A DNA stretch of 64,000 bases from Spirochaetota bacterium (GTDB lineage: Bacteria > Spirochaetota > UBA4802 > JAFGDQ01), in contig JAZDKB010000041.1 in NCBI GenBank assembly GCA_043803405.1, forward strand, positions 1-64,000, given 5' to 3'. Position numbers and translations under genes: made by a program. Below, piece after piece: positions 1-64,000 of the stretch; the first letter of the stretch is position 1; every line of letters begins with the position of its first letter. A model generated the notes under the pieces. It did no database searches. It was not told the DNA's origin and saw only the letters and a program-made list of their open reading frames with translations.

Positions 1-39
1 GCTAAGGTGAAGCCGATTGAATTTAGGGATTTGGGATGA

Positions 40-132
40 AAATCCCCCTAACCCCCTTTAAAAAAAGGGGGTAAAAAGCTTTCAAACCTCCTTTAATAAA
101 GGAGGTGGCGAACGTAGCGAGCCGGAGGATTT
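40..132. repeat. REP-like composite palindrome (CCCCC..GGGGG family)
   Basis: Hairpins ACCCCCTTT/AAAGGGGGT (51-72) and ACCTCCTTTA/TAAAGGAGGT (86-106) enclosed by AAATCCCCC..GGAGGATTT; related elements at 41593-41679 and 36326-36364. Confidence 0.6.
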
Positions 133-313
133 AATCCGGAGCAGGAATTTCAGAAGTTATATTTAGCATGAGACAGCCCTGCCTTGACAGGGGAAATAAC
201 CTGCTTATAAAAAGACAAATTATTCCACTATACTCACTACTCTAATGAAGAATATCCTTAAAGGAACTTGAAAAAGATTGCGTTGTGAATAATCCGCTTA
301 TTGAATAATATAT

Positions 314-970
314 ATGAACAGCATTTACACAGATTTAGTTTCTTATATCGCCTCCCACGCTGAGCGCGGGACGTTTCTTCCTTACAGGGGAGAGGAGGAG
401 CTTGCTTTTCTGACGGACTGGATATCGGCAGCAAACAATGAAAAAGCGGAAATGCCGCAGGCGCCATCCGTTGATTCTCTTTCTGAAATGCTGAGGAAAT
501 GCGTAAAATGCGGCAAGGTGGAAAACAAGAAAGCCGGGTTCGGCACAGGCGAAAACAGCACTATGATATTGTTGAACACACCTGCAGGCATAAGCATAAC
601 CGAAAGAGACAAGCTGAAAGACGAGTCAAAGGAATTGCTTAGAAAAATGATGGCTGCCATCCATGTTGATATCGCTAAATGCTATATCACTAACCTGATA
701 AAATGCGATTCGGACAATTCCTTTAACAGGCCTGGTGTAATGCTGAAAAACTGCGAGCCTATTTTGCTAAGAGAAATAGCTGAATATAAACCGAACATAA
801 TTATTGTACTGGGCGACGATATGCCTGTGCGGAAAATGATAAATGAAAATAAAAGTATAAGCTGGCATAAAATAGACCATCCTTTAAATCTTATAAAAAA
901 ACCTGAATTAAAAAAATCTGCGTGGACAACTCTTCAAAAGATTGAAACAATAATTAAGAGTGCGTCCTAA
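314..970 (+). CDS. Uracil-DNA glycosylase family 4-like protein (degenerate)
   Basis: CxxC plus YITNLIKC and NC cysteines (4Fe-4S pattern), C-terminal HP motif; GE(A/G)PG motif replaced by LNTPAG; upstream of priA. Confidence 0.75.
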   Translation: MNSIYTDLVSYIASHAERGTFLPYRGEEELAFLTDWISAANNEKAEMPQAPSVDSLSEMLRKCVKCGKVENKKAGFGTGENSTMILLNTPAGISITERDKLKDESKELLRKMMAAIHVDIAKCYITNLIKCDSDNSFNRPGVMLKNCEPILLREIAEYKPNIIIVLGDDMPVRKMINENKSISWHKIDHPLNLIKKPELKKSAWTTLQKIETIIKSAS

Positions 971-1079
971 ATTCGTGATAATAATCATCAATTTTCTCGC
1001 CGCTAATGCATACATCCTGTAAGAAGCGGCTTGCGGCGACATCCTGTCGCCTTAAAATTGATGATTATTATCACGAATT
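958..1079. mobile_element. MITE-like element (GAGTGCGTCC-type end) with perfect 26-bp internal inverted repeat
   Basis: GAGTGCGTCCTAAA at 958-971 matches ends at 30121 and 55221-55239; perfect IR 970-995 / 1054-1079; inner hairpins 1011-1021 and 1035-1051. Confidence 0.6.
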
Positions 1080-1135
1080 ACGCTATTTTAAGAAGTATTA
1101 ACTCGTACTAAAATAATTCCAGGATACGGTTTCCC

Positions 1136-3115
1136 GTGGCAGCAGAAAAAAAATACGCAGACGTGTATGTCGGATATCCTATCGAAGGCTCGTTCACGTA
1201 TTCTGTGCCTGATGACTTGGATGTTCAGCCCGGTATGCGCGTTAAGGTAAATTTTCGCAACAGGACACTGACTGCTTTTGTGCGCAAGGTGCATTCTGAA
1301 AAGCCTGATTTCAAAGGTATAAAGGACGTCGGTAAAGTAATTGATCCTTCACCGATTTTCGACGACAGGCTGATCGCACTGGCTGAGTACACTGCAGTCA
1401 ATTATTTATGCGCTGCCGGAGAAGCAATGGCAATGGCATTGCCTTCGGGTGAAAAGCCTTCAGCAAGGTACAAGCATCCTTTTAAACATAAAGAGGTTGC
1501 TGAGAGAAATATTGAACTGTCGGCTGAGCAAAAAAATATATATGATAATATCTTAAATGCTTATAATAATAAACAGAATTTCCATCTTGTTTATGGAATT
1601 ACCGGGAGCGGTAAAACCGAAGTTTATATTGAACTTGCCAAGCACGTTATGGCACTCGGCCGCTCTGTAATATATCTTGTGCCCGAGATTACGCTTTCTT
1701 CGCAGATATTCGAACGGCTGTACAATGTGTTCGGGGCAGAGCTCATTGTGTATCACAGCCAGCTTACCATGAACCAGAGGCTTTACAGCTGGAAACGCTT
1801 TTACAGCGGAGGAGCTAAAATAGCTGTAGGCACAAGATCGGCAGTGTTTCTGCAATGCCCGGACCTTGGCCTTGTAATCGTAGATGAAGAGCATGACTGG
1901 TCGTACAAGGAGCACAGCACTCCGCGTTATAATGCGAGAAGGCTGGCGTATCACCGCTGCAAAACCGAGAACGCAATAATGCTTATGGGGTCTGCAACCC
2001 CGTCCATTGAATCTCTTTACACTGCCGAGCAGGGAGTGTTCAAGCTGCATCATCTTAAAAGCAGGTTCGGGGCAGCTGTTCTGCCGGAGGTAGACATTGT
2101 AAAGATTGATCCGAAAAAGGGCGAAGCAATGATTTCCACAAGGCTTTTGCTGAACAGCAAAAGAGCACTCGCAAACGGGAACCAGGCAATATTTCTTTTG
2201 AACAGGCGGGGTTTTTCGCCTACAGTTTTGTGCGACGACTGCGGGGAAACGCTCGTTTGCCCTAACTGCAGCATAAGCCTTAACCTGCACAGAAGCGGCA
2301 AAATGATATGCCATTACTGCGGGTTCACCAGAAAGCTGCCCAGGGAATGCCCTGAATGCGGCTCTGAAAATATTCTAAAACTTGGAGCAGGTACTCAGAA
2401 AGTTGAAGAGGTGATAAACGAGACTTTTTCCGGGCACAATATACACAGGCTGGATCAGGACAGCACAAAGAAGAAATACGCCATATTCGGCATTGTTGAA
2501 AAGATGTCAAAGGGAGAAATAGATATCCTGCTCGGCACGCAGATGGTGGCAAAGGGATTCGACTTTCACAATGTGTCTGTTGTGGGAGTATTGCTCGCGG
2601 ACATAGGGCTTAACATGCCGGACTTTCGTGCTTCAGAGAGGATCTTTTCCCTGCTGATACAGGTTGCCGGCAGATGCGGCAGGGGCGATGTGAGCGGCAA
2701 AGTGATTATACAGACACTGGACGACAGCAATGTTATATTCAGTTACTTAAAGACACATGATTACATGGGTTTTTACAAATACGAGCTTTCAATGAGAAAG
2801 GCTCTCCAGTATCCTCCTTTTACAAGGCTGGCAAGGCTTCTGGTAAGGGGCAAAAAAGAAGAGAAGGTAATAGAGTCGATCAATAATTTAAAGGCTGCCC
2901 TGGAAAAGGAAATACAAAACACGGGCAGTCCTATTTCGGTTCTTGGGCCTGTGTCCGCGCCCCTGTCGCGTATATCGAACAATTTCAGATATCATATAAT
3001 TTTAAAGTCAAAGGATGCTGAAAGCATTCGGCGTGTTGTAAGGGCAGTGAAAAATATAATTACTGCAAAGGATTTGTATCTTGAGATAGATATTGATCCG
3101 TATGATATTTTATGA
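1136..3115 (+). CDS. priA: Primosomal protein N' (replication restart helicase)
   Basis: GITGSGKTEVY Walker A, DEEHD, SATPS, double CxxC zinc cluster, GTQMVAKG, QVAGRCGR, C-terminal DIDP; GTG start. Confidence 0.97.
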   Translation: MAAEKKYADVYVGYPIEGSFTYSVPDDLDVQPGMRVKVNFRNRTLTAFVRKVHSEKPDFKGIKDVGKVIDPSPIFDDRLIALAEYTAVNYLCAAGEAMAMALPSGEKPSARYKHPFKHKEVAERNIELSAEQKNIYDNILNAYNNKQNFHLVYGITGSGKTEVYIELAKHVMALGRSVIYLVPEITLSSQIFERLYNVFGAELIVYHSQLTMNQRLYSWKRFYSGGAKIAVGTRSAVFLQCPDLGLVIVDEEHDWSYKEHSTPRYNARRLAYHRCKTENAIMLMGSATPSIESLYTAEQGVFKLHHLKSRFGAAVLPEVDIVKIDPKKGEAMISTRLLLNSKRALANGNQAIFLLNRRGFSPTVLCDDCGETLVCPNCSISLNLHRSGKMICHYCGFTRKLPRECPECGSENILKLGAGTQKVEEVINETFSGHNIHRLDQDSTKKKYAIFGIVEKMSKGEIDILLGTQMVAKGFDFHNVSVVGVLLADIGLNMPDFRASERIFSLLIQVAGRCGRGDVSGKVIIQTLDDSNVIFSYLKTHDYMGFYKYELSMRKALQYPPFTRLARLLVRGKKEEKVIESINNLKAALEKEIQNTGSPISVLGPVSAPLSRISNNFRYHIILKSKDAESIRRVVRAVKNIITAKDLYLEIDIDPYDIL

Positions 3116-3202
3116 TTGTGGCTGGATTTTTGGACTTTCACTTTATTCCGATGAAAGGCAATTCCTTTCTAATGACATCCATTTCAGATTTCGTTTTTTC
3201 TA

Positions 3203-3247
3203 TTGACACCTTGTTTTTTAATACGTATATTGCACGTATATATGTAT
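3203..3247 (+). promoter_or_regulatory. Sigma70-type promoter and probable autoregulatory operator of the TA operon
   Basis: TTGACA (3203-3208), 17 nt, TATATT (3226-3231), overlapped by TACGTA/CACGTA/TATGTA repeats. Confidence 0.6.
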
Positions 3248-3261
3248 AAAGGAAGACGATT

Positions 3262-3492
3262 ATGCAAAAAAAATTAACGATCACTATTGATGAAGAAGTA
3301 TATAAAGGCCTTCACAAATATATTGGCGCTCGAAAAATCAGCAGATTTGTCCAGGAAATAGTCCGCCCTCATGTTGTACATCCTGATTATGAATCTGCCT
3401 ACTCTGAAATGGCAAATGACAAAAATCGGGAAAATGAAGCATTAGAGTGGGCAGAAATCACTTTCAAGGATATGGACCATGAAAAGATGTGA
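3262..3492 (+). CDS. Type II antitoxin, ribbon-helix-helix type
   Basis: KKLTITID RHH strand, acidic C-terminus (EALEWAE); overlaps the downstream PemK/MazF gene. Confidence 0.8.
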   Translation: MQKKLTITIDEEVYKGLHKYIGARKISRFVQEIVRPHVVHPDYESAYSEMANDKNRENEALEWAEITFKDMDHEKM

Positions 3493-3802
3493 AATATGGT
3501 GGGTCAATTTCGATCCGTCTGTGGGTGGAGAAATTAAGAAGAAACGTCCAGCTGTTATTATTAGTAATGATGCATCGAATAAATTTCTTAATAGAGTTCA
3601 GGTTGTTCCTCTTACCAGTAAAACAGATCGTATATATCCCAGTGAGGCGGTTGTTATTTTTGAAGGTAAAGAGAGTAAGGCCATGGCTGACCAATTAGCC
3701 ACTGTAAGCAAGTTAAGACTATTTAACTGTGCAGGCATTCTTTCAGAGGAAGATATGAAGAAGATTGAAAATGCCGTTAAGATACAACTTGGTATGTATT
3801 AA
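3479..3802 (+). CDS. mazF: PemK/MazF family toxin (endoribonuclease)
   Basis: IWWVNFDPSVGGEIKKKRPAVIISND, VVPLTS, ADQLATVSKLRL motifs. Confidence 0.93.
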   Translation: MKRCEIWWVNFDPSVGGEIKKKRPAVIISNDASNKFLNRVQVVPLTSKTDRIYPSEAVVIFEGKESKAMADQLATVSKLRLFNCAGILSEEDMKKIENAVKIQLGMY

Positions 3803-3854
3803 AATCCGGAGAACAGAGTTTTTCACCCGCTGCGAGAGTTTAAAATTAAATTAG

Positions 3855-4367
3855 TTAATCGTGCGCATCCATCTTTTCGGATAAGACGATCCTTTTCCCG
3901 CATATTTCAAGAAAATAAATATCGTCAGTATCTTTTATATTTTGCAATATTTCGTAGCAGGGCGACCGTTTGAATTTGGCAGGGAATTTCCCTTTCTTAA
4001 CCAAACAGTAAAGCGCGTTGTTTTTATAATACAGCGTATCAATATCGAGCTTTTCCGTTTCGCCCGATGTAAGCGCCAGGTATACGCAATCCGCATCTCC
4101 GTCCTTTGCAAACCTGATCCCTGTTACAAAAAGCGGTACATCTTCAACAATTATAGGGTAAACAAACCCGCTGTAGCTTACTACATAGAGTTTATCCTTT
4201 GTTAAATCAATTGATTTGTTAAAGAACGTGATCAGCTTTTTATTTTTAAAGGCAACCCCGTTATGGAACCAGTTTCCATCAGCATCAATTCTGATCTCGT
4301 CAAGCTCTTCGCCCGACTCCATCATCTTTCTGATGTATTCCGGTATTTCGGGAAAATTTGTATCCAT
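3855..4367 (-). CDS. DUF1285-like protein
   Basis: IRIDADGNWFHNG ... IVEDVP ... PAKFKR pattern; co-oriented directly after dGTPase. Confidence 0.7.
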   Translation of the reverse strand: MDTNFPEIPEYIRKMMESGEELDEIRIDADGNWFHNGVAFKNKKLITFFNKSIDLTKDKLYVVSYSGFVYPIIVEDVPLFVTGIRFAKDGDADCVYLALTSGETEKLDIDTLYYKNNALYCLVKKGKFPAKFKRSPCYEILQNIKDTDDIYFLEICGKRIVLSEKMDAHD

Positions 4368-4370
4368 AAC

Positions 4371-5528
4371 CTAAACTCTTATCATCGGGTCAGTCAGTTT
4401 CTGATGTTCTTCCAGAGCGAACCTGTCAGTCATTCCTGCGATATAATCCGAGATTGTCTGTTTTAATCCGTCAGCATTGATCCGTTTGAAATGATCCTCT
4501 GGGAGAGCATTCGGAAAGTCCATGTATAAATTAAAAAGATCGCGGATGACCTTCTGCGTTTTTATGCTCATCCTTATTACCTTATAATGCTGGTACAGTT
4601 TTTTATTCAAGATATTTTTAAGTTCGCGGTTTGCTTCTTTGACTTTTATGCTGAATCCCGCAGCCATATCCGGGGACTTTCTCGCATCGCTGTAACTTTT
4701 TATGGAGAGCCTTTCAATATTGGCACTGAATGTATCTATAAAATCCGTAACAAGAAGATTGATTATAGAGCGTATTATTTTGCTTATCAACAGCTTGCTG
4801 TTCTTGGGAATGTTCTTTTCCCCGCCGATTGACTCTATCGCCATTTCCCAGATTGCAAGCTTTCGGATTTCCTTCATATTAAGCAAACCCGAACGCAAGC
4901 CATCGTCAAGATCGTGGTTATTGTAAGCTATCTCATCCGAGAAATCGATGATCTGGGCTTCGAGCGTCGGATTTTCTTCCGGAGCATAATTTTTTGTCTC
5001 AGGAAAATTTTTAAGCGAGTGCTTTATTATCCCTTCGCGTGTTTCCCATGTAAGGTTAAGGCCGGGAAATTTATCATACCTTTCTTCGAGCTTTTCCACA
5101 ACGCGCAGGCTTTGCCTGTTATGCTCAAAGCCGCCTTCGTCTTTAAGCATTTCGTTGAATTCCTTTTCGCCGGAATGACCGAACGGCGTGTGCCCAAGGT
5201 CGTGCGCAAGCGCGAGCGCTTCTGCTAGGTCTTCGTTAAGCCGCAGGGCCCGGGCGATTGACCGTGTAATCTGAGCTACTTCGATCGTATGAGTAAGCCT
5301 TGTCCTGTAATGGTCTCCTTCGTGATTTATAAAGACCTGCGTTTTATATTCCAGCCTTCTGAATGCCTTGGAGTGTATTATCCTGTCCCTGTCTCTCTGG
5401 AACTCTGTCCTGTAAGGATGCGGCGGCTCTTCGTATTGCCTGCCCTTTGAATACGCAGACTTTGCAGCATAAGGAGCCAGCAAATCATTCTCTATTTTTT
5501 CCAGATGCAGCCTGTCCAGTTTTTCCAT
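4371..5528 (-). CDS. dgt: Deoxyguanosinetriphosphate triphosphohydrolase (HD domain)
   Basis: FQRDRDRIIHSKAFRRLEYKTQV, RTRLTHTIEV, HDLGHTPFGHSGE, DEIAYNNHDLDDG, DYIAGMTDRFA. Confidence 0.95.
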   Translation of the reverse strand: MEKLDRLHLEKIENDLLAPYAAKSAYSKGRQYEEPPHPYRTEFQRDRDRIIHSKAFRRLEYKTQVFINHEGDHYRTRLTHTIEVAQITRSIARALRLNEDLAEALALAHDLGHTPFGHSGEKEFNEMLKDEGGFEHNRQSLRVVEKLEERYDKFPGLNLTWETREGIIKHSLKNFPETKNYAPEENPTLEAQIIDFSDEIAYNNHDLDDGLRSGLLNMKEIRKLAIWEMAIESIGGEKNIPKNSKLLISKIIRSIINLLVTDFIDTFSANIERLSIKSYSDARKSPDMAAGFSIKVKEANRELKNILNKKLYQHYKVIRMSIKTQKVIRDLFNLYMDFPNALPEDHFKRINADGLKQTISDYIAGMTDRFALEEHQKLTDPMIRV

Positions 5529-5718
5529 TGTGCCTGTTAAATGCTTTCCTGTAATATTTTATCCTGATTTAAAAATAAATATTTAAAATTGTAATGTCCA
5601 TTACTTTTTTAGAAAGTGTTAGCAATGATGAGGGAAGTTTAGTTACTAATAAAATCTATTAAGGATTACATGATTTTTGAAATTTCATTGACATTATTAA
5701 AAGTAAGACTTAATTTAT

Positions 5719-5988
5719 ATGGTAATGATAAATCATCTTAAATTTGATTTTACAAAACACGCAGAAGATGTCATCAAAGAAAGGAGAATATCTTTAGAAT
5801 TTATTGAGCGTACGATACTAGATCCGGATTTAATAGAGAATGATATTTCCGACATCAATCTTGAACACAGGTTAAAAAAAATTCCGGAACATGAATACAG
5901 AGTGCTGCGAATTATACTTAATAAAAATTCAGATCCCTTGCGGATAGTGACAGTATTTTTTGACAGATCAATGAGAGGAAAATTATGA
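5719..5988 (+). CDS. DUF4258 family putative toxin (RelE-like)
   Basis: FTKHAEDVIKERRI ... LRIVTVFFDR; 4-nt overlap with the DUF2283 gene; TTGACA at 5688. Confidence 0.75.
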   Translation: MVMINHLKFDFTKHAEDVIKERRISLEFIERTILDPDLIENDISDINLEHRLKKIPEHEYRVLRIILNKNSDPLRIVTVFFDRSMRGKL

Positions 5989-6185
5989 AATTGAAAATTG
6001 ACGAGAAATCAGATGCTCTGTACTTGAGAATAGATGAATCACAGATAATCGACTCAAAAGAAATTACTCCTGGAGTAATAATTGATTTCAATGATAAAGA
6101 TCAGGTAGTTGGCATTGAAATACTGAATTTATCAAAACGAGCTCCGGAAATTAATTATCATTCTCTCCAGTATGAAATAGCGTAA
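5985..6185 (+). CDS. DUF2283 family putative antitoxin
   Basis: DEKSDALYLRI ... GVIIDF..DQVVGIEIL signature. Confidence 0.85.
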   Translation: MKLKIDEKSDALYLRIDESQIIDSKEITPGVIIDFNDKDQVVGIEILNLSKRAPEINYHSLQYEIA

Positions 6186-6308
6186 TAATCAATGATTATA
6201 ATATAGCTTTTTTATAAGATATTTCTTTGATGAAACTCATTGAAATAGCATTTATTTGCTTCGTTTATATCCTGCATAGCTGAATATTCTGCATTCATAT
6301 ACTAGTTG

Positions 6309-8408
6309 TTATCTTAATTCTTCTCCAAGCAATTTCAGCATTTCTTCAGGATCGGACGTGGGCTGAGCGCATGTATTTTTAGAACAGACGTACGCCATCG
6401 CTTTTCCTTCTTCTGTGCTGAAAGCGCTCAGGAAAGGAGCCGGTTTTTCTATGCCGCTGTCCGCGTATTTCACAAGCACAACCATCTCGGGAATAAAACG
6501 TGAGCGCAGAAGTTGCAGCATATTCTGCATTTCTGTGGAATCAGGTATGCCTGTAAGCACAACTTCTTTTGACGGGCCGATCGCGAAGCTTAAAGCAGAG
6601 AGAAGCTGTGTGTGTCCCGCAGGGAACTGGCCTACTCGTCCGGATGCCGCGCTGCCAAGCTTAACCGCCATATCTTCCAGCTTTGTGTCTGCGGTCATGC
6701 GCGCGAGGCGGATCAAATTAAGCATAGCAACCGAGTTGCCGGACGGCAGTGCTCCGTCGTAAACATGCTTTTGCCGAATCAGCAGTTCTTCACCGTCATC
6801 GGGAGTGAAAAAGAACCCGCCTGCTTCGCTGTCAAGAAAATGTGCCACCTGCTCACGGTTGAGATCTAGAGCCTGCGAAAGATATTTTGCATCGAATGTC
6901 GCTTCGTAAAGCTCTATAAGCGCCCAGATAAGAAAAGCGTAGTCATCAATTGTCGCCCGGAACGCCGCTTCTCCATCGCGCCAGCGGTGCAGCAGGCGGC
7001 CGTCTGCATCCCGCATTTTGTCCATAATAAATGCGCACGCTTTTTTTGCAGCTTCTGTGTAGCGTTTATCTCCAAGTACCTGTGTACCCCGCGCAAGGGC
7101 TGCGATCATGAGTCCGTTCCAGTCAGTGAGCACTTTATCATCCCTGTGCGGACGCACGCGTTTTCCGCGCGAAGTAAACAGCTTTTCCCGCGCTGCTTCG
7201 AGTTCTGCGTAAAGCTGACCGGTCGGTTTTTTCATATCCGCAGCAATATCCGCAATAGTCTTTTTCAGATGAAGGATATTGCTTTCTTTAACTCCATGAC
7301 CTGCCGGGTCAGTCCAGTTGCCTTCCGGTTTAACATTAAAACAATGGATAAAAGTATCCGCTTCTTTGCTTCCGAGTATGCTGCGTATTTCCTGCTCCGT
7401 CCAGACATAGAATTTCCCTTCAACTCCTTCGCTGTCTGCGTCCTCTGCGGAGTAGAATGCGCCTTCCTTATCTGTCATATCCCTTAATACATAAGTAAAT
7501 ATTTCACGCGCAGTGTCAGCATAGTCGCTGTTTCGGGTTGCCTGGTACAATTCAAGGTAAGCAATTGCAAGAAGCGCCTGATCGTACAGCATCTTTTCAA
7601 AATGAGGAACAAGCCATTTCTCGTCAGTTGAGTACCTATGAAAACCGAATCCGAGATGGTCGAATATCCCGCCAAGCCTCATTTCTTTAAGCGTTTTTTC
7701 CGTAATACTGAGTGCACTTGAATCGCCAGTTCGCTTCCAGTACCGCAAAAGAAAGCTTAAACTATGCGGGCTGGGAAATTTTGGTGCTCCGCCAAAACCG
7801 CCATGCAGCATATCGAAATGACCAATAAAATGATTAAAGGCTGTTTGCAGTGTTACTTCATTCAGGTCGTTTCCCTTCGGCATTTGCATAAAGCGCTGAA
7901 GCTGCTTAATATTAAGCTGGCTTGCCATAAGCAATTCGTCTTTACGAGTGCTCCAGACCTGTTTCACAGTAGGTATGAGATTTTTCAGCCCCAGCATGCC
8001 GTAGCTATCGTTTTTAGGAATGAATGTTGCAGTGTAGAAAGGTTTTTTATCTGGAGTCATTAGTATGGTAAGAGGCCATCCGCTAGTTCCTGAAGCAGCC
8101 TGGCAAATTATCATATATATGTTGTCAATATCAGGGCGCTCTTCCCTGTCAACTTTGATGCATACGAACACATCGTTCATAAGAGCAGCCACTTCAGTAT
8201 CTTCGAATGACTCGTGTTCCATTACGTGGCACCAGTGGCATGTAGAATATCCTATGGAAAGAAAGACAGGCTTATTTTCTTCGGATGCCTTTTTAAAAGC
8301 TTCGTCTCCCCACGGGTACCAGTCAACAGGATTGGACGCATGCTGCAGCAGGTAAGGGCTTTTTTCATATTGCAGCCTGTTTCTGTATTCTTTGCCGGCA
8401 TTATTCAT
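6309..8408 (-). CDS. Thioredoxin-domain protein, YyaL/SPATA20 family
   Basis: [60 protein letters not shown]. Confidence 0.95.
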
Positions 8409-8718
8409 CTTAGCTCCTCCTGTGTTTTATCTGAAAATACGTGTGCATTCTAGCGTATGTATATCATATTAGACAAATAAAATAAATATAATAATGATCA
8501 AAATATTAAAGCGGTAGTACTGCTGTCATATTCAATTTTATAATTTCAAATGTGATAGTGTAGTAGTTATTATTAAAATAAGTTCTAATTATTCACCAAG
8601 AACTAATTACTTATTGTAAATATTTTTTTTAATATTATGACTGGACAAACCATATATTTGCATTCGTTTCATTATAATAAGTTATACAGCAAGTCTATTA
8701 ATTAAAATTAATAAACCT

Positions 8719-11700
8719 ATGAAACACTCGATTTATTATTTTATATTTTTTATTATAATATATTTCCAATCTCCTCTATTCGCGCTTAAGCCTTTGATCT
8801 TAACTGAGCCAAAGGAAGAATATCCTTTAGGTCTTCACCTTGAAATTTTAGAAGATAGAGAAAAAAAGTGGAAGATTGAGGATGCCTCTTCGCCGAAACT
8901 TACCGAATATTTTTTTCAAAGCAGCAAAGAAACTCCTAACTTCGGGTTTATTGATTATGCGTATTGGGTGAGATTTAAGCTAATAAATAAATCTCATAAA
9001 GAAGACTGGCTGCTGGAAATTAGTTATCCTCTGCTGGACCAGATAGAAGTTTATATTCCGGCCACATATAATAATGGTAAAACGCGACAGAATTATATTA
9101 TAAAAACAGCGGGCGAAAACTATCCTTTTTATAAAAGGGAATTGAAGCATCAAAATTTTGTTTTTCATCTCCGGATTTTGGCCGGAAAAGAGATAACATA
9201 TTATATTCGGTTCGAATCGACCGGGTCTGTACAGCTTCCGCTTACGCTGCTTTCTCCGGCGGCATTTTCGGCAAAGGATCATGAACAGCGGATAGTACTC
9301 GGGTTGTATTACGGAATTATTTTAGCTTTATTATTATACAATATTTTTCTCTTTTTCTCTCTAAGGGATAAAAATTATCTCTACTATGTGCTTTATCTCG
9401 CAAGCTACGGTTTGCTCCAGCTTTTGCTGAATGGACTCGCATCCGAGTATATATGGCCTGATTTGCCATGGTGGAGCAACAGATCCATGCCCTTTTTAAT
9501 ATCCGTGGTGCTGCTCTGGGTTTCAAGATTTTCCAGCAATTTTCTTGTATGCCATATATATGCTCCCAAAACCGATAAATTTTTTTCCGCTTTAATATTC
9601 ATTTCTATTGCAGGAATGTTATGGTCACTTTTCGGGAATTATTATATTGCTCTACTTATAAGTATTGGTACAATGACTCTCTGGATTCCGGCTGCAATAA
9701 GCGCCGGTGTTATAAGCTGGCGAAAGGGCTACAGGCCTGCAAGATATTTTATTATTGCATGGACAACATTCCTTTCCGGTGCTTTTATTTATATTCTGAG
9801 AGCCTCCGGATTTATCCCGAATACTTTCATTACAACCAACAGTATGCAGATTGGTTCGGCTCTTGAGGTAATTCTTCTTTCTCTTGCCCTTGCTGACAGG
9901 ATCGATATAATGAAAAAAGAAAAAGAAGATGCACAGGCCTTAGCTATTGAGAATCTCCATAAGGCAGATAAATTAAAAGATGAATTCCTTGCCAACACAT
10001 CTCACGAACTGAAAACTCCATTAAACGGGATTATCGGTATCGCCGAAACAATGATGGATAATGCCAATATATCTCAGGATCAAAGACTTCGTCTGTCTCT
10101 GATTTTATCCAGCGGCAAGCGGCTTTTAAATATGGTTAATGAAATACTCGATATCTCCAAACTTAAACATCATGATATAATTCTTCAGCAAAAACCAGTA
10201 GATATGAGGCAGGTCGCTGAACTCATCGTTATTCTATCGAGACCCTTGCTGTCTGGTAAACCGATAATCCTCGATAACGCGATCGGGGAAGATCTGCCTC
10301 CTGTGCTCGGAGATGAGGACCGTATTCAGCAAATAATGCATAACCTAATAGGGAATGCGATAAAATTCACCGAGTCGGGTACGGTAAAAATCAGCGCTGC
10401 CGTATCCAGTAACGGCAAGACGCGTGATTTTATTGAGATCAGGATATCGGATACAGGCATCGGCATTCCGGAGGAGAAACTGGAAAGCATATTCAAGTCA
10501 TTTGAGCAGGCTGACGCCTCAATTTCGAGATTGTATGGTGGAACAGGATTGGGGCTCTCCATAACCAAACAGCTCATTGAGCTGCACGGAGGCACCATAC
10601 GCGTAAATTCAAAGCCCGGAGCAGGATCTGAATTTATTTTTACAATACCAGTTTGCACGGAAAGAGAAGCTGAAATCCGGGACGCGGATAAAGATAAAAT
10701 CGGAACTCTGAAACAGGATGAAGCGGAGGAGGCGATCGAAATAACTTTACCACATGCGGACATACAGCAGGGCGATCGCAGGATTCTTGCTGTGGATGAT
10801 GACCCGGTCAACCTGCAGGTTGTTGCAGATCAGCTTTCCCAAGACGGTTATGCCGTCAGCATGGTTTCCGGAGGCGCTGAAGCCCTGAACGCGATAGAGA
10901 AAGATAATTTTGATCTCGTGCTCCTGGATGTAATGATGCCGAGGATGAGCGGCTATGAGGTGTGCAGGAAAATAAGGCAAAGATATTCGTTAAGCGAGCT
11001 CCCTGTCATTATGCTTACTGCAAGGGACAGGGTTCCGGATATGATCGAAGGGCTTGAGTCAGGCGCAAATGATTATATCGCAAAACCGGTTTCAAGGGGC
11101 GAGCTTTTAAGAAGGGTCAAAACGCATATTGAAAACGCTTCTTATTATAAAGAATTAAAACAGCTTAATGAACATCTTGACAGCCTGATGAAAGATTTTT
11201 CCATGCTGACTGCAAAGATCCATAATTCACTTAAAAACAAGCTGGAGTCCCTGCAAAATTTTCTTTCCCATTCAATCAGGGTATATGATGACAGGGAAAA
11301 ACTTATGGAGAATCTTCGGATTGCAAAAAATCTGGTTTCTCATTGCAGTACTGAAAGCAAAAATATTCTTTTTGTTACTACGCATAAAGAATGCACAATC
11401 ACAAAATTTCTTGATGAACTGGAACTGCAGGCTGAACTTGCTTTTTCCGGCTCGCAAATAAAACATACCATCAATAAAAACGACTTGCCCCTGGAAAAAA
11501 TTCTTAGTCTTGAAATTATTTTAAACCTGCTTGAAATTTATAGTGAGATACTTAACAATATTGTGAAACATTCAGAAGCGTCTAATGTTGATATTACGGT
11601 TCAATACGCAGATGAACATTTATCTATAATAGTAAGCGATAACGGCATTGGTTTTGATTATAAAGTGCAAAGAGTAAAAAAAGGCTCTTATGGATTAAAT

Positions 11701-11796
11701 ATTCTGGAAGATCTGGCACAGGAAATTGGCGCACTACTTGAGATTCAATCCATATCCGGGCATGGAAGCGTGATAAAGATTTCGATGATAGTTTAA
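8719..11796 (+). CDS. 7TM-DISM hybrid sensor kinase with HisKA-HATPase-REC and a second C-terminal NarX-type transmitter
   Basis: DISMED2-like extracellular domain (AYWVRF), 7TM block, SHELKTPL, NAIKFT/DTGIGI/GGTGLGL, REC (DDD, LDVMMP), then AKIHNSL, NNIVKH, DNGIGF, GSYGL. Confidence 0.9.
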   Translation: MKHSIYYFIFFIIIYFQSPLFALKPLILTEPKEEYPLGLHLEILEDREKKWKIEDASSPKLTEYFFQSSKETPNFGFIDYAYWVRFKLINKSHKEDWLLEISYPLLDQIEVYIPATYNNGKTRQNYIIKTAGENYPFYKRELKHQNFVFHLRILAGKEITYYIRFESTGSVQLPLTLLSPAAFSAKDHEQRIVLGLYYGIILALLLYNIFLFFSLRDKNYLYYVLYLASYGLLQLLLNGLASEYIWPDLPWWSNRSMPFLISVVLLWVSRFSSNFLVCHIYAPKTDKFFSALIFISIAGMLWSLFGNYYIALLISIGTMTLWIPAAISAGVISWRKGYRPARYFIIAWTTFLSGAFIYILRASGFIPNTFITTNSMQIGSALEVILLSLALADRIDIMKKEKEDAQALAIENLHKADKLKDEFLANTSHELKTPLNGIIGIAETMMDNANISQDQRLRLSLILSSGKRLLNMVNEILDISKLKHHDIILQQKPVDMRQVAELIVILSRPLLSGKPIILDNAIGEDLPPVLGDEDRIQQIMHNLIGNAIKFTESGTVKISAAVSSNGKTRDFIEIRISDTGIGIPEEKLESIFKSFEQADASISRLYGGTGLGLSITKQLIELHGGTIRVNSKPGAGSEFIFTIPVCTEREAEIRDADKDKIGTLKQDEAEEAIEITLPHADIQQGDRRILAVDDDPVNLQVVADQLSQDGYAVSMVSGGAEALNAIEKDNFDLVLLDVMMPRMSGYEVCRKIRQRYSLSELPVIMLTARDRVPDMIEGLESGANDYIAKPVSRGELLRRVKTHIENASYYKELKQLNEHLDSLMKDFSMLTAKIHNSLKNKLESLQNFLSHSIRVYDDREKLMENLRIAKNLVSHCSTESKNILFVTTHKECTITKFLDELELQAELAFSGSQIKHTINKNDLPLEKILSLEIILNLLEIYSEILNNIVKHSEASNVDITVQYADEHLSIIVSDNGIGFDYKVQRVKKGSYGLNILEDLAQEIGALLEIQSISGHGSVIKISMIV

Positions 11797-11804
11797 TTTT
11801 TATC

Positions 11805-11850
11805 TGTATCCGATAGGGGACAAGACAGTAACAATGAATACCAGTATAAT
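11805..11850 (+). promoter_or_regulatory. Putative response-regulator operator plus -10 element
   Basis: TGTATC-N6-GGGACA (11805-11822), 22 nt, TATAAT; same geometry as the site at 12584. Confidence 0.5.
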
Positions 11851-11896
11851 ATAATTTAACAACTCTTTTCAGGACAGAACCTGCGGGATAATTTTT

Positions 11897-12547
11897 ATGG
11901 AACCACAAAAAAATCGGATCAAGGTTTCGATTCTTGATGATAGCAAATCGTACAGGGATTCTTTAAAAAGGATCCTGAGCGAAGATGACCGCATCATAAT
12001 ATACAGCGAGTATGATTCAGGAAAAGCTTTTGTGATGGATGTGAATTCGCGGTTTAAACCGGATGTGTGTTTAATAGACGTTGTATTAAAAGACATGTCC
12101 GGTATTGAATGCGCAAGGCGGATAAAAGAGAAAAAGTCTGATATACGTATTGTGATCATGACCGCATATCCGGATAGTAATTCATTCTCTGAAGCAAGAA
12201 AAATAGGTGCCGATTACGTTGAAAAAGGACCGCGCCTGGAAGCGCTCCTCGATCATATAGTTACAACATCTGTCCCTGAACAGCAGGAAACCCTGATATC
12301 CTTAAGAAAGGACGGCCAGCTGAAAATAAGGCATATAGATCTGATCAATGAACTTGACGCCCTTGAGAAGCGCGCCGGCGAATTATCCGAAAACCAGATA
12401 ACGGCACTTAAGCTTAAAAAAAGCGGGAAAACCGTAAAGGAAATAGCGAAAATAATGGGAGTAGAGCCTGGCACAGTTCATACACATCTCAAGAGAGCTT
12501 CGAAAAAACTCAACTTGCCGGATCTGCTCGATTATATTATTGAATAA
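11897..12547 (+). CDS. NarL/LuxR-type response regulator
   Basis: REC (LDD, LIDVVL, MTAY, K) and C-terminal HTH (GKTVKEIAKIMGVEPGTVHTHL). Confidence 0.88.
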   Translation: MEPQKNRIKVSILDDSKSYRDSLKRILSEDDRIIIYSEYDSGKAFVMDVNSRFKPDVCLIDVVLKDMSGIECARRIKEKKSDIRIVIMTAYPDSNSFSEARKIGADYVEKGPRLEALLDHIVTTSVPEQQETLISLRKDGQLKIRHIDLINELDALEKRAGELSENQITALKLKKSGKTVKEIAKIMGVEPGTVHTHLKRASKKLNLPDLLDYIIE

Positions 12548-12583
12548 AACCAAAACAAAATCCTAGTTAAAAAATTCTTCGTT

Positions 12584-12629
12584 TGTATCAAATCGGATAC
12601 ACCCCATTTCAGCAAAGTTGTATTACTCT
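12584..12629 (+). promoter_or_regulatory. Palindromic operator TGTATC-N6-GATACA plus -10 element
   Basis: Perfect half-site palindrome 12584-12601, 22 nt, TACTCT 12624-12629, upstream of the lipoprotein genes. Confidence 0.55.
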
Positions 12630-12781
12630 TAACTGAAAGATAAAGAAATATTTACATAAATATCCCGGATTGAAATTTTTATGACGATTTTGGGAAAATA
12701 TAGAACTACATAAATAGATATTAGAATTTCCGAAAGATCTCTTGCCCATATCCGAAATTAAATAAATACAGGAGATAAGTT

Positions 12782-14629
12782 ATGAAAAAATTAATTTTAT
12801 ATTTTTTATTGCTAGCTTTAGTAATTGTCTTCCCGACCTGCGGAGGCGGAAGTAGCAGCAATAACGGAGGATCAAGTGGCGTACCAGTCACCTCTGTTTC
12901 ATTGAAAGCCAGTGCCATAATTTTAGTCAACGAGACAGAACAGCTTACCGCAACAATTACACCTGCAAATGCTACGAACCAGAATTTGACATGGAAAAGT
13001 TCTGACGATACAAAAGCGACAGTTTCCGCAAACGGCCTTGTAAATGGAATCAAGAAGGGAATTGCAGTAATAACTGTAACTTCAGAAGACGGAAGCTTTC
13101 AGGCTGCCTGCAATGTTACAGTCGACTCTATTGGCGTTATCGATATATCCCATAATGGAACACAGAGTTATTCATTCGGGTACAGAACCGATAATCAGGC
13201 GAAACGATTTCAAACCTTTATTGCTGACTATCATACAATACTTGATGGAGTTGAAGTAAAAATACAAAAAAATAACGGCACCCAGATATACAATAACATA
13301 TCAGTGGAACTATACGAAACCAGCGCCGGCCTTCCGACTACCAAATTAGCAGAAACAACAATGGATGTAACTTCGCTCGGAACTGTTCTAAAGGTAATGA
13401 GGGCAGAGTTAAAATATCAGAACCTTGTACCCGGAACAGAATATGCCATTGTCCTGGGCCAGGTGAATTTGGATACTGTTACTACTAATGGATTTTCATG
13501 GTGCACCAAACAGGTAAGTTCAGAATTGGATTTCGGCAAACTGGAAGGTTCGACGTGGACAGACGAATCTGTCAATGGCGACGGATGGCTTAAAGTTTAT
13601 GTCTACGGAGCTGATTATTCAAGACCCTATGCATGGTCTGATCCTGGTAATGGCGTGGACGACGTTGTATACAGTATTGCGATTGATTCAATCGGTAATG
13701 TTTACGCGAGCGGAAACTTTATCACAACCGGTAGCGGGATTACGGTAAATCGCATTGCAATGTGGAATGGAACTTCATGGTCTGCTCTTGGAACCGGGAT
13801 GGATGTTGGAACTGTACGTGCTCTTGCGATTGATTCACATAATAATCTCTATGCATGTGGAAATTTTTCAACTGCGGGAGGAGTCGCGGCTTCAGCTATC
13901 GCCAAATGGGATGGCACAACATGGTCAGCTCTGGGAAATGGTCTGGTTGGTTCGGTATCAGCACTTGCAATTGATTCAAACGACAACCTCTATGTCGGCG
14001 GTTACTTTACCGAAACTTACGGAGGCCTTACCGTAAATCGAGTTGCTAAATGGGACGGTACTTCATGGTCTGCTTTGGGAACCGGTATGAATGATTATGT
14101 CAATGCACTTGCTGTTGATTCAAATAACAATCTCTATGCAAGTGGTAACTTCACAACTGCAGGCGGAACAGCGGTAAATTATATTGCCAGGTGGGATGGA
14201 ACTTCCTGGTCTGCTTTGGGGGACGGTATGAATGATAGGGCCTATGTTCTTGCTGTCGATTCGCATAACAATCTTTATGCCGGAGGATGGTTTACAACAG
14301 CAGGCGGGAATACAGTAAATCATATTGCCAAGTGGGACGGTACAACATGGTCAGCTCTGGATACAGGAATGAATGATATTGTAACTGCACTGGCAGTTGA
14401 TTCTGCTGACAATCTCTATGCCGGCGGAAACTTCACAACAACCGGCGGGGGGAATCCTTTAAACTGTCTTGCCAGGTGGAACGGTACTTCATGGTCCATT
14501 TTAGGGGCAGGTGTGAATAGTTCGGTGTTTGCTCTGGCAGTTGATCCGGATGACAATATCTTTGCAGGCGGATATCTTACAAATGCGGGAGGCACTACGG
14601 TAAATCGTATGGCACGATGGGGACGTTGA
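12782..14629 (+). CDS. Surface lipoprotein: Big_2 Ig domain, shared ~160-aa domain, 7-blade beta-propeller
   Basis: Lipobox-like FPTC followed by GS linker; ATITPANATNQNLTWKSSD Big_2 signature; seven ~47-aa W(D/N)GTSWSALG..ALAVDS..LYAGG repeats. Confidence 0.8.
   Translation: MKKLILYFLLLALVIVFPTCGGGSSSNNGGSSGVPVTSVSLKASAIILVNETEQLTATITPANATNQNLTWKSSDDTKATVSANGLVNGIKKGIAVITVTSEDGSFQAACNVTVDSIGVIDISHNGTQSYSFGYRTDNQAKRFQTFIADYHTILDGVEVKIQKNNGTQIYNNISVELYETSAGLPTTKLAETTMDVTSLGTVLKVMRAELKYQNLVPGTEYAIVLGQVNLDTVTTNGFSWCTKQVSSELDFGKLEGSTWTDESVNGDGWLKVYVYGADYSRPYAWSDPGNGVDDVVYSIAIDSIGNVYASGNFITTGSGITVNRIAMWNGTSWSALGTGMDVGTVRALAIDSHNNLYACGNFSTAGGVAASAIAKWDGTTWSALGNGLVGSVSALAIDSNDNLYVGGYFTETYGGLTVNRVAKWDGTSWSALGTGMNDYVNALAVDSNNNLYASGNFTTAGGTAVNYIARWDGTSWSALGDGMNDRAYVLAVDSHNNLYAGGWFTTAGGNTVNHIAKWDGTTWSALDTGMNDIVTALAVDSADNLYAGGNFTTTGGGNPLNCLARWNGTSWSILGAGVNSSVFALAVDPDDNIFAGGYLTNAGGTTVNRMARWGR
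13633..14626 (+). repeat. Seven intragenic ~141-144 bp tandem coding repeats (propeller blades)
   Basis: Recurrent TGGGA(C/T)GG(T/A)ACTTCATGGTC motif, in frame. Confidence 0.85.
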
Positions 14630-14767
14630 TGTAAACTCATCAGGCAGCATATTTTCTTGTGACGATTTGTGTCAAAACAGAACTAGCTAAACAGGAAAGG
14701 CTTAATTGTAGATACAGCAGAACAAACCGGTTAATTTAATAAATAAATATTTAAGAGGAGTTAAGTT

Positions 14768-15898
14768 ATGAAAAAATCTGGATTTTTATTATTGGTTTTA
14801 GCAATCGCTTTTTCTTCGTGCGGCGGAGGAAGCAGTAGCAACGGAGGAGGCGGCAACAGCGGGGGAGGCGAAAGCAGCGGTATTATAGATGTTTCCAACA
14901 CAGGCAACTGCATATACCCTAACGCTTTTTCTTTCGGCTATAAAAACAATGACCAGGCAAAACGTTTCCAGACATTTATAGCAGATTGCCATACGAAACT
15001 TGACGGAGTGGAAGTAAAAATCAAAAAAAATAACGGCACCCAGACATACAACAATGTTTCAGTGGAGCTGTACGATACCAAGACAGGCCTGCCGTCAAAT
15101 AAGCTTGCGGAAACAACAATAGGTATTGCTTCTGTCGGGACCGAGTCTGCTGTAATAAGAGCAGAATTAAAATACCTGAACCTTGTTCCAGGTGCGGAAT
15201 ATGCTATTGTACTTGGTCAGGTGAATCTGGATGATACAACCGCAGGGTTTGAATGGTGTACTTATGAGGTTAATTCAGAATTGAATTTCGGCAAGTTGGA
15301 AGGATCGACCTGGATAGATGAATTCGGCCTGGGCGACGGATGGCTTAAGGTGTACGTTTCCGGAAGCCTTTGTTCGACGTTGACCAAACCCTATTATACA
15401 GGTACAATTACTGTGGTTTCAGAAGATACAGTTGCTAACTGCACACATACATACGATAATCATGCAACATTTAATATTTTACTGGAGAATGTTCCATCGT
15501 TTCCCAGCACGGACGGCATGGAATGGCGAAATTCCCAGGCCGTAAGTATAACTGGCAGTATTCTTGAAACAACATCTGGCAGCTGCTTTGGAGCATATGA
15601 CTTGTTGACAAGCAACGGCCCCCAAGCTGTTACACCATCAGCATCAACGTTTCCTGTAACTTTAATACTTTGGAATTCAAATAAATATGCATTAGTGGTT
15701 AGTACTATTGCATTTCCTAACTGCACTTATCAGATGGGATCTTTAAGTGGTACTGTGGCTGGTATGATCATTGTTCCCTATATTGAAGTTATACCAATCC
15801 CGGCAGATCCGTCTCATCTTATTGGTGAAACAACTGTCACTGTTCCTTTGGCCGACAATGATGTAAAGGTATCCTGGGATTTGAAACGGATAGACTAA
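14768..15898 (+). CDS. Lipoprotein paralogue with the shared ~160-aa domain and a different C-terminal module
   Basis: Lipobox FSSC, Gly/Ser linker; QAKRFQTFIAD ... GDGWLKVYV nearly identical to the 12782 gene. Confidence 0.75.
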   Translation: MKKSGFLLLVLAIAFSSCGGGSSSNGGGGNSGGGESSGIIDVSNTGNCIYPNAFSFGYKNNDQAKRFQTFIADCHTKLDGVEVKIKKNNGTQTYNNVSVELYDTKTGLPSNKLAETTIGIASVGTESAVIRAELKYLNLVPGAEYAIVLGQVNLDDTTAGFEWCTYEVNSELNFGKLEGSTWIDEFGLGDGWLKVYVSGSLCSTLTKPYYTGTITVVSEDTVANCTHTYDNHATFNILLENVPSFPSTDGMEWRNSQAVSITGSILETTSGSCFGAYDLLTSNGPQAVTPSASTFPVTLILWNSNKYALVVSTIAFPNCTYQMGSLSGTVAGMIIVPYIEVIPIPADPSHLIGETTVTVPLADNDVKVSWDLKRID

Positions 15899-15983
15899 GA
15901 TATACTTAATTTAGAAAGATTTTCATGAAGTTTTAAATAAGTTAGTAAATTACCAATTAAAATTGGAAATAGTGGAGATATTT

Positions 15984-16559
15984 ATGAAAAAATCTGTATG
16001 CTTATTAGGAATTGCTTTTATTGTATTTTGCACTTTAAAGGCCCATGCAGCAAACAAGTACGATATTAAATCCAGCATAATAACTCTGGAAACCGTGCTT
16101 AAGGTCGGCAAGACAGAAATGAAAATGACCAAGATAGTTTATTTCGATGATTTTGGCGCAAAAGAACGCGAGGAAACCTATTCCAACGGCAAGCTTAACG
16201 GTGTGCGTTTTACAGACGGAAAAGACAAAATCTCTTTGAATCTCAGCAAGAAAACTGCAGCAAAAGAAGGCTCAGGCGACAGAGGGCTCGGACCGCGTGT
16301 GGATATAGACTTTTTTGGAACAACCAAAGATATCGAATCCGGACTTGTTAAAAAGATTGCGCCTATGACACTCGCAGGCCAGAGCTGCGATGTGTTTGAA
16401 GTAAAGAAGGGAAAAACTCCACAAACTTATGCAGCATGGAAAAAGGTAATGGTGTATACGAAGACCGACAGTACTGTTATAAAAGCGGTAAAGATTGAGC
16501 CCAATGCAGTTATCCCGAAAGATAAATTTCAGGTTCCGTCAGGATATACGCTGCGTTAG
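15984..16559 (+). CDS. Secreted hypothetical protein
   Basis: Signal peptide ending AHA; FDDFGAKE, LAGQSC and terminal FQVP motifs; ATG 15984 preferred over TTG 15963. Confidence 0.6.
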   Translation: MKKSVCLLGIAFIVFCTLKAHAANKYDIKSSIITLETVLKVGKTEMKMTKIVYFDDFGAKEREETYSNGKLNGVRFTDGKDKISLNLSKKTAAKEGSGDRGLGPRVDIDFFGTTKDIESGLVKKIAPMTLAGQSCDVFEVKKGKTPQTYAAWKKVMVYTKTDSTVIKAVKIEPNAVIPKDKFQVPSGYTLR

Positions 16560-16660
16560 CTTTCTGCTAAGAAAAAATATTGACCGCAAAGTTATTAAAA
16601 TTTTGAAATAGCATCCAGTTTAACCTGCCGGAAAAGGAAAATCTAAATGGAGAGTTCAAT

Positions 16661-17506
16661 ATGAAAATATTTAGAATCATTGTATTTGTTTTTTTATCAG
16701 CGCTGTTAATTAGTCCGGCGCTTTTTGCCCAGGAAGACTTCCAGGGAAGCAAGGATCACCCGCTGTTAACCAGGATGCCGCGCTATTATATCGGACATTG
16801 CGCAAAGAATGACTTCGATAAAATGAGTTTCGAGGACAGCAAAGGCAAGCCGGTCGAAGTTGAAGGCCGCTACACAGAGCTGAATTATCGCGCGAAAGAT
16901 GATCCCAGCATTGTTTCTCCGATCAAAATAGGCAGAAATTATCAAAATGCAATAACAAAGATCGGCGGCAAAATATTGTTCCAGAACCTTAACTCCGGTG
17001 GCGGTGAAACCACAATGAAAGTGACCCGCGGCAAGGAGGAAATATGGGTAAAAGTACGGATTGGCGACAGTGGAAGAAACTACCAGGTGTTCATCATTGA
17101 AAAAGCTGCGATGGCGCAGGAAGTAACAGCAAACGCTGACGCATGGAAATCCGATATCAATGCAACAGGACATGCGGCAGTCTACGGCATTAATTTTGAT
17201 ACAGACAAGGCTGTTATCAAGAGCGGATCGGAAGCAGTACTCAAAGAGATAGCAACGCTGCTCAAAAAGAATCCTTCTTTAAATATCCGTCTGGTGGGTC
17301 ATACTGATTCTGTAGGTGATTTTGCTCACAATATGACATTATCGGAGGCGCGCGCTAAGGCTGTAATGGCCGCTCTGACAAGCCAGCATGGCATTGCTGC
17401 AGCAAGACTGTCGGCACATGGTGTGGGCCCGCTCACTCCTGTGTCATCTAACGATAGCGAAGAAGGCCGCTCAAAGAACCGCAGGGTCGAGATCGTAAAA
17501 AAATAA
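16661..17506 (+). CDS. OmpA-family periplasmic protein (DUF4892-like N-terminus)
   Basis: Signal peptide, GSKDHPLLTRMP, YGINFDTDKA, VGHTD, LSEARA, NRRVEIV. Confidence 0.88.
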   Translation: MKIFRIIVFVFLSALLISPALFAQEDFQGSKDHPLLTRMPRYYIGHCAKNDFDKMSFEDSKGKPVEVEGRYTELNYRAKDDPSIVSPIKIGRNYQNAITKIGGKILFQNLNSGGGETTMKVTRGKEEIWVKVRIGDSGRNYQVFIIEKAAMAQEVTANADAWKSDINATGHAAVYGINFDTDKAVIKSGSEAVLKEIATLLKKNPSLNIRLVGHTDSVGDFAHNMTLSEARAKAVMAALTSQHGIAAARLSAHGVGPLTPVSSNDSEEGRSKNRRVEIVKK

Positions 17507-17644
17507 GCAGCATAATTTAACAATAATATTTCGGAAAAAGTCAGCCAGGATGAGTAATTGAACCGGAGCTAATATATTTTAAGATAATCAGATCTGATAT
17601 CCGCTGTATAGCTCATCAGGATTATAAAAAAACGATTTACAGGC

Positions 17645-17678
17645 AAAAAAACCGGCGGGTAATCCCGCCGGTTTTTTT
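17645..17678. terminator. Bidirectional intrinsic terminator
   Basis: A7-CCGGCGGG-TAAT-CCCGCCGG-T7 between convergent genes. Confidence 0.9.
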
Positions 17679-17704
17679 ATAATAATTCATCGATAAACCA
17701 TATA

Positions 17705-18523
17705 TTATGTAGGAGACATAGTAGATAATTCTTTTTTAAATGACCAGTAATATACTGCTCCGATAAAAATGAATCCGCCTACAATATTTCCGAGTGTAAC
17801 AGGGATCAGGTTCCAGGTAATGAACTGGCCCCATGTGACATTCGCACCTAGTATAATACCGGTAGGAATAAAATACATGTTTGCAACACTATGCTCAAAT
17901 CCTGAAGCAACGAAAGCCATAATCGGGAACCATATTCCGAAGAATTTGCCGATCATGTTTTTCGATGATATAGCCAGAAGAATTGCCACGTTAACAAGAA
18001 GGTTACATGCAATCCCTTTCATAAAAGCAGACCATAGACCCATGCCGCCTGCTGCTATATAAGGAAGCGTCTTTGCTTCTGCAATAGCAATTGCACTTTG
18101 TCCAAATGCAGTTAGTTCAGCGCTGCCGCCTTTGCTGAATGGACCCACTGACATCAGGTAAGCCCAGAAAATAGAGCCGATAAAGTTTCCTATATAGACC
18201 CAGAACCATGCGTTGAGAACCCTGCTCCATGTGGTCTTTTTCTGAAAAACACCCATGGGGATAAGCATTGTATCGCCTGTGAAAAGTGACATGCCAGTCA
18301 GGACGATCGCAATGAGTCCTACAGGGAAGACAGCGCCGGCTATCAGGGATTTGAGACCTGGAATAGGGATTCCCGTGCCGCAGACAGTGGCTAGTGCGCC
18401 TCCGACTGCGATAAAAAGTCCGGCCATAAATGCTCTTACAAGTAAGTTTGAGGGCGTAAGTGCTGCCTTATACTTTCCTGCATCTCCTGCGAGTTGAACG
18501 ATTTCAACTGGTTTGTTTGCCAT
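17705..18523 (-). CDS. Formate/nitrite transporter family channel (FdhC/FocA-like)
   Basis: FPVGLIAIVLTGMSLFTG, VYIGNFIG, GIACNLLVN, GFEHSVANM, VTLGNIVGG. Confidence 0.93.
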   Translation of the reverse strand: MANKPVEIVQLAGDAGKYKAALTPSNLLVRAFMAGLFIAVGGALATVCGTGIPIPGLKSLIAGAVFPVGLIAIVLTGMSLFTGDTMLIPMGVFQKKTTWSRVLNAWFWVYIGNFIGSIFWAYLMSVGPFSKGGSAELTAFGQSAIAIAEAKTLPYIAAGGMGLWSAFMKGIACNLLVNVAILLAISSKNMIGKFFGIWFPIMAFVASGFEHSVANMYFIPTGIILGANVTWGQFITWNLIPVTLGNIVGGFIFIGAVYYWSFKKELSTMSPT

Positions 18524-18848
18524 AAATCCTCCTTTAAATATTTAAAAAATTTATTATTGCCTGCGAATAGACTATTTCAATTTTACATGAAAAAATCGTA
18601 TACTCAGGTATATTGCATATCCGGTAGTGTGCATCTATTGTAAAAATACATTTAATACAGACTTAAATGCTAAGTTCTAAAAAAATGGTCAAAAAGTCAA
18701 TTGAATTTTCGGAAGATTTTAAAAGAGGTTTCGTTCGGGTTTCTGATGCAGGTTTATTATTTGACATAAGAAATAAATAACAGTATACTTTAAAAGTTTC
18801 GCCTTGAATTGCTTTTTGAAATATGTTTCTATAAAAAGGACATCCCGA

Positions 18849-21722
18849 ATGCACCTGATGAAACATTGCTTACTAACAATTTTAATCGCACTTTTTGCAC
18901 CTATTCCGTTTTCGGGATGCGGCCGGTCGCAGGCGGAGAGTATGCCTTCCGGCATAGTTGTCGGCCGTTACCAGGTAATGGAAGACCGAAGCGGCGAACT
19001 GACCATTTATCAGGTTATTAATCAACGCAGCAATTTTTATACAAGTACATCAGCAATTCCAAGCTATTATTATACTTATTCTGCATACTGGTTTCGCATT
19101 TCCGTACATAATAAATCCGTAGAAAATAGAAAATTATACCTGGATGTAAAACATCCATTACTGGATAGTGTAACACTCCATGTTGTCGATTCATCGGCCG
19201 GACCTTCGCAGATTGTCCGGTCGGGTGATGGCATACTGGTCCGCGACAGGCCGTATAATGCAGTTAACATGGTGTTGCCTTTTCATCTTCAAGCGGGACA
19301 GACTGCTGATCTTTATTTACGTGTACGTGCCGATGCCGCTTCGATGATTGTGCCCTTTGAGGTGATGGGCGAAGCTGCATTGCATGCGTCGCAAATGCAG
19401 GAACGCGTTTTTCATGGCATTATTCTCGGGATATTTGCTGCATTGTTCATTTATAACCTGGTTATTTTTATTGTTATCAGGAGAAGGAACTTTCTTTATT
19501 ATCTGGTTTACCTTCCGTTAGCTTATATAACGATAAGTATCCTCGACGGTTTCGGATCTGTTTTATTATTTCCCGATTCAACCTGGCTGAGCAATGAAGG
19601 CCTTGCTCTTTTTGCCGGTCTAAGCTTTGTTTTCATTCTATTGTTCAGCAGGGCATTTCTCCATACAAATGAGTACAAACAACTTGATTTATCTCTTAAA
19701 ATTCTGATAGGCGTAAATTTATTCATATCAGTTTCACCCTTTATATTGCCGGTTCAGGTTACGTATAAATTAGCCTTATTCATGGCATTCATCTTTCCGA
19801 TTGTCGGCACAATATTAGGTATTTTTTTCTGGCGCCGCGGTCATACGGAAGCCAGAATTTATATATTCGGACAAGGGGCATCCTGGATTGGTATGCTTGC
19901 TTTTGGACTAATGGTTATCGGTGTGCTGCCTTTTAATTTTATTTTGTATGAGAGTATTGCCATCAGCATTGCTGTTGATGCGCTGATGCTTTCCCTGGCT
20001 CTGGCTGACCGTATTCGTATTTTGCAAAAAGCAAAACTTCTGGCAGAAGATAAGGCTGTCAGGAACCTAGAAATACGCAGGGATGAGCTGGAAAAAATTG
20101 TGACCGAGAGAACAGCTGAAATACGGAGCGTAATGCTAAATCTTTCCGAGCTTAAGGAAAAGGCCGAAGCTGCTACAAAGGCCAAGAGCGAATTTTTAGC
20201 CAATATGTCGCATGAGATACGCACACCCATGAATGCAGTCATAGGATTCTGTGATCTGCTGAAAAACACTCATCTGAACCAGCAGCAGACAGAGTATGTC
20301 GAAATGGTATACGGCAGCGGGGAATTGCTGATATCGCTGATAAACGATATACTCGATATGTCCAAAATAGAATCCGGAAAGATGATGCTCGAAAGCATCG
20401 ACTTTGATATGGAATACCTGATTGCCAATGTAATGAAATTACTGCGGCTGCGGGCAAGCACCAAAGATATTGAACTGCATGTTATTTATCTTGAAAATGT
20501 ACCGCGGAATTTCAAGGGAGACCCGACTCGAATCAGGCAGGTTCTTATAAATCTTGCAGGCAATGCGATTAAATTTACAGACAAGGGAGATGTTACACTT
20601 CGCGTAAGCATGGACAGCAAACAGGTGGCCGGAATCGACTACATGCCCGGGATTAAAATATCCGTAAAAGATACCGGCATCGGCATTCCCAAAGACAAAC
20701 TGGAGCAAGTCTTTGAATCTTTTACACAGGTAGATTCATCAATAACCCGCAAGTTCGGAGGTACAGGCCTGGGGCTCACAATTACAAAAAAACTGATAGA
20801 GATGATGGGCGGTACAATCAGCGTTAACTCAGAACCTGGCAAAGGTACAGAGTTTGTATTTACGCTTCAGCTTATACAGGGTCAACCTGCTGTTGAAAAG
20901 GATATAAAACCAGTTGAAATAACCCAATTAAAAAGTAAAAAAGTTCTTATTCTGGATGATAACGCCAACGCACGGGAAATACTGGAAAATTATTGCATGG
21001 CAATAGGAATGGATATTGCTTATTGCTCTGCATCAGCTGAAGATGCTCTGGGATGGTTGAAGCGCAAGGAGGACAATATAGACATTGTTTTGTGCGATCT
21101 TAAAATGCCTGGCATGGATGGATTTACTTTTGCAAAGCTGCTGCGCCTGAATGATTCCCTGAAAAACATCAGGCTCGTAGCCCTTACTTCCGACGCTGCT
21201 CCGGGAGTGGCAGCTCAGTCCGAAAAAGCCGGATTCGATGCGTATCTTTCCAAGCCATTCACCCACAAAGAATTATACGAAATTATGCGTACAGTATTAG
21301 GTGACAGAAGACATGAAAAAGACCAGATCATCACGCGCCACCTTGCGCAGGAACTGATAGCAAAAGGGATTTCCGTACTTGTAGTAGAAGACAATGAAAT
21401 AAACCGGAAATTGATGGGTTATCTTTTAACACAGTTAGGATGTGTTTTTGATATGGCCTGCGACGGGAAAGAAGCTCTCGCCAGTTTATCTAAAAAAAAA
21501 TATGATATTATTTTAATGGATATTGAAATGCCGGTCATGGATGGGATTGAAGCGACAAAAGCCATACGCAATGAACTCCGGATAAAAACGCCTGTTATTG
21601 CTATTACCGCCCAGGTTTTCGGAGAAGATAAGGAAAAATGCATTGAGGCTGGTATGGATGATTATCTCGGCAAACCCATTGATAAAGAAAAATTAAAAGA
21701 AAAAATATTATTCTGGGCCTAA
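18849..21722 (+). CDS. 7TM-DISM hybrid histidine kinase with two receiver domains
   Basis: SAYWFR extracellular domain, 7TM block, [23 protein letters not shown], two REC domains; ATG 18849 or 18858 more likely than TTG 18804. Confidence 0.92.
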
Positions 21723-21771
21723 AAATAGCAGTTGTTAAATAACAATATTTTGTTTAAAGGAGCGCTGTCAA

Positions 21772-22095
21772 ATGTTCGACAAAGCCAAAGCAATTAAAGA
21801 GTATGGAATAACAGAAGAATTTTATGACGGATTACTGAAAGAGTTTATTACTCATGCCAGGAAAGATTTACCGATAATGGAAAAGTCCATTGCCGCAGGT
21901 GATTTTAAAGAGGCGCAGAGTGTAATTCATTCGCTGAAAGGCGCTGCAGGTAATTTAAGGGTTGCTCAGGCTTATCAACTTACCATAACACTCGAGGACG
22001 CTATTAAAAAAAATCTGGCGCAGGAAATTAACGATTATACTGTAAAATTAAAAACTTACATTGATGAATTGTCTCTGGAATTAAAAATAGAATAA
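21772..22095 (+). CDS. Hpt phosphotransfer protein
   Basis: HSLKGAAGNL motif; directly after the hybrid kinase. Confidence 0.9.
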   Translation: MFDKAKAIKEYGITEEFYDGLLKEFITHARKDLPIMEKSIAAGDFKEAQSVIHSLKGAAGNLRVAQAYQLTITLEDAIKKNLAQEINDYTVKLKTYIDELSLELKIE

Positions 22096-22181
22096 AGAAA
22101 AGATATAGCCTGGAATCTTTCTCCGAAAGAGTTGACTTTTCCCTCCCTGCCTGTTTTATATGGAATAATAAAATCATCAGG

Positions 22182-24245
22182 ATGAAATTATATATGAACA
22201 TGGATAAATTTTTTTACCCGCACAGCATAGTAATATTTGGCCTGTCCGACAGCCCGGGGAATCTCAGTATATATATACTTGAGAATCTCGGCCGATTCGG
22301 TTTTACGGGCCGTGTGTATGGCATTGGCAGAAAAGAAAAAGATGTAATGGGCACAAAAGTATATAGTAAAATAGAAGACGTGCCAGAGGTTCCGGATCTG
22401 GCTGTTTTTGTTATTCCTGCCGCAGCCATGCCGGATGCTCTTCGATCGTGCAAAATTAAAGGCGTAACTCATGTCATCATTGAGACAGGCGGTTTTTCCG
22501 AACTGGGCGCAAAAGGCAAAGCACTTGAAGATCAAATCCGCAGCATTGCCGAAGAGTCAGGCATTACATGTATAGGCCCGAACTGCGTGGGCGTCATCAA
22601 CAAGGAAAACGGGCTTGTTACGCCTTTTATACCTTTTGAAAAGGGCGAAGTCGGGAAGGGGCACAATTCTTTCATTACCCAGAGCGGCGGACTTATACAT
22701 GACCTGCTGCACAGATGCGCTGCGGATAATGTTGGTATAAGCAAGTTTGCGAGCATCGGCAACAAGCTCATGGTAAACGAAAGCGATATCCTGGAATATT
22801 TCATTCATGATCCTGATAGTAAGTGCATCGGCCTGTATCTTGAAGATATACGTGAAGGAAGACGGCTTGTCAGCCTGGCAGCCGGCACTGATAAGCCGGT
22901 GATTATGCTGAAAGGAAATGCGAGCCCTTTGAGCAGGGAAATCGCTTCGTTTCATACTGCAGCGCTGGTGGGCGACTCTGCTGTAGCTGATTCTGCATTT
23001 AAGCAGGCGGGCATTCATCATGTGCGAAGCCCGCAGGATATGGTAGATTGCTTCAAGATATTCGATCTTCCGCCACTTAAGGGACCGAACATAGTCATTA
23101 TTGGACGCTCGGGCGGACAGGGCGTACTGCTGGCAGATGAAGCGCATAGCCAGGGTTTTATACTTCCTAAACTACCGCCGGAATTTTTTGTTCCAATAGG
23201 CAAAAAGGCAAAAGCAGGGGTAATGCGGAACACGAATCCTGTAGACCTTGGAGACGTGTGGGATGAACATTTTTTTCTGACAGTAGTAGAGATGGCCCTT
23301 GGCCTGGATAATGCGGACGGAGTAGTTTTTTATTTTGAATACGGCAACAATCACGATGTCAGCTTTGATGTTCTTAAGGGTGTTGAGCGTCTTTGCCGCG
23401 AATACGACAAGCCTGTTGCTTTATGCATGGTGCCTGACCGGTCTGTGTGGTTCTCACTCAGGTATTCGTCTCCTTTCCCGTTCTTTACAGAGGCAGAGCG
23501 CGCCTTTACAGCGCTTAAGAGATCGCTGTGGCATTATGAAAGGATATCTGGCCACCGCAAAACCGGCATCATTGCGTCCGCAGGTTTTAACAGGGCGACT
23601 GAAGGCAAAGCGGAAATTATGCCTGCCGGACAGTCTCTCTCCCTGCTGGCTAAGTACAGTTTGCCGGCAGGTGAATACGAGTTGTTTGCTGACTATGCTT
23701 CAGGGCTGGCGGCAGCGAACCGTATCGGTTACCCTGTTGCCTTGAAAAAAACAGAGCCTTTTATTCTGCATAAAACCGAGGAAGGTGCGGTTAAGCTTAA
23801 TATTAAAAACGAATTAGAGCTTTCTGCAGCCATAAAAAAAATGAACGGAACATCTTACCTTCTTCAAAAAATGGCGCCCGAAGGGATCGATGCTATAATC
23901 GGCGGCAAACAGGACCCGGAGTTCGGGCATGTTATTCTATTTGGCCTTGGCGGAATTTTCGTGGAAATATTCAGGGATACGTCGGTGCGTATTGCTCCTG
24001 TGGATATGCAGACTGCTAAAGAGATGATCGATGAGATTAAGGGAGCGCCTCTTCTTAAGGGAGCAAGGGGCACAGCAATGGCAGACATTGCATCATTGAC
24101 GGATGCCATAGTGAATGTTTCGCGCTTATTATCGGAACATCCTGAAATAACGAATCTTGACATCAATCCTCTCAGGGTATTCCCCGAAGGCAGGGGGTGC
24201 GCGGCACTGGATGTGAAGATCGGATATTGCCGCATTAAAGAATAA
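22182..24245 (+). CDS. Acetate/acyl-CoA ligase (ADP-forming) family, fused alpha/beta
   Basis: GGFSE, IGPNCVG, QSGG, SIGNK, HTAALVG, NPVDL, ATP-grasp GYPVALK..HKTE, FGLGGIFVEIFRD, LDINPL. Confidence 0.9.
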   Translation: MKLYMNMDKFFYPHSIVIFGLSDSPGNLSIYILENLGRFGFTGRVYGIGRKEKDVMGTKVYSKIEDVPEVPDLAVFVIPAAAMPDALRSCKIKGVTHVIIETGGFSELGAKGKALEDQIRSIAEESGITCIGPNCVGVINKENGLVTPFIPFEKGEVGKGHNSFITQSGGLIHDLLHRCAADNVGISKFASIGNKLMVNESDILEYFIHDPDSKCIGLYLEDIREGRRLVSLAAGTDKPVIMLKGNASPLSREIASFHTAALVGDSAVADSAFKQAGIHHVRSPQDMVDCFKIFDLPPLKGPNIVIIGRSGGQGVLLADEAHSQGFILPKLPPEFFVPIGKKAKAGVMRNTNPVDLGDVWDEHFFLTVVEMALGLDNADGVVFYFEYGNNHDVSFDVLKGVERLCREYDKPVALCMVPDRSVWFSLRYSSPFPFFTEAERAFTALKRSLWHYERISGHRKTGIIASAGFNRATEGKAEIMPAGQSLSLLAKYSLPAGEYELFADYASGLAAANRIGYPVALKKTEPFILHKTEEGAVKLNIKNELELSAAIKKMNGTSYLLQKMAPEGIDAIIGGKQDPEFGHVILFGLGGIFVEIFRDTSVRIAPVDMQTAKEMIDEIKGAPLLKGARGTAMADIASLTDAIVNVSRLLSEHPEITNLDINPLRVFPEGRGCAALDVKIGYCRIKE

Positions 24246-24343
24246 ATTTTCAGTATAAAGCAAATGAAAAAATATCTTAAATAATTATCTTGACAAAAAT
24301 TAAATAAATAACGAATAGAGTAACAGGTATTATAACATAATAT

Positions 24344-24509
24344 TTACAGGTGCTCCGGAGAAATCCGGAGAGAATAGGGAAACCCGTTAAAATCGGGTGC
24401 GGACCCGCCGCTGTAACCGGGGATGAAAGCCGTTTTTGCCACTGTGCGCTTTGCGTACGGGAAGGCGCGGCAAGTAAAACGAACCGGGAGCCAGAAGACC
24501 TGCCTGTAA
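24344..24509 (+). ncRNA. Cobalamin riboswitch
   Basis: AGGTG..AATAGGGAA-ACCCG-TTAAAAT-CGGGT, CCCGCCGCTGTAA, GCCACTG..GGGAAGGC and B12-box GAGCCAGAAGACCTGCC; P1 TTACAGG/CCTGTAA; upstream of a TonB receptor. Confidence 0.95.
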
Positions 24510-24573
24510 CAGAGAGCTGCATTTCCTTCGTGAGTATAAGGAAGCTCATTTACATTACGAGGCAAAAAAACGG

Positions 24574-24609
24574 AATCCTCGGACATTAAGTGTCCGGGGA
24601 TTTTTTTTT
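24574..24609 (+). terminator. Riboswitch expression-platform terminator
   Basis: AATCCTCGGACA-TTAAG-TGTCCGGGGATT followed by a T run, between aptamer and CDS. Confidence 0.85.
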
Positions 24610-24753
24610 GGCCTGAAATGCAAAGTTGTTCGGAGAATAACGCGCACAAAAACGGGAATATTGCCCATGGAGGATAGAGATACGGGATTTAGTTTTCAAT
24701 TATCAGATTTAAAGAATATTTTTCATTAAACATTATTTTCAGGAGAATTAAAA

Positions 24754-26886
24754 ATGAAGTTTTATAAATATTATATATTTCAGATTATTTTAGTAAGCAT
24801 TATCTATTTTTCTTTCAGCGTGCTTTCAAATGCGCAGGAAATACCTGTTGAAGAAAGTGCGGAAGCTGTTGGGCAGGAACAGGATGAGAGTAACAGTGCA
24901 GAATTAAAAGGAGACGTACAGGATAACGAGAAAATCATTAAGCAGAACATGCTTGTTATTACTGCTACAAAAACAAGAGAAAACAAAAAGGATGTTCCTG
25001 TTAATGTGGAAGTAATTACAAGCAAGGATATTGAAGCAACCGGAGCTACGTCAGCAGGTGATGTTTTAGGCCAGCTCGAGACCGGGCATTTTCACAAATA
25101 TAGCGGGCTTCAGCAATCTGCAGGTTTGCACGGCAATTTCAGAACAGATTCAATGGGCGATGATATTAAAGGCTATGTTTTAATACTGGTTGACGGCCAC
25201 CGCATCGGCACCGGCAATTTAGGGAAAATACCGCCCGAAGCTATTGAAAGAATCGAGATTATAAAAGGCCCGGCTTCTTCGCTTTACGGATCTGCGGCAA
25301 TGGGCGGTGTAATCAATATTATTACAAAAAAAGGCAGAGGTAAACCAGAAACAGATATAAAAAACGAGTACGGTAGTTTTGACTATATGAAAGGATCGGC
25401 TGCAAGCGGAGGCAGTGCAACGGACTTGTTCAGCTATTTTGTATCCGGCAGTTTTATGCATGTAGGGGATTATGAAACGAAAAAATACGGGACAGTACAT
25501 AACAGCAGTGAGGACCATAAGCAGATATGGGGGAACCTGTCACTTTACCCTAAGGATAATCAGAGCCTGCGGCTGGGTTTTTCCTACGCAAATATTATAG
25601 CACATTATCCTGAATGGAAAAACTGGCAGACATACACTAAATATGAGGAAAATACAAATTGTTATACTGATAAAAGCCGGGGACATTCTGATCTTGAATA
25701 TAATCTCGGATTATATAATGATAAATTGCACTGGAAGTCATTGTTATATTTTTTATGGGACAGGAATTCTCTTTTTTGGGCATCCCCTCCATCTTCCGCA
25801 AAAGACAGTGCATCAATAAATAACAATTACACAGCAGGTGCTGATCAGCAATTTACTGTTTCGTTAGTGCCGTATAATAAAATAATTGCCGGTTATACTT
25901 TTGAATTTTTAAGGAAGGAAATTGAAGCGAAAGAGAATGGCATCGCTACTAAACCGTCATCACCGGATACTTCATGTTTAACAAACAGCATATACGCCCA
26001 GGACTCGGTCGATTTATTAAACAATACTGTGAATTTAATAGCAGGAGTCAGATATGACAGATTTGATTTTTCCACTGAAAAACCGAAAAACAGCACATAT
26101 ACTGAAAAGAGTTTTGATCATGTTTCTCCAAGAGGTGGAGTTGTATATAAATTGACTGACTTTCTCCGATTCAGGGGTAATGTTGGACATGCGTATAAAG
26201 CCCCTTCGGCTGACGAGCTGACTGCTGAATATATGTATATGGAATATGGCACTGAGAAAAGAACATTGGGGAATCCGGACCTGAAAGCTGAAACTAGCAC
26301 AAGTTATGAAGGAGGTTCGGATTTATATTTATCTGATTTAAATTTAGGCTCTACTTATACTCTTACTAATACAAAAAATAAAATTGAAAGAACAGGCTAT
26401 ACTGTCCCGTACAACGGGTATGACTGGTATACATTTGAAAATATCGGTAAATCCCGCATGCAGGCAGTCGAATGCTATTTAAACTGGGCAATCGGTAAAA
26501 CATTGAATCTGCCTGTAGCGGTAAATTTTAATGCAAATATTGTATTTAATCTGCAGTACGAAAATAGAAGCACAGGGCAGGATTTAAATTATGTCTCGGA
26601 TAAAGAGATAAAAACAAACCTGAGTGTTGGTTACAGAAAGGCTGTTGTAACTTTATTCTATGTTTATATTGGAAAACAAAAACATGAAAATTTCGATAAT
26701 TATCCGGCAACTGTTGAAACAAAAAGTCCGTTCAGATATTATGACCTGACATTTAAATATGATATTACTCCGGTTATTGAAGTGAATGGAGGTGTATTCA
26801 ATCTTACAAATAAAAATTATGAATGGGTTCGCGGGTATCCTATGCCGGAACGAAATTACAAGATCGGTTTAACAGGAAAATTCTAG
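24754..26886 (+). CDS. TonB-dependent receptor, BtuB-like corrinoid transporter
   Basis: LVITATKT TonB-box-like segment, IERIEIIKGPASSLYGSAAMGGVINIITKK plug, GNPDLKAE, C-terminal F; B12 riboswitch upstream. Confidence 0.92.
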   Translation: MKFYKYYIFQIILVSIIYFSFSVLSNAQEIPVEESAEAVGQEQDESNSAELKGDVQDNEKIIKQNMLVITATKTRENKKDVPVNVEVITSKDIEATGATSAGDVLGQLETGHFHKYSGLQQSAGLHGNFRTDSMGDDIKGYVLILVDGHRIGTGNLGKIPPEAIERIEIIKGPASSLYGSAAMGGVINIITKKGRGKPETDIKNEYGSFDYMKGSAASGGSATDLFSYFVSGSFMHVGDYETKKYGTVHNSSEDHKQIWGNLSLYPKDNQSLRLGFSYANIIAHYPEWKNWQTYTKYEENTNCYTDKSRGHSDLEYNLGLYNDKLHWKSLLYFLWDRNSLFWASPPSSAKDSASINNNYTAGADQQFTVSLVPYNKIIAGYTFEFLRKEIEAKENGIATKPSSPDTSCLTNSIYAQDSVDLLNNTVNLIAGVRYDRFDFSTEKPKNSTYTEKSFDHVSPRGGVVYKLTDFLRFRGNVGHAYKAPSADELTAEYMYMEYGTEKRTLGNPDLKAETSTSYEGGSDLYLSDLNLGSTYTLTNTKNKIERTGYTVPYNGYDWYTFENIGKSRMQAVECYLNWAIGKTLNLPVAVNFNANIVFNLQYENRSTGQDLNYVSDKEIKTNLSVGYRKAVVTLFYVYIGKQKHENFDNYPATVETKSPFRYYDLTFKYDITPVIEVNGGVFNLTNKNYEWVRGYPMPERNYKIGLTGKF

Positions 26887-26891
26887 TTTAT

Positions 26892-26916
26892 GGGGCGGGC
26901 TTGCGCCCGCCCTTAC
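26892..26916. repeat. REP-like palindrome / possible terminator
   Basis: GGGCGGGC-TTGC-GCCCGCCC; on the minus strand GTAA-GGGCGGGC-GCAA..., resembling GTAG-type REPs. Confidence 0.55.
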
Positions 26917-27032
26917 AGGATTTTTTTGCATGATATTGCTCAAGGGTTCCCGCAGACCCTAACACCCTTTCCGCATAGCCAGACATTGGTTCCGCAGCCA
27001 AACCTTCTGGATTCAATATGCTAAACAATAAT

Positions 27033-28355
27033 TTACAGTCTGTACACAACACCTGCCTGTAAATACAATATCGGTACTAAGCGTTTATCGTCCCAACTGC
27101 TTGTATTTATCTTTTTGTCAAGGTCTTGATACTCAGGAGGTATTATGCCATTAGGATCGCTACTATTAACCTTAGTAATCTTAATATTTTGAAAAAGATT
27201 TCCATAAATAGTATAATTATAGATACAACTGGCAGTTAATCCAATTTTATCAGTAATAAATGCCGAAAAACCTAATTCGAACTCCGTATATAAAATATTT
27301 CCTCCTCCGTCCATTGTGAAGGAATATACTTGGCTACCAGAATCTGATATACTGGAAGAACTTACATTGTATATTCTAACATAATTTTTATTATTACACA
27401 TATACATATTATAACCAAAACCAATCCCTATAAATGGCTTAATTTTGAAAAATGGATATTCAAACAATATTGATAAGCCAGTGCCAGCGCTGTAGAAATT
27501 AAAGTTTTTTCTATTATCGCTGTTATAAGAATAAACATAATATGAATCTGCTGTGTATTCATTATTTATCCCTTTCCATCCTACAGTCTTCGCTTCTCCA
27601 TATAATCCCCATCCATATTTAAGATTAGGTTTTAATTTAATGAAATTATTAAGTCCAATATTTGGCGCAATTATGAGTTCCATCATATAGGTATTAATTT
27701 TATCTTCAGAAAGAGTAAATGGTTCAGGGTAATTATTTGGAATATGTATTGTTGGGACTTCCATATTATGTATCAGCCCATACCTGAAATACACCCCGAA
27801 ATCCATTGCTTTCCCGGACTTTTGTCTTTCATCGTTAAAAGAGTACGTTGTTGCGCCATAGTTATTCGATTGTATATCGCGTGCTATTCTGTCTACAATG
27901 CTCCCAGCAGCTTTGTCGAGTTCCGCATCTGTTTCCGCGCTTTCAGTGTCCGCGAGTATAATCGATCCGTTCTTGACATCAACGATCTTAAGCGAGAGTG
28001 TGTATTTCGCGATCTTCGAAAGGCTGCCCACTATGACAAAATCAGCGTAAAGTATTTTGCCTATCTGAACAGCACAAATCGAATCCGAGCAGTCCGAGAG
28101 CTGGAATTTCTGCTCATTAAGTATCATCTTTATCTGGTTGCGTTCCAGCACATCGAACAGCCTGCTTTTCTGAAGTTTTACTTCGAGAAGATCGCGGATA
28201 ATTTCCGCGTACGGTTTCGGAGCGTTCTTTGCTTCCAGTTCAAGTATTGCAACTCGTTTCGGCTTCTGCTCTGCAATGGCAGCATTCACAAAAGCAATTG
28301 CCATTGAAGAAAGAATAATTGCGCTTATAAAAAATACTTTCAGCTTTCCGTTCAT
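27033..28355 (-). CDS. Exported protein with N-terminal CsgG/HfaB-like domain and probable C-terminal beta-barrel
   Basis: Signal peptide; VLERNQIKMILNEQKFQLSDC..CAVQIGKILYADFVIVGSL motif; aromatic-rich strands ending LQAGVVYRL. Confidence 0.7.
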   Translation of the reverse strand: MNGKLKVFFISAIILSSMAIAFVNAAIAEQKPKRVAILELEAKNAPKPYAEIIRDLLEVKLQKSRLFDVLERNQIKMILNEQKFQLSDCSDSICAVQIGKILYADFVIVGSLSKIAKYTLSLKIVDVKNGSIILADTESAETDAELDKAAGSIVDRIARDIQSNNYGATTYSFNDERQKSGKAMDFGVYFRYGLIHNMEVPTIHIPNNYPEPFTLSEDKINTYMMELIIAPNIGLNNFIKLKPNLKYGWGLYGEAKTVGWKGINNEYTADSYYVYSYNSDNRKNFNFYSAGTGLSILFEYPFFKIKPFIGIGFGYNMYMCNNKNYVRIYNVSSSSISDSGSQVYSFTMDGGGNILYTEFELGFSAFITDKIGLTASCIYNYTIYGNLFQNIKITKVNSSDPNGIIPPEYQDLDKKINTSSWDDKRLVPILYLQAGVVYRL

Positions 28356-28390
28356 TGTTTATCTCTCCTGTTATATGTTTATAAAATTAT

Positions 28391-29107
28391 TTATTCTTCA
28401 AATTTTTGTTTAAGATATTTAGCAATATTCTGCGAAAGATATCTTGCCTGCGGCTCAATATCCGTTTCGCCAGGCACCTGGACATTCTCTGCAAAAAGAA
28501 CCTGGGAATTTTCCACATCGATTATCTTCGACGAAATGATAAGCTCATGCCCAAGCTTGCCAACAGCGCCTACAAGGATAAGATTTACTTTCTTCCCTTT
28601 TCTTTCGTTATCAAGTTTAATCACATAATCATGTCCCAGCAGTTCAACCAGTTCATTCGCTATTAAATCCGTTACCCTTTCGGATAATTCGCTGTCATTA
28701 TTCCGCGACATTAAGCGCCCAATGCCAAGCCTGTATTTCTGCACTAATGAGAATCCTTTTGCACTTCCGGTATTCTCTCCTGTTGTTTGCTGTTTCATAG
28801 TTTGTCCCTTTGCCATATTGTATGCTAAATAAGATGCCCCGCCTGCGGCAGAAATCCCTGCTGCTGTTATTGATGCCCAGGCTATTGCCTTGCTGAAAGA
28901 AAGTGACAGCCCGTAGCCTTTTTTTCTAAATCCGAAATATATCAGCAGAATGAAGCTGTAAACAAGACCGGATGCACCGAGCTTTTTTAAGCTCGAAACC
29001 AGGGCTTTTTTCTGCGAACCGGAAACATGCTGCTGCACGTGTTCGGGAATTTCTTCGGTGAATCTGAATTTTATTAAAAGTTTATTAAAGGCCTGTATGT
29101 CATTCAT
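28391..29107 (-). CDS. Membrane-anchored putative anti-sigma factor with C-terminal CsgG/FlgO-like domain
   Basis: 4-nt overlap with the ECF sigma gene; hydrophobic segments; ILVGAVGKLG..ISSKIIDVENSQVLFAE resembles the neighbouring CsgG-like domain. Confidence 0.55.
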   Translation of the reverse strand: MNDIQAFNKLLIKFRFTEEIPEHVQQHVSGSQKKALVSSLKKLGASGLVYSFILLIYFGFRKKGYGLSLSFSKAIAWASITAAGISAAGGASYLAYNMAKGQTMKQQTTGENTGSAKGFSLVQKYRLGIGRLMSRNNDSELSERVTDLIANELVELLGHDYVIKLDNERKGKKVNLILVGAVGKLGHELIISSKIIDVENSQVLFAENVQVPGETDIEPQARYLSQNIAKYLKQKFEE

Positions 29108-29625
29108 AATAGATCCTCTATATTGCGTATGCCTTTTTCATTCAGGTTCTGTATTACTCTTTTCACGATCTGGCCGTATTTATACTGAACCTGCCTTTTG
29201 CTTAAACCCAGAAGCCTGCCTGCTGTCGTATAGCTGTAATTATGAAACGCAATCAGTTCAATAATTGCCCTGTCAGTATCATCCAGGGCGGCTTTTGCAA
29301 TAGAGTCGCTTATTATTATTCGCAGGTCCCTGAAACCGTTCACGAAAGTCAAACTTACATCCTGGAAAACATCGTCAATATTTATTCCCTCCGGATGTTT
29401 GTCCCTGTAATATTTTAAAACGATATTCCGCAATGTGCCGAATATCCATTTGCGTACATTTAATATCTGCTCCAGGTTGTTATACAGCGCGATGAAAACC
29501 TCCTGGCACAGGTCTTCGGCATCCTGCATATTGCCTGTTTTTGTGTAAATCGTGTTAAATACAATATGATAATACTCCGTGAATATTTCCGTATATTTAT
29601 CTCTCTTTGATTTCCCGCCCGGCAT
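29104..29625 (-). CDS. ECF RNA polymerase sigma factor
   Basis: DAEDLCQEVF region 2, KWIFGTLRN, region 4 HTH SYTTAGRLLGLSKRQVQ. Confidence 0.88.
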   Translation of the reverse strand: MPGGKSKRDKYTEIFTEYYHIVFNTIYTKTGNMQDAEDLCQEVFIALYNNLEQILNVRKWIFGTLRNIVLKYYRDKHPEGINIDDVFQDVSLTFVNGFRDLRIIISDSIAKAALDDTDRAIIELIAFHNYSYTTAGRLLGLSKRQVQYKYGQIVKRVIQNLNEKGIRNIEDLL

Positions 29626-29800
29626 TCGGTTCTTCCTGTTTATATTAAAGTTCCATAATCACAAAATTCGTGACAAAATATTTTATAAAAAATAGAATTA
29701 TTATTATTATATTGACAAGTGCAAATTTTATTGAAAAATTATGAATCACTGAAGTACTAAGACAAATGCTTCATGAATATAATATTTTTTTTAAATTGCA

Positions 29801-30142
29801 ATGCCGACTAAAGACCTTAACCGCTACTGGATATATATACTGGAATGCAAAAACGGCAAATATTATACAGGTTATACAAATGATTTAGCCAGGCGATATT
29901 TGCTCCACATAAACGGAAAAGGCGCAAAATTTACAAGGACATACAAGCCTGTCGGGGTCGCGCAAAGCTGGAAGCTTACAGGCACAAAGGCGCAGGCAAT
30001 GAAAGTCGAAGCGTTTATAAAGCAGAAGCCGAGAGCATTTAAAGACGGGCTTGTTAAAAATCCGCGCGCTTTAAAGCGCGCTTTGTTTATTAAGTTCGGA
30101 TATGAATTTAAAATAATTAAGAGTGCGTTCCAAAACCTCTGA
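29801..30142 (+). CDS. GIY-YIG nuclease (UPF0213-like)
   Basis: YWIYILEC..YYTGYTNDL.RR..H..GKGAKFTR, EAFIK. Confidence 0.9.
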   Translation: MPTKDLNRYWIYILECKNGKYYTGYTNDLARRYLLHINGKGAKFTRTYKPVGVAQSWKLTGTKAQAMKVEAFIKQKPRAFKDGLVKNPRALKRALFIKFGYEFKIIKSAFQNL

Positions 30143-30270
30143 AACGCAATAAAAGATATTCAGACATAACAAATATTATTTTAATTTTTGAGGACTATCT
30201 GAGGCCGACAGGCATGGATGCCTTAGTGCCGGGTGCAGGCAGGAGGCCTGTTTGCACCCGGTCGAAGGAT
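30121..30270. mobile_element. MITE-like element (GAGTGCGT end) with nested GGA-loop hairpins; right end not recognisable
   Basis: GAGTGCGTTCCAAAACC end; TTTTAATTTTTGAGGACTATCTGAGGCCGA matches the core of the 55081 element; hairpins 30210-30223 and 30229-30261. Confidence 0.6.
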
Positions 30271-30355
30271 TAAACTCAAAAAACATTACCATGAACAATA
30301 AAAAAACAGTGAATTCCCTTCCAGCGCTTCAAAAGATTTAACTGCATGGCTGGAA

Positions 30356-30571
30356 TCAAAAAATATTAAAGGTAATGAACAACCCGCCGCAAGCAGCATA
30401 CGCTCTATTTCTGAAAATTCTAAGATCTTCTTCGTCTTCCGCTAACTCTCTCCGAATAGCATTATCAACTATTTCAGATATTGATTTAGATGTTTCAGCA
30501 GCTTTAATTTTTAGAACTTTATGTATATCCGGATCAAAATATACTGTTGCACGTTTATTTAATGCTGACAT
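30356..30571 (-). pseudogene. Orphan CopG/RHH antitoxin, C-terminally truncated
   Basis: KRATVYFDPDIHKVLKIKAA..SISEIVDNAIR..EDEEDL; tail replaced by unrelated sequence read through a CCCGCCGCAAGCAGC hairpin remnant; no toxin follows. Confidence 0.6.
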
Positions 30572-30605
30572 ATGTTTTTCTTGAATAAATATAATTATTC
30601 TTAAT

Positions 30606-30629
30606 ATAACATCATAACGTTATAACGTC
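30606..30629. promoter_or_regulatory. Three tandem 8-bp repeats, probable RHH operator
   Basis: ATAACATC-ATAACGTT-ATAACGTC about 35 nt upstream of the antitoxin start. Confidence 0.55.
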
Positions 30630-30654
30630 TATTTAAATTTATTTAGCTAACAAT

Positions 30655-30783
30655 TTATTTTGCAATTAAGTAAGAAATGTTTTGCAGCAAATCAGGCAGG
30701 CTGCGGAAGAGATCTCCGCAGGAAACGACTGCTAAAGAAATCAATATGATAATAACAAAAGTTGGATATTTAATCGATTTCAT
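30655..30783 (-). CDS. 42-aa small lipoprotein (not in the ORF track)
   Basis: MKSIKYPTFVIIILISLAVVSCGDLFRSLPDLLQNISYLIAK: basic N-terminus, hydrophobic core, lipobox VVSC; promoter TTGACG-17-TAAATT (30852-30824). Confidence 0.5.
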   Translation of the reverse strand: MKSIKYPTFVIIILISLAVVSCGDLFRSLPDLLQNISYLIAK

Positions 30784-31007
30784 AACCTGTTATTAATACA
30801 AAATATATTATAGACAATAAAATAATTTAGAATGGTGTTTGATATTCGTCAACAGATTTTTAAACAAGCACGATAATGTTTAGGGTGTTCAACCGATGGG
30901 GAAATAGTCCGGAGGGCAGTGAAAATTATCCGCATAAAACCGGTCTTAATTTATAACCTATATCAACAGGTTTGAAATCATGCTATAAATAAACTAAAAT
31001 GATATTA

Positions 31008-32429
31008 TCAACTCTTAATATACTTATTATAAAGCCCATCGTAATTCCGGATAAGGTCTTTTTTATTGTAGAATTTTAAAGCTTTTTCCCTGTTCTTTTT
31101 TACAAGCTCGCGTGTATATTCTTTTTCCGTATACAGCTTACTGATCCCGGACGCGATTTTTTCCGAGTCCTTGGGATCAGCTAAAAGATCTTCGTCATAA
31201 TCAAGCATTTCCGGCACATTGCCCACGCGTGTGGATATTACAGGAATGCCGGCAAGGTAAGCTTCGATAATTACGAGCGGCTGCGCTTCTCGTATGCTCG
31301 AAAGAACCATAACATCTAAAAAAGAATAATAGGTACGCACGTCGGCCTTGCCTGTAAAAATTATTTTATCTTCCAGCTTAAAATTCTCAACGAGCTGGAT
31401 GCATTCTTCGTAGTAATTCTCATCCTCATCCTGGGGGCCGATTATGTAAAATTTTACTTTCGGGATTGTTTCGGATACTATCTTGGAAGCAATAATAAAT
31501 GCTTTAACATCCTTAATCGGAACTACGCGTCCGACAAATCCCACTGAGTATTCTTCACGCGATTCGATCTTTAAATCCAGAAAGCGCTCAACATCAATGC
31601 CATTCGGGACAACAAGAGTTTTCTCTTTGCTCGCGCCCTGTGAAATCTGGATATTCCTGTTGTGCTCAAAAAGCGCTATAGAAAGATCCGCGTACTCGTA
31701 AGTTATCCTGCTAAGATCGTTAAATATGTTTATCCATAAGTCGCGCTGGTATCCCTTTACCCATTTGGCGCGCTTAATATCGATTTCTCTTTCTTTATTG
31801 TACAGGCCGTGCTCTGTGAGGATTACAGGCTTATTGTACATTATCTTCGCTATTGCTGCAACAAGCCCGGCGTATCCTGTGGAAATTGTATGATAAAGGT
31901 CAGCCTGTGGAATTTCCCATGTAAGTATTTTCAGCATATATTCATGCGACGACAGCCATGCCCAGTAATAATCGGAAAAAGGATAAAGCGGGTTATGCAT
32001 GCTGCCGTATTCACACGCCATATCCCAGGCATCGGAAGTTTCAACAAGGTCGCGGAAATCGTATTTCTTTTCCTGCATCTTTTTTAAAATCCACGAAAGC
32101 CCGGAAAATTTTTTTTCGGACATCATTTCGCCGTGAAATTCTTTTATCTTTTTAAAAAATTCTTTATCTGTTTTTTTCTTTTTATGCTTTTTCTTTTTTG
32201 TCAAAATCCTGTTTTCAAGGGATATTACATTTTCGGGAAATTTATATTTAAGCTCGTTGTCCTCGTCTGCCGAGATTGCCAGCACTATGAAATTAAAGTT
32301 CGTAAGGCCGGATATCATATCCTGTATCCACGACGAAACGCCTCCGGTAATATACGGATACGATCCTTCGGCAATAATGCATATTGTCTTTTTTTGCGGA
32401 TCAGGTTTGTTTATATATTCAATAGCCAT
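31008..32429 (-). CDS. pelF: GT4 glycosyltransferase PelF (DUF3492 + GT-B)
   Basis: EGSYPYITGGVSSW, DLYHTISTGYAG, LTEHGLYNKER, GRVVPIKD, EAQPLVIIEA; likely start ATG 32429 overlapping the upstream gene. Confidence 0.92.
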   Translation of the reverse strand: MAIEYINKPDPQKKTICIIAEGSYPYITGGVSSWIQDMISGLTNFNFIVLAISADEDNELKYKFPENVISLENRILTKKKKHKKKKTDKEFFKKIKEFHGEMMSEKKFSGLSWILKKMQEKKYDFRDLVETSDAWDMACEYGSMHNPLYPFSDYYWAWLSSHEYMLKILTWEIPQADLYHTISTGYAGLVAAIAKIMYNKPVILTEHGLYNKEREIDIKRAKWVKGYQRDLWINIFNDLSRITYEYADLSIALFEHNRNIQISQGASKEKTLVVPNGIDVERFLDLKIESREEYSVGFVGRVVPIKDVKAFIIASKIVSETIPKVKFYIIGPQDEDENYYEECIQLVENFKLEDKIIFTGKADVRTYYSFLDVMVLSSIREAQPLVIIEAYLAGIPVISTRVGNVPEMLDYDEDLLADPKDSEKIASGISKLYTEKEYTRELVKKNREKALKFYNKKDLIRNYDGLYNKYIKS

Positions 32430-33307
32430 TGATAAATTATTAACTCGGATATTTCGTCTAATTCGATCTCGGTCTTTGATGCAAGCGTTGCGAGAGTAAA
32501 AACATTCTGATAATCGCCAGTGTTGTAATAACACTCTGCAAGTCTTAAAAGCAAATTTCTGTCTTTGCCGTTTTTTGAAAAAAGATGAGTAAATATCTTT
32601 ATTGCGCTTTTGTTTTTTCCCATCAGCATATAACAACTACCCAGGGCAGTCAAAATTCGTTTATTATTTTTATTTTCAATCTCATGTGCAGTTTTCAAGG
32701 CAGTTTCGCTTTCTTTAAGGTAAAATATCTGTATCAGGCGCTGCCCGTTAAGAAGCCCGGCAAATTCAAAATAAAGCAGGCCTAATAAATAATATAAAAT
32801 ATAAATCCGGGTAGATTTATTATCTTTTTCCTTTTCTTTGATCTTCGATTTTATCCGCTGTATTTTTTCGATAAATGCATTCTCAATTGTATTTAATCCT
32901 TCTGCAGCATAAAGCGCGATCTCAGGATTTGGGTCTTTGATTAAATTACGCAGTATAGAAACAGAATGCAGATTCGGATTTGTTGTAAGTTTCTGCTGTG
33001 ACAAAAGGCGCGTGATCTCGTCAATGTCCTGTGCTTCGTCCGCGAGAGGCCGAAGAGAAGTCGCCATTTCAATAAAAAATTCAATGCCCGTTATTCCTCT
33101 TTCAAATGATTTGCGAAGCCCACGCTGAGTTACCGGAACATACTGATCCGATTTTTTTAATTTGCGGAAAAAGTCGAATGGATCGGAATACGTAAAGATA
33201 TTGTCTGCTGCCGCTGCATCAGTCTCCTTACTGCCGGGCAAGGGATGCGTTTGCAATACCACTTTTGAGATGGCGAAAGAATCGAATATTTTAGCTCGTA
33301 ATGTCAT
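32411..33307 (-). CDS. PelE-like HEAT/TPR scaffold protein
   Basis: ILRNLIKDPNPEIALYAAEGLNTIEN resembles the PelE motif; TPR helices; lies between pelD-like and pelF. Confidence 0.65.
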   Translation of the reverse strand: MTLRAKIFDSFAISKVVLQTHPLPGSKETDAAAADNIFTYSDPFDFFRKLKKSDQYVPVTQRGLRKSFERGITGIEFFIEMATSLRPLADEAQDIDEITRLLSQQKLTTNPNLHSVSILRNLIKDPNPEIALYAAEGLNTIENAFIEKIQRIKSKIKEKEKDNKSTRIYILYYLLGLLYFEFAGLLNGQRLIQIFYLKESETALKTAHEIENKNNKRILTALGSCYMLMGKNKSAIKIFTHLFSKNGKDRNLLLRLAECYYNTGDYQNVFTLATLASKTEIELDEISELIIYQWLLNI

Positions 33308-34767
33308 ATCTTCTGCATCTCCAGAAGATTCTCTGCAAGCATCATTATGTCTTCCTCGGACTTCAGGTTAGGACGCATACTGCTATAGCCCAGAATTATT
33401 TCCGGATGCATGGAAATTTCGCCTATTTTGAATTCTTCACTATTTATTTTTTCAATAAAAGTGAGACAAAGCATGGCAGCTCCGTCATAGTCCATGTTCG
33501 GAAGAATCAGGGAAAACTGGAATCTTCCTTTATACTGGAATATCATAGCGTCTTTTTTACTTTCACGCTTAACAAGCTGGGCCACAGTTCTTAACAGCTC
33601 GAGCACTTCATTGCCCGAATATTTTTCTAAAAGTTCTTCGCTGTTGCTAAGCTCGAAAACTACAAAGGATAATTTTGTGTTGTAAGAAAAAGCTTTCCCA
33701 AACTCTTCTTTAAGAGCTGAAAACATTTCGTCAATAGACGGCAGGCCTGTAACTTCATCGACTTCGCCTTTCCTGCTTATTTCGTCAAACCGTATTGCAT
33801 TGCCTATTATCGGAGCAGCAAGATCGGCGATCATCATAATTAACTGTTCGGAATATAAATTATACTTAACAAAAGGCATTTCCTCTATATTTATTATACC
33901 CCAGACCAGGTTGCCAATGTTTACCGGCACTGTTATAATATTATTCTTTTTATCTATCTCAAGAAGATTGGCGTGCTTTTGCAAAAGCTTTACTGAAAAC
34001 ATTGCATTATTGCGCGCCACCCAGCCTGTAATATTATCCGAGTCGGAAATCTTTCTGTCTTCGGCTTTAATCCCGCTCCATCCATGAGTAGCCAGCAAAA
34101 GTAGCGCTTTTTCCTCGCGATTGTACTGCCACAGCGAGCATTTTCCCGCTCCCGAAAATTTAACTATTGCTTCAAGTATATTAGGGTATATTTTTTCCAT
34201 ATCAAGTGAATTGAGTGATATCATAGTAGAGTAGAGAGAAATAAGCGAATTCTGCTGGCCTAAAATCCTGTCCTGGTACTCTTCATTTACCATGGAAATT
34301 GCCTTGAGTTCACGATCCAGCTTGTTCTCCTTTTCTTCCAGTTCTTCGATTTTATTTTTATGCTTATTAAGAATAACACCAAGCGTATCCCGTATTTCGC
34401 CGAATAAAACCGCAAAGATAAAACTCATAAACAGAAACTGCATTACTTCATTATAATTTATGCCGAAAAAATACTGAATAAAGTATTCCGTGCCTCCAAA
34501 AATATCGTATTTATAATTTATAACAGCAAAATTAATTACGATTCCGGTTATGGATACCAATAAAGCGATAATGCCGGATATTTTTCCGTAAAAACACGAG
34601 AAAAAGATTATTATAATAAAATAAGGATTATAGCCGGTATGTAAAAGGCCGGGGTCTTCGGGGTAATAAAAATAATTTACTATACTTAAAACGACAATCG
34701 CTGTTATTATTTCGCCGGGATAAATTTTTTTAAACAACACAGCCATATTTGGAATCATTATTTTCAT
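33304..34767 (-). CDS. PelD-like membrane protein (4 TM, coiled coil, GAF, degenerate GGDEF)
   Basis: NPY..II.F.SCFYG..SG TM block, FGEIRD, coiled coil, GAF with IEEMPF, DEVTGLP and a GGDEF fold lacking the catalytic motif. Confidence 0.75.
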   Translation of the reverse strand: MKIMIPNMAVLFKKIYPGEIITAIVVLSIVNYFYYPEDPGLLHTGYNPYFIIIIFFSCFYGKISGIIALLVSITGIVINFAVINYKYDIFGGTEYFIQYFFGINYNEVMQFLFMSFIFAVLFGEIRDTLGVILNKHKNKIEELEEKENKLDRELKAISMVNEEYQDRILGQQNSLISLYSTMISLNSLDMEKIYPNILEAIVKFSGAGKCSLWQYNREEKALLLLATHGWSGIKAEDRKISDSDNITGWVARNNAMFSVKLLQKHANLLEIDKKNNIITVPVNIGNLVWGIINIEEMPFVKYNLYSEQLIMMIADLAAPIIGNAIRFDEISRKGEVDEVTGLPSIDEMFSALKEEFGKAFSYNTKLSFVVFELSNSEELLEKYSGNEVLELLRTVAQLVKRESKKDAMIFQYKGRFQFSLILPNMDYDGAAMLCLTFIEKINSEEFKIGEISMHPEIILGYSSMRPNLKSEEDIMMLAENLLEMQKI

Positions 34768-34952
34768 TCTTTGAAATTTCCTGAATTTGTATGCTCTAAG
34801 AAATAACTACGCCGGCGCTAAAAAAAAACCGCGTACACCTAATATAGTATCGATCAATTAAAAAATATTATTCAGTCAATATTATATTCCCTGATTCCGC
34901 TGATACTAAAATAATTATCCTGCCCCATGTCTGCCTGCCCTGAATTAAAATC

Positions 34953-34981
34953 TTGCATTTCTCCGGTTTTAATGCGATAAT
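34953..34981 (+). promoter_or_regulatory. Sigma70-type promoter for the export/modification operon
   Basis: TTGCAT, 17 nt, TGc-GATAAT (extended -10). Confidence 0.45.
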
Positions 34982-35040
34982 ACGTTGAAAACTAAATCGT
35001 TAAGGAGGGAATTCATATACGTTTATATTGCTAAATTTTT

Positions 35041-35169
35041 CAATTTTTGCCGGATGCCGTGATATAAAGTCGTAAAGAAAAATACCGATATTTCCGTTTA
35101 TAAATGACAAGGATATATTGGTTATTTTTTCGGTTTAGCGTCACGGCATCCGGTAATTGATTTACCGGA
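35041..35169 (+). other. Long imperfect hairpin with an overlapping alternative hairpin in the 5' leader
   Basis: CCGGATGCCGTGA (35050-35062) / TCACGGCATCCGG (35141-35153) with further inner pairing; competing TCCGGTAA/TTACCGGA (35149-35169). Confidence 0.6.
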
Positions 35170-35215
35170 ATTAGATCAAATTCACACAAATAAAATAATA
35201 TAAACGGATATAACT

Positions 35216-36307
35216 ATGAGTATTGCCAAAAATTATTTTTTTTTAACATTGTGCCTTCTGTTTTTTTTCCAGGCATGCGGACAGATAAAAAGCGATAAAG
35301 GCAATGTTGAAAACCTCCTCGAAAAGGCCTCAAAGAACATAGCAACCGCAGAATCCCTTTCCGACATTGCGCGAAAAAACAACCTCATGAAAACTGCTGA
35401 ATCCCAGGTGCAGGAAGCGGATACATTAAGCGTAAAACTTACTGAGATGCAGGGCAAAGTCAACTCTGTATACGCGTATTTGTATTTTGTAAACGGGGAT
35501 TACACTAAGGCAAAAAAATTTGCGGAAAAGAATAAAGATAAAAATGATCCTTTTATGACTGTTTTAAATACGCGTATTTCCCTTAAGGAGAAAGGAAGTG
35601 AATTTGCACGCAACGCGATCGGCAGACTGGAGCCTGTTTTAACAACATATCCCCGCAATGCAATGGCGCGTCTAACCCTGGGTGACTGCCATTTCCTGCT
35701 GGGCAATTTTCAGGACGCTCAGAAACAGTATACTGAAGTGCTAAAAATTGGCGAAGCATTCCAGGTGCTGGCTGCAGACAGGCTTGAAGTAATGGACCAG
35801 ATAAGGCGCACCGGCGTCGATACAGGCAAAGTACAGAATGTCATTTTGTCTTTATACGTACGAAGAGATGAGGCTGCGGACATTTTAAAGCGCATATATA
35901 ATGCGGACAGGTATCTTAAATTCGGCAAGACAGGAGAAAAAAATTTTAAGGATATTATAGATTCTTTGTACGCAGATTCGATCCGCATTTTAAGAGAGAA
36001 AGGTTTTTTTACTTATATAAGCGGGGACAATTTCGAGCCTTATAAAATAGTAACACGAAGCGAGATCGCAATGATAGTGGAAGACTTTATTGTGCTTCAA
36101 AGCGGGAATACCTCGCTTCGCACTCGTTTTTTAAAAGATGCTAAATCAACTATTAAAGGTATTGATGTAAAAGATCCTTATTACAATGCAATAAAAACTG
36201 CCATAGATGCAAAAGCGATGGTTATTTCTCTGGACGGATCAATTAATCCTCTGGAACCTGTCAGCGGTCTTGAGACAATAGGCATATTCAGTAAACTAAT
36301 AAAGTAA
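35216..36307 (+). CDS. Lipoprotein with TPR repeats and SLH-like motifs
   Basis: Lipobox FQAC; TPR (ARLTLGDCHFLLGNFQDAQKQY); FKDI..YADSI..L.EKG...F.P.K.VTRSE SLH-like motif and a second copy. Confidence 0.7.
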   Translation: MSIAKNYFFLTLCLLFFFQACGQIKSDKGNVENLLEKASKNIATAESLSDIARKNNLMKTAESQVQEADTLSVKLTEMQGKVNSVYAYLYFVNGDYTKAKKFAEKNKDKNDPFMTVLNTRISLKEKGSEFARNAIGRLEPVLTTYPRNAMARLTLGDCHFLLGNFQDAQKQYTEVLKIGEAFQVLAADRLEVMDQIRRTGVDTGKVQNVILSLYVRRDEAADILKRIYNADRYLKFGKTGEKNFKDIIDSLYADSIRILREKGFFTYISGDNFEPYKIVTRSEIAMIVEDFIVLQSGNTSLRTRFLKDAKSTIKGIDVKDPYYNAIKTAIDAKAMVISLDGSINPLEPVSGLETIGIFSKLIK

Positions 36308-36325
36308 AGGCTTCCGGTACATCTC

Positions 36326-36364
36326 AGGGGCTTTATCCTTTAAGCCCCGCTTCGGGTTGGGGCA
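36326..36364. repeat. GC-rich REP-like palindrome
   Basis: GGGGCTT-TATCCTTT-AAGCCCC followed by GCCCC..GGGGC. Confidence 0.4.
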
Positions 36365-36441
36365 AAGAACAGTTAATATTTCCTGAAACATAAATAATCT
36401 TAATACACATAAAATAATTTTACATCTAACAGAGAAAAAAC

Positions 36442-39400
36442 ATGAAAACAAAATCCTCTTCGTTAAAACTCATTGTTTTAACAGTATCATTCGCATTGAT
36501 TATACCTTTGCTTTTGATAAACGTGCTGGCGCAGAAACAAAAAAAGCAGGCGAATCCTGAGCAAAAAAACCCTGCCGTTAAAATATCATACAAAAATTAC
36601 ATATGGATTGAAGGCGAAAACTCGGTTGATACGAATTTTTCAAAAGAGAAAACGTATAACTTTTTCTGCAGCGACAGGTTCGCTTTGCAGCTTTCCAAGG
36701 ACGCAGACCCTGCATCCGATAAGGGTTATTACGCTACGTATGTTTTTTACGTTTCGGGCACCAAGGCATTCGACTTCTGGATGGGATGCACGCCTCCGGG
36801 CTCGAAAAACGCAGATAAACCCGGCTATGCTTCGCCATTCGACTGGAAAATCGACAGCAGCGATTTTAAAAACGCTTCGTCGGAAAATACATTTGTTAAG
36901 GAATATTACGCAATCGGGGGATATTACTGGACAAAGATTTCGACAGGAATTCTTACTGCAGGGAAGCACACTCTTACGATACGCGTAAACCAGAAAAGGT
37001 CGAGCGGATGGGATTATTTTTTCTATATAGACGCGATAGTTTTCATTCCGGCTTACTCAGATTACCTTATGCCTCTTATGAGCTTTCCTGAAGTTGCTTC
37101 GAAAAACTTCAGCGATAAGGGAAAAAGCATATTATTCGAAGACATTGATTATTACAAACAGCAGATAAGGCAAAAACCGAATGACCGTGAAATGGTATTT
37201 TCACTGCTTCAGGTCTATACATGGCTTTATGAATACGAAAAATCAATGGATTTATGCAGGGAGTACCTGAAAAAAAATCCGAAGGATATTGAAATACGTC
37301 TTCTTCTGGCTTCGAGCCTGGCATGGGCAGACAGGCTTGATGAAGCCATAAAAGAGTATAACAATATAATCGCCATTGATAAAAACAACATAACTGCGCG
37401 CAAGCTTCTGGCCGTTCTTGCCGGATGGAACAACCGCTACGATGAATCAATTAAAAATTACAGGGAGATTGTTGAGATTGACCGCATGAACATCGATGCT
37501 TATATTTCTTTAGCAACTCAATATTCCTGGAAAAACGAGCCGACCAAGGCTTTTGAAATTTTCAAAAAAGCAGAGTCTATTGCGCCTAAAAACATAGAAG
37601 TGCTTTACGCCCTTGGGGACAATTACTTCTGGATTGGAAAAACCTTTGAAGCAAGCCAGCAGTATAAAAAGATAATCTCCATAGACGAAAAACAGATCGA
37701 AGCGTATAAAAAACTGGCTAAACTGTATCTTTCAATGGACCGCAAAGAAAGCGCGGATGATATTATGGACGAAGCGTCGCGCGTTGTAAATATATACCCT
37801 GAACTCGCAGGGTTTTCGCTGGATATAACAAGCGAGCTCAATAAAGACACGGTAGCTACTCTTGGAGAGTACAGAAAAGCGCTCGAAAAAAATCCTGACG
37901 ATATTGAAACACGAAAGAACCTTATAGACTCATACATCTGGAATAAAATGGACGCTGAAGCTGCTAAAGAATACAACAATCTTTTGAACGTTAAAATTGT
38001 TAAGGGCATAGAAAAAACAGACGAAAGAATCGCGAATCTGGCGATTGAATCAGTAAAGCTGAGACAGGCAGCGCCTGTACTTGCAGGAATTAAAGAAAAG
38101 CTCGCGGAAATTGCAGAAAGATACAAAAAAGCGGAATCCTATATATCCGGAGGCAAAGATCTTCCTGAAGGACTTAACGAAAACAAAATTAAAAACGATC
38201 TGCTTCTGACCTTAAGCCTGGTAAAAAAGGTCGATCTTTTTGAGCAGAATCTTTCATATTTTAACGATGTTATCAGTTATTATGACAGGGACATACAAAG
38301 CTATTTAACGCAAAAGAACGCGTTAAAATGGGAACCCGACAAAAAGAGAATTGAAACCCAGGCAGATGAATCGGAAAAGATGTTCCCTCAGGATTACAGG
38401 CCGAAAAAAGTTACAGGTCTCCTTGAATATTTATATGGCAGCCTGTCCGTCTCGAAATCGAAATTCGATTTCGTATATAAAGTACAACCCGAAAAATCAT
38501 TCCCTGTTTATGTTTTGGCTGCTTCCGAATTATCCGATCATTCTGCAACAGGAAATTTAATCGCTGATATGCAAAAAAATAAAAACTTTAAGGCATATAC
38601 TGAAAATCTTAAAAAACTGCAGGATTTTTTAAAAGCTCTGCAGGCAGAACCTGCTCCTGAAAACAAAATGGTCGACATAAAGTCAATGGCATCTGAAATA
38701 AGCAAACAATCGCAAAACGCATTGAGCCGCCTTGAAGAGCTTATAAGCGAGAAAAAAGAAAAGCTGAAAACAGCAAAAAAAACAATGCAGTATATGTATG
38801 AAAAAATGTTCCTGGATACTGAAATTGATAATGTGAACATTTACAATGAAATTGCGAACTATAATTTAAACAAAGGAAATCAGAAGGATGTTCTGGACTA
38901 CTACGGCAGAATCCTTGCGGTTCAGCCTTTAAATGTTGAGATAAATTACAAGACAGGCGCTCAAAATCAGGCTCTGGGCTACTGGAAGTCAGCAATGGGG
39001 AATTACGAGCTCTGCATCAACAATGACCCGGACAACCAGAACGCACGCGCTGCGCATTATGATCTGCAAAAGGAGCACTCGCCTGCGCTTAAGAACGAGT
39101 TTTCCTATTTCTCCGATCAATACGACAAAGGACAGGACTATAAGTCCACAAGAATCAATAACCTATTAATGTTCACATATCCGCTTAACAACTGGTTAGC
39201 GCTTAATGCCGGGTATGGATTCAGAAAAGTTTCTGATACTGGCGGAACTGCGATTCCCGGCAAAGCACTATCACTAACCGAGGGTTCATTCACCAGAAAT
39301 ACTGCAATAGCCGGTACGGATATTAATTTCGTGCCATTGGGTGTAAAATTATTTTTGGATTTTAAAGGGCATAGTTATAAAGGCAAAATTAGCCATGAAA

Positions 39401-41583
39401 ACAAACTGCCAACCGGTGATCCTGACTATATTGATATGGCTACCAAATATAATTCAGATATTAGTTATAGTTCTATTAATTATTCAGCAGGAATTGATTT
39501 TTTAAAATTAGTAAAAGGTCTACAGTTAAGATTTATATATGCTTTTGATGACGAGGCGGATTTAACACTGTCATTAAAGACCAAACTTGGATCTGCCATT
39601 ACATCTAAAAGCATTCAGGGAATAGTAAATCTCTCATTTTCAGAATATTCCTTTCCTTTAAGCGACAGGCTTTCTCTTTCTGACACTATTAAATACAGCA
39701 TGCTGTCGGATAGCAATACAAGAACATCCACTTATAACCAGCTTACATTTACAACATTAAAGATTCCTTCTTATGGTATTGATCTTAATATGAACGCCAT
39801 AGGTGCTTATGATGCTTCTAAATTTACAGAATATAGCGGAACAGAACGAATTAAACATAATAACGTCAGCAGCCTGCCGTATTGGGCTCCTGATAAAATT
39901 TATACTTATGGCGGAGGCGTGTCTTTCAAACAAAGCATAGAAAACTTTCTTAAAGGAAAATTTTCTTATGAATTATATTTTAATTGTACAAAGGATTATG
40001 TTAAAGGAAATCAGACAAAAGTAGTGGAAGATCAATTTATTACTGATGAAAATAATTATGATCAGACTAATTACACTCCTGGTATCAGACTCACTCATGC
40101 CTGGGATAAAATTGATTATTATATTAATTATTCTTATGCTTATTCCAAATCCAATCTTGAAAACGCAAAACCGTACACTTCCCAGTCGGTTGAATTCGGC
40201 CTGCAGGGAAAATTCTATACAGTATATTCGCCGACAGGAGCAGGCGCAAAGAGCATTGCAATGGCAACAGCAAGCCCAACAATGATCACGCCCGACGGCG
40301 ACGGCAAAGATGACTATGCAATATTCTCGCTTACAGGCTTTGACGAAAAAGGCATAACAAGCTGGGAACTTGAAATATTCAGCAACTCAGGCGAAAAAGT
40401 AAAAAGCATTACGGGACAGGGAACACCGCCAGCATCAGTAAAATGGGATGGAACTGACAAGGCAAACAGCCCTCTTCCCGAAGCTGTCTACTATTATCAG
40501 ATCACAATCGTAAACAGCGCAGGCGAACGGAATTCTTCCAAGAAGGAAACCGTGTTCGTTTCGCGAAAGGCAAAGGCCATTGCACCGGAATTATCTTACA
40601 CGGCTTTTTCTCCTAACGGGGACAATACAAAAGACACTGTAAGCGTTGAATTCAAGGCTACGGACAGAGAGCATGTGTCAAGCTGGACTCTGTATGTAAT
40701 GGACAGACCTAAAACATACAAGCCGGAAAAAGACAGGGAAAGACGCGTAGTCCGCACAATAAAAGGATACGAATTTTTGCCATCCTCGGTTGAATGGGAC
40801 GGCAAAGACAATAACGGGAAAGTGCTCCCGGACGGAGATTATCATATTTTTATTAATGTAAAATATAATGATGAAAAAGATATTACTTCTCCGGATATAA
40901 AAGCAACTATAATCACAAAAGCGCAGATAAGAATAAGCACAAATACCGAGACAATTATTCCTGCAAAAACAATGCTCCGCATAATACCGGAATCATCGGA
41001 CAAAGACCTCGCTTCATGGAAAATCTCGTTTTATTCGATTGATGATAAATTAATCAAGATGATACAGAGCAGCGGGAAACTGCCCGAAATAATTGCATGG
41101 AACGGCACTGATGAAAACAGCAATATTGTATGCTACAACATGCCTGTAAGTGCTGTTATGGAAATCACGGATAAAGCTGGCAACAAAGGCGCATCGAATA
41201 AAGTTAATCTGTGGCTCGGCTTCCTCGAAGAAAAGCAGAAAGACTTTACTCTTATTACGCTTTTTGACCAGGGCATAATGCATAAGCGCAAGGACGAGAA
41301 CCTGACACAGACAGGAAAGGATGTTGTTAAGCGACTTATAACAGAACTCCAGAAATATAAAAAGTCTAAAAAAATACGAATAATCGGCCATACATCTTCA
41401 GACGGCTCAACAGATGCGAATCTGGAACTTTCCAAAACACGCGCAAGGAACCTCGGCCAGAGTATCAAAGACGGCTTAAAAATAGAAACAGGCGTTATCT
41501 TTATAAATGGCGTTGGAAAGTCGCAGCCGTCAAAAATTAACGACAGAAAACTGGATGACAGATATGAAATCGAAATATATTAA
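36442..41583 (+). CDS. Giant multidomain exporter candidate: beta-sandwich, TPR array, beta-barrel, FlgD-Ig repeats, OmpA-like C-terminus (PelB-like)
   Basis: Signal peptide; TPRs of LA..L.W..R..EA type; aromatic beta-strand region ending EFGLQGKF; TPDGDG/FSPNGD and W(D/N)G(T/K)D Ig repeats; IIGHT..LS..RA..GVG OmpA motif. Confidence 0.7.
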   Translation: MKTKSSSLKLIVLTVSFALIIPLLLINVLAQKQKKQANPEQKNPAVKISYKNYIWIEGENSVDTNFSKEKTYNFFCSDRFALQLSKDADPASDKGYYATYVFYVSGTKAFDFWMGCTPPGSKNADKPGYASPFDWKIDSSDFKNASSENTFVKEYYAIGGYYWTKISTGILTAGKHTLTIRVNQKRSSGWDYFFYIDAIVFIPAYSDYLMPLMSFPEVASKNFSDKGKSILFEDIDYYKQQIRQKPNDREMVFSLLQVYTWLYEYEKSMDLCREYLKKNPKDIEIRLLLASSLAWADRLDEAIKEYNNIIAIDKNNITARKLLAVLAGWNNRYDESIKNYREIVEIDRMNIDAYISLATQYSWKNEPTKAFEIFKKAESIAPKNIEVLYALGDNYFWIGKTFEASQQYKKIISIDEKQIEAYKKLAKLYLSMDRKESADDIMDEASRVVNIYPELAGFSLDITSELNKDTVATLGEYRKALEKNPDDIETRKNLIDSYIWNKMDAEAAKEYNNLLNVKIVKGIEKTDERIANLAIESVKLRQAAPVLAGIKEKLAEIAERYKKAESYISGGKDLPEGLNENKIKNDLLLTLSLVKKVDLFEQNLSYFNDVISYYDRDIQSYLTQKNALKWEPDKKRIETQADESEKMFPQDYRPKKVTGLLEYLYGSLSVSKSKFDFVYKVQPEKSFPVYVLAASELSDHSATGNLIADMQKNKNFKAYTENLKKLQDFLKALQAEPAPENKMVDIKSMASEISKQSQNALSRLEELISEKKEKLKTAKKTMQYMYEKMFLDTEIDNVNIYNEIANYNLNKGNQKDVLDYYGRILAVQPLNVEINYKTGAQNQALGYWKSAMGNYELCINNDPDNQNARAAHYDLQKEHSPALKNEFSYFSDQYDKGQDYKSTRINNLLMFTYPLNNWLALNAGYGFRKVSDTGGTAIPGKALSLTEGSFTRNTAIAGTDINFVPLGVKLFLDFKGHSYKGKISHENKLPTGDPDYIDMATKYNSDISYSSINYSAGIDFLKLVKGLQLRFIYAFDDEADLTLSLKTKLGSAITSKSIQGIVNLSFSEYSFPLSDRLSLSDTIKYSMLSDSNTRTSTYNQLTFTTLKIPSYGIDLNMNAIGAYDASKFTEYSGTERIKHNNVSSLPYWAPDKIYTYGGGVSFKQSIENFLKGKFSYELYFNCTKDYVKGNQTKVVEDQFITDENNYDQTNYTPGIRLTHAWDKIDYYINYSYAYSKSNLENAKPYTSQSVEFGLQGKFYTVYSPTGAGAKSIAMATASPTMITPDGDGKDDYAIFSLTGFDEKGITSWELEIFSNSGEKVKSITGQGTPPASVKWDGTDKANSPLPEAVYYYQITIVNSAGERNSSKKETVFVSRKAKAIAPELSYTAFSPNGDNTKDTVSVEFKATDREHVSSWTLYVMDRPKTYKPEKDRERRVVRTIKGYEFLPSSVEWDGKDNNGKVLPDGDYHIFINVKYNDEKDITSPDIKATIITKAQIRISTNTETIIPAKTMLRIIPESSDKDLASWKISFYSIDDKLIKMIQSSGKLPEIIAWNGTDENSNIVCYNMPVSAVMEITDKAGNKGASNKVNLWLGFLEEKQKDFTLITLFDQGIMHKRKDENLTQTGKDVVKRLITELQKYKKSKKIRIIGHTSSDGSTDANLELSKTRARNLGQSIKDGLKIETGVIFINGVGKSQPSKINDRKLDDRYEIEIY

Positions 41584-44218
41584 AAAAAAACCTGCCCCCC
41601 AAACCCCCCGAAGGGGGGCTTTAAAAACATTCACGGATAGATTAATTTTTAAATCCCTCTCAGGGGGATATAGGAGGCATCATTTTGTCTTATTATTTCT
41701 TTTTGCTTTCATTTTCATATTTTTAATCACCTCCCTTTCCGCAGCTCAGTACGGTGACACAGTTCTCGCGCTGTATAAATCATCTGAAGGCTTTTCCGAA
41801 AATAATAATCCAGTAAAAACATACCTCGAGCCTGAAATTAAAAAGCTCGGATTAAAAACAGAATACCGCAGTTTCGAAAGCGGAATGCCTCCCAGGGATT
41901 CTTTAAACAATATACGCGCTATCGTTACATGGTATAACGGCGGAGTTGTTGAAAATAAAAAAACAGGGCTTGAATATATCGAATTTCTTAAAAGCGCGGT
42001 TGATTCAGGCTGCAAACTTGTAATTATTAATTCGTTCGGAGCGTACGGTTACAATGAAGGCGGAATCGAAAAATGGGATCTTATAAACGATATTAATATA
42101 TTATATAAAAAACTGGGATTCGTTTTTAAAGATTCATTCTGGACGAACGATCCTGCAAAAATCCGTATCACGGAAAAAGACAGCTTTATGACCGAAAAGG
42201 ACGCAAAACAGGATGTGAACGTATCGAAACATTACCAGCAGATCGTTCCACAAAGAAACGATGTTGCAACATATCTAACAATAAAAAGAACAGATAATGT
42301 CAAGGGTCTGGGAGACGGTAATTCCTCCGTAATACTGACTTCCAGGAACGGCGGTTTCGCGCTCGAAACTTACGTGCTTTCAGGTAACAAGCTTATGCTA
42401 AACACGTCCGAATTCCTGCGCAAATCACTATTCTTTGACGATGGAATACAGGATGTGTGTGTTGTGATAGGCGATATAAAAAACAAGGGGCCTGTCATTG
42501 AAAATTTTAAATACGCGTTCAAATATGCAAAAATCCGAAATATAATTATTGAAGCCGAGCAATTGCGTACAATGATTTCCGGCGATCTTCTGCAATATAA
42601 TGTATTAATTATTGCAACTGATACTGTTAATAATATTCCGTTCAATACAATAAAAGATTATGTAAACAAAGGCGGGAACTTAATATTCGCAAAATCAGCT
42701 GACCTGAGCAGTCAGTTCAAAGAACTGGTTGGAGCAACCTCATACACTCAAAGCAGTTCATTTAATGAGGGATTCGCGATCAACACGGAATTCTGCATGA
42801 ACAAAGTAGCGTTCAAAGGGGAAAGAATATCAATAACAGTCAGAAGAGCATCGCTGGCAAACTGCAAGGTTCTCGCTGTTGTACTCGATCAGGATGAAGT
42901 AAAAAACTATCCTGTGTTATGGGAGACTTCCCTCGGAAAAGGGAAAATATTATACTGGAATACTGATATATTATTAAGCGGAGATAAGGGATACAGGGGA
43001 ACAATTATTCAGAGCATACATTATATATACAGCGGCTTTGTCAGCGGAATAGCAAATATAGGCATGATGATGATTGACGATTTGCCTGCGCCTTTATGGA
43101 ACATCAATTATAGGGAATACAGAATAAATTATTACAACAATCAGTTAAAAAGCGCATCAGACCCGACCCAGAAAGAAAAGATCAGCTCAATTATTAAAAA
43201 TCTTAGTAATTACTCCAATATCACGGATAACAATTTTATTAAGAATATCTGGATCAATGATATGGAAGCCTTGGAAAAACAGTTCGGCTTTAAATATACG
43301 GCTTATATGATCTTTAATTATAATGATAAAGTTGTACTCGATAAAAATGAAGATACATATCCTATAGTAGATTTTTATTTATCCGGAGATAATCTTCCTA
43401 TTCAAATGGGATTAAAAGTCCTGAATGCGGGATGGGAACTCGCACTGCATGGTTATAATCATCAGTCTCTTACTACAAAAAAGCCCGATCATTATGATTC
43501 ACTTCCCTGGCCGGATAAAAATTCAATGGTAAAAGCATTGACTTCCGCAAAAAATGAATGGATATCGATTTTCGGAGAGAACACCCTGCCTTTTTCCTAT
43601 GTAGCGCCGCATAACATAATTGACAATGCCGGGCTTTCTGCAATTGCCGAAACATTTCCTTCAATAAACGTAGTTTCGACTTTATATGTTAGCGACCAGG
43701 GAGAAATCGAACAGGAATTTGAATGGACAAAAGACCGCAGATTTTTTCAGCTCCCAAGAATAAGTTCCGGCTATATTGTAAATCCTTCCAACAAATATTA
43801 TATATATGATGCAATACACAATTTCGGCATAGTCAGCCACTTTATTCATCCGGATGACGTTTTTGACGAAGGCCGCTCTTTTGGCTTCGCAGGCTGGAAC
43901 GCCATGAAATCAGCTTTTATTGACGAGTTTAACCAGGTTAAAAAATGCCTGCCGTCAATCAGATGGATGACCTCAAAGGACGCGTTTGAAGAATTTCAGT
44001 TTTACAATGCAGCTTCCATAAGAGTAAAAGAATCCGGTAAAACGATAATAGTCGAATCAGCGGACGGATCGGACCGATACCTGTATTTCAGAATACGTTT
44101 AAAGAAAGGACAAAAAATCAAGACCGCACAGAACTGCCAGATTGTTAACACGAATAATGAAAGCGGGGATGTAATTTTAAAGACAACAGAGCATATTTCA
44201 AAGATTATACTGAATTAA
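41564..44218 (+). CDS. DUF2194-type polysaccharide deacetylase (PelA-deacetylase-like)
   Basis: IDDLPAP, ELALHGYNHQSL, YVAPHN, HFIHPDD CE4-like metal motifs; ATG 41564 overlaps the upstream gene's end. Confidence 0.8.
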   Translation: MKSKYIKKKPAPQTPRRGALKTFTDRLIFKSLSGGYRRHHFVLLFLFAFIFIFLITSLSAAQYGDTVLALYKSSEGFSENNNPVKTYLEPEIKKLGLKTEYRSFESGMPPRDSLNNIRAIVTWYNGGVVENKKTGLEYIEFLKSAVDSGCKLVIINSFGAYGYNEGGIEKWDLINDINILYKKLGFVFKDSFWTNDPAKIRITEKDSFMTEKDAKQDVNVSKHYQQIVPQRNDVATYLTIKRTDNVKGLGDGNSSVILTSRNGGFALETYVLSGNKLMLNTSEFLRKSLFFDDGIQDVCVVIGDIKNKGPVIENFKYAFKYAKIRNIIIEAEQLRTMISGDLLQYNVLIIATDTVNNIPFNTIKDYVNKGGNLIFAKSADLSSQFKELVGATSYTQSSSFNEGFAINTEFCMNKVAFKGERISITVRRASLANCKVLAVVLDQDEVKNYPVLWETSLGKGKILYWNTDILLSGDKGYRGTIIQSIHYIYSGFVSGIANIGMMMIDDLPAPLWNINYREYRINYYNNQLKSASDPTQKEKISSIIKNLSNYSNITDNNFIKNIWINDMEALEKQFGFKYTAYMIFNYNDKVVLDKNEDTYPIVDFYLSGDNLPIQMGLKVLNAGWELALHGYNHQSLTTKKPDHYDSLPWPDKNSMVKALTSAKNEWISIFGENTLPFSYVAPHNIIDNAGLSAIAETFPSINVVSTLYVSDQGEIEQEFEWTKDRRFFQLPRISSGYIVNPSNKYYIYDAIHNFGIVSHFIHPDDVFDEGRSFGFAGWNAMKSAFIDEFNQVKKCLPSIRWMTSKDAFEEFQFYNAASIRVKESGKTIIVESADGSDRYLYFRIRLKKGQKIKTAQNCQIVNTNNESGDVILKTTEHISKIILN
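41593..41679. repeat. REP-like composite palindrome inserted in frame in a CDS
   Basis: C6-GAA-G6 and ATCCCTC-TCA-GGGGGAT hairpins enclosed by TGCC..GGCA; same layout as 40-132. Confidence 0.6.
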
Positions 44219-44228
44219 GTAAAAATAT

Positions 44229-45224
44229 TTATTTATTTCTTTTCTCAAAGTAGTATGCGGCATCCAGAACATCCAGGTAAACGCCGTCAAAACCAGCATC
44301 CAGAATTTTTTTAAGATAACTGTCCGTAAACCCTGTGCCGTCCACGCGGCCTGTAATTATCTCTTTCCATTCATCCATCCAGTATTTTACTTTATAATTG
44401 CCTTTCCATTCTGGATTTTCCCGTTCGAGAAATAGAGGCCGGCTCTGCTTCCACTCCTGTTTCCAGTAATACCTGTAATCCTCCGCTTCCCCAATTGAAA
44501 GATAAGCAAGAACAAGACGCTTTTTACCAGAAGGCTTTTTCTGCAGCAAAGCTACCTGGTTACGCGTAAGCATTTTACCCCAGAAAAATGCGTCTATCAC
44601 TATCAGATCGTGCCAGGTTTTTTTTAAAGCGCTTAAATAAGCATCAACTGAACGAAACTGAGACGCATTAAGCAAATAAAGAAAGTTTTTAGCTTTATGA
44701 ATGTCCGTGACTGCATCGTCGTTCCTGCTAAAAATCCATGAAGGAATTTTTGTCAGTTCCCGGTTAGCCTGAAATGAAATAAATCCGTGTTTATTATTCA
44801 GTGTGAAAGAATTAAACGCCTGTTTTTTGTCAGCCACATAATCGATTACAAGAATTGCCTTGGCGTTATTTTTCATTATTTTAAGATAATTCAAAAAATA
44901 ATCTGTAGTGTCTGCGGCTGTCCTTTTCCCGTCTTCCGAGTGCCCGTAAAAAAGCTCTTCGCACCCGGCAGCGTCGATTGACGCGAGATACGATTTCGCA
45001 ATCCCGCCGTCCGCTTTACTGTTATAGGTGATCAGGTCCATCGCATTCTGAGGCACTACAGCAAACGAAGGATTTATCTTTTTTGCCCTTGCGCTTATAA
45101 GCTCAACAAACTTACGCATTTCCTCGCGGCAATCCGGTTTGCTTTGAGCAATTGCCTGTTGTAACAATAAACACAATATTGAAATAACAATTAATGATAA
45201 TTTAATAAATTTATCTGGAGTCAT
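44229..45224 (-). CDS. GH114/TM1410-type endo-alpha-1,4-galactosaminidase (PelA-hydrolase-like), circularly permuted
   Basis: Signal peptide; VPQNA, GCEELF, DLIVID, AYLSIGEAEDYRYYW, GFDGVYLD. Confidence 0.85.
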   Translation of the reverse strand: MTPDKFIKLSLIVISILCLLLQQAIAQSKPDCREEMRKFVELISARAKKINPSFAVVPQNAMDLITYNSKADGGIAKSYLASIDAAGCEELFYGHSEDGKRTAADTTDYFLNYLKIMKNNAKAILVIDYVADKKQAFNSFTLNNKHGFISFQANRELTKIPSWIFSRNDDAVTDIHKAKNFLYLLNASQFRSVDAYLSALKKTWHDLIVIDAFFWGKMLTRNQVALLQKKPSGKKRLVLAYLSIGEAEDYRYYWKQEWKQSRPLFLERENPEWKGNYKVKYWMDEWKEIITGRVDGTGFTDSYLKKILDAGFDGVYLDVLDAAYYFEKRNK

Positions 45225-45465
45225 TATCGGTTTTTTAAATATATTTTCAGATCTTTGTAATAATTTTCATGAGGTCCGATCATAAGTTCAAGCATTTTAT
45301 TCGCAACGCGGTAAGCCAGCAGATACTGAATAGTCTTTATTTTGAATTTATGTACATAAACATCTTTCAGATCACCCTTTTTTTCCTGCCCGATTTCAGG
45401 ATCAGCAAGAATTTTACGAATCTCTCTATCCAGTAACTCTTTCTCAGTTTTTGTGAACTTTTTTT

Positions 45466-45819
45466 TTACTTTCCCTTGGTGCTTTTCTTCTTTGACCCGG
45501 ACAGCTTTTTCGGTATCGGCTCAGGAAGCCCATTATATGTTATTTTTACTAAATCGCTGATCCATTCCCGGTCTTCAAATTTATCTTTTATTAGATAATA
45601 CATCTTTGCGCCCGGATATGGCGGAGCTTCGTTTACATCTCCTATAAAAGACCTGCCACCCTCAGTCGGCTTTATAAAAAGCCGATTATCGCAAACAAGA
45701 GCAATTACTTTGCCATTGCAATAAACAGCATACTCGCCGAACATTTTTTTAAACGTGACCGCACCGGCGCTCTCCATTTGATCTGCAACAAATTCAACAA
45801 AGTCTAATGCTGATGCCAT
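45466..45819 (-). CDS. TfoX N-terminal domain protein
   Basis: KKMFGEYAVY..GK..ALVCDNRLFIKPT, PPYPGAK. Confidence 0.88.
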   Translation of the reverse strand: MASALDFVEFVADQMESAGAVTFKKMFGEYAVYCNGKVIALVCDNRLFIKPTEGGRSFIGDVNEAPPYPGAKMYYLIKDKFEDREWISDLVKITYNGLPEPIPKKLSGSKKKSTKGK

Positions 45820-45846
45820 ATTTCCCTATTTATAATAAAAAATTAC

Positions 45847-45882
45847 AACAGTAGGGGCAAATAATTATTTTTCTCTACTGTT
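45847..45882. repeat. GTAG-type REP-like palindrome
   Basis: AACAGTAGGGGCAAATAA / TTATTTTTCTCTACTGTT imperfect inverted repeat. Confidence 0.5.
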
Positions 45883-45889
45883 AATATCA

Positions 45890-46444
45890 TTATTTTACAA
45901 TGTCCATTATGTAATAAATTTTCCCTGCTTTTTCATCATAAATTTCATAACCTACAGAAGCATCATTATAACCATTTTCCTTAGCATATTTCGCTAAGGC
46001 CGGATATGCTTTCATTGGCCCGATCATATATGAAAGATAATTTTTTATAGTAAATTCAGCAACTATTCTTTTTAATTTATCGAGCTTTCCAGTTTTCAGA
46101 ATCGCCGGTAAATCTTTTATTTTACCTGAATCTTCCTGCTTAATTATTACGCCGCAATTACTTCTCAGATTCTCTGTCTTTGTAACTTTCGGATCATCAA
46201 AATAAACACCTATGCCGCACTCTGTTTTAATGCCCATCTTATTTATATTAGTATAAACCTCATCAAAAACCGGGCCTGTCAGCTTATAATCCCCTTTAAA
46301 TTCCTTAAATACATAAGTATATGGACCAACTTCTTTCTCGTAAATTTTAACTGTAGTAAAAAATCCCATATAACCGGCGAAAAAAACCAGTCCTAAAAAC
46401 AATACTGCAATAATCAATAAAATTACTTTTAACATTTTTTTCAT
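45890..46444 (-). CDS. Membrane-anchored GyrI-like small-molecule-binding protein
   Basis: N-terminal TM; GDY..GPVF, GVYFDDP..LRS.CG, GP.KAYP, EIYD. Confidence 0.7.
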   Translation of the reverse strand: MKKMLKVILLIIAVLFLGLVFFAGYMGFFTTVKIYEKEVGPYTYVFKEFKGDYKLTGPVFDEVYTNINKMGIKTECGIGVYFDDPKVTKTENLRSNCGVIIKQEDSGKIKDLPAILKTGKLDKLKRIVAEFTIKNYLSYMIGPMKAYPALAKYAKENGYNDASVGYEIYDEKAGKIYYIMDIVK

Positions 46445-46525
46445 ATAAATGCTCCTATTAAATATAATTATTTTAAATAAAATACAAATTCTATTGCGGG
46501 ATGTTCTAATTCTTTTTTTTCTTTT

Positions 46526-46885
46526 TTATTTATTTTTAGAATATTCTTGTTCCAGTGTTGCTTTTGCTTCTGCAGCAGCCGGATATGCATAGAACGCTGC
46601 AAGCTCTTTACATGTATTATAATCAGGGCAATATGCGCAATTTTCAACCTTCTTTTCTCTCGCACATGGCCGGATTTTGCATACATAATTGCAATAGCCA
46701 CTCAGCCTGTTGTCCTTAGTGCAGCCATCACAGATAACAGATTCAGCAGTAATATCCGGAGAATTATACTGTTTTCGCCATTTCTCCGCAACACCCTCAA
46801 TTGCTTTGCGGTCATTGGCCTGCGTAGCAATATAACCTTCACATTTTGCGCAGTCTATTCCGCAATATGCTGTCATACTTTTCAT
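46526..46885 (-). CDS. DUF3795 cysteine-rich metal-binding protein
   Basis: AYCGIDCAKC, CDGC, C..CKIRPCAREK..NCAYC; strong AAGGAGG RBS. Confidence 0.88.
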   Translation of the reverse strand: MKSMTAYCGIDCAKCEGYIATQANDRKAIEGVAEKWRKQYNSPDITAESVICDGCTKDNRLSGYCNYVCKIRPCAREKKVENCAYCPDYNTCKELAAFYAYPAAAEAKATLEQEYSKNK

Positions 46886-47077
46886 CTTAAAACCTCCTTA
46901 TTTTTTAATTATTAGATTTATATCCTTATCGTCAATGCAAACTTTTATAACTGATTATCAGCCCATGCAGGCATTGCTTTCATGTAGTACTCCGCCCTTT
47001 TTAAAAAGTCCGCAGAGCTGTTCCCGTCCGAAATTTCCTTTAACCATTCAGCAGTGTTTAATCAGGTTAGCATTAAT

Positions 47078-47110
47078 ATAATAATATATCCCTGTGACAC
47101 CATTATGTCA
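47078..47110 (-). promoter_or_regulatory. Putative WYL-regulator operator/promoter
   Basis: TGACA-N6-TGTCA palindrome (47095-47110); on the minus strand TGTCAC-N10-TATTAT. Confidence 0.6.
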
Positions 47111-47193
47111 GGTTTGAATTATTAAGATTTTTAAAAATAAGTAAAAATTAGATATATTTATAAAATCATAATTTTAATAGGATTTCATGCAGA

Positions 47194-48132
47194 TTATTTA
47201 ATGGAGTTATATTGCTGTAAGACTTTTTTTGCTTTTTCGCAAATAATTTTTTTTATGTGAGGAGGCTCCAGCACTTCAACATGTTCGCCATAGCCCAGTA
47301 TAAAAGAATACACCCAATCATCTTCCGGATACGATACCTTTACAATCATATCGCCGTTCTCAATCGTATCAATCTGCTCTTCGTCGAAATAATCCTCAAC
47401 CCTCGCCCTGACAGCAGAAGAAAACTTTAACACAAGACAAGTCACTGCCCGATCATCAATATCCTTTCCTGTATAATCTTTATAGGATGCTTCCCTGCGT
47501 GAAAAAATCTGTTGTAAAGCATCAATCTTTTTTATACGCGATAGCCTGAATACGCGGAAGCTGTTTCGCATCCGGCAAAAAGCGAAGAGATACCAAGTAT
47601 ATCCCATCATAATAAGCGTCATAGGCTCAATAATGCGCTCCGAGCTTTCGCCCTTTGCATCGGAATATTTTATTTTTAAAAGAGTATTTCCGTTTATGGA
47701 ATTCTGTATTGCTTTGAATGCAGCCTTATGCCTGTCGCTGAAGCCCCACGGCATCAGATCAATCGCCAGACGCTCAAAGTGAAGCTCCATCTCTCCGGAC
47801 TTTTCTTCAGGCACAAGGCTTTGTATCTTTTCGATAGCGCATTCAAGTTCAGTATCTTTCAGCCCTGAATTCACTCCCTTAAGTGCGGATAGTATTGCAA
47901 ACATGTCGCGCAATGTCAAAACCTGGCGGTCGATCCTGTAATTCTCCATAATACCGAATCCGCCGTCATTGCCGGGATACGAAACAACCGGAATGCCAGC
48001 CAGATTAATCGCATCTATATCCCTGTAAACCGTGCGGACCGACACCTCGAATTTATCCGCAAGCTCGCGGGCGCTTATCCTGTCCCTGTTCAAAAGCATC
48101 ACAGTAATCGCAAGCATTCTGTCTATACGCAT
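47194..48132 (-). CDS. YafY-family HTH-WYL-WCX transcriptional regulator
   Basis: ARELADKFEVSVRTVYRDI HTH, R.IEP..L....TWYL.AFC..R...R.FRLSRI, G..VEVLEP; ATG 48132 preferred. Confidence 0.93.
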   Translation of the reverse strand: MRIDRMLAITVMLLNRDRISARELADKFEVSVRTVYRDIDAINLAGIPVVSYPGNDGGFGIMENYRIDRQVLTLRDMFAILSALKGVNSGLKDTELECAIEKIQSLVPEEKSGEMELHFERLAIDLMPWGFSDRHKAAFKAIQNSINGNTLLKIKYSDAKGESSERIIEPMTLIMMGYTWYLFAFCRMRNSFRVFRLSRIKKIDALQQIFSRREASYKDYTGKDIDDRAVTCLVLKFSSAVRARVEDYFDEEQIDTIENGDMIVKVSYPEDDWVYSFILGYGEHVEVLEPPHIKKIICEKAKKVLQQYNSIK

Positions 48133-48299
48133 TATCTCACCATCTGTTATTTTTAAGATGACCATATTTATATTTTAAATAATATTTAATATTTCTACTT
48201 TTTTTTATTATTAATTATAAAAATATCCATTGACTAAACATCTTTTAAAATACTTATTATATGTATAAAATGTATAATAATATGGCTAAGAGGTATTTC

Positions 48300-48494
48300 A
48301 TGGATAAACGATACGTTAAAAAGACAATACTTTTAAACCAGGCTTATGTTGATAAAGCAGTTAAATTATTTAATGTAAAAACGGAAAAAGAAGCAGTCAA
48401 CAGAGCATTGGAAATTGCTGTTGAAGAAGAAGAAATAATTAACGCTCACAGGGAAATAAGCGGCGAAGGCACAATTGAAAGAGTGTTTAAATGA
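48300..48494 (+). CDS. VapB-type antitoxin
   Basis: KKTILL..KTEKEAVNRAL RHH-like; AAGAGGT RBS; overlaps the PIN gene. Confidence 0.75.
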   Translation: MDKRYVKKTILLNQAYVDKAVKLFNVKTEKEAVNRALEIAVEEEEIINAHREISGEGTIERVFK

Positions 48495-48904
48495 AAGTCA
48501 TTTTTGATACGAATATCTATATATCGTGGATACGTGATTCAGAATACAGTTATTTAATGCTGAATCAGAATACGCAAAAATATCTTTCATCCATAGTATT
48601 GATGGAACTCTGGGCAGGAACCAAGACAAAAGATTCGGTGCGTTTAATTGAAAAGCTTCAAAGACCATATCTTAAATCCGGACGAATAATTACATTGTCA
48701 ATTAACCACTACATTCAAATCGGACAGATAATATCCGATTTGCCCTCAAAATATAAAAGTAAAATTAATATATCTGGTTTTATTAACGACATTTCAATCG
48801 GGTTAAATGCAGTAACTATTGGAGCCGTTTTGTTTACTGAAAACAAATCCGACTTTTTAATAATCAATGAATATATAAAAACTTTAAAAGTTGAGTTTAT
48901 ATAA
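48491..48904 (+). CDS. VapC PIN-domain toxin
   Basis: IFDTNIYI, LMEL, NDISI, TENKSDF acidic PIN residues. Confidence 0.88.
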   Translation: MKVIFDTNIYISWIRDSEYSYLMLNQNTQKYLSSIVLMELWAGTKTKDSVRLIEKLQRPYLKSGRIITLSINHYIQIGQIISDLPSKYKSKINISGFINDISIGLNAVTIGAVLFTENKSDFLIINEYIKTLKVEFI

Positions 48905-49027
48905 AATTAAATTATAATTCTTATCTGCCGGATTTTTATTTATTTTTTTTCTTATATTATGAATTACCATTTTCCAGGATAAGTAATTACCCGATAGGTT
49001 ATGCATTTTTATATTCAGATATTTATC

Positions 49028-49642
49028 TTAACTCTTTTTCCTGTTACTGCCATCAATAACCCGATAACCCGCATCAAGCAAAGAAACCGGATCGTGTAAG
49101 ATAAATCTTTTCGGATCGCGTATTATATCCCAGTCAAGTTCGCAATACGGGAACCCCTTGGTTGCCCGCCCGAGAGAGATGTGGAGATGCGGAAGTATTT
49201 TTGTCCTTAATTTCCCTGTGCCTGCTATTTCTGAGACAGCCTCTCCCTGCTTAACAAAGCTTCCTTTAACAAGCCCGGATTTCGGTATTACGTGGGCAAG
49301 TATTGTGCAGAACGAACCGCTTACGCCGTTTAAATCATGCTCAATTATAATTGATTTGCCGAGATAATCATCAATAATCCCTGCAATAATACCGTCATAT
49401 ATTGCGGGAATCAGAGTTTTTTCTTTTAGGCGGAAAATATTATCCGACTTATCCCTGTAAAGACATACGTCTACGCCTTCATGATGATTATCCCTGTTTC
49501 CCTTATCCCACCATTTTTCAATTGAACCGTAAAGCATTCCTGGAGCAAAATTCCATTCCTTAACTTCTGCTGCCGGAAGCGAATTTACCTGAGTGAGATA
49601 TTCAGTGAACTTTGTATTTGTAAGCTGTTTTAATAATTCCAC
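49028..49642 (-). CDS. M23 family metallopeptidase-like protein
   Basis: HEGVD, DDYLG.SIIIEH, LAH, PHLH; no signal peptide. Confidence 0.75.
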   Translation of the reverse strand: MELLKQLTNTKFTEYLTQVNSLPAAEVKEWNFAPGMLYGSIEKWWDKGNRDNHHEGVDVCLYRDKSDNIFRLKEKTLIPAIYDGIIAGIIDDYLGKSIIIEHDLNGVSGSFCTILAHVIPKSGLVKGSFVKQGEAVSEIAGTGKLRTKILPHLHISLGRATKGFPYCELDWDIIRDPKRFILHDPVSLLDAGYRVIDGSNRKKS

Positions 49643-49647
49643 TTTTA

Positions 49648-50382
49648 TTACTTCATTTTCCTGATTCGTATTTCCGTGCTGCTGCCTTTTAATAACTTGC
49701 CAAGTATGGAAGTATCTGTATCGCCGAAATGATACGGATACAGTATTTTTGGCTTAAACGCGTTAGCCGCATCCGCGACCATTTCCGGAGTCATGGTATA
49801 AGGCAGATTCATCGGCAAAAACGCGACATCGATATTCTTAAGCGATTTTAACTCCGGGGTATTTTCCGTATCCCCGGCTACATAAACACGCTTGTCCCCG
49901 ATGGTCATTACATAACCGTTGCCATCGCTTTTAGGATGAAAAAGCTGGCCGTCATTGCGCTTATGTATAATATTATATGCAGGTACTGCTTCTATTTTAA
50001 TGCCCAGCATGGTTTTAACATCCCCGTTATTCATTACTGTTCCGCCTGGAATTTTAGCAGCGCACTTCTTTGTATAAACGATCGCTGTGTTATCAGTGCG
50101 TATTTTTTTTAAAGCAGCAGGGTCCATGTGATCAGAATGATCGTGCGTAAATAAAACCATATCCGCTTTCGGAAGCTTTGTATAGTCCCCCTCATCGCCG
50201 CATGGATCGATGTGAATTATTTTACCGTTAATCTTAAACATTAAAGAAGCATGGCCGATAAAAGTGATCTCAAGATCGCCGGAAGATGTTTTTATAATAT
50301 CCTTTTCCATTGCTTCCAGGCTAACAGATTTAGCCATTCCGAGAATTGCAAATAACATTAATGCCAATACTATTTTTATCAT
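49648..50382 (-). CDS. Exported MBL-fold metallo-hydrolase
   Basis: GHASL, THDHSDH, VPAYN, AGDT, PYH. Confidence 0.88.
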   Translation of the reverse strand: MIKIVLALMLFAILGMAKSVSLEAMEKDIIKTSSGDLEITFIGHASLMFKINGKIIHIDPCGDEGDYTKLPKADMVLFTHDHSDHMDPAALKKIRTDNTAIVYTKKCAAKIPGGTVMNNGDVKTMLGIKIEAVPAYNIIHKRNDGQLFHPKSDGNGYVMTIGDKRVYVAGDTENTPELKSLKNIDVAFLPMNLPYTMTPEMVADAANAFKPKILYPYHFGDTDTSILGKLLKGSSTEIRIRKMK

Positions 50383-50518
50383 ACAGTCCTCCTGAATTAT
50401 TGTTTAAAGTAAAGTTATTAACAAATCCGTTAGAATAAATATTGCCGGGAAATAATTTAAATTATGCTAAACGACCAAGCTTTCAAATGTCAAGATCAAT
50501 TCAAACCGGCAAAATAAG

Positions 50519-50734
50519 TCATTCATTATTCCGCAGCGAGTTAATAGCTTCAATAATTCTTGCCAGCAGGTAAAGCACAAGGGAGCAGAAAATTCCCTTA
50601 GCCAGAATGTACCATGCTATGCTCTCGTTTTCAAATTTTCCTGCAAATACTCCGTTACCAAGCAAAAATGAATAGAAACAAATAATAAAAACTACAATTG
50701 AGGCAATAATTACAGTTTTTTTTAAAATAAGCAT
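50519..50734 (-). CDS. Small two-TM membrane protein
   Basis: Two hydrophobic helices; AAGGAG RBS; co-oriented in the operon. Confidence 0.6.
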   Translation of the reverse strand: MLILKKTVIIASIVVFIICFYSFLLGNGVFAGKFENESIAWYILAKGIFCSLVLYLLARIIEAINSLRNNE

Positions 50735-50767
50735 TTTTACTTCTCCTTTGATTTGTATTTTAATTTT

Positions 50768-51130
50768 TTACAATTCAGGAGCCTTTGAAGGCACCAGACA
50801 AACAAATACCAGTAAATCTTTTCCCGTATTTTTAATTTGATGCTCTTCATCAGAAGGCATAAAAACAGTATCCCCTGTTTTAAAGTTATGCCACTGCCCG
50901 TTATTGTATATTTCTCCCTTCCCTGAATGAACAAACATTTCATGCTCCCAGTCATGTGCGTGCCTGCGAGTAAATCCTCCGGGCGCGATCTCAAATACGC
51001 GCATGCAGAAATTCCCGGCGCCGTCGCTTTTTCCTATTATGACGCGTCCTGCAACTCCTTTCATATCCTCGCTCTCAAAATTAACAGGCTTGATCTCACT
51101 ATATTCCTTAATTCTCATGTTATTCTCCAA
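50768..51130 (-). CDS. Cupin domain protein
   Basis: PGG.T..HAHDWEHE...G.G, GD.VF.P...HQ..N.G. Confidence 0.9.
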   Translation of the reverse strand: MENNMRIKEYSEIKPVNFESEDMKGVAGRVIIGKSDGAGNFCMRVFEIAPGGFTRRHAHDWEHEMFVHSGKGEIYNNGQWHNFKTGDTVFMPSDEEHQIKNTGKDLLVFVCLVPSKAPEL

Positions 51131-51141
51131 AAAAATAATTA

Positions 51142-51759
51142 TTAATCTCCCACATAATAACCGTACTCTTTTGCGTTTATGTTCGTCCTCTTTTCATTGC
51201 CTATAGTTGAGCTTTTAGTGCGCCCGTAGTCATGCCCGGGCCAAACAACAGTATCATCCGGAAGCTTCATCAGCATTCTTATGGAAGCTCCCAGAGTAGG
51301 CCTGTGCCCTCCCGGAAGGTCTGTGCGGCCGCTGTCGCCAACAAAAAGAGTGTCGCCTGTAAAAAGCTGGCCCTGTGCGTAAAGGCAAAGCCCGCCCGGG
51401 CTGTGCCCCGGAGTATGAAATACCTGAAAATCAATATTACCTAATCTGAATGTCTTTTCATCCGTAATGCGAATATCCGCCTTTGCTTCACGGCTTACGC
51501 GGTCATCCTCAAGGGCATGCATCACTATTTTTGCTCCTGTCAGCTTTTTAAGCGCGGCATTATCGTAAGTATGATCCCAGTGATGATGAGTATTAAAGAT
51601 ATATTTTATGTTCAGGTTTTCTTTCTTTGCCCTTGCTGCCAAAAGATCCGCGCCACCGCCCGGATCAATTACCATAGCATCCCTGGTCTTTTCGCATCCG
51701 ACAATATAGCAAAACACATCCATTGATCCGACCAAGAGCTGTATTATAATCATAGACAT
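51142..51759 (-). CDS. MBL-fold hydrolase, glyoxalase II-like
   Basis: IDPG, THHHWDH, HTPGHSPG, FTGDTLF, GRTDL, PGHDYG. Confidence 0.9.
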   Translation of the reverse strand: MSMIIIQLLVGSMDVFCYIVGCEKTRDAMVIDPGGGADLLAARAKKENLNIKYIFNTHHHWDHTYDNAALKKLTGAKIVMHALEDDRVSREAKADIRITDEKTFRLGNIDFQVFHTPGHSPGGLCLYAQGQLFTGDTLFVGDSGRTDLPGGHRPTLGASIRMLMKLPDDTVVWPGHDYGRTKSSTIGNEKRTNINAKEYGYYVGD

Positions 51760-51792
51760 CCCCCAATGAAAATCTGTTAAATATTGTTTCTT

Positions 51793-52686
51793 TTATTTCC
51801 ATGGCAAACCCGGCGCCAGTTTTAAACATTCGTTAACACACGAACTTACGCATTGTTCGCAAAGAATGCAGCTCCTGTTGTTTATCCTTTTCCTGTTTTT
51901 CACGAAACTGCTTACATCTATCATCATAGGACAGGCATTATTACATTTGCCGCATTCAATGCATTTATCCGCATTTGCAGGCGCGATTTTAAAAATTGAA
52001 TATTTTGAAAATACGCCTGATATCGTAATAAACGGACAAAGCATTCTGCAATAGGCGCGCCTGCCCCAGATATACGACAAACCGAATCCTGCTGCCAACA
52101 AAAAAATATTTTCTCCGATTATCCACCATATCCTTTGATTTTCGTCCAGAGCCGGGTTCCTGTAATGAGCAACAGCAACTGCCAGTATTATTATAAATAA
52201 CAGATACCCGGATGCCGTATAAACGGATCTGTGTTTTTTGGTTCCTGCTTTTGGCAGCAGGCTTTGCGAAAGCTCAAACACAGCGCCGTCCCAGCAAACC
52301 CTGGAACAAAAAGCATTCCCTACAACAAAGGGCATAATGAGCCTTGCAATGATGAACTGGATCAACGCGCCTGTAACAACCAATGCCATAATATCGAAAA
52401 TAACTTCAGAAAACTGAAAATTGACTCTGAAATTAATGGATATACCGAAGAACAGGCCGCCTCCTACCAGCCCCTGAATAATCCTGCGAAGGATTTGTTT
52501 ATGCTGGGAAAAAATAATTATTATTATTTCGCCCAGAGCCACCATAAAGCCCATTCCGAAGAACAGGAAAAAATACTGCGGCTTCTGCTTGTAAGCATAT
52601 ACCCCAAGCCCGAGCATTGAAAATATAATAATAAGAACTACCGGAAGCAGGAATTTATTTATTATTTGCGTGATTTTTAAAGTCAT
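51793..52686 (-). CDS. Membrane 4Fe-4S binding protein (NapH/YccM-like)
   Basis: TM helices, FCSRVCW, YCRMLCP, CIECGKCNNACP and CILCEQCVSSC ferredoxin motifs. Confidence 0.85.
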   Translation of the reverse strand: MTLKITQIINKFLLPVVLIIIFSMLGLGVYAYKQKPQYFFLFFGMGFMVALGEIIIIIFSQHKQILRRIIQGLVGGGLFFGISINFRVNFQFSEVIFDIMALVVTGALIQFIIARLIMPFVVGNAFCSRVCWDGAVFELSQSLLPKAGTKKHRSVYTASGYLLFIIILAVAVAHYRNPALDENQRIWWIIGENIFLLAAGFGLSYIWGRRAYCRMLCPFITISGVFSKYSIFKIAPANADKCIECGKCNNACPMMIDVSSFVKNRKRINNRSCILCEQCVSSCVNECLKLAPGLPWK

Positions 52687-52714
52687 GGTTTACGACTGCC
52701 AGCAGCTTATTATT

Positions 52715-53458
52715 CTATTTGCTGCTTAATTTTCCCAGGTTCAGGATAGCATCAAAAAGCCTGGTCCATGTATCCCAGTCATGTCCGCCGGATAAAGTAA
52801 AAAGCCGGTCATTCGGAAGCATCTGCGCAAGCAAATCATCCCCATAGGCAAATTCATCCTCCATACCGTATCCTAAAATAAGTTTTGGAAGATTTTTATT
52901 CTCTAAAGAATAATTTCTGAGCCACACCCAAAGCCCGCGCTGATAATCGCCTTTTGCTATAGCTTCTTTCGGCGTCCATTTTGCCGGCCCGCCGGACGCC
53001 TTTATTTCATCAATAACATCCTTATCTCCCACAAAAGGAGCAATTGCAATTATTCCATTAATTGTTTCGCCTTTATCCTTGCCATACCATAATGCTCCTA
53101 AACCGCCCATTGAAACCCCCAATATCCAGATAGTTTCATAGCCGTTCAGCTTTGCGGGTTTAACAATGTCTTCATATAAACGGACAACCAGGTTTTCCTT
53201 ATAATAATAGCCAAGATGAGCATCTACTACTACAGCATCGAATCCGGTTCCTGTATCCTTAAGCCTCTGGATGAATCCGTGCTTAATAAAAGCATCTGTT
53301 TTCTCGCTTCTGCCTGGGAGCATAATCAAAAGGCTTTTTGACTTATCTTTGCCTGTTAAATAATGAATTGAATCAATCGGTGTCCTGGCTGAAAAAAGAA
53401 ACGAACAGTTTAACAGAAAAAGACATAACAGGCATATTATTCTTATTAAATTCTTCAT
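52715..53458 (-). CDS. Exported alpha/beta hydrolase (esterase)
   Basis: LPGR, GVSMGG nucleophile elbow, GGHDW. Confidence 0.85.
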   Translation of the reverse strand: MKNLIRIICLLCLFLLNCSFLFSARTPIDSIHYLTGKDKSKSLLIMLPGRSEKTDAFIKHGFIQRLKDTGTGFDAVVVDAHLGYYYKENLVVRLYEDIVKPAKLNGYETIWILGVSMGGLGALWYGKDKGETINGIIAIAPFVGDKDVIDEIKASGGPAKWTPKEAIAKGDYQRGLWVWLRNYSLENKNLPKLILGYGMEDEFAYGDDLLAQMLPNDRLFTLSGGHDWDTWTRLFDAILNLGKLSSK

Positions 53459-53491
53459 TATTTTTTCTTCCTGTGAAATAATATTGTATGA

Positions 53492-53974
53492 TTATTTTAT
53501 TTTTTTCCGCATTTGCTCTCTGAAAGTCTCATAACCCAGCTCCTGCCAGCAGTTTTTTCCTGTAATATTATTATTAATAACATTCAAATCAACGTAGGTA
53601 ATATTTTTACTTTTAAAAAATTCAATCATTCTGTTTTCGAGCAATTTCATTAAACCTTTCTTGCGGTAACCATGTTTAATGAAAGCGCCGGATATATAAC
53701 CAACCCTGGGAATATTGGATAAAGGCAAAAAATTTGACTGGATTTGCCCGCTTATGAACCCCACAGGCTTTTCATCATCTAATGCAATAAATGCTGCAGA
53801 GTTATCATCTTCAAGTATTTCCGTCAGTAAAATTCTTGTATTTTCAATCTGAAGATTATTTACCTGATAATAAAGATCATTTGTCTCCTTCTTGATTTCA
53901 CACACAAGGTCGTTAAATAATCCTGCAACCTGATCGATGTATTTTACTCTTAAATCTTCAATAATTATTCCCAT
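53492..53974 (-). CDS. GNAT family N-acetyltransferase
   Basis: YRKKGLMK acetyl-CoA motif, N..G...W..LGY. Confidence 0.85.
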   Translation of the reverse strand: MGIIIEDLRVKYIDQVAGLFNDLVCEIKKETNDLYYQVNNLQIENTRILLTEILEDDNSAAFIALDDEKPVGFISGQIQSNFLPLSNIPRVGYISGAFIKHGYRKKGLMKLLENRMIEFFKSKNITYVDLNVINNNITGKNCWQELGYETFREQMRKKIK

Positions 53975-54060
53975 AACATATAACCTCTGGTCAAAGATTA
54001 ACCCTACAGGGTTTTAGCACAAATATTTTATTAGAACTCATCTTAAAAATAAATGAATCC

Positions 54061-54103
54061 TCCTCACAGCAGAGCTGCAGTGAATTAAACCCAAGGAGAT
54101 TAG
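54061..54103. repeat. IS200/IS605-end-like hairpin remnant
   Basis: CTCACAGC-AGA-GCTGCAGTGAATTAAACCCAAGGAGATTA resembles subterminal hairpin ends of HUH-transposase elements; no transposase nearby. Confidence 0.35.
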
Positions 54104-54254
54104 AAAATAAACAATTATTGAAATCAAAAGTTACGGAAAGCGTTATTAATTAATGCAGAATGCGAAATCCCAGAAAGCTCAGTTGTTCTTTATAAAAACA
54201 CTTTCAGAAAATATAGAAGTCCGGTTTACTCACTTTAAAACTTCTGAAAAGGGC

Positions 54255-54279
54255 ACAGGGTGCCGAACCAGCACTCTGT
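54255..54279 (-). terminator. Probable terminator hairpin downstream of rsmG
   Basis: ACAGGGTGC-N7-GCACTCTGT; weak T tract. Confidence 0.4.
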
Positions 54280-54308
54280 TAAAAATATTATTTATAATTT
54301 TTCTTTAA

Positions 54309-55043
54309 TCAACCATTATTTTGTATTTTCTCTGCTTCTCTTTTAATTATAGGGTATTTACGCGGATATTTCCGAGGAGTGTTCTTTGTTTTCATAAAGC
54401 ATAAACCTGTTTCTGAAAGATGTATTTCTTTCATCTGCTTATGCGACATAATATTCAAACCTAGCTTTTCGGCATGTCCGCGAGTTTGTTCAGGGATTTG
54501 ATCCGGCTGCATTGCGGAATAAACGTACAGGCAGCCCTTCAGCTTAACAAACGGCGCCGCGAGTTCAAGGACTATATGCAGTTTTCCGAACGCCCGTGCA
54601 AAACACCAGCCGTACCGCTCCCTTTGATCCGCACCTGCTGCCAGCTCTTCCGCCCTGCCGCATATAACCTCAATTTTATCCAGCTTCAGTTCGTCCGTAA
54701 CACTTTTAATAAAGTCCGCCTTTTTCTGGCTGGACTCTATCAATACGCCCGAAAGATTATTGAAGAACAGGGCGAGAGGTATGCCTGGTATTCCGGCGCC
54801 AGACCCGATATCGGCGAATTTTGTTCCACGTGGAACAATTATGTCGCATACCGGTTCTATGCTTCCCAGAATGAGTCCGGTCAATATTCCCGGGCAGGTT
54901 TTAAGCCCGGTCAGGTTGAACTTCTGGTTTGCCGAATGGATCATATCTGCGAACCGGATCATTTTTTCTTCGATAAGTGAATCAATGGTTATATTCCGGG
55001 AGTTTTTCCAGTCCCGGATTATGTCACGTTCCACATGGAACAT
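54309..55043 (-). CDS. rsmG: 16S rRNA m7G527 methyltransferase
   Basis: FNLTG, DIGSGAGIPGIPLA, LIES..KK..F, GRAEE, ARAF, TP.KYPR; GGAGG RBS before ATG 55043. Confidence 0.92.
   Translation of the reverse strand: MFHVERDIIRDWKNSRNITIDSLIEEKMIRFADMIHSANQKFNLTGLKTCPGILTGLILGSIEPVCDIIVPRGTKFADIGSGAGIPGIPLALFFNNLSGVLIESSQKKADFIKSVTDELKLDKIEVICGRAEELAAGADQRERYGWCFARAFGKLHIVLELAAPFVKLKGCLYVYSAMQPDQIPEQTRGHAEKLGLNIMSHKQMKEIHLSETGLCFMKTKNTPRKYPRKYPIIKREAEKIQNNG
54822..54837. promoter_or_regulatory. parS centromere-like site (perfect palindrome) inside rsmG
   Basis: TGTTCCACGTGGAACA matches the bacterial parS consensus. Confidence 0.85.
55027..55042. promoter_or_regulatory. Second, imperfect parS site at the rsmG start
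   Basis: CGTTCCACATGGAACA, two changes from the perfect site; encodes MFHVE. Confidence 0.65.
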
Positions 55044-55080
55044 TTTTGCCTCCGCAGCCACACTAAAAGTAAATTTTACT

Positions 55081-55239
55081 ATGAGTACATCCCAAAGCCA
55101 CTTTACTAATTTTTAATTTCCGGACATATCCTGAATACTTTTAATTTTCGAGGACTGTCTGAGGCCGAAGGCCGAGTTCCGCAGAAAATTAAAAGTACGC
55201 AGGAATACATGCTGTAAAAGGGTTTTGGGACGCACTCAT
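55081..55239. mobile_element. Complete ~160-bp MITE-like element with nested inverted repeats
   Basis: Terminal IR 55081-55099 / 55221-55239 (16/19 match); inner IR 55129-55149 / 55184-55204 (19/21); core GAGGACTGTCTGAGGCCGAAGGCCGAGTTCCGCAG. Confidence 0.7.
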
Positions 55240-55531
55240 AATTAAATAAAATTAAATTACAAATATAATGTCTATTGTTTTTTAGCATTATTGCGTTTAT
55301 CAGACAGCCGGAATAATAAACCATTACAGGAATATGCGCAATCAAATAGAAATCCGGATGCCTGACGACATTAAAGCCGTTTAACTTTTTACGGCATTTT
55401 TATATGGAGATACGTTTACTAAATACGATTCAGCTTAAAATTTGCCCTTAATTCAGACAAATACTTGACTAATGAAAAAATAATTTATAATTTTCCGTGT
55501 ATATAAATTCTAAAACTAATTCGGTGATAAC

Positions 55532-57682
55532 TTGATAAACCTTGAAAATACATCAATCGGCCTCGCGATTGCGGCCTGTATTTATTTTGCATTTAGTAAT
55601 ATAATAAAATGTTACATAGAAAACATATTATTTACTCTTGCCAATATTGCTTTTGCAGCAATGCTTTTTATTTATTTGTATCTTTCATTATATCACGACA
55701 GCGCCGATTTAACCGCTTTCAGCAGGTATTTTATCGCCCTTCCGGTAATTATATTACAGGTTGTTTTTTTAATTCTGCAAATATACCCTGCATGGGAGAA
55801 AAGACCGCGTACAGTATTTATAATTATGCCGCAAATTCCGGGCCTGGCTTTAGCAGGCCTCGTTATTTTTACAGATCTCATAATATCAAAGATGGCATTT
55901 ACCGATTCGCTTACTTATAGTTATGGCCCATTTGTTTTTATTTACATTATCATTACAGGATTGTATATTCTGGGTCTTCATTTATCCTTTCTTTTTAAAG
56001 CAAGACATTTTGAGAATGCATCATTCAAAAAACAGCTTCTGCCGTTTCAGGCTGGTCTGCTGGCCGGAACGGCAATTGTTATCTTCTTTTTAGTAGTTCT
56101 CCCGTTTTATTTCGATATCCACAATTATCAAAAATTCAGTCTCGCAGGCAGCTATTTTTTGCAGCTACAGTTAAACTATTCCCTGTCTCATGACAAACAA
56201 ATAGATTTTAAAAAATTTTATCTGAAGGTTCTGTTCAGATTCATGCTTATATTAGTATTATTTATCCCCACGTATTTTTTCATTGAATATTTTATTAATT
56301 CCGAACTGATAAAAAATAACATACTGCTATTCAGCGGAACAATCCTGTTCCCTTTCCTGTTTATCATTATTTACAGATATCTGAAACCTGTTGCCGGCAA
56401 TGTAATAAATAAAATGAACAGGACGCTTAAAGATAATTTCAACAGCATTTTCCGCAATATGTCGGAACTGTCAGAAATGAAAAAACAAAAAATGGACTGG
56501 GATAATTTTTTTAGCAAAGGAATAAATGAAGTCTTTGGAATACTCAATATTGAAAAGGCTTCATTCTTTCTTTTAAACGAAGAATTAAAAATATTTGAGC
56601 TTGTACATACTTATAATGAGAACAGCGATTTTACCGACATAAGCGAAAATGACGTACTTATTTCATTCTTCAGAAATAGAAATCAGGTAATAGAAAAATA
56701 TCAGCTCTACACAGACAGGGAACTGGAAAAGCATAAAAATATCCTTCTGGATTTTTTTAATAAAAACGATATATCCGCAATTCTGCCTGTTTTTTCATAC
56801 ACTAAAAAACTGCTTGGGCTTATAACTCTCGGAAGCCTTGCAGGCAAAAAAAATTATTCTGCCGATTTTTTATCGTATCTCGATAATTACAGGATACAGT
56901 TTTCGTCTTTGCTTGAGAATCTTCTATTCTCAGAAGAAATAAGAAAAACCCAGGTAATAAAGCGCGATAAAATGATCGTTACAAATATAAAAAAAAGAAT
57001 TATTCCTGCTAATTTTAAAAATATTGAAGGATTAAAAATCAGCTCGCTTTATATTAATAATTCCGAATTTGGGGGCGACTTTTTCGATTCAAGCAAGGTA
57101 CGGAACGATAAAATGGGAATTTTCACTGCAAATGCATCCGATCTGGGGGTAGAATCCGCTTTGCTTATTTTGCAAATGAGCAGTGTCTTTCATGCTCAGG
57201 CCAGCATGCACGAAGCTCCGGAAGGCCTTCTAAATACCTTAAACCAGGTTCTGTGCACCTCACGTTTCACGGAAAAGTATGCTACGGCAATTTATTTAAT
57301 ATATAACTCGGTTTCAAAAGAAATCGCTTTTTCAAACGCCGCTTTCAATCCACTTATTATTTTTAATCCCAAGAAAGAAAACTTTGCCGAATTCGATGTG
57401 GAAGGCATTCCGCTTGGTATAGATAAATCATTCCGGTATAAGCATACAACCCTGCTTGCTCCTCCGGATACGATTGGTCTTTGTTGCTCTCAGGGTATAT
57501 CAACTGCTATTGATAAAAATGGAAATAATTATTCGATAAGCAGAATTAAAGACCTTATAAGGATTAATAGGAACAGCGATCCATCTGTGCTTGTAAGGGT
57601 AATATATGACGATTTTAATTCTTTTACAGCAGACACAAAACTGATAAATGACATCACATTAATTGTTTTTAAAACAGCCTGA
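55532..57682 (+). CDS. Multi-TM sensor with GAF and degenerate SpoIIE/PP2C phosphatase domain
   Basis: About 9 TM helices, GAF-like region, GGDFFD, SNAAFNP, GIPLG, DITLIV; TTG start. Confidence 0.8.
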   Translation: MINLENTSIGLAIAACIYFAFSNIIKCYIENILFTLANIAFAAMLFIYLYLSLYHDSADLTAFSRYFIALPVIILQVVFLILQIYPAWEKRPRTVFIIMPQIPGLALAGLVIFTDLIISKMAFTDSLTYSYGPFVFIYIIITGLYILGLHLSFLFKARHFENASFKKQLLPFQAGLLAGTAIVIFFLVVLPFYFDIHNYQKFSLAGSYFLQLQLNYSLSHDKQIDFKKFYLKVLFRFMLILVLFIPTYFFIEYFINSELIKNNILLFSGTILFPFLFIIIYRYLKPVAGNVINKMNRTLKDNFNSIFRNMSELSEMKKQKMDWDNFFSKGINEVFGILNIEKASFFLLNEELKIFELVHTYNENSDFTDISENDVLISFFRNRNQVIEKYQLYTDRELEKHKNILLDFFNKNDISAILPVFSYTKKLLGLITLGSLAGKKNYSADFLSYLDNYRIQFSSLLENLLFSEEIRKTQVIKRDKMIVTNIKKRIIPANFKNIEGLKISSLYINNSEFGGDFFDSSKVRNDKMGIFTANASDLGVESALLILQMSSVFHAQASMHEAPEGLLNTLNQVLCTSRFTEKYATAIYLIYNSVSKEIAFSNAAFNPLIIFNPKKENFAEFDVEGIPLGIDKSFRYKHTTLLAPPDTIGLCCSQGISTAIDKNGNNYSISRIKDLIRINRNSDPSVLVRVIYDDFNSFTADTKLINDITLIVFKTA

Positions 57683-57699
57683 AATTCCGGTAAAGATAT

Positions 57700-58905
57700 A
57701 TGAACCTTAAAGAAATATGTGAACAACTTATTAATAATCTGGTAAAATATAAATCCATACTGATTTATATAAAAGGCTCGCCGGACCCGGACGTAATTGC
57801 TTCTTCGTATGCCTTAAAGTTGATCTGTGAAAGCGCCGGCCTTCATGCTTCCATAACGGCTCCCATTAAACCATCATTACCCCAGAACAGCGCAATTATA
57901 AATGAACTGGACATCCCTATACGGTTTGAATCTTCGGCTGAAAAATTATCCGGCTACGACGCCTATGCTGTTCTGGATTTTCAGTCTGCGGAAGTAAACG
58001 GGCTGACAGGTAAAATTCCCTGCGTTGTTCATATTGACCATCATGAACAGATTGAGGAAGATATTGAAAAAGATTTTAAGCTGATCGTTGAAGAGGCCGG
58101 GTCGATAAGCAGTCTTTTTTCTCTGATAATCAGGATTATCGAAGCTGATCCTTCTGTTACTGTTTATACTGAAAAAGAAAACCGGTCATTCATAAAGAAA
58201 AAACGTGGGACTAAAAAATCCGCAAATCCGCAAGGGGAAAAAGAAATAACATTAATAAAATTCGACGAAAACATCCTTAAAAAAGTTTGTACTGCCCTGC
58301 AGTACGGGATATATGCTGATACGGATTCGTACAGGCATGCTAATTCTATTGATTTCGAAGCACTTAAGTATGTTTCGTTTTATTCGGATAAAATAATAAT
58401 TAATCATATTATAGGCCTTCCGCTGCCCGATTACATTCACGGATTAATGTCAACAGCGCTGAATAATATGGAAGATTATAAAAACTGGATCATTACAGGC
58501 ATAGGTTTTATTGACGAATCGCGTAGAGACAGCATTCCTATTATTGCCGACTATCTTCTAAAAAGATACAAAGCCTCTGTAGTAATTGTGTTTGCTGCCG
58601 TTATAATTAATAAATCCAGAGGATTAAAACTGGATGCATCTTTCAGAACCGAAGATGAAAAGACCGACCTGGATATGCTCATTAAAGAAATTACCCAAAG
58701 CGGAGGAGGAAGGAAATATAAAGGAGCATACCAGGTGGACCTTAATTATTTTGCTGACACACCGGACAAAGATATGCTCTGGGGCCTCATTAAAAGCACT
58801 ACTTTCACACGAATAAAACACCTGCGCGACAACTCCCAGTTTATTGAAATCAAAGGATTTTATAAAAGAATTAAAAGAAAAGCAGAGAAAATATTTAAAT
58901 ATTAA
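57700..58905 (+). CDS. DHH family phosphoesterase (NrnA / cyclic-dinucleotide PDE-like)
   Basis: PDPD, IDHH, GIYADT, S.R and GGG motifs. Confidence 0.82.
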   Translation: MNLKEICEQLINNLVKYKSILIYIKGSPDPDVIASSYALKLICESAGLHASITAPIKPSLPQNSAIINELDIPIRFESSAEKLSGYDAYAVLDFQSAEVNGLTGKIPCVVHIDHHEQIEEDIEKDFKLIVEEAGSISSLFSLIIRIIEADPSVTVYTEKENRSFIKKKRGTKKSANPQGEKEITLIKFDENILKKVCTALQYGIYADTDSYRHANSIDFEALKYVSFYSDKIIINHIIGLPLPDYIHGLMSTALNNMEDYKNWIITGIGFIDESRRDSIPIIADYLLKRYKASVVIVFAAVIINKSRGLKLDASFRTEDEKTDLDMLIKEITQSGGGRKYKGAYQVDLNYFADTPDKDMLWGLIKSTTFTRIKHLRDNSQFIEIKGFYKRIKRKAEKIFKY

Positions 58906-59088
58906 TGAGCTGCACTGCCCCCGCCGCATATCACCATTACATCTATGGATTTCTACATATAGAAACTGCATAGAAATTAAATTTTTTATTGAAAAATAAT
59001 TTTTTTATGATATTCTATTAACATTTCCGGTAATTTTTGCAGATAATATAGTTAAAAAATTATTAAAAATAAAAAACGAGGTGTCAGA

Positions 59089-59547
59089 ATGAAAAAATCA
59101 ATACTATTTTTTTCAGCATTAATTATGCTGGTTTGCTTTACACTTAGTTACGCGGACGATAAGGCAAAAGCCGTTGCTCTTGTAGATGAAGGGATTGCCT
59201 ATATTAACAAGAACGGTAAAGACAAAGCATTTCAGGAATTCACCAAAAAAAACGGCATGTTTACAAAAGGCGAATTGTATATTTTTGCAGTAGATTTTAA
59301 AGGGATGACATTTGCACACGGCGGAAATGAAAAACTTGTCGGCAAAAGCATGTACGATCTCAAGGACAGCGACGGAAATTATTTTATCCGCAAATTCATT
59401 GATGTTGCAAAAAATAAAGGCCAGGGCTGGATAAGCTACAAATGGTCTAATCCAAAAACAAAAATGATTGAACAGAAATCCACTTATGTAAAGAGAATGC
59501 CCGGCTCGGATTATTTTCTGGGATGCGGAATTTATTTAAAAAAATAA
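59089..59547 (+). CDS. Stand-alone periplasmic single Cache domain protein
   Basis: Signal peptide; LYIF, AH..N..LVGK, D.DG, G.GW..Y.W.NP, K..YV. Confidence 0.88.
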   Translation: MKKSILFFSALIMLVCFTLSYADDKAKAVALVDEGIAYINKNGKDKAFQEFTKKNGMFTKGELYIFAVDFKGMTFAHGGNEKLVGKSMYDLKDSDGNYFIRKFIDVAKNKGQGWISYKWSNPKTKMIEQKSTYVKRMPGSDYFLGCGIYLKK

Positions 59548-59553
59548 AATTTC

Positions 59554-59670
59554 CCGGGGCAAGCCCCGGTGCTATCGCTCCGGCTTCGGCGTTAGCGGTT
59601 ATTTTGTTACAGGGCGTTGAAATAAGTATAATGACCTGAACTGATTCGGGGGCGTAAAAACATACGCCCC
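59554..59670. repeat. Two GC-rich REP-like hairpins
   Basis: CCGGGGC-AA-GCCCCGG (59554-59569) and GGGGCGTA-N6-TACGCCCC (59649-59670). Confidence 0.5.
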
Positions 59671-59764
59671 TGAAAACATATGGTAAGTAACAAAACATAT
59701 TTTTAAGATAACTTGTAATTATAAACTGTAGATTTCCTTACTGGGCTGCAGGGAGGATTGAATT

Positions 59765-61522
59765 ATGAAAAAGTTTTTAACAAATTTAAGCGTGGCAATG
59801 AAGCTGCGCCTTTCTTATTTTATTTTTCTGTTCATATTAATAATAAGCGTTTCAATTTCCCTTGTTATTATCCTTAAGCAGAAAAATCTTATAGAAAATG
59901 ACATGCAGCACCATTTAAATTCATATCAGATAAGCGTTGAAACAATAAACAAAACACGAGATATACATTTAAACGTTTATAAAGTAATATCATGGATAAG
60001 CGCTAATTTTTCAAAAGACAGGGTCGAAGCGCTTTCAAAAGAACAAAACGCATCAGCAGATACCGCAGTCGCAACACTTAAAAAATATGTTGAATGCACC
60101 GATTTTCAGAATCAGGAAGAAAAAAAAGCGTTTAATCAATGTTGTGAAAATCTTACAGAATATAAAAAAATATTAACGAACACGCTCGAAATTGCAACAA
60201 CCGATATCGGCATAGCGTCAATGTATCTTCAAAGCGCTGATGAGAAATACGCAATACTCGACGCAGGGCTGCAAAAATTATTCATTTATGAAAAAAGCGG
60301 AATGCGGAAAGAATATGAAAATTCCATTGATGCGTCCAATATTGCTCTTATTGTTTCAGTTACCGCCGGTATTACAGCGTTTATAGTATTTATTATCACA
60401 CTATTAGTGGTAAAAAGATTAATATCGGACAGACTTAATAAAATTCATCTATTCATTCAAAAAATCGTATCCACCCTGAATTTTTTCGATAATGAGATCA
60501 GTTTCACAAAGCACTCGAAATATAATGATGAGATCTCGGGTATAGAAAATGACTTTATGAAACTGAGAGATGTCATTTGCGAAGTAATAACAAAAATTCA
60601 CGATTCCGCGATCACTTTATCATCTTCCTCTGAAGAGCTTTCGGCGTCATCCACATCGCTTTCCCAGCATTCGGTCGACGAAAACAACATGGTCAACACT
60701 ATCATGGAAGGAATACGTGAAGTCAATACTGACATCAGTTCAATATCCGGCAACTCCGAAGTGCAGTCAGCCAACAGCGCCAAGGTCTCGGATTTAATGA
60801 ATGATTTTGTAGAATCCAGCAAATATATTCACGCCCTCATTTCGGAATTCAAGGCAAGCTCCGAGGAAGCTTCGCTGCATGTTAAAAATGCCGAAAATCA
60901 GACGATTGACGCAAAGAACGCAATGCATGTAATGAGAACCAGTTCCGAACAGATAAATGAAATCGTTAACCTGATTAATGATATATCGGACCAGATAAAT
61001 CTTCTGTCTCTTAATGCTGCAATTGAAGCTGCACGCGCAGGCGAGCACGGCAGAGGATTTGCAGTAGTCGCAGAAGAGATATCGAAGCTTGCGGATCAAA
61101 CCTCGAACAGCACACAGGAGATCGCGTCTCTTATCGCCAAAGTATCCAAAGAAGTCGGCACAGGAGTAAGGCTTGTGGATAACATGGCAGGAGTACTTCA
61201 GAATATTATAATAAATATTGAGACAATTTCTAATAAAATCACTGAAATAGTATCCGTAATCGATAAACAGTCCAGGCGTTATGATGACGCAATTCTCGAT
61301 GTTAAAGGACTCTCGGAACTTTCCTTAAGCATTAAAAATGCGACTCAGAAACAAAGAGAAGCAATAGAAGGTATCAATAAGATGATAAACGGCATTGCCG
61401 GCATTTCGGAGGATGTAACGTCCGGATCGGAAGAAATTGCAGGATCTTCCGAGGAAGTAGCTTCGCAGGCGCAAAAGCTCGAAGCTCTTGTTTCGAAATT
61501 TAAGTTCAGCGCGCAGCAATAA
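59765..61522 (+). CDS. Methyl-accepting chemotaxis protein (four-helix-bundle sensor)
   Basis: Two TM helices; [34 protein letters not shown] hairpin tip. Confidence 0.95.
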
Positions 61523-61528
61523 AAACTT

Positions 61529-64000
61529 TTAAAAAATAAGAGTAAAATTTATCGCGATCTCGTAAGAAATTATTTCCCTGTTTACGCTGTTTGTTTCCCT
61601 GTCCCTGAATTTTTCAAGAGCCATGCGCCCTGTTAATCCGCCCTGAATGTTTTTATGCAGGTCAAGTGTGAGTTTTCCCGTAATCAGATGCTGGTCATAC
61701 GGTTCAGGGGAGGTTGTTTTTGAATAGTCGTACCTGTTAAGTATAAGAGAATATTCAATGCTGAAAATCGGATACCCTGTAAGCGTGTATAAATAGCTGA
61801 ACCAGCTGTGCAGCCATAAAACATCGGTCTCATAAATAATCGAAAATTTATATCCCTTATCCCGCTCTTTAAAAGACTCCTTAGTCTGCATATTCGATAT
61901 ATAAATATCGTCCTTGCTGCTCCGTTCCGAATCGTCCAGCGAAATATATTCCCTCTTGTTTCGCTGTCTGTAATTTACTTCCGATTTTGTACCAATCATT
62001 GACCTGTCCCTTTTAAATGTCAGTCCAATGCCTGGAGTGTGCACATTTTCCTCTATGTCTGAAGTAATAAGCATGTTCCGTGTAAAATTATATCCAATAT
62101 TAATACTAGCAGAATGATGAGGGATGCCGATTTTATTCGGCCTGAAAAATCCGGATCTGAATAACTGCATCAGGTCGAAATTTACGTTTGAACCCGCGTT
62201 AATAACAATTGTTTGCTGGGGAATGCCGGATATGGTCTGCCTTTCATTGACCCCGTTTATTGCGCCGGATAAATTAACGATAACAATTCCGAAATCCTGC
62301 ATTGAATTAAAGCCCGCATTATCTATAAGCCTTAAATGATTTGTATAATTCAATTCCGGGGAACCGCTTTCGCCATCAAGTTTGCTGTTTAATTTATTAT
62401 AAGAAAAATCCCTGCCATTCGCAAAATTGCCCCTGCCTTTAAAAAAATACCATGGAGGATATTTCCACAGATTGAATACTGGTTCAGAGAATCCGTTATA
62501 GACCCGTTTAACGCCGTATTCCTCGTCAAACGCACCTTTGCCTTCTCCCTCGTAGGGAATATCGGTTTCTTCAAAAAATACCGATCTTGTATAATATAAA
62601 TTAAATGATCTTATAAATTTCAGATTTTTAAAATTGCTGAAGTTGACCGGCAGGTTCAGATTGCTGGAAACAGAGCTTCTCGCGTTTTTAGCGCGTGAAT
62701 ACTCTCTTGTAAGCAGCTTCTCGCTTTCGGTATAATCCCTGAAATTGTACTCTGAATAATAAACCTCCATTGCCATGTTTGCCGGCGACAATGCATTATC
62801 GCTTCCCAGTTTTAAATTCGCTTTCTTGTCCCTGTCAACAAGCTTGTATTTGCTGTTGTAAACAAAAGGAAAATGATAACTGTTGTCTATGTCTGTCAAT
62901 ATCTGCGTATCATTAAGGCTGGTTTTCCCTTTAACCTTTACAATTTCCTGGGAACCTGTTGAAATGCCCGGCTGTATATAGAACAATTTATTTCTGTAAT
63001 CAAGTGTAACAGTTGCATACCCCTTCTGCCGTTTTTCTTCCTCATCTCCCAGAAGAGAAACGCTGGAATCATCCCTGTTTATACTTTCATTTTTAAAATT
63101 CAGGTCTATTCTTGTAATTGCGGATAAATTGCCTCCTAAAAATCCGCTGAGTTTTTCATCAATAATGATTGAAGGTGTGTAAAGCTCGTTTTTCGTTCTT
63201 TTTAGCTGCCTGGTAGATGAGTCTTCTTCTTTAATATTATTAGACATATCCTGCTTATACTGCACAGTTATGGATGGCATTGCGTATATATTTGAAATAT
63301 AACTGGATTCAAAAAGAAGCGTTTTTTTATTTGTTTTGCCTCTTTTATCGACTGCTACCAGCTCATTATAGCTGTCAGTATCGGACTTTTCGGCAATAAA
63401 ATCAAGTTTTGCAGACCAGTTCGGCAGGATATTGGCAGAGGAAAACACTTCGTTATATTGCTCCATAATGTCTGTAATCTGTTTTCCTACTGAACTGAAC
63501 CTGGAGCCGTGGCCTTTGCTGATATACTTTATATTTATATCCGAGAAGACCGGCGTCCCGGATTTCGTAATGTATAAAGGTCTTTTTATTTTCAGTTCGC
63601 CCTCGTACCAGTAAGCTCCCGATTTTTCCGTTTCCGGTTCGCTCAGGTAAATATCGTTAAGCCACAGCTTGCCTGTGCTTGTACCCTGCCCGTGAAGTTC
63701 AACTCTTATTACGGATATTCTTTTTAAATCCGGGCTTCCGTGAACTTCGTATTTTTCGATGTTCCCGCCGGAACTGTCTTTAAGCTTTAATCTCATTTCA
63801 CGCCACGTATTTGCGTAATCCATCGGAAACCTGTATTCAATATAATCTGTGTCGGACGAACCGACCTGCATGGCAATGCTGTCGCCGCTTGAAAAACTCC
63901 TGAAATTGAACCACATATTCATTGTCTTATACGACCTTACGTCTACAGGTTTTATAATCTTTTTCGCAGTTGATCCTTTTTTTAATCCAGAGGGGAACGG
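61529..64000 (-). CDS. Large outer-membrane protein, SprA-like, 5' end beyond the window
   Basis: Frame is open to the window edge; DVRSYKT, GSPDLKRI, GKLWLNDIYL recall SprA-type motifs; beta-strand-rich with terminal NFTLIF. Confidence 0.5.
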   Translation of the reverse strand, partial: PFPSGLKKGSTAKKIIKPVDVRSYKTMNMWFNFRSFSSGDSIAMQVGSSDTDYIEYRFPMDYANTWREMRLKLKDSSGGNIEKYEVHGSPDLKRISVIRVELHGQGTSTGKLWLNDIYLSEPETEKSGAYWYEGELKIKRPLYITKSGTPVFSDINIKYISKGHGSRFSSVGKQITDIMEQYNEVFSSANILPNWSAKLDFIAEKSDTDSYNELVAVDKRGKTNKKTLLFESSYISNIYAMPSITVQYKQDMSNNIKEEDSSTRQLKRTKNELYTPSIIIDEKLSGFLGGNLSAITRIDLNFKNESINRDDSSVSLLGDEEEKRQKGYATVTLDYRNKLFYIQPGISTGSQEIVKVKGKTSLNDTQILTDIDNSYHFPFVYNSKYKLVDRDKKANLKLGSDNALSPANMAMEVYYSEYNFRDYTESEKLLTREYSRAKNARSSVSSNLNLPVNFSNFKNLKFIRSFNLYYTRSVFFEETDIPYEGEGKGAFDEEYGVKRVYNGFSEPVFNLWKYPPWYFFKGRGNFANGRDFSYNKLNSKLDGESGSPELNYTNHLRLIDNAGFNSMQDFGIVIVNLSGAINGVNERQTISGIPQQTIVINAGSNVNFDLMQLFRSGFFRPNKIGIPHHSASINIGYNFTRNMLITSDIEENVHTPGIGLTFKRDRSMIGTKSEVNYRQRNKREYISLDDSERSSKDDIYISNMQTKESFKERDKGYKFSIIYETDVLWLHSWFSYLYTLTGYPIFSIEYSLILNRYDYSKTTSPEPYDQHLITGKLTLDLHKNIQGGLTGRMALEKFRDRETNSVNREIISYEIAINFTLIF

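Follow-up and report, generated by a model that had tools for sequence, protein, structure and literature searches.

A Pel-type locus in a spirochaete

Few biofilm polymers are as widespread as Pel, and to our knowledge only two builds of its machinery have been characterised. The locus described here raises the question of whether a spirochaete has another. In the initial annotation of the window (the whole stretch of 64,000 nucleotides analysed) it was read as a divergent Pel-type system pairing diderm with monoderm parts, possibly an undescribed third Pel architecture. Three observations had been named beforehand as speaking against that reading, namely a glycosyltransferase outside the PelF clade, plus-strand genes without synteny to pelDEF in relatives, and an earlier description of the architecture; none of them was encountered. 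All seven open reading frames of the region were present at the coordinates and on the strands listed in Table 1. The names of the organisms from which close homologs come support placement in Spirochaetota.

Table 1. Features of the Pel-type locus, in window coordinates
Feature	Position	Strand	Basis
pelF, GT4 polymerase	31008..32429	-	473 aa from M70; NF038011 match, EX7E motif, relatives
pelE homolog, HEAT/TPR scaffold	32411..33307	-	TPR match; HHalign to canonical pelE-position genes
pelD homolog, membrane region + GAF + degenerate GGDEF	33304..34767	-	Pfam GAF, GGDEF
Intergenic, 448 bp, separating pelDEF from the divergent export genes	34768..35215	.	sequence
TPR-SLH lipoprotein, Cys21	35216..36307	+	Pfam TPR; SLH marginal
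Predicted outer-membrane exporter (giant), 1713 aa	36442..41583	+	Pfam TPR, CHU_C/FlgD-Ig, OmpA; barrel by folding
Chimeric deacetylase (DUF2194)	41564..44218 (ORF from 41507)	+	DUF2194, 289.5 bits
Secreted permuted GH191-type α-1,4-galactosaminidase homolog	44229..45224	-	PF03537 (GH114), 54 bits

The intergenic region, which is presumed to hold divergent promoters, occurs once in the genome. The plus-strand genes are syntenic with pel genes in relatives, lying divergent from pelDEFG in six of them and in a single run with pelDEFG in a seventh, and since the arrangement recurs it is not due to chance. Two genomes, G011 and G022, have pelDEFG at one locus and the trio of export genes (lipoprotein, giant and deacetylase) at another. 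An epimerase gene adjoins the locus in G009, G015, G079 and G122; the study genome has no close ortholog of it, the best matches reaching about 30-33%. The CsgG-like, ECF sigma and TonB genes upstream were considered as parts of the system and rejected, being unmatched beside the main locus in the first set of relatives mapped. One weak CsgG-like match was seen near the G079 locus.

PelF and the displaced pelG

The GT4 enzyme belongs to PelF, as had been proposed: it matches NF038011 with 349.9 bits (cut-off 100) and DUF3492 with 254 bits, carries EAQPLVIIE as its EX7E motif and falls within the PelF clade. The TTG start placed by the ORF finder at 32636 is too early, since relatives begin at M70 (position 32429). 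The protein is 69-80% identical to the PelF of relatives and just 29-33% identical to proteobacterial PelF. The spirochaete proteins form a clade of their own, so the system is not a recent mosaic, and the idea that Bacillota or Proteobacteria recently donated the core was rejected on this ground.

A profile search found no pelG in the window; the sole PelG match in the genome (PF16933, 332.6 bits) lies at G000:C50:6307-7683, so that in this organism pelG is not in an operon with pelF. A frameshifted pelG downstream of pelF was rejected on inspection of the DNA there. The separation could indicate that the system is decaying or that mis-assembly has cut pelG away from pelF, as pelG follows pelF in all ten main loci mapped in relatives and here sits on an 8-kb contig between repeats, beside a repeated contig-end element. 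We consider this quite improbable, however, because all eight ORFs (the seven and pelG) are intact, PelG is 76% identical to its same-genus ortholog, in line with the other genes (65-80%), and about 150 bp of unique DNA precede it, while pelF itself ends well away from any contig end, next to unique DNA that holds a small RHH gene. Moreover, a gap of 264 bp already separates pelF from pelG in the same-genus relative. The one sequencing run listed, a low-depth DNA run, leaves the junction at the 3' end of pelF uncovered.

A second pelFG pair is found in five of the first 40 relatives and in G079, often beside glmS. The 1110-aa gene near the second pair of G009 was examined as a second pore and discarded, being a WD40 protein.

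PelD, PelE and control of the synthase

The two further minus-strand genes had been called pelD-like and pelE-like. PelD is recognised by its Pfam GAF and GGDEF domains; the HEAT/TPR part of PelE aligns by HHalign (97.85%, E 6.5e-13) with five unnamed genes that occupy the place of pelE in canonical loci, and a conserved soluble N-terminal segment takes the place of the N-terminal membrane helices. Profile searches of the PDB with PelD and PelE matched no Pel structure. Judged by these sequence relationships, both are true homologs.

At the aligned position of the RxxD I-site, PelD has K-K-D-A, and RxxD is found there in none of the 16 Spirochaetota proteins compared with seven of seven others, although the degenerate GGDEF domain shows good conservation throughout the phylum. 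According to the available text of PMC7112168, the RxxD residues are required for c-di-GMP binding in B. cereus PelD. The loss therefore suggests that c-di-GMP would not activate PelD by the usual route, the degenerate domain being kept, and our best guess is that its input would be a protein partner, for example the HDOD protein often encoded beside pelG or the deacetylase. It could also be that the same machine is still under c-di-GMP control, either through a non-canonical site in PelD (the conserved YK or D-x-D-G-A segments, or GAF) or through transcription. The conservation of the degenerate domain is consistent with this, as are the 17 ORFs with a GG[DE]EF motif in the genome, from which it follows that c-di-GMP signalling exists in the organism; the need for RxxD in B. 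cereus and its loss in every spirochaete PelD compared, against its retention in the whole outgroup, make such control a somewhat doubtful option.

The exporter and its lipoprotein

The giant protein had been described as a TPR/barrel protein, and both parts were recovered, the TPRs by Pfam and the barrel by structure prediction. It begins with a signal peptide, followed by a CBM6/35-like domain (about 40-225), a TPR/helical scaffold (about 225-880), a 16-strand PgaA-like barrel (about 882-1258), Ig-like CHU_C/FlgD domains and a C-terminal OmpA-like domain; the CBM-like, Ig and OmpA domains had been missed. Among known structures the predicted barrel is nearest to 4Y25 (Z 27.6, rmsd 2.2 over 282), followed by BcsC (24.0), PelB (23.4) and the next protein at 18.5. 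The top matches are exopolysaccharide porins throughout, and a second fold search gave the same order. We take 4Y25 to be E. coli PgaA; the search tool labels it 'polysaccharide outer membrane secretin'. In addition, the barrel of a Treponema sp. homolog belongs to the PgaA_barrel Atlas cluster (score 0.95).

This relationship is hardly visible in sequence: identity to 4Y25 is 12%, the giant matches neither PF21197 (the PgaA barrel model) nor PF24604 (PelB), no PelB ortholog was found by tblastn in the genome, and searches of Pfam and the PDB with the barrel alignment returned nothing useful. The barrel profile retrieved just 13 proteins among 1.84 billion representatives. Because neither the PelB nor the PgaA model of Pfam detects the pore, pipelines will call such loci incomplete. 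By a crude whole-sequence count the barrel is not net acidic (39 D+E, 39 K+R); PelB is anionic according to the available text of PMC12141448.

The lipoprotein was correctly anticipated as a TPR-SLH protein, with the reservation that the SLH match is marginal (21.5 bits, cut-off 20.8). At all 14 mapped loci with the long form of the giant, the lipoprotein gene immediately precedes the giant gene; in Spirochaetia a shorter pore occurs, and beside this short form the lipoprotein is missing. Although placed where a PelC-like helper would be, it is unrelated to PelC. None of three pelC-position proteins gave a tblastn match at E 1e-4 in the genome (94% complete; a very distant PelC could escape), and no PelC was found in the mapped loci.

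A chimeric deacetylase and a permuted hydrolase

The proposed DUF2194 deacetylase is homologous to PelA_DA and has its catalytic motifs. It is about 885 aa long, with a start placed, from relatives, at about M17-M20 of the 41507 ORF, and consists of a hydrophobic N-terminal segment, a PelA-type mixed α/β domain (ORF residues 78-312) and a PelA_DA core (CBM114, CE26, β-rich). The core matches Bacillus PelA_DA (9ZAU) with E 6.4e-54 and has all the catalytic motifs (D-D, HxxxH, P, R, H-x-D-D) as D524-D525, H648/H652, P701, R751 and H781-D784. Thirteen of 16 aligned proteins retain the motifs; the three exceptions come from genomes without a PelF or PelG match. In its predicted structure the N-domain is closest to residues 278-486 of PtPelA (9CGY), with Z 22.4 against 12.8 for the next match, in two fold searches whose matches did not include 9ZAU, which may postdate their libraries. 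On this modelling the enzyme is a chimera in which a core of the Bacillus PelA_DA type follows a mixed α/β domain like that of Pseudomonas PelA; it is less likely that the N-domain arose by duplication of CBM114. The suggested pairing of diderm and monoderm parts thus holds even inside a single protein. In PelA this domain is predicted to contact PelB TPR 13-19 (PMC12022489, section 9). No deacetylase was found in the viral contigs searched, and a metagenome scan with the Marinitoga protein alone as query gave no matches.

The call of a GH114 hydrolase stands as far as the PF03537 match is concerned, but the closest relative is TM1410, of family GH191 (E 1.2e-23). The two halves match it in swapped order, so the protein is circularly permuted, and the predicted acid/base E89 precedes the predicted nucleophile D318 (residues assigned from the available text of PMC12054363). 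The accessible portion of that paper reports that Env-GH191 cleaves Pel and that TmGH191 has no activity on GAG; its main text, as far as available, makes no mention of permutation. The hydrolase also occurs in 19 of the 104 genomes without a PelF match. By sequence it is an accessory, secreted GH191-type homolog.

Distribution among relatives

PelF was found in 18 of 122 genomes of the class and the giant in 20, including all 18 PelF-positive genomes, counts that overstate the link between the two because kin are not independent. The remaining cases include G057, with a giant and no PelF match, and G027 (95% complete), with an intact deacetylase and a giant, yet no PelF or PelG match. It is conceivable that lipoprotein, giant and deacetylase serve another glycan pathway and are chance neighbours of pelDEF, given that the trio is apart from pelDEFG in family f6 and that f7 genomes and orphan loci have deacetylase homologs but no pel genes. 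This we regard as very improbable indeed: in Spirochaetia and in G122 the giant and deacetylase genes are in one run with pelDEFG or divergent from it, no PelF-positive genome lacks the giant, and the catalytic residues are lost in all three orphan deacetylases aligned. The gene set is conserved in many uncultured spirochaetes and is not peculiar to the study organism.

The proposed machine and its product

The locus, together with pelG, probably encodes a synthase-dependent system, of a form that is typical for Spirochaetota, whose product would be a Pel-like cationic α-1,4-GalNAc/GalN polymer. By analogy with Pseudomonas and Bacillus, PelF would polymerise UDP-GalNAc in an inner-membrane PelDEFG complex, with PelG supplied from the unlinked C50 gene. 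The periplasmic deacetylase, to judge from its motifs, would remove part of the N-acetyl groups at a Zn-dependent CE26 site, and its PelA-type domain would probably dock on the exporter's TPR scaffold, in the manner modelled for PelA and PelB. From the predicted fold of the giant, its CBM-like domain may catch the chain, the TPRs guide it and the PgaA-like pore let it pass. A barrel of 16 strands puts both its ends in the periplasm, and the Ig and OmpA-like domains would therefore anchor the pore in peptidoglycan and, together with the TPR-SLH lipoprotein, probably take over the positioning role of PelC. The separate permuted GH191 would trim or clear the polymer and be dispensable.

If the product were not secreted biofilm Pel but a polymer of different chemistry or one bound to the cell (for example a capsule or sheath glycan, or a glycan containing GlcNAc or Gal), this would fit the peptidoglycan-anchoring and CBM-like domains of the exporter, its PgaA-type barrel without net acidic charge, the low identity to proteobacterial PelF and the second pelFG pairs. 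Such a product seems unlikely, as an enzyme with demonstrated action on α-1,4-GalNAc is a homolog of the deacetylase core and the hydrolase comes from a family with Pel activity. Keeping to a Pel-like product, we tentatively propose, as a possibility somewhat short of an even chance, an old, phylum-specific Spirochaetota machine without the c-di-GMP I-site and PelC. It would unite CBM, TPR scaffold, PgaA-type pore and peptidoglycan anchor in one protein; its deacetylase would be intermediate between Bacillus PelA_DA and Pseudomonas PelA, with the mixed α/β domain as a portable module for docking to TPR porins; and its PelD would be switched by a protein partner, probably HDOD. Such a polymer is a candidate matrix for free-living spirochaetes.

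Comparison with known systems

With Pseudomonas aeruginosa pelABCDEFG (9CGY, PMC12022489; PelBC 9H80, PMC12141448) the system shares homologs of PelD, E, F and G, a TPR scaffold with a 16-strand outer-membrane barrel, and a periplasmic deacetylase with a mixed α/β domain. It lacks the fused GH166-CE21 PelA, hydrolase and deacetylase being separate genes; one proteobacterial PelA used as a tblastn query had no match in the genome, and only the α/β domain is shared. Furthermore, the barrel is nearer to PgaA than to PelB and is joined to extra CBM-like, Ig and OmpA domains, a TPR-SLH lipoprotein is found instead of PelC, PelD lacks RxxD, PelE lacks membrane helices, and the layout is of two divergent units. 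These differences offer natural tests of the purpose of PelC, whose place appears to be taken by a peptidoglycan anchor and another lipoprotein, of the role of the PelA α/β domain, grafted here onto a Gram-positive-type deacetylase, and of synthase activation by PelD, whose c-di-GMP site is gone phylum-wide while the domain is kept. As to function, this PelD lies outside all four published PelD classes, having the class I layout and no I-site.

Bacillus cereus pelDEA_DAFG with its separate PelA_H (9ZAU, PMC13254593; PMC7112168; PMC7890745) has in common the CBM114-CE26-β-rich core with all catalytic motifs and a separate accessory hydrolase. Gram-positive PelA_DA, however, has three domains in about 610 aa and an N-terminal membrane helix, whereas the longer spirochaete enzyme additionally has a PelA-type domain of 235 aa, and its gene accompanies that of the exporter instead of lying within pelDEFG. 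The spirochaete system also has an outer-membrane pore and, as hydrolase, a permuted GH191: the two catalytic residues and the two barrel halves of that family (TmGH191/TM1410, Env-GH191; PMC12054363) can be recognised, with the halves swapped. PgaA (4Y25) and BcsC of cellulose export share the barrel fold after TPRs and, according to the available text of PMC12141448, function without a PelC-type ring; the giant adds the N-terminal CBM-like and C-terminal Ig and OmpA domains and is coupled to a GT4 Pel synthase, not to GT2.

No published description of this system was found in the literature and supplementary files searched. Thermotoga and Fusobacterium pelF/pelG loci (Bundalovic-Torma 2020, PMC7112194 supplement) and the epsSMASH 'pel-like' clusters (10.64898/2025.12.21.693542) are non-proteobacterial diderms with pelFG, to which our mapping adds DUF2194 deacetylases; as far as their text and files are searchable, these listings name pelF/pelG and neither an export machine nor a spirochaete. 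The initial annotation had not noticed that pelG is displaced, that PelD has lost RxxD or that the hydrolase is permuted. Its term 'third' architecture overstates the case, because DUF2194 deacetylases are combined in other layouts in Fusobacteriota (with a short deacetylase, an extended PelG and a PelD with RxxD), Flavobacteriaceae, one Omnitrophota MAG and Thermotogota-like loci; what stands is an apparently undescribed build of the known Pel machine.

Synthase genes and a displaced pelG

All seven genes of the locus lie at the coordinates of the initial annotation, and its three synthase assignments were confirmed. The GT4 gene encodes PelF, scoring 349.9 bits on the equivalog NF038011 against a cut-off of 100; the pelE-like gene encodes a PelE homolog, which HHalign matched to five unnamed genes occupying the pelE position in canonical loci (97.85%, E 6.5e-13) and in which no N-terminal membrane helix was found; and the pelD-like product has the PelD-type build of a membrane region, a GAF and a degenerate GGDEF domain. 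Stop and start overlap among pelD, pelE and pelF, and likewise between the giant gene and the deacetylase gene. No pelG was found within the window; the single intact copy in the genome (94% complete) is on contig C50, flanked by repeats and close to a contig-end element that is repeated as well.

Coordinates of the features discussed (G000, genome of the window; other G numbers, relative genomes; C, contig; L, loci fetched from other genomes or metagenomes)
Feature	Position	Strand	Remark
Possible cobalamin riboswitch	window 24277-24700		by eye, from position and translated text; upstream of the next gene
TonB-dependent receptor gene	window 24754-26886
ECF sigma factor; membrane protein with weak FlgO-like domain; 440-aa protein with CsgG-like N-terminus	window 27033-29625	-	looks like a sigma/anti-sigma/outer-membrane unit apart from the pel locus
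GIY-YIG nuclease gene (+); 71-aa ribbon-helix-helix gene (-)	window 29801-30571	+/-	where pelG is expected; no toxin partner seen for the 71-aa gene
Short repeats	window 30150-30260		common to other contigs
pelF	window 31008-32429	-
pelE	window 32411-33307	-
pelD	window 33304-34767	-
TPR-SLH lipoprotein	window 35216-36307	+
Giant protein (1713 aa)	window 36442-41583	+
DUF2194 deacetylase	window 41564-44218	+
GH114 hydrolase	window 44229-45224	-
pelG	G000:C50:6307-7683
HDOD ortholog	G000:C9:65410-66318		unlinked
1120-aa giant paralog	G027:C25:45297-48668; G037:C2:73111-76476		locus without pel genes; CBM-like domain, TPR, barrel; Ig/OmpA tail absent
Giant's CBM-like domain, stand-alone or fused to PMT_2 membrane protein	L227:8660-9319; L162:930-3122		divergent from long deacetylase, then TPR, pelD and pelE genes
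Second pelF-pelG pair	G015:C74:28158-36236; G009:C15:64722-72785; G079:C17:161346-169524; G001:C45; G003:C83; G006:C1		internal stop in G079 pelF2

Conservation and distribution

Close homologs come from organisms named Spirochaetes or Spirochaetota bacterium. The GTDB class (presumably UBA4802) comprises 122 genomes, those listed all belonging to one order, and the main pelF locus was mapped in ten relatives, nine within the class and one outside; pelG follows pelF in 10/10. Synteny of the plus-strand genes with pelDEF, which the initial annotation calls for, is borne out by G001, G003, G006, G009, G015 and G079, where pelG-F-E-D is divergent from lipoprotein-giant-deacetylase. In G122 all genes form a single run with an epimerase, the contig of G005 is too short to show the layout, and G011 and G022 have pelDEFG without the trio, which in family f6 stands elsewhere, beside flagellar genes. 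The order of the trio is kept in 14/14 mapped loci. PelF was matched in 18/122 class genomes and the barrel region of the giant in 20/122, which include all 18 (the other two, G027 and G057, possess the giant but gave no PelF match), counts that come from kin rather than independent genomes.

Across the phylum, DUF2194 exceeded the cut-off in 23 of 401 sampled genomes. The scan of named genomes confirmed 587 deacetylase loci and retained the 80 best; 24 of these 80 plus 4 others were mapped. Spirochaetia loci (Treponema sp., Rectinemataceae, Spirochaetaceae and others) carry pelDEFG, the giant and the long deacetylase, often with the hydrolase; their giant (1220-1310 aa) terminates at the barrel, and the lipoprotein is absent. 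In a midpoint-rooted tree of 80 PelF sequences, sampled with a bias toward deacetylase neighbours, the spirochaete proteins form a separate clade (support 1.0) outside the Bacillota group as well as the four sequences from Proteobacteria, which points to an old lineage rather than a recent mosaic.

Six relatives also possess a second pelF-pelG pair, not found in G000, with 38-40% and 30-33% identity to the pelF and pelG of G000 and without pelD or pelE. A separate, convergent HDOD gene comes next after pelG, a GAF/HATPase gene also follows in most, and glmS is divergent in three. The second PelF is the sister clade of the main spirochaete PelF.

The exporter

The giant was annotated as a TPR/barrel protein, in agreement with a predicted 16-strand barrel at residues 850-1280 (pLDDT 77.6, pTM 0.74, 21 sequences). 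Among 48,161 chains its best match was 4Y25, which we take to be PgaA (Z 27.6, rmsd 2.2, 282 aligned), followed by BcsC (Z 24.0 and 23.9), PelB (Z 23.4) and then a protein at 18.5; Foldseek ranks them in the same order. The barrel of a Treponema sp. homolog matches the Atlas PgaA_barrel cluster at 0.95, above PelB at 0.89. The Pfam PelB and PgaA barrel models gave zero matches in G000, and tblastn of this genome with proteobacterial queries (a PelA, a PelB and three proteins encoded in the PelC position) gave no match. Residues 40-225 are the best-conserved part (65-87% within the class), and their resemblance to GH115_C/CBM35/CBM6 clusters (0.91-0.93) offers a lead to a possible CBM-like domain. 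C-terminal to the barrel stand CHU_C/FlgD-like Ig domains and then an OmpA domain, which the model places on the periplasmic side because the predicted strand number is even. OmpA-like domains bind peptidoglycan in the periplasm. By a crude whole-sequence count the barrel is not net acidic, whereas PelB is anionic (PMC12141448).

The deacetylase

The DUF2194 assignment was upheld. The only sequence match of the protein in the PDB is B. cereus PelA_DA (9ZAU, E 6.4e-54), and the protein holds all motifs listed in the accessible part of PMC13254593. These are intact in 13/16 aligned homologs, and the remaining three all come from genomes without a PelF or PelG match; the deacetylase of G027 keeps them although its genome has no PelF match. 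The orphans of family f7 (G023:C4, G028:C2, G038:C22) have lost all catalytic residues and retain the N-domain described below.

Compared with B. cereus PelA_DA, the spirochaete protein is ~270 aa longer and has an extra N-terminal domain (N-domain, ORF residues 78-312) with a confidently predicted fold (pLDDT 93.6). It matches P. thermotolerans PelA 278-486 (9CGY) with Z 22.4 and rmsd 2.7 over 189 residues, the second-best structural match having Z 12.8; 9CGY is also Foldseek rank 1 (E 1.6e-8; HHalign 93.85%). The matched stretch is the mixed α/β domain of PelA, which an AF2 model sets against PelB TPR 13-19 (PMC12022489). In the spirochaete deacetylase, a domain of the Pseudomonas PelA type precedes a Bacillus-type core. 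With a profile built from long forms and a threshold of our choice, the N-domain occurs in 50/50 homologs of at least 690 aa and in 1/70 shorter ones, a partial protein. Named carriers are all diderm (Spirochaetota, a Myxococcales MAG, an Omnitrophota MAG and, weakly, Marinitoga); the Fusobacteriota, also diderm, have the short form. In a tree of 148 cores, the 69 carriers form a weakly supported group (0.498) that also includes two truncated proteins. In the metagenome loci L205-L213, most similar to the Marinitoga protein, pelF adjoins the gene of a long deacetylase whose N-domain match is weak; no gene for a TPR-barrel protein was observed in the vicinity.

The hydrolase

The GH114 hydrolase gene is present as annotated, but its relation to TM1410, which founds GH191 with catalytic residues D156 and E225 (PMC12054363), is in permuted order: each half of the hydrolase matches the opposite half of TM1410, and D156 and E225 correspond to hydrolase D318 and E89. 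The domain-model searches divide the protein in the same way. Among fetched loci with both halves matched, 15 were permuted and 2 canonical, counts biased by the query. We found no published account of circular permutation in GH114 glycoside hydrolases. Since the gene occurs in 19/104 PelF-negative class genomes as well as in 17/18 PelF-positive ones, it is accessory and not specific to the system.

The PelD control site

At the MAFFT-aligned I-site position, RxxD is present in 0/16 spirochaete PelD versus 7/7 others (Omnitrophota, three Proteobacteria, B. cereus, two Fusobacteriota). In B. cereus PelD, c-di-GMP binding requires the RxxD residues, as stated in the accessible part of PMC7112168. 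The four PelD classes in the available text of PMC7890745 include streptococci that have lost the whole GGDEF domain; the spirochaete PelD, keeping this domain without the I-site, is not among them.

An HDOD gene (identified by Pfam in G079 and by similarity in the remaining loci) is convergent to pelG in G009, G011, G015, G022 and G079, while in L125 and L128 it converges on the deacetylase gene. That its product is a PelD partner is a guess.

Comparison with other Pel systems

In literature taking in few subscription journals, we found no published Pel system in spirochaetes and no description of this layout; on spirochaete pelF/pelG exopolysaccharides there was nothing beyond a passing mention in a Selenomonas paper. 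'Spiroch' is absent from the main texts of PMC7112194, PMC7112168, PMC13254593 and the epsSMASH preprint, from two supplementary files of PMC12022489 and from the PMC7112194 supplementary files searched (all but 13-18), which list pelF/pelG in Thermotoga and Fusobacterium. epsSMASH reports pel in 14 phyla; its supplement, where rearranged operons and remote homologs are treated, may cover the spirochaete case.

Other layouts were also mapped. Flavobacteriaceae loci (L169, L182, L185, L194) run from a permuted GH191, pelF and a weak PelG match to a second GH114-like gene, a 660-aa unknown and a DUF2194 deacetylase fusion, whose ~780 added residues, without Pfam match, are possibly TPR and barrel. 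Fusobacteriota loci (L191, L196, L203; Cetobacterium, Propionigenium) have hydrolase, pelD, short deacetylase, pelE, pelF and pelG; PelG bears a C-terminal extension of 240-450 aa, and the following gene (308-328 aa, without Pfam match) may serve outer-membrane exit.

The spirochaete locus is a real, conserved and apparently undescribed Pel variant and, with every functional step read from homology, very probably works like Pel. The initial annotation proposed an undescribed third architecture: no description was found, but 'third' is too strong, because the mapping also shows other diderm layouts (Fusobacteriota, Flavobacteriaceae, Omnitrophota, Thermotogota-like). On its defining parts the locus falls outside both characterised Pel types, and what distinguishes it is the combination of a predicted CBM-TPR-PgaA-type pore bearing a peptidoglycan anchor, a chimeric deacetylase and a PelD whose I-site is lost phylum-wide.
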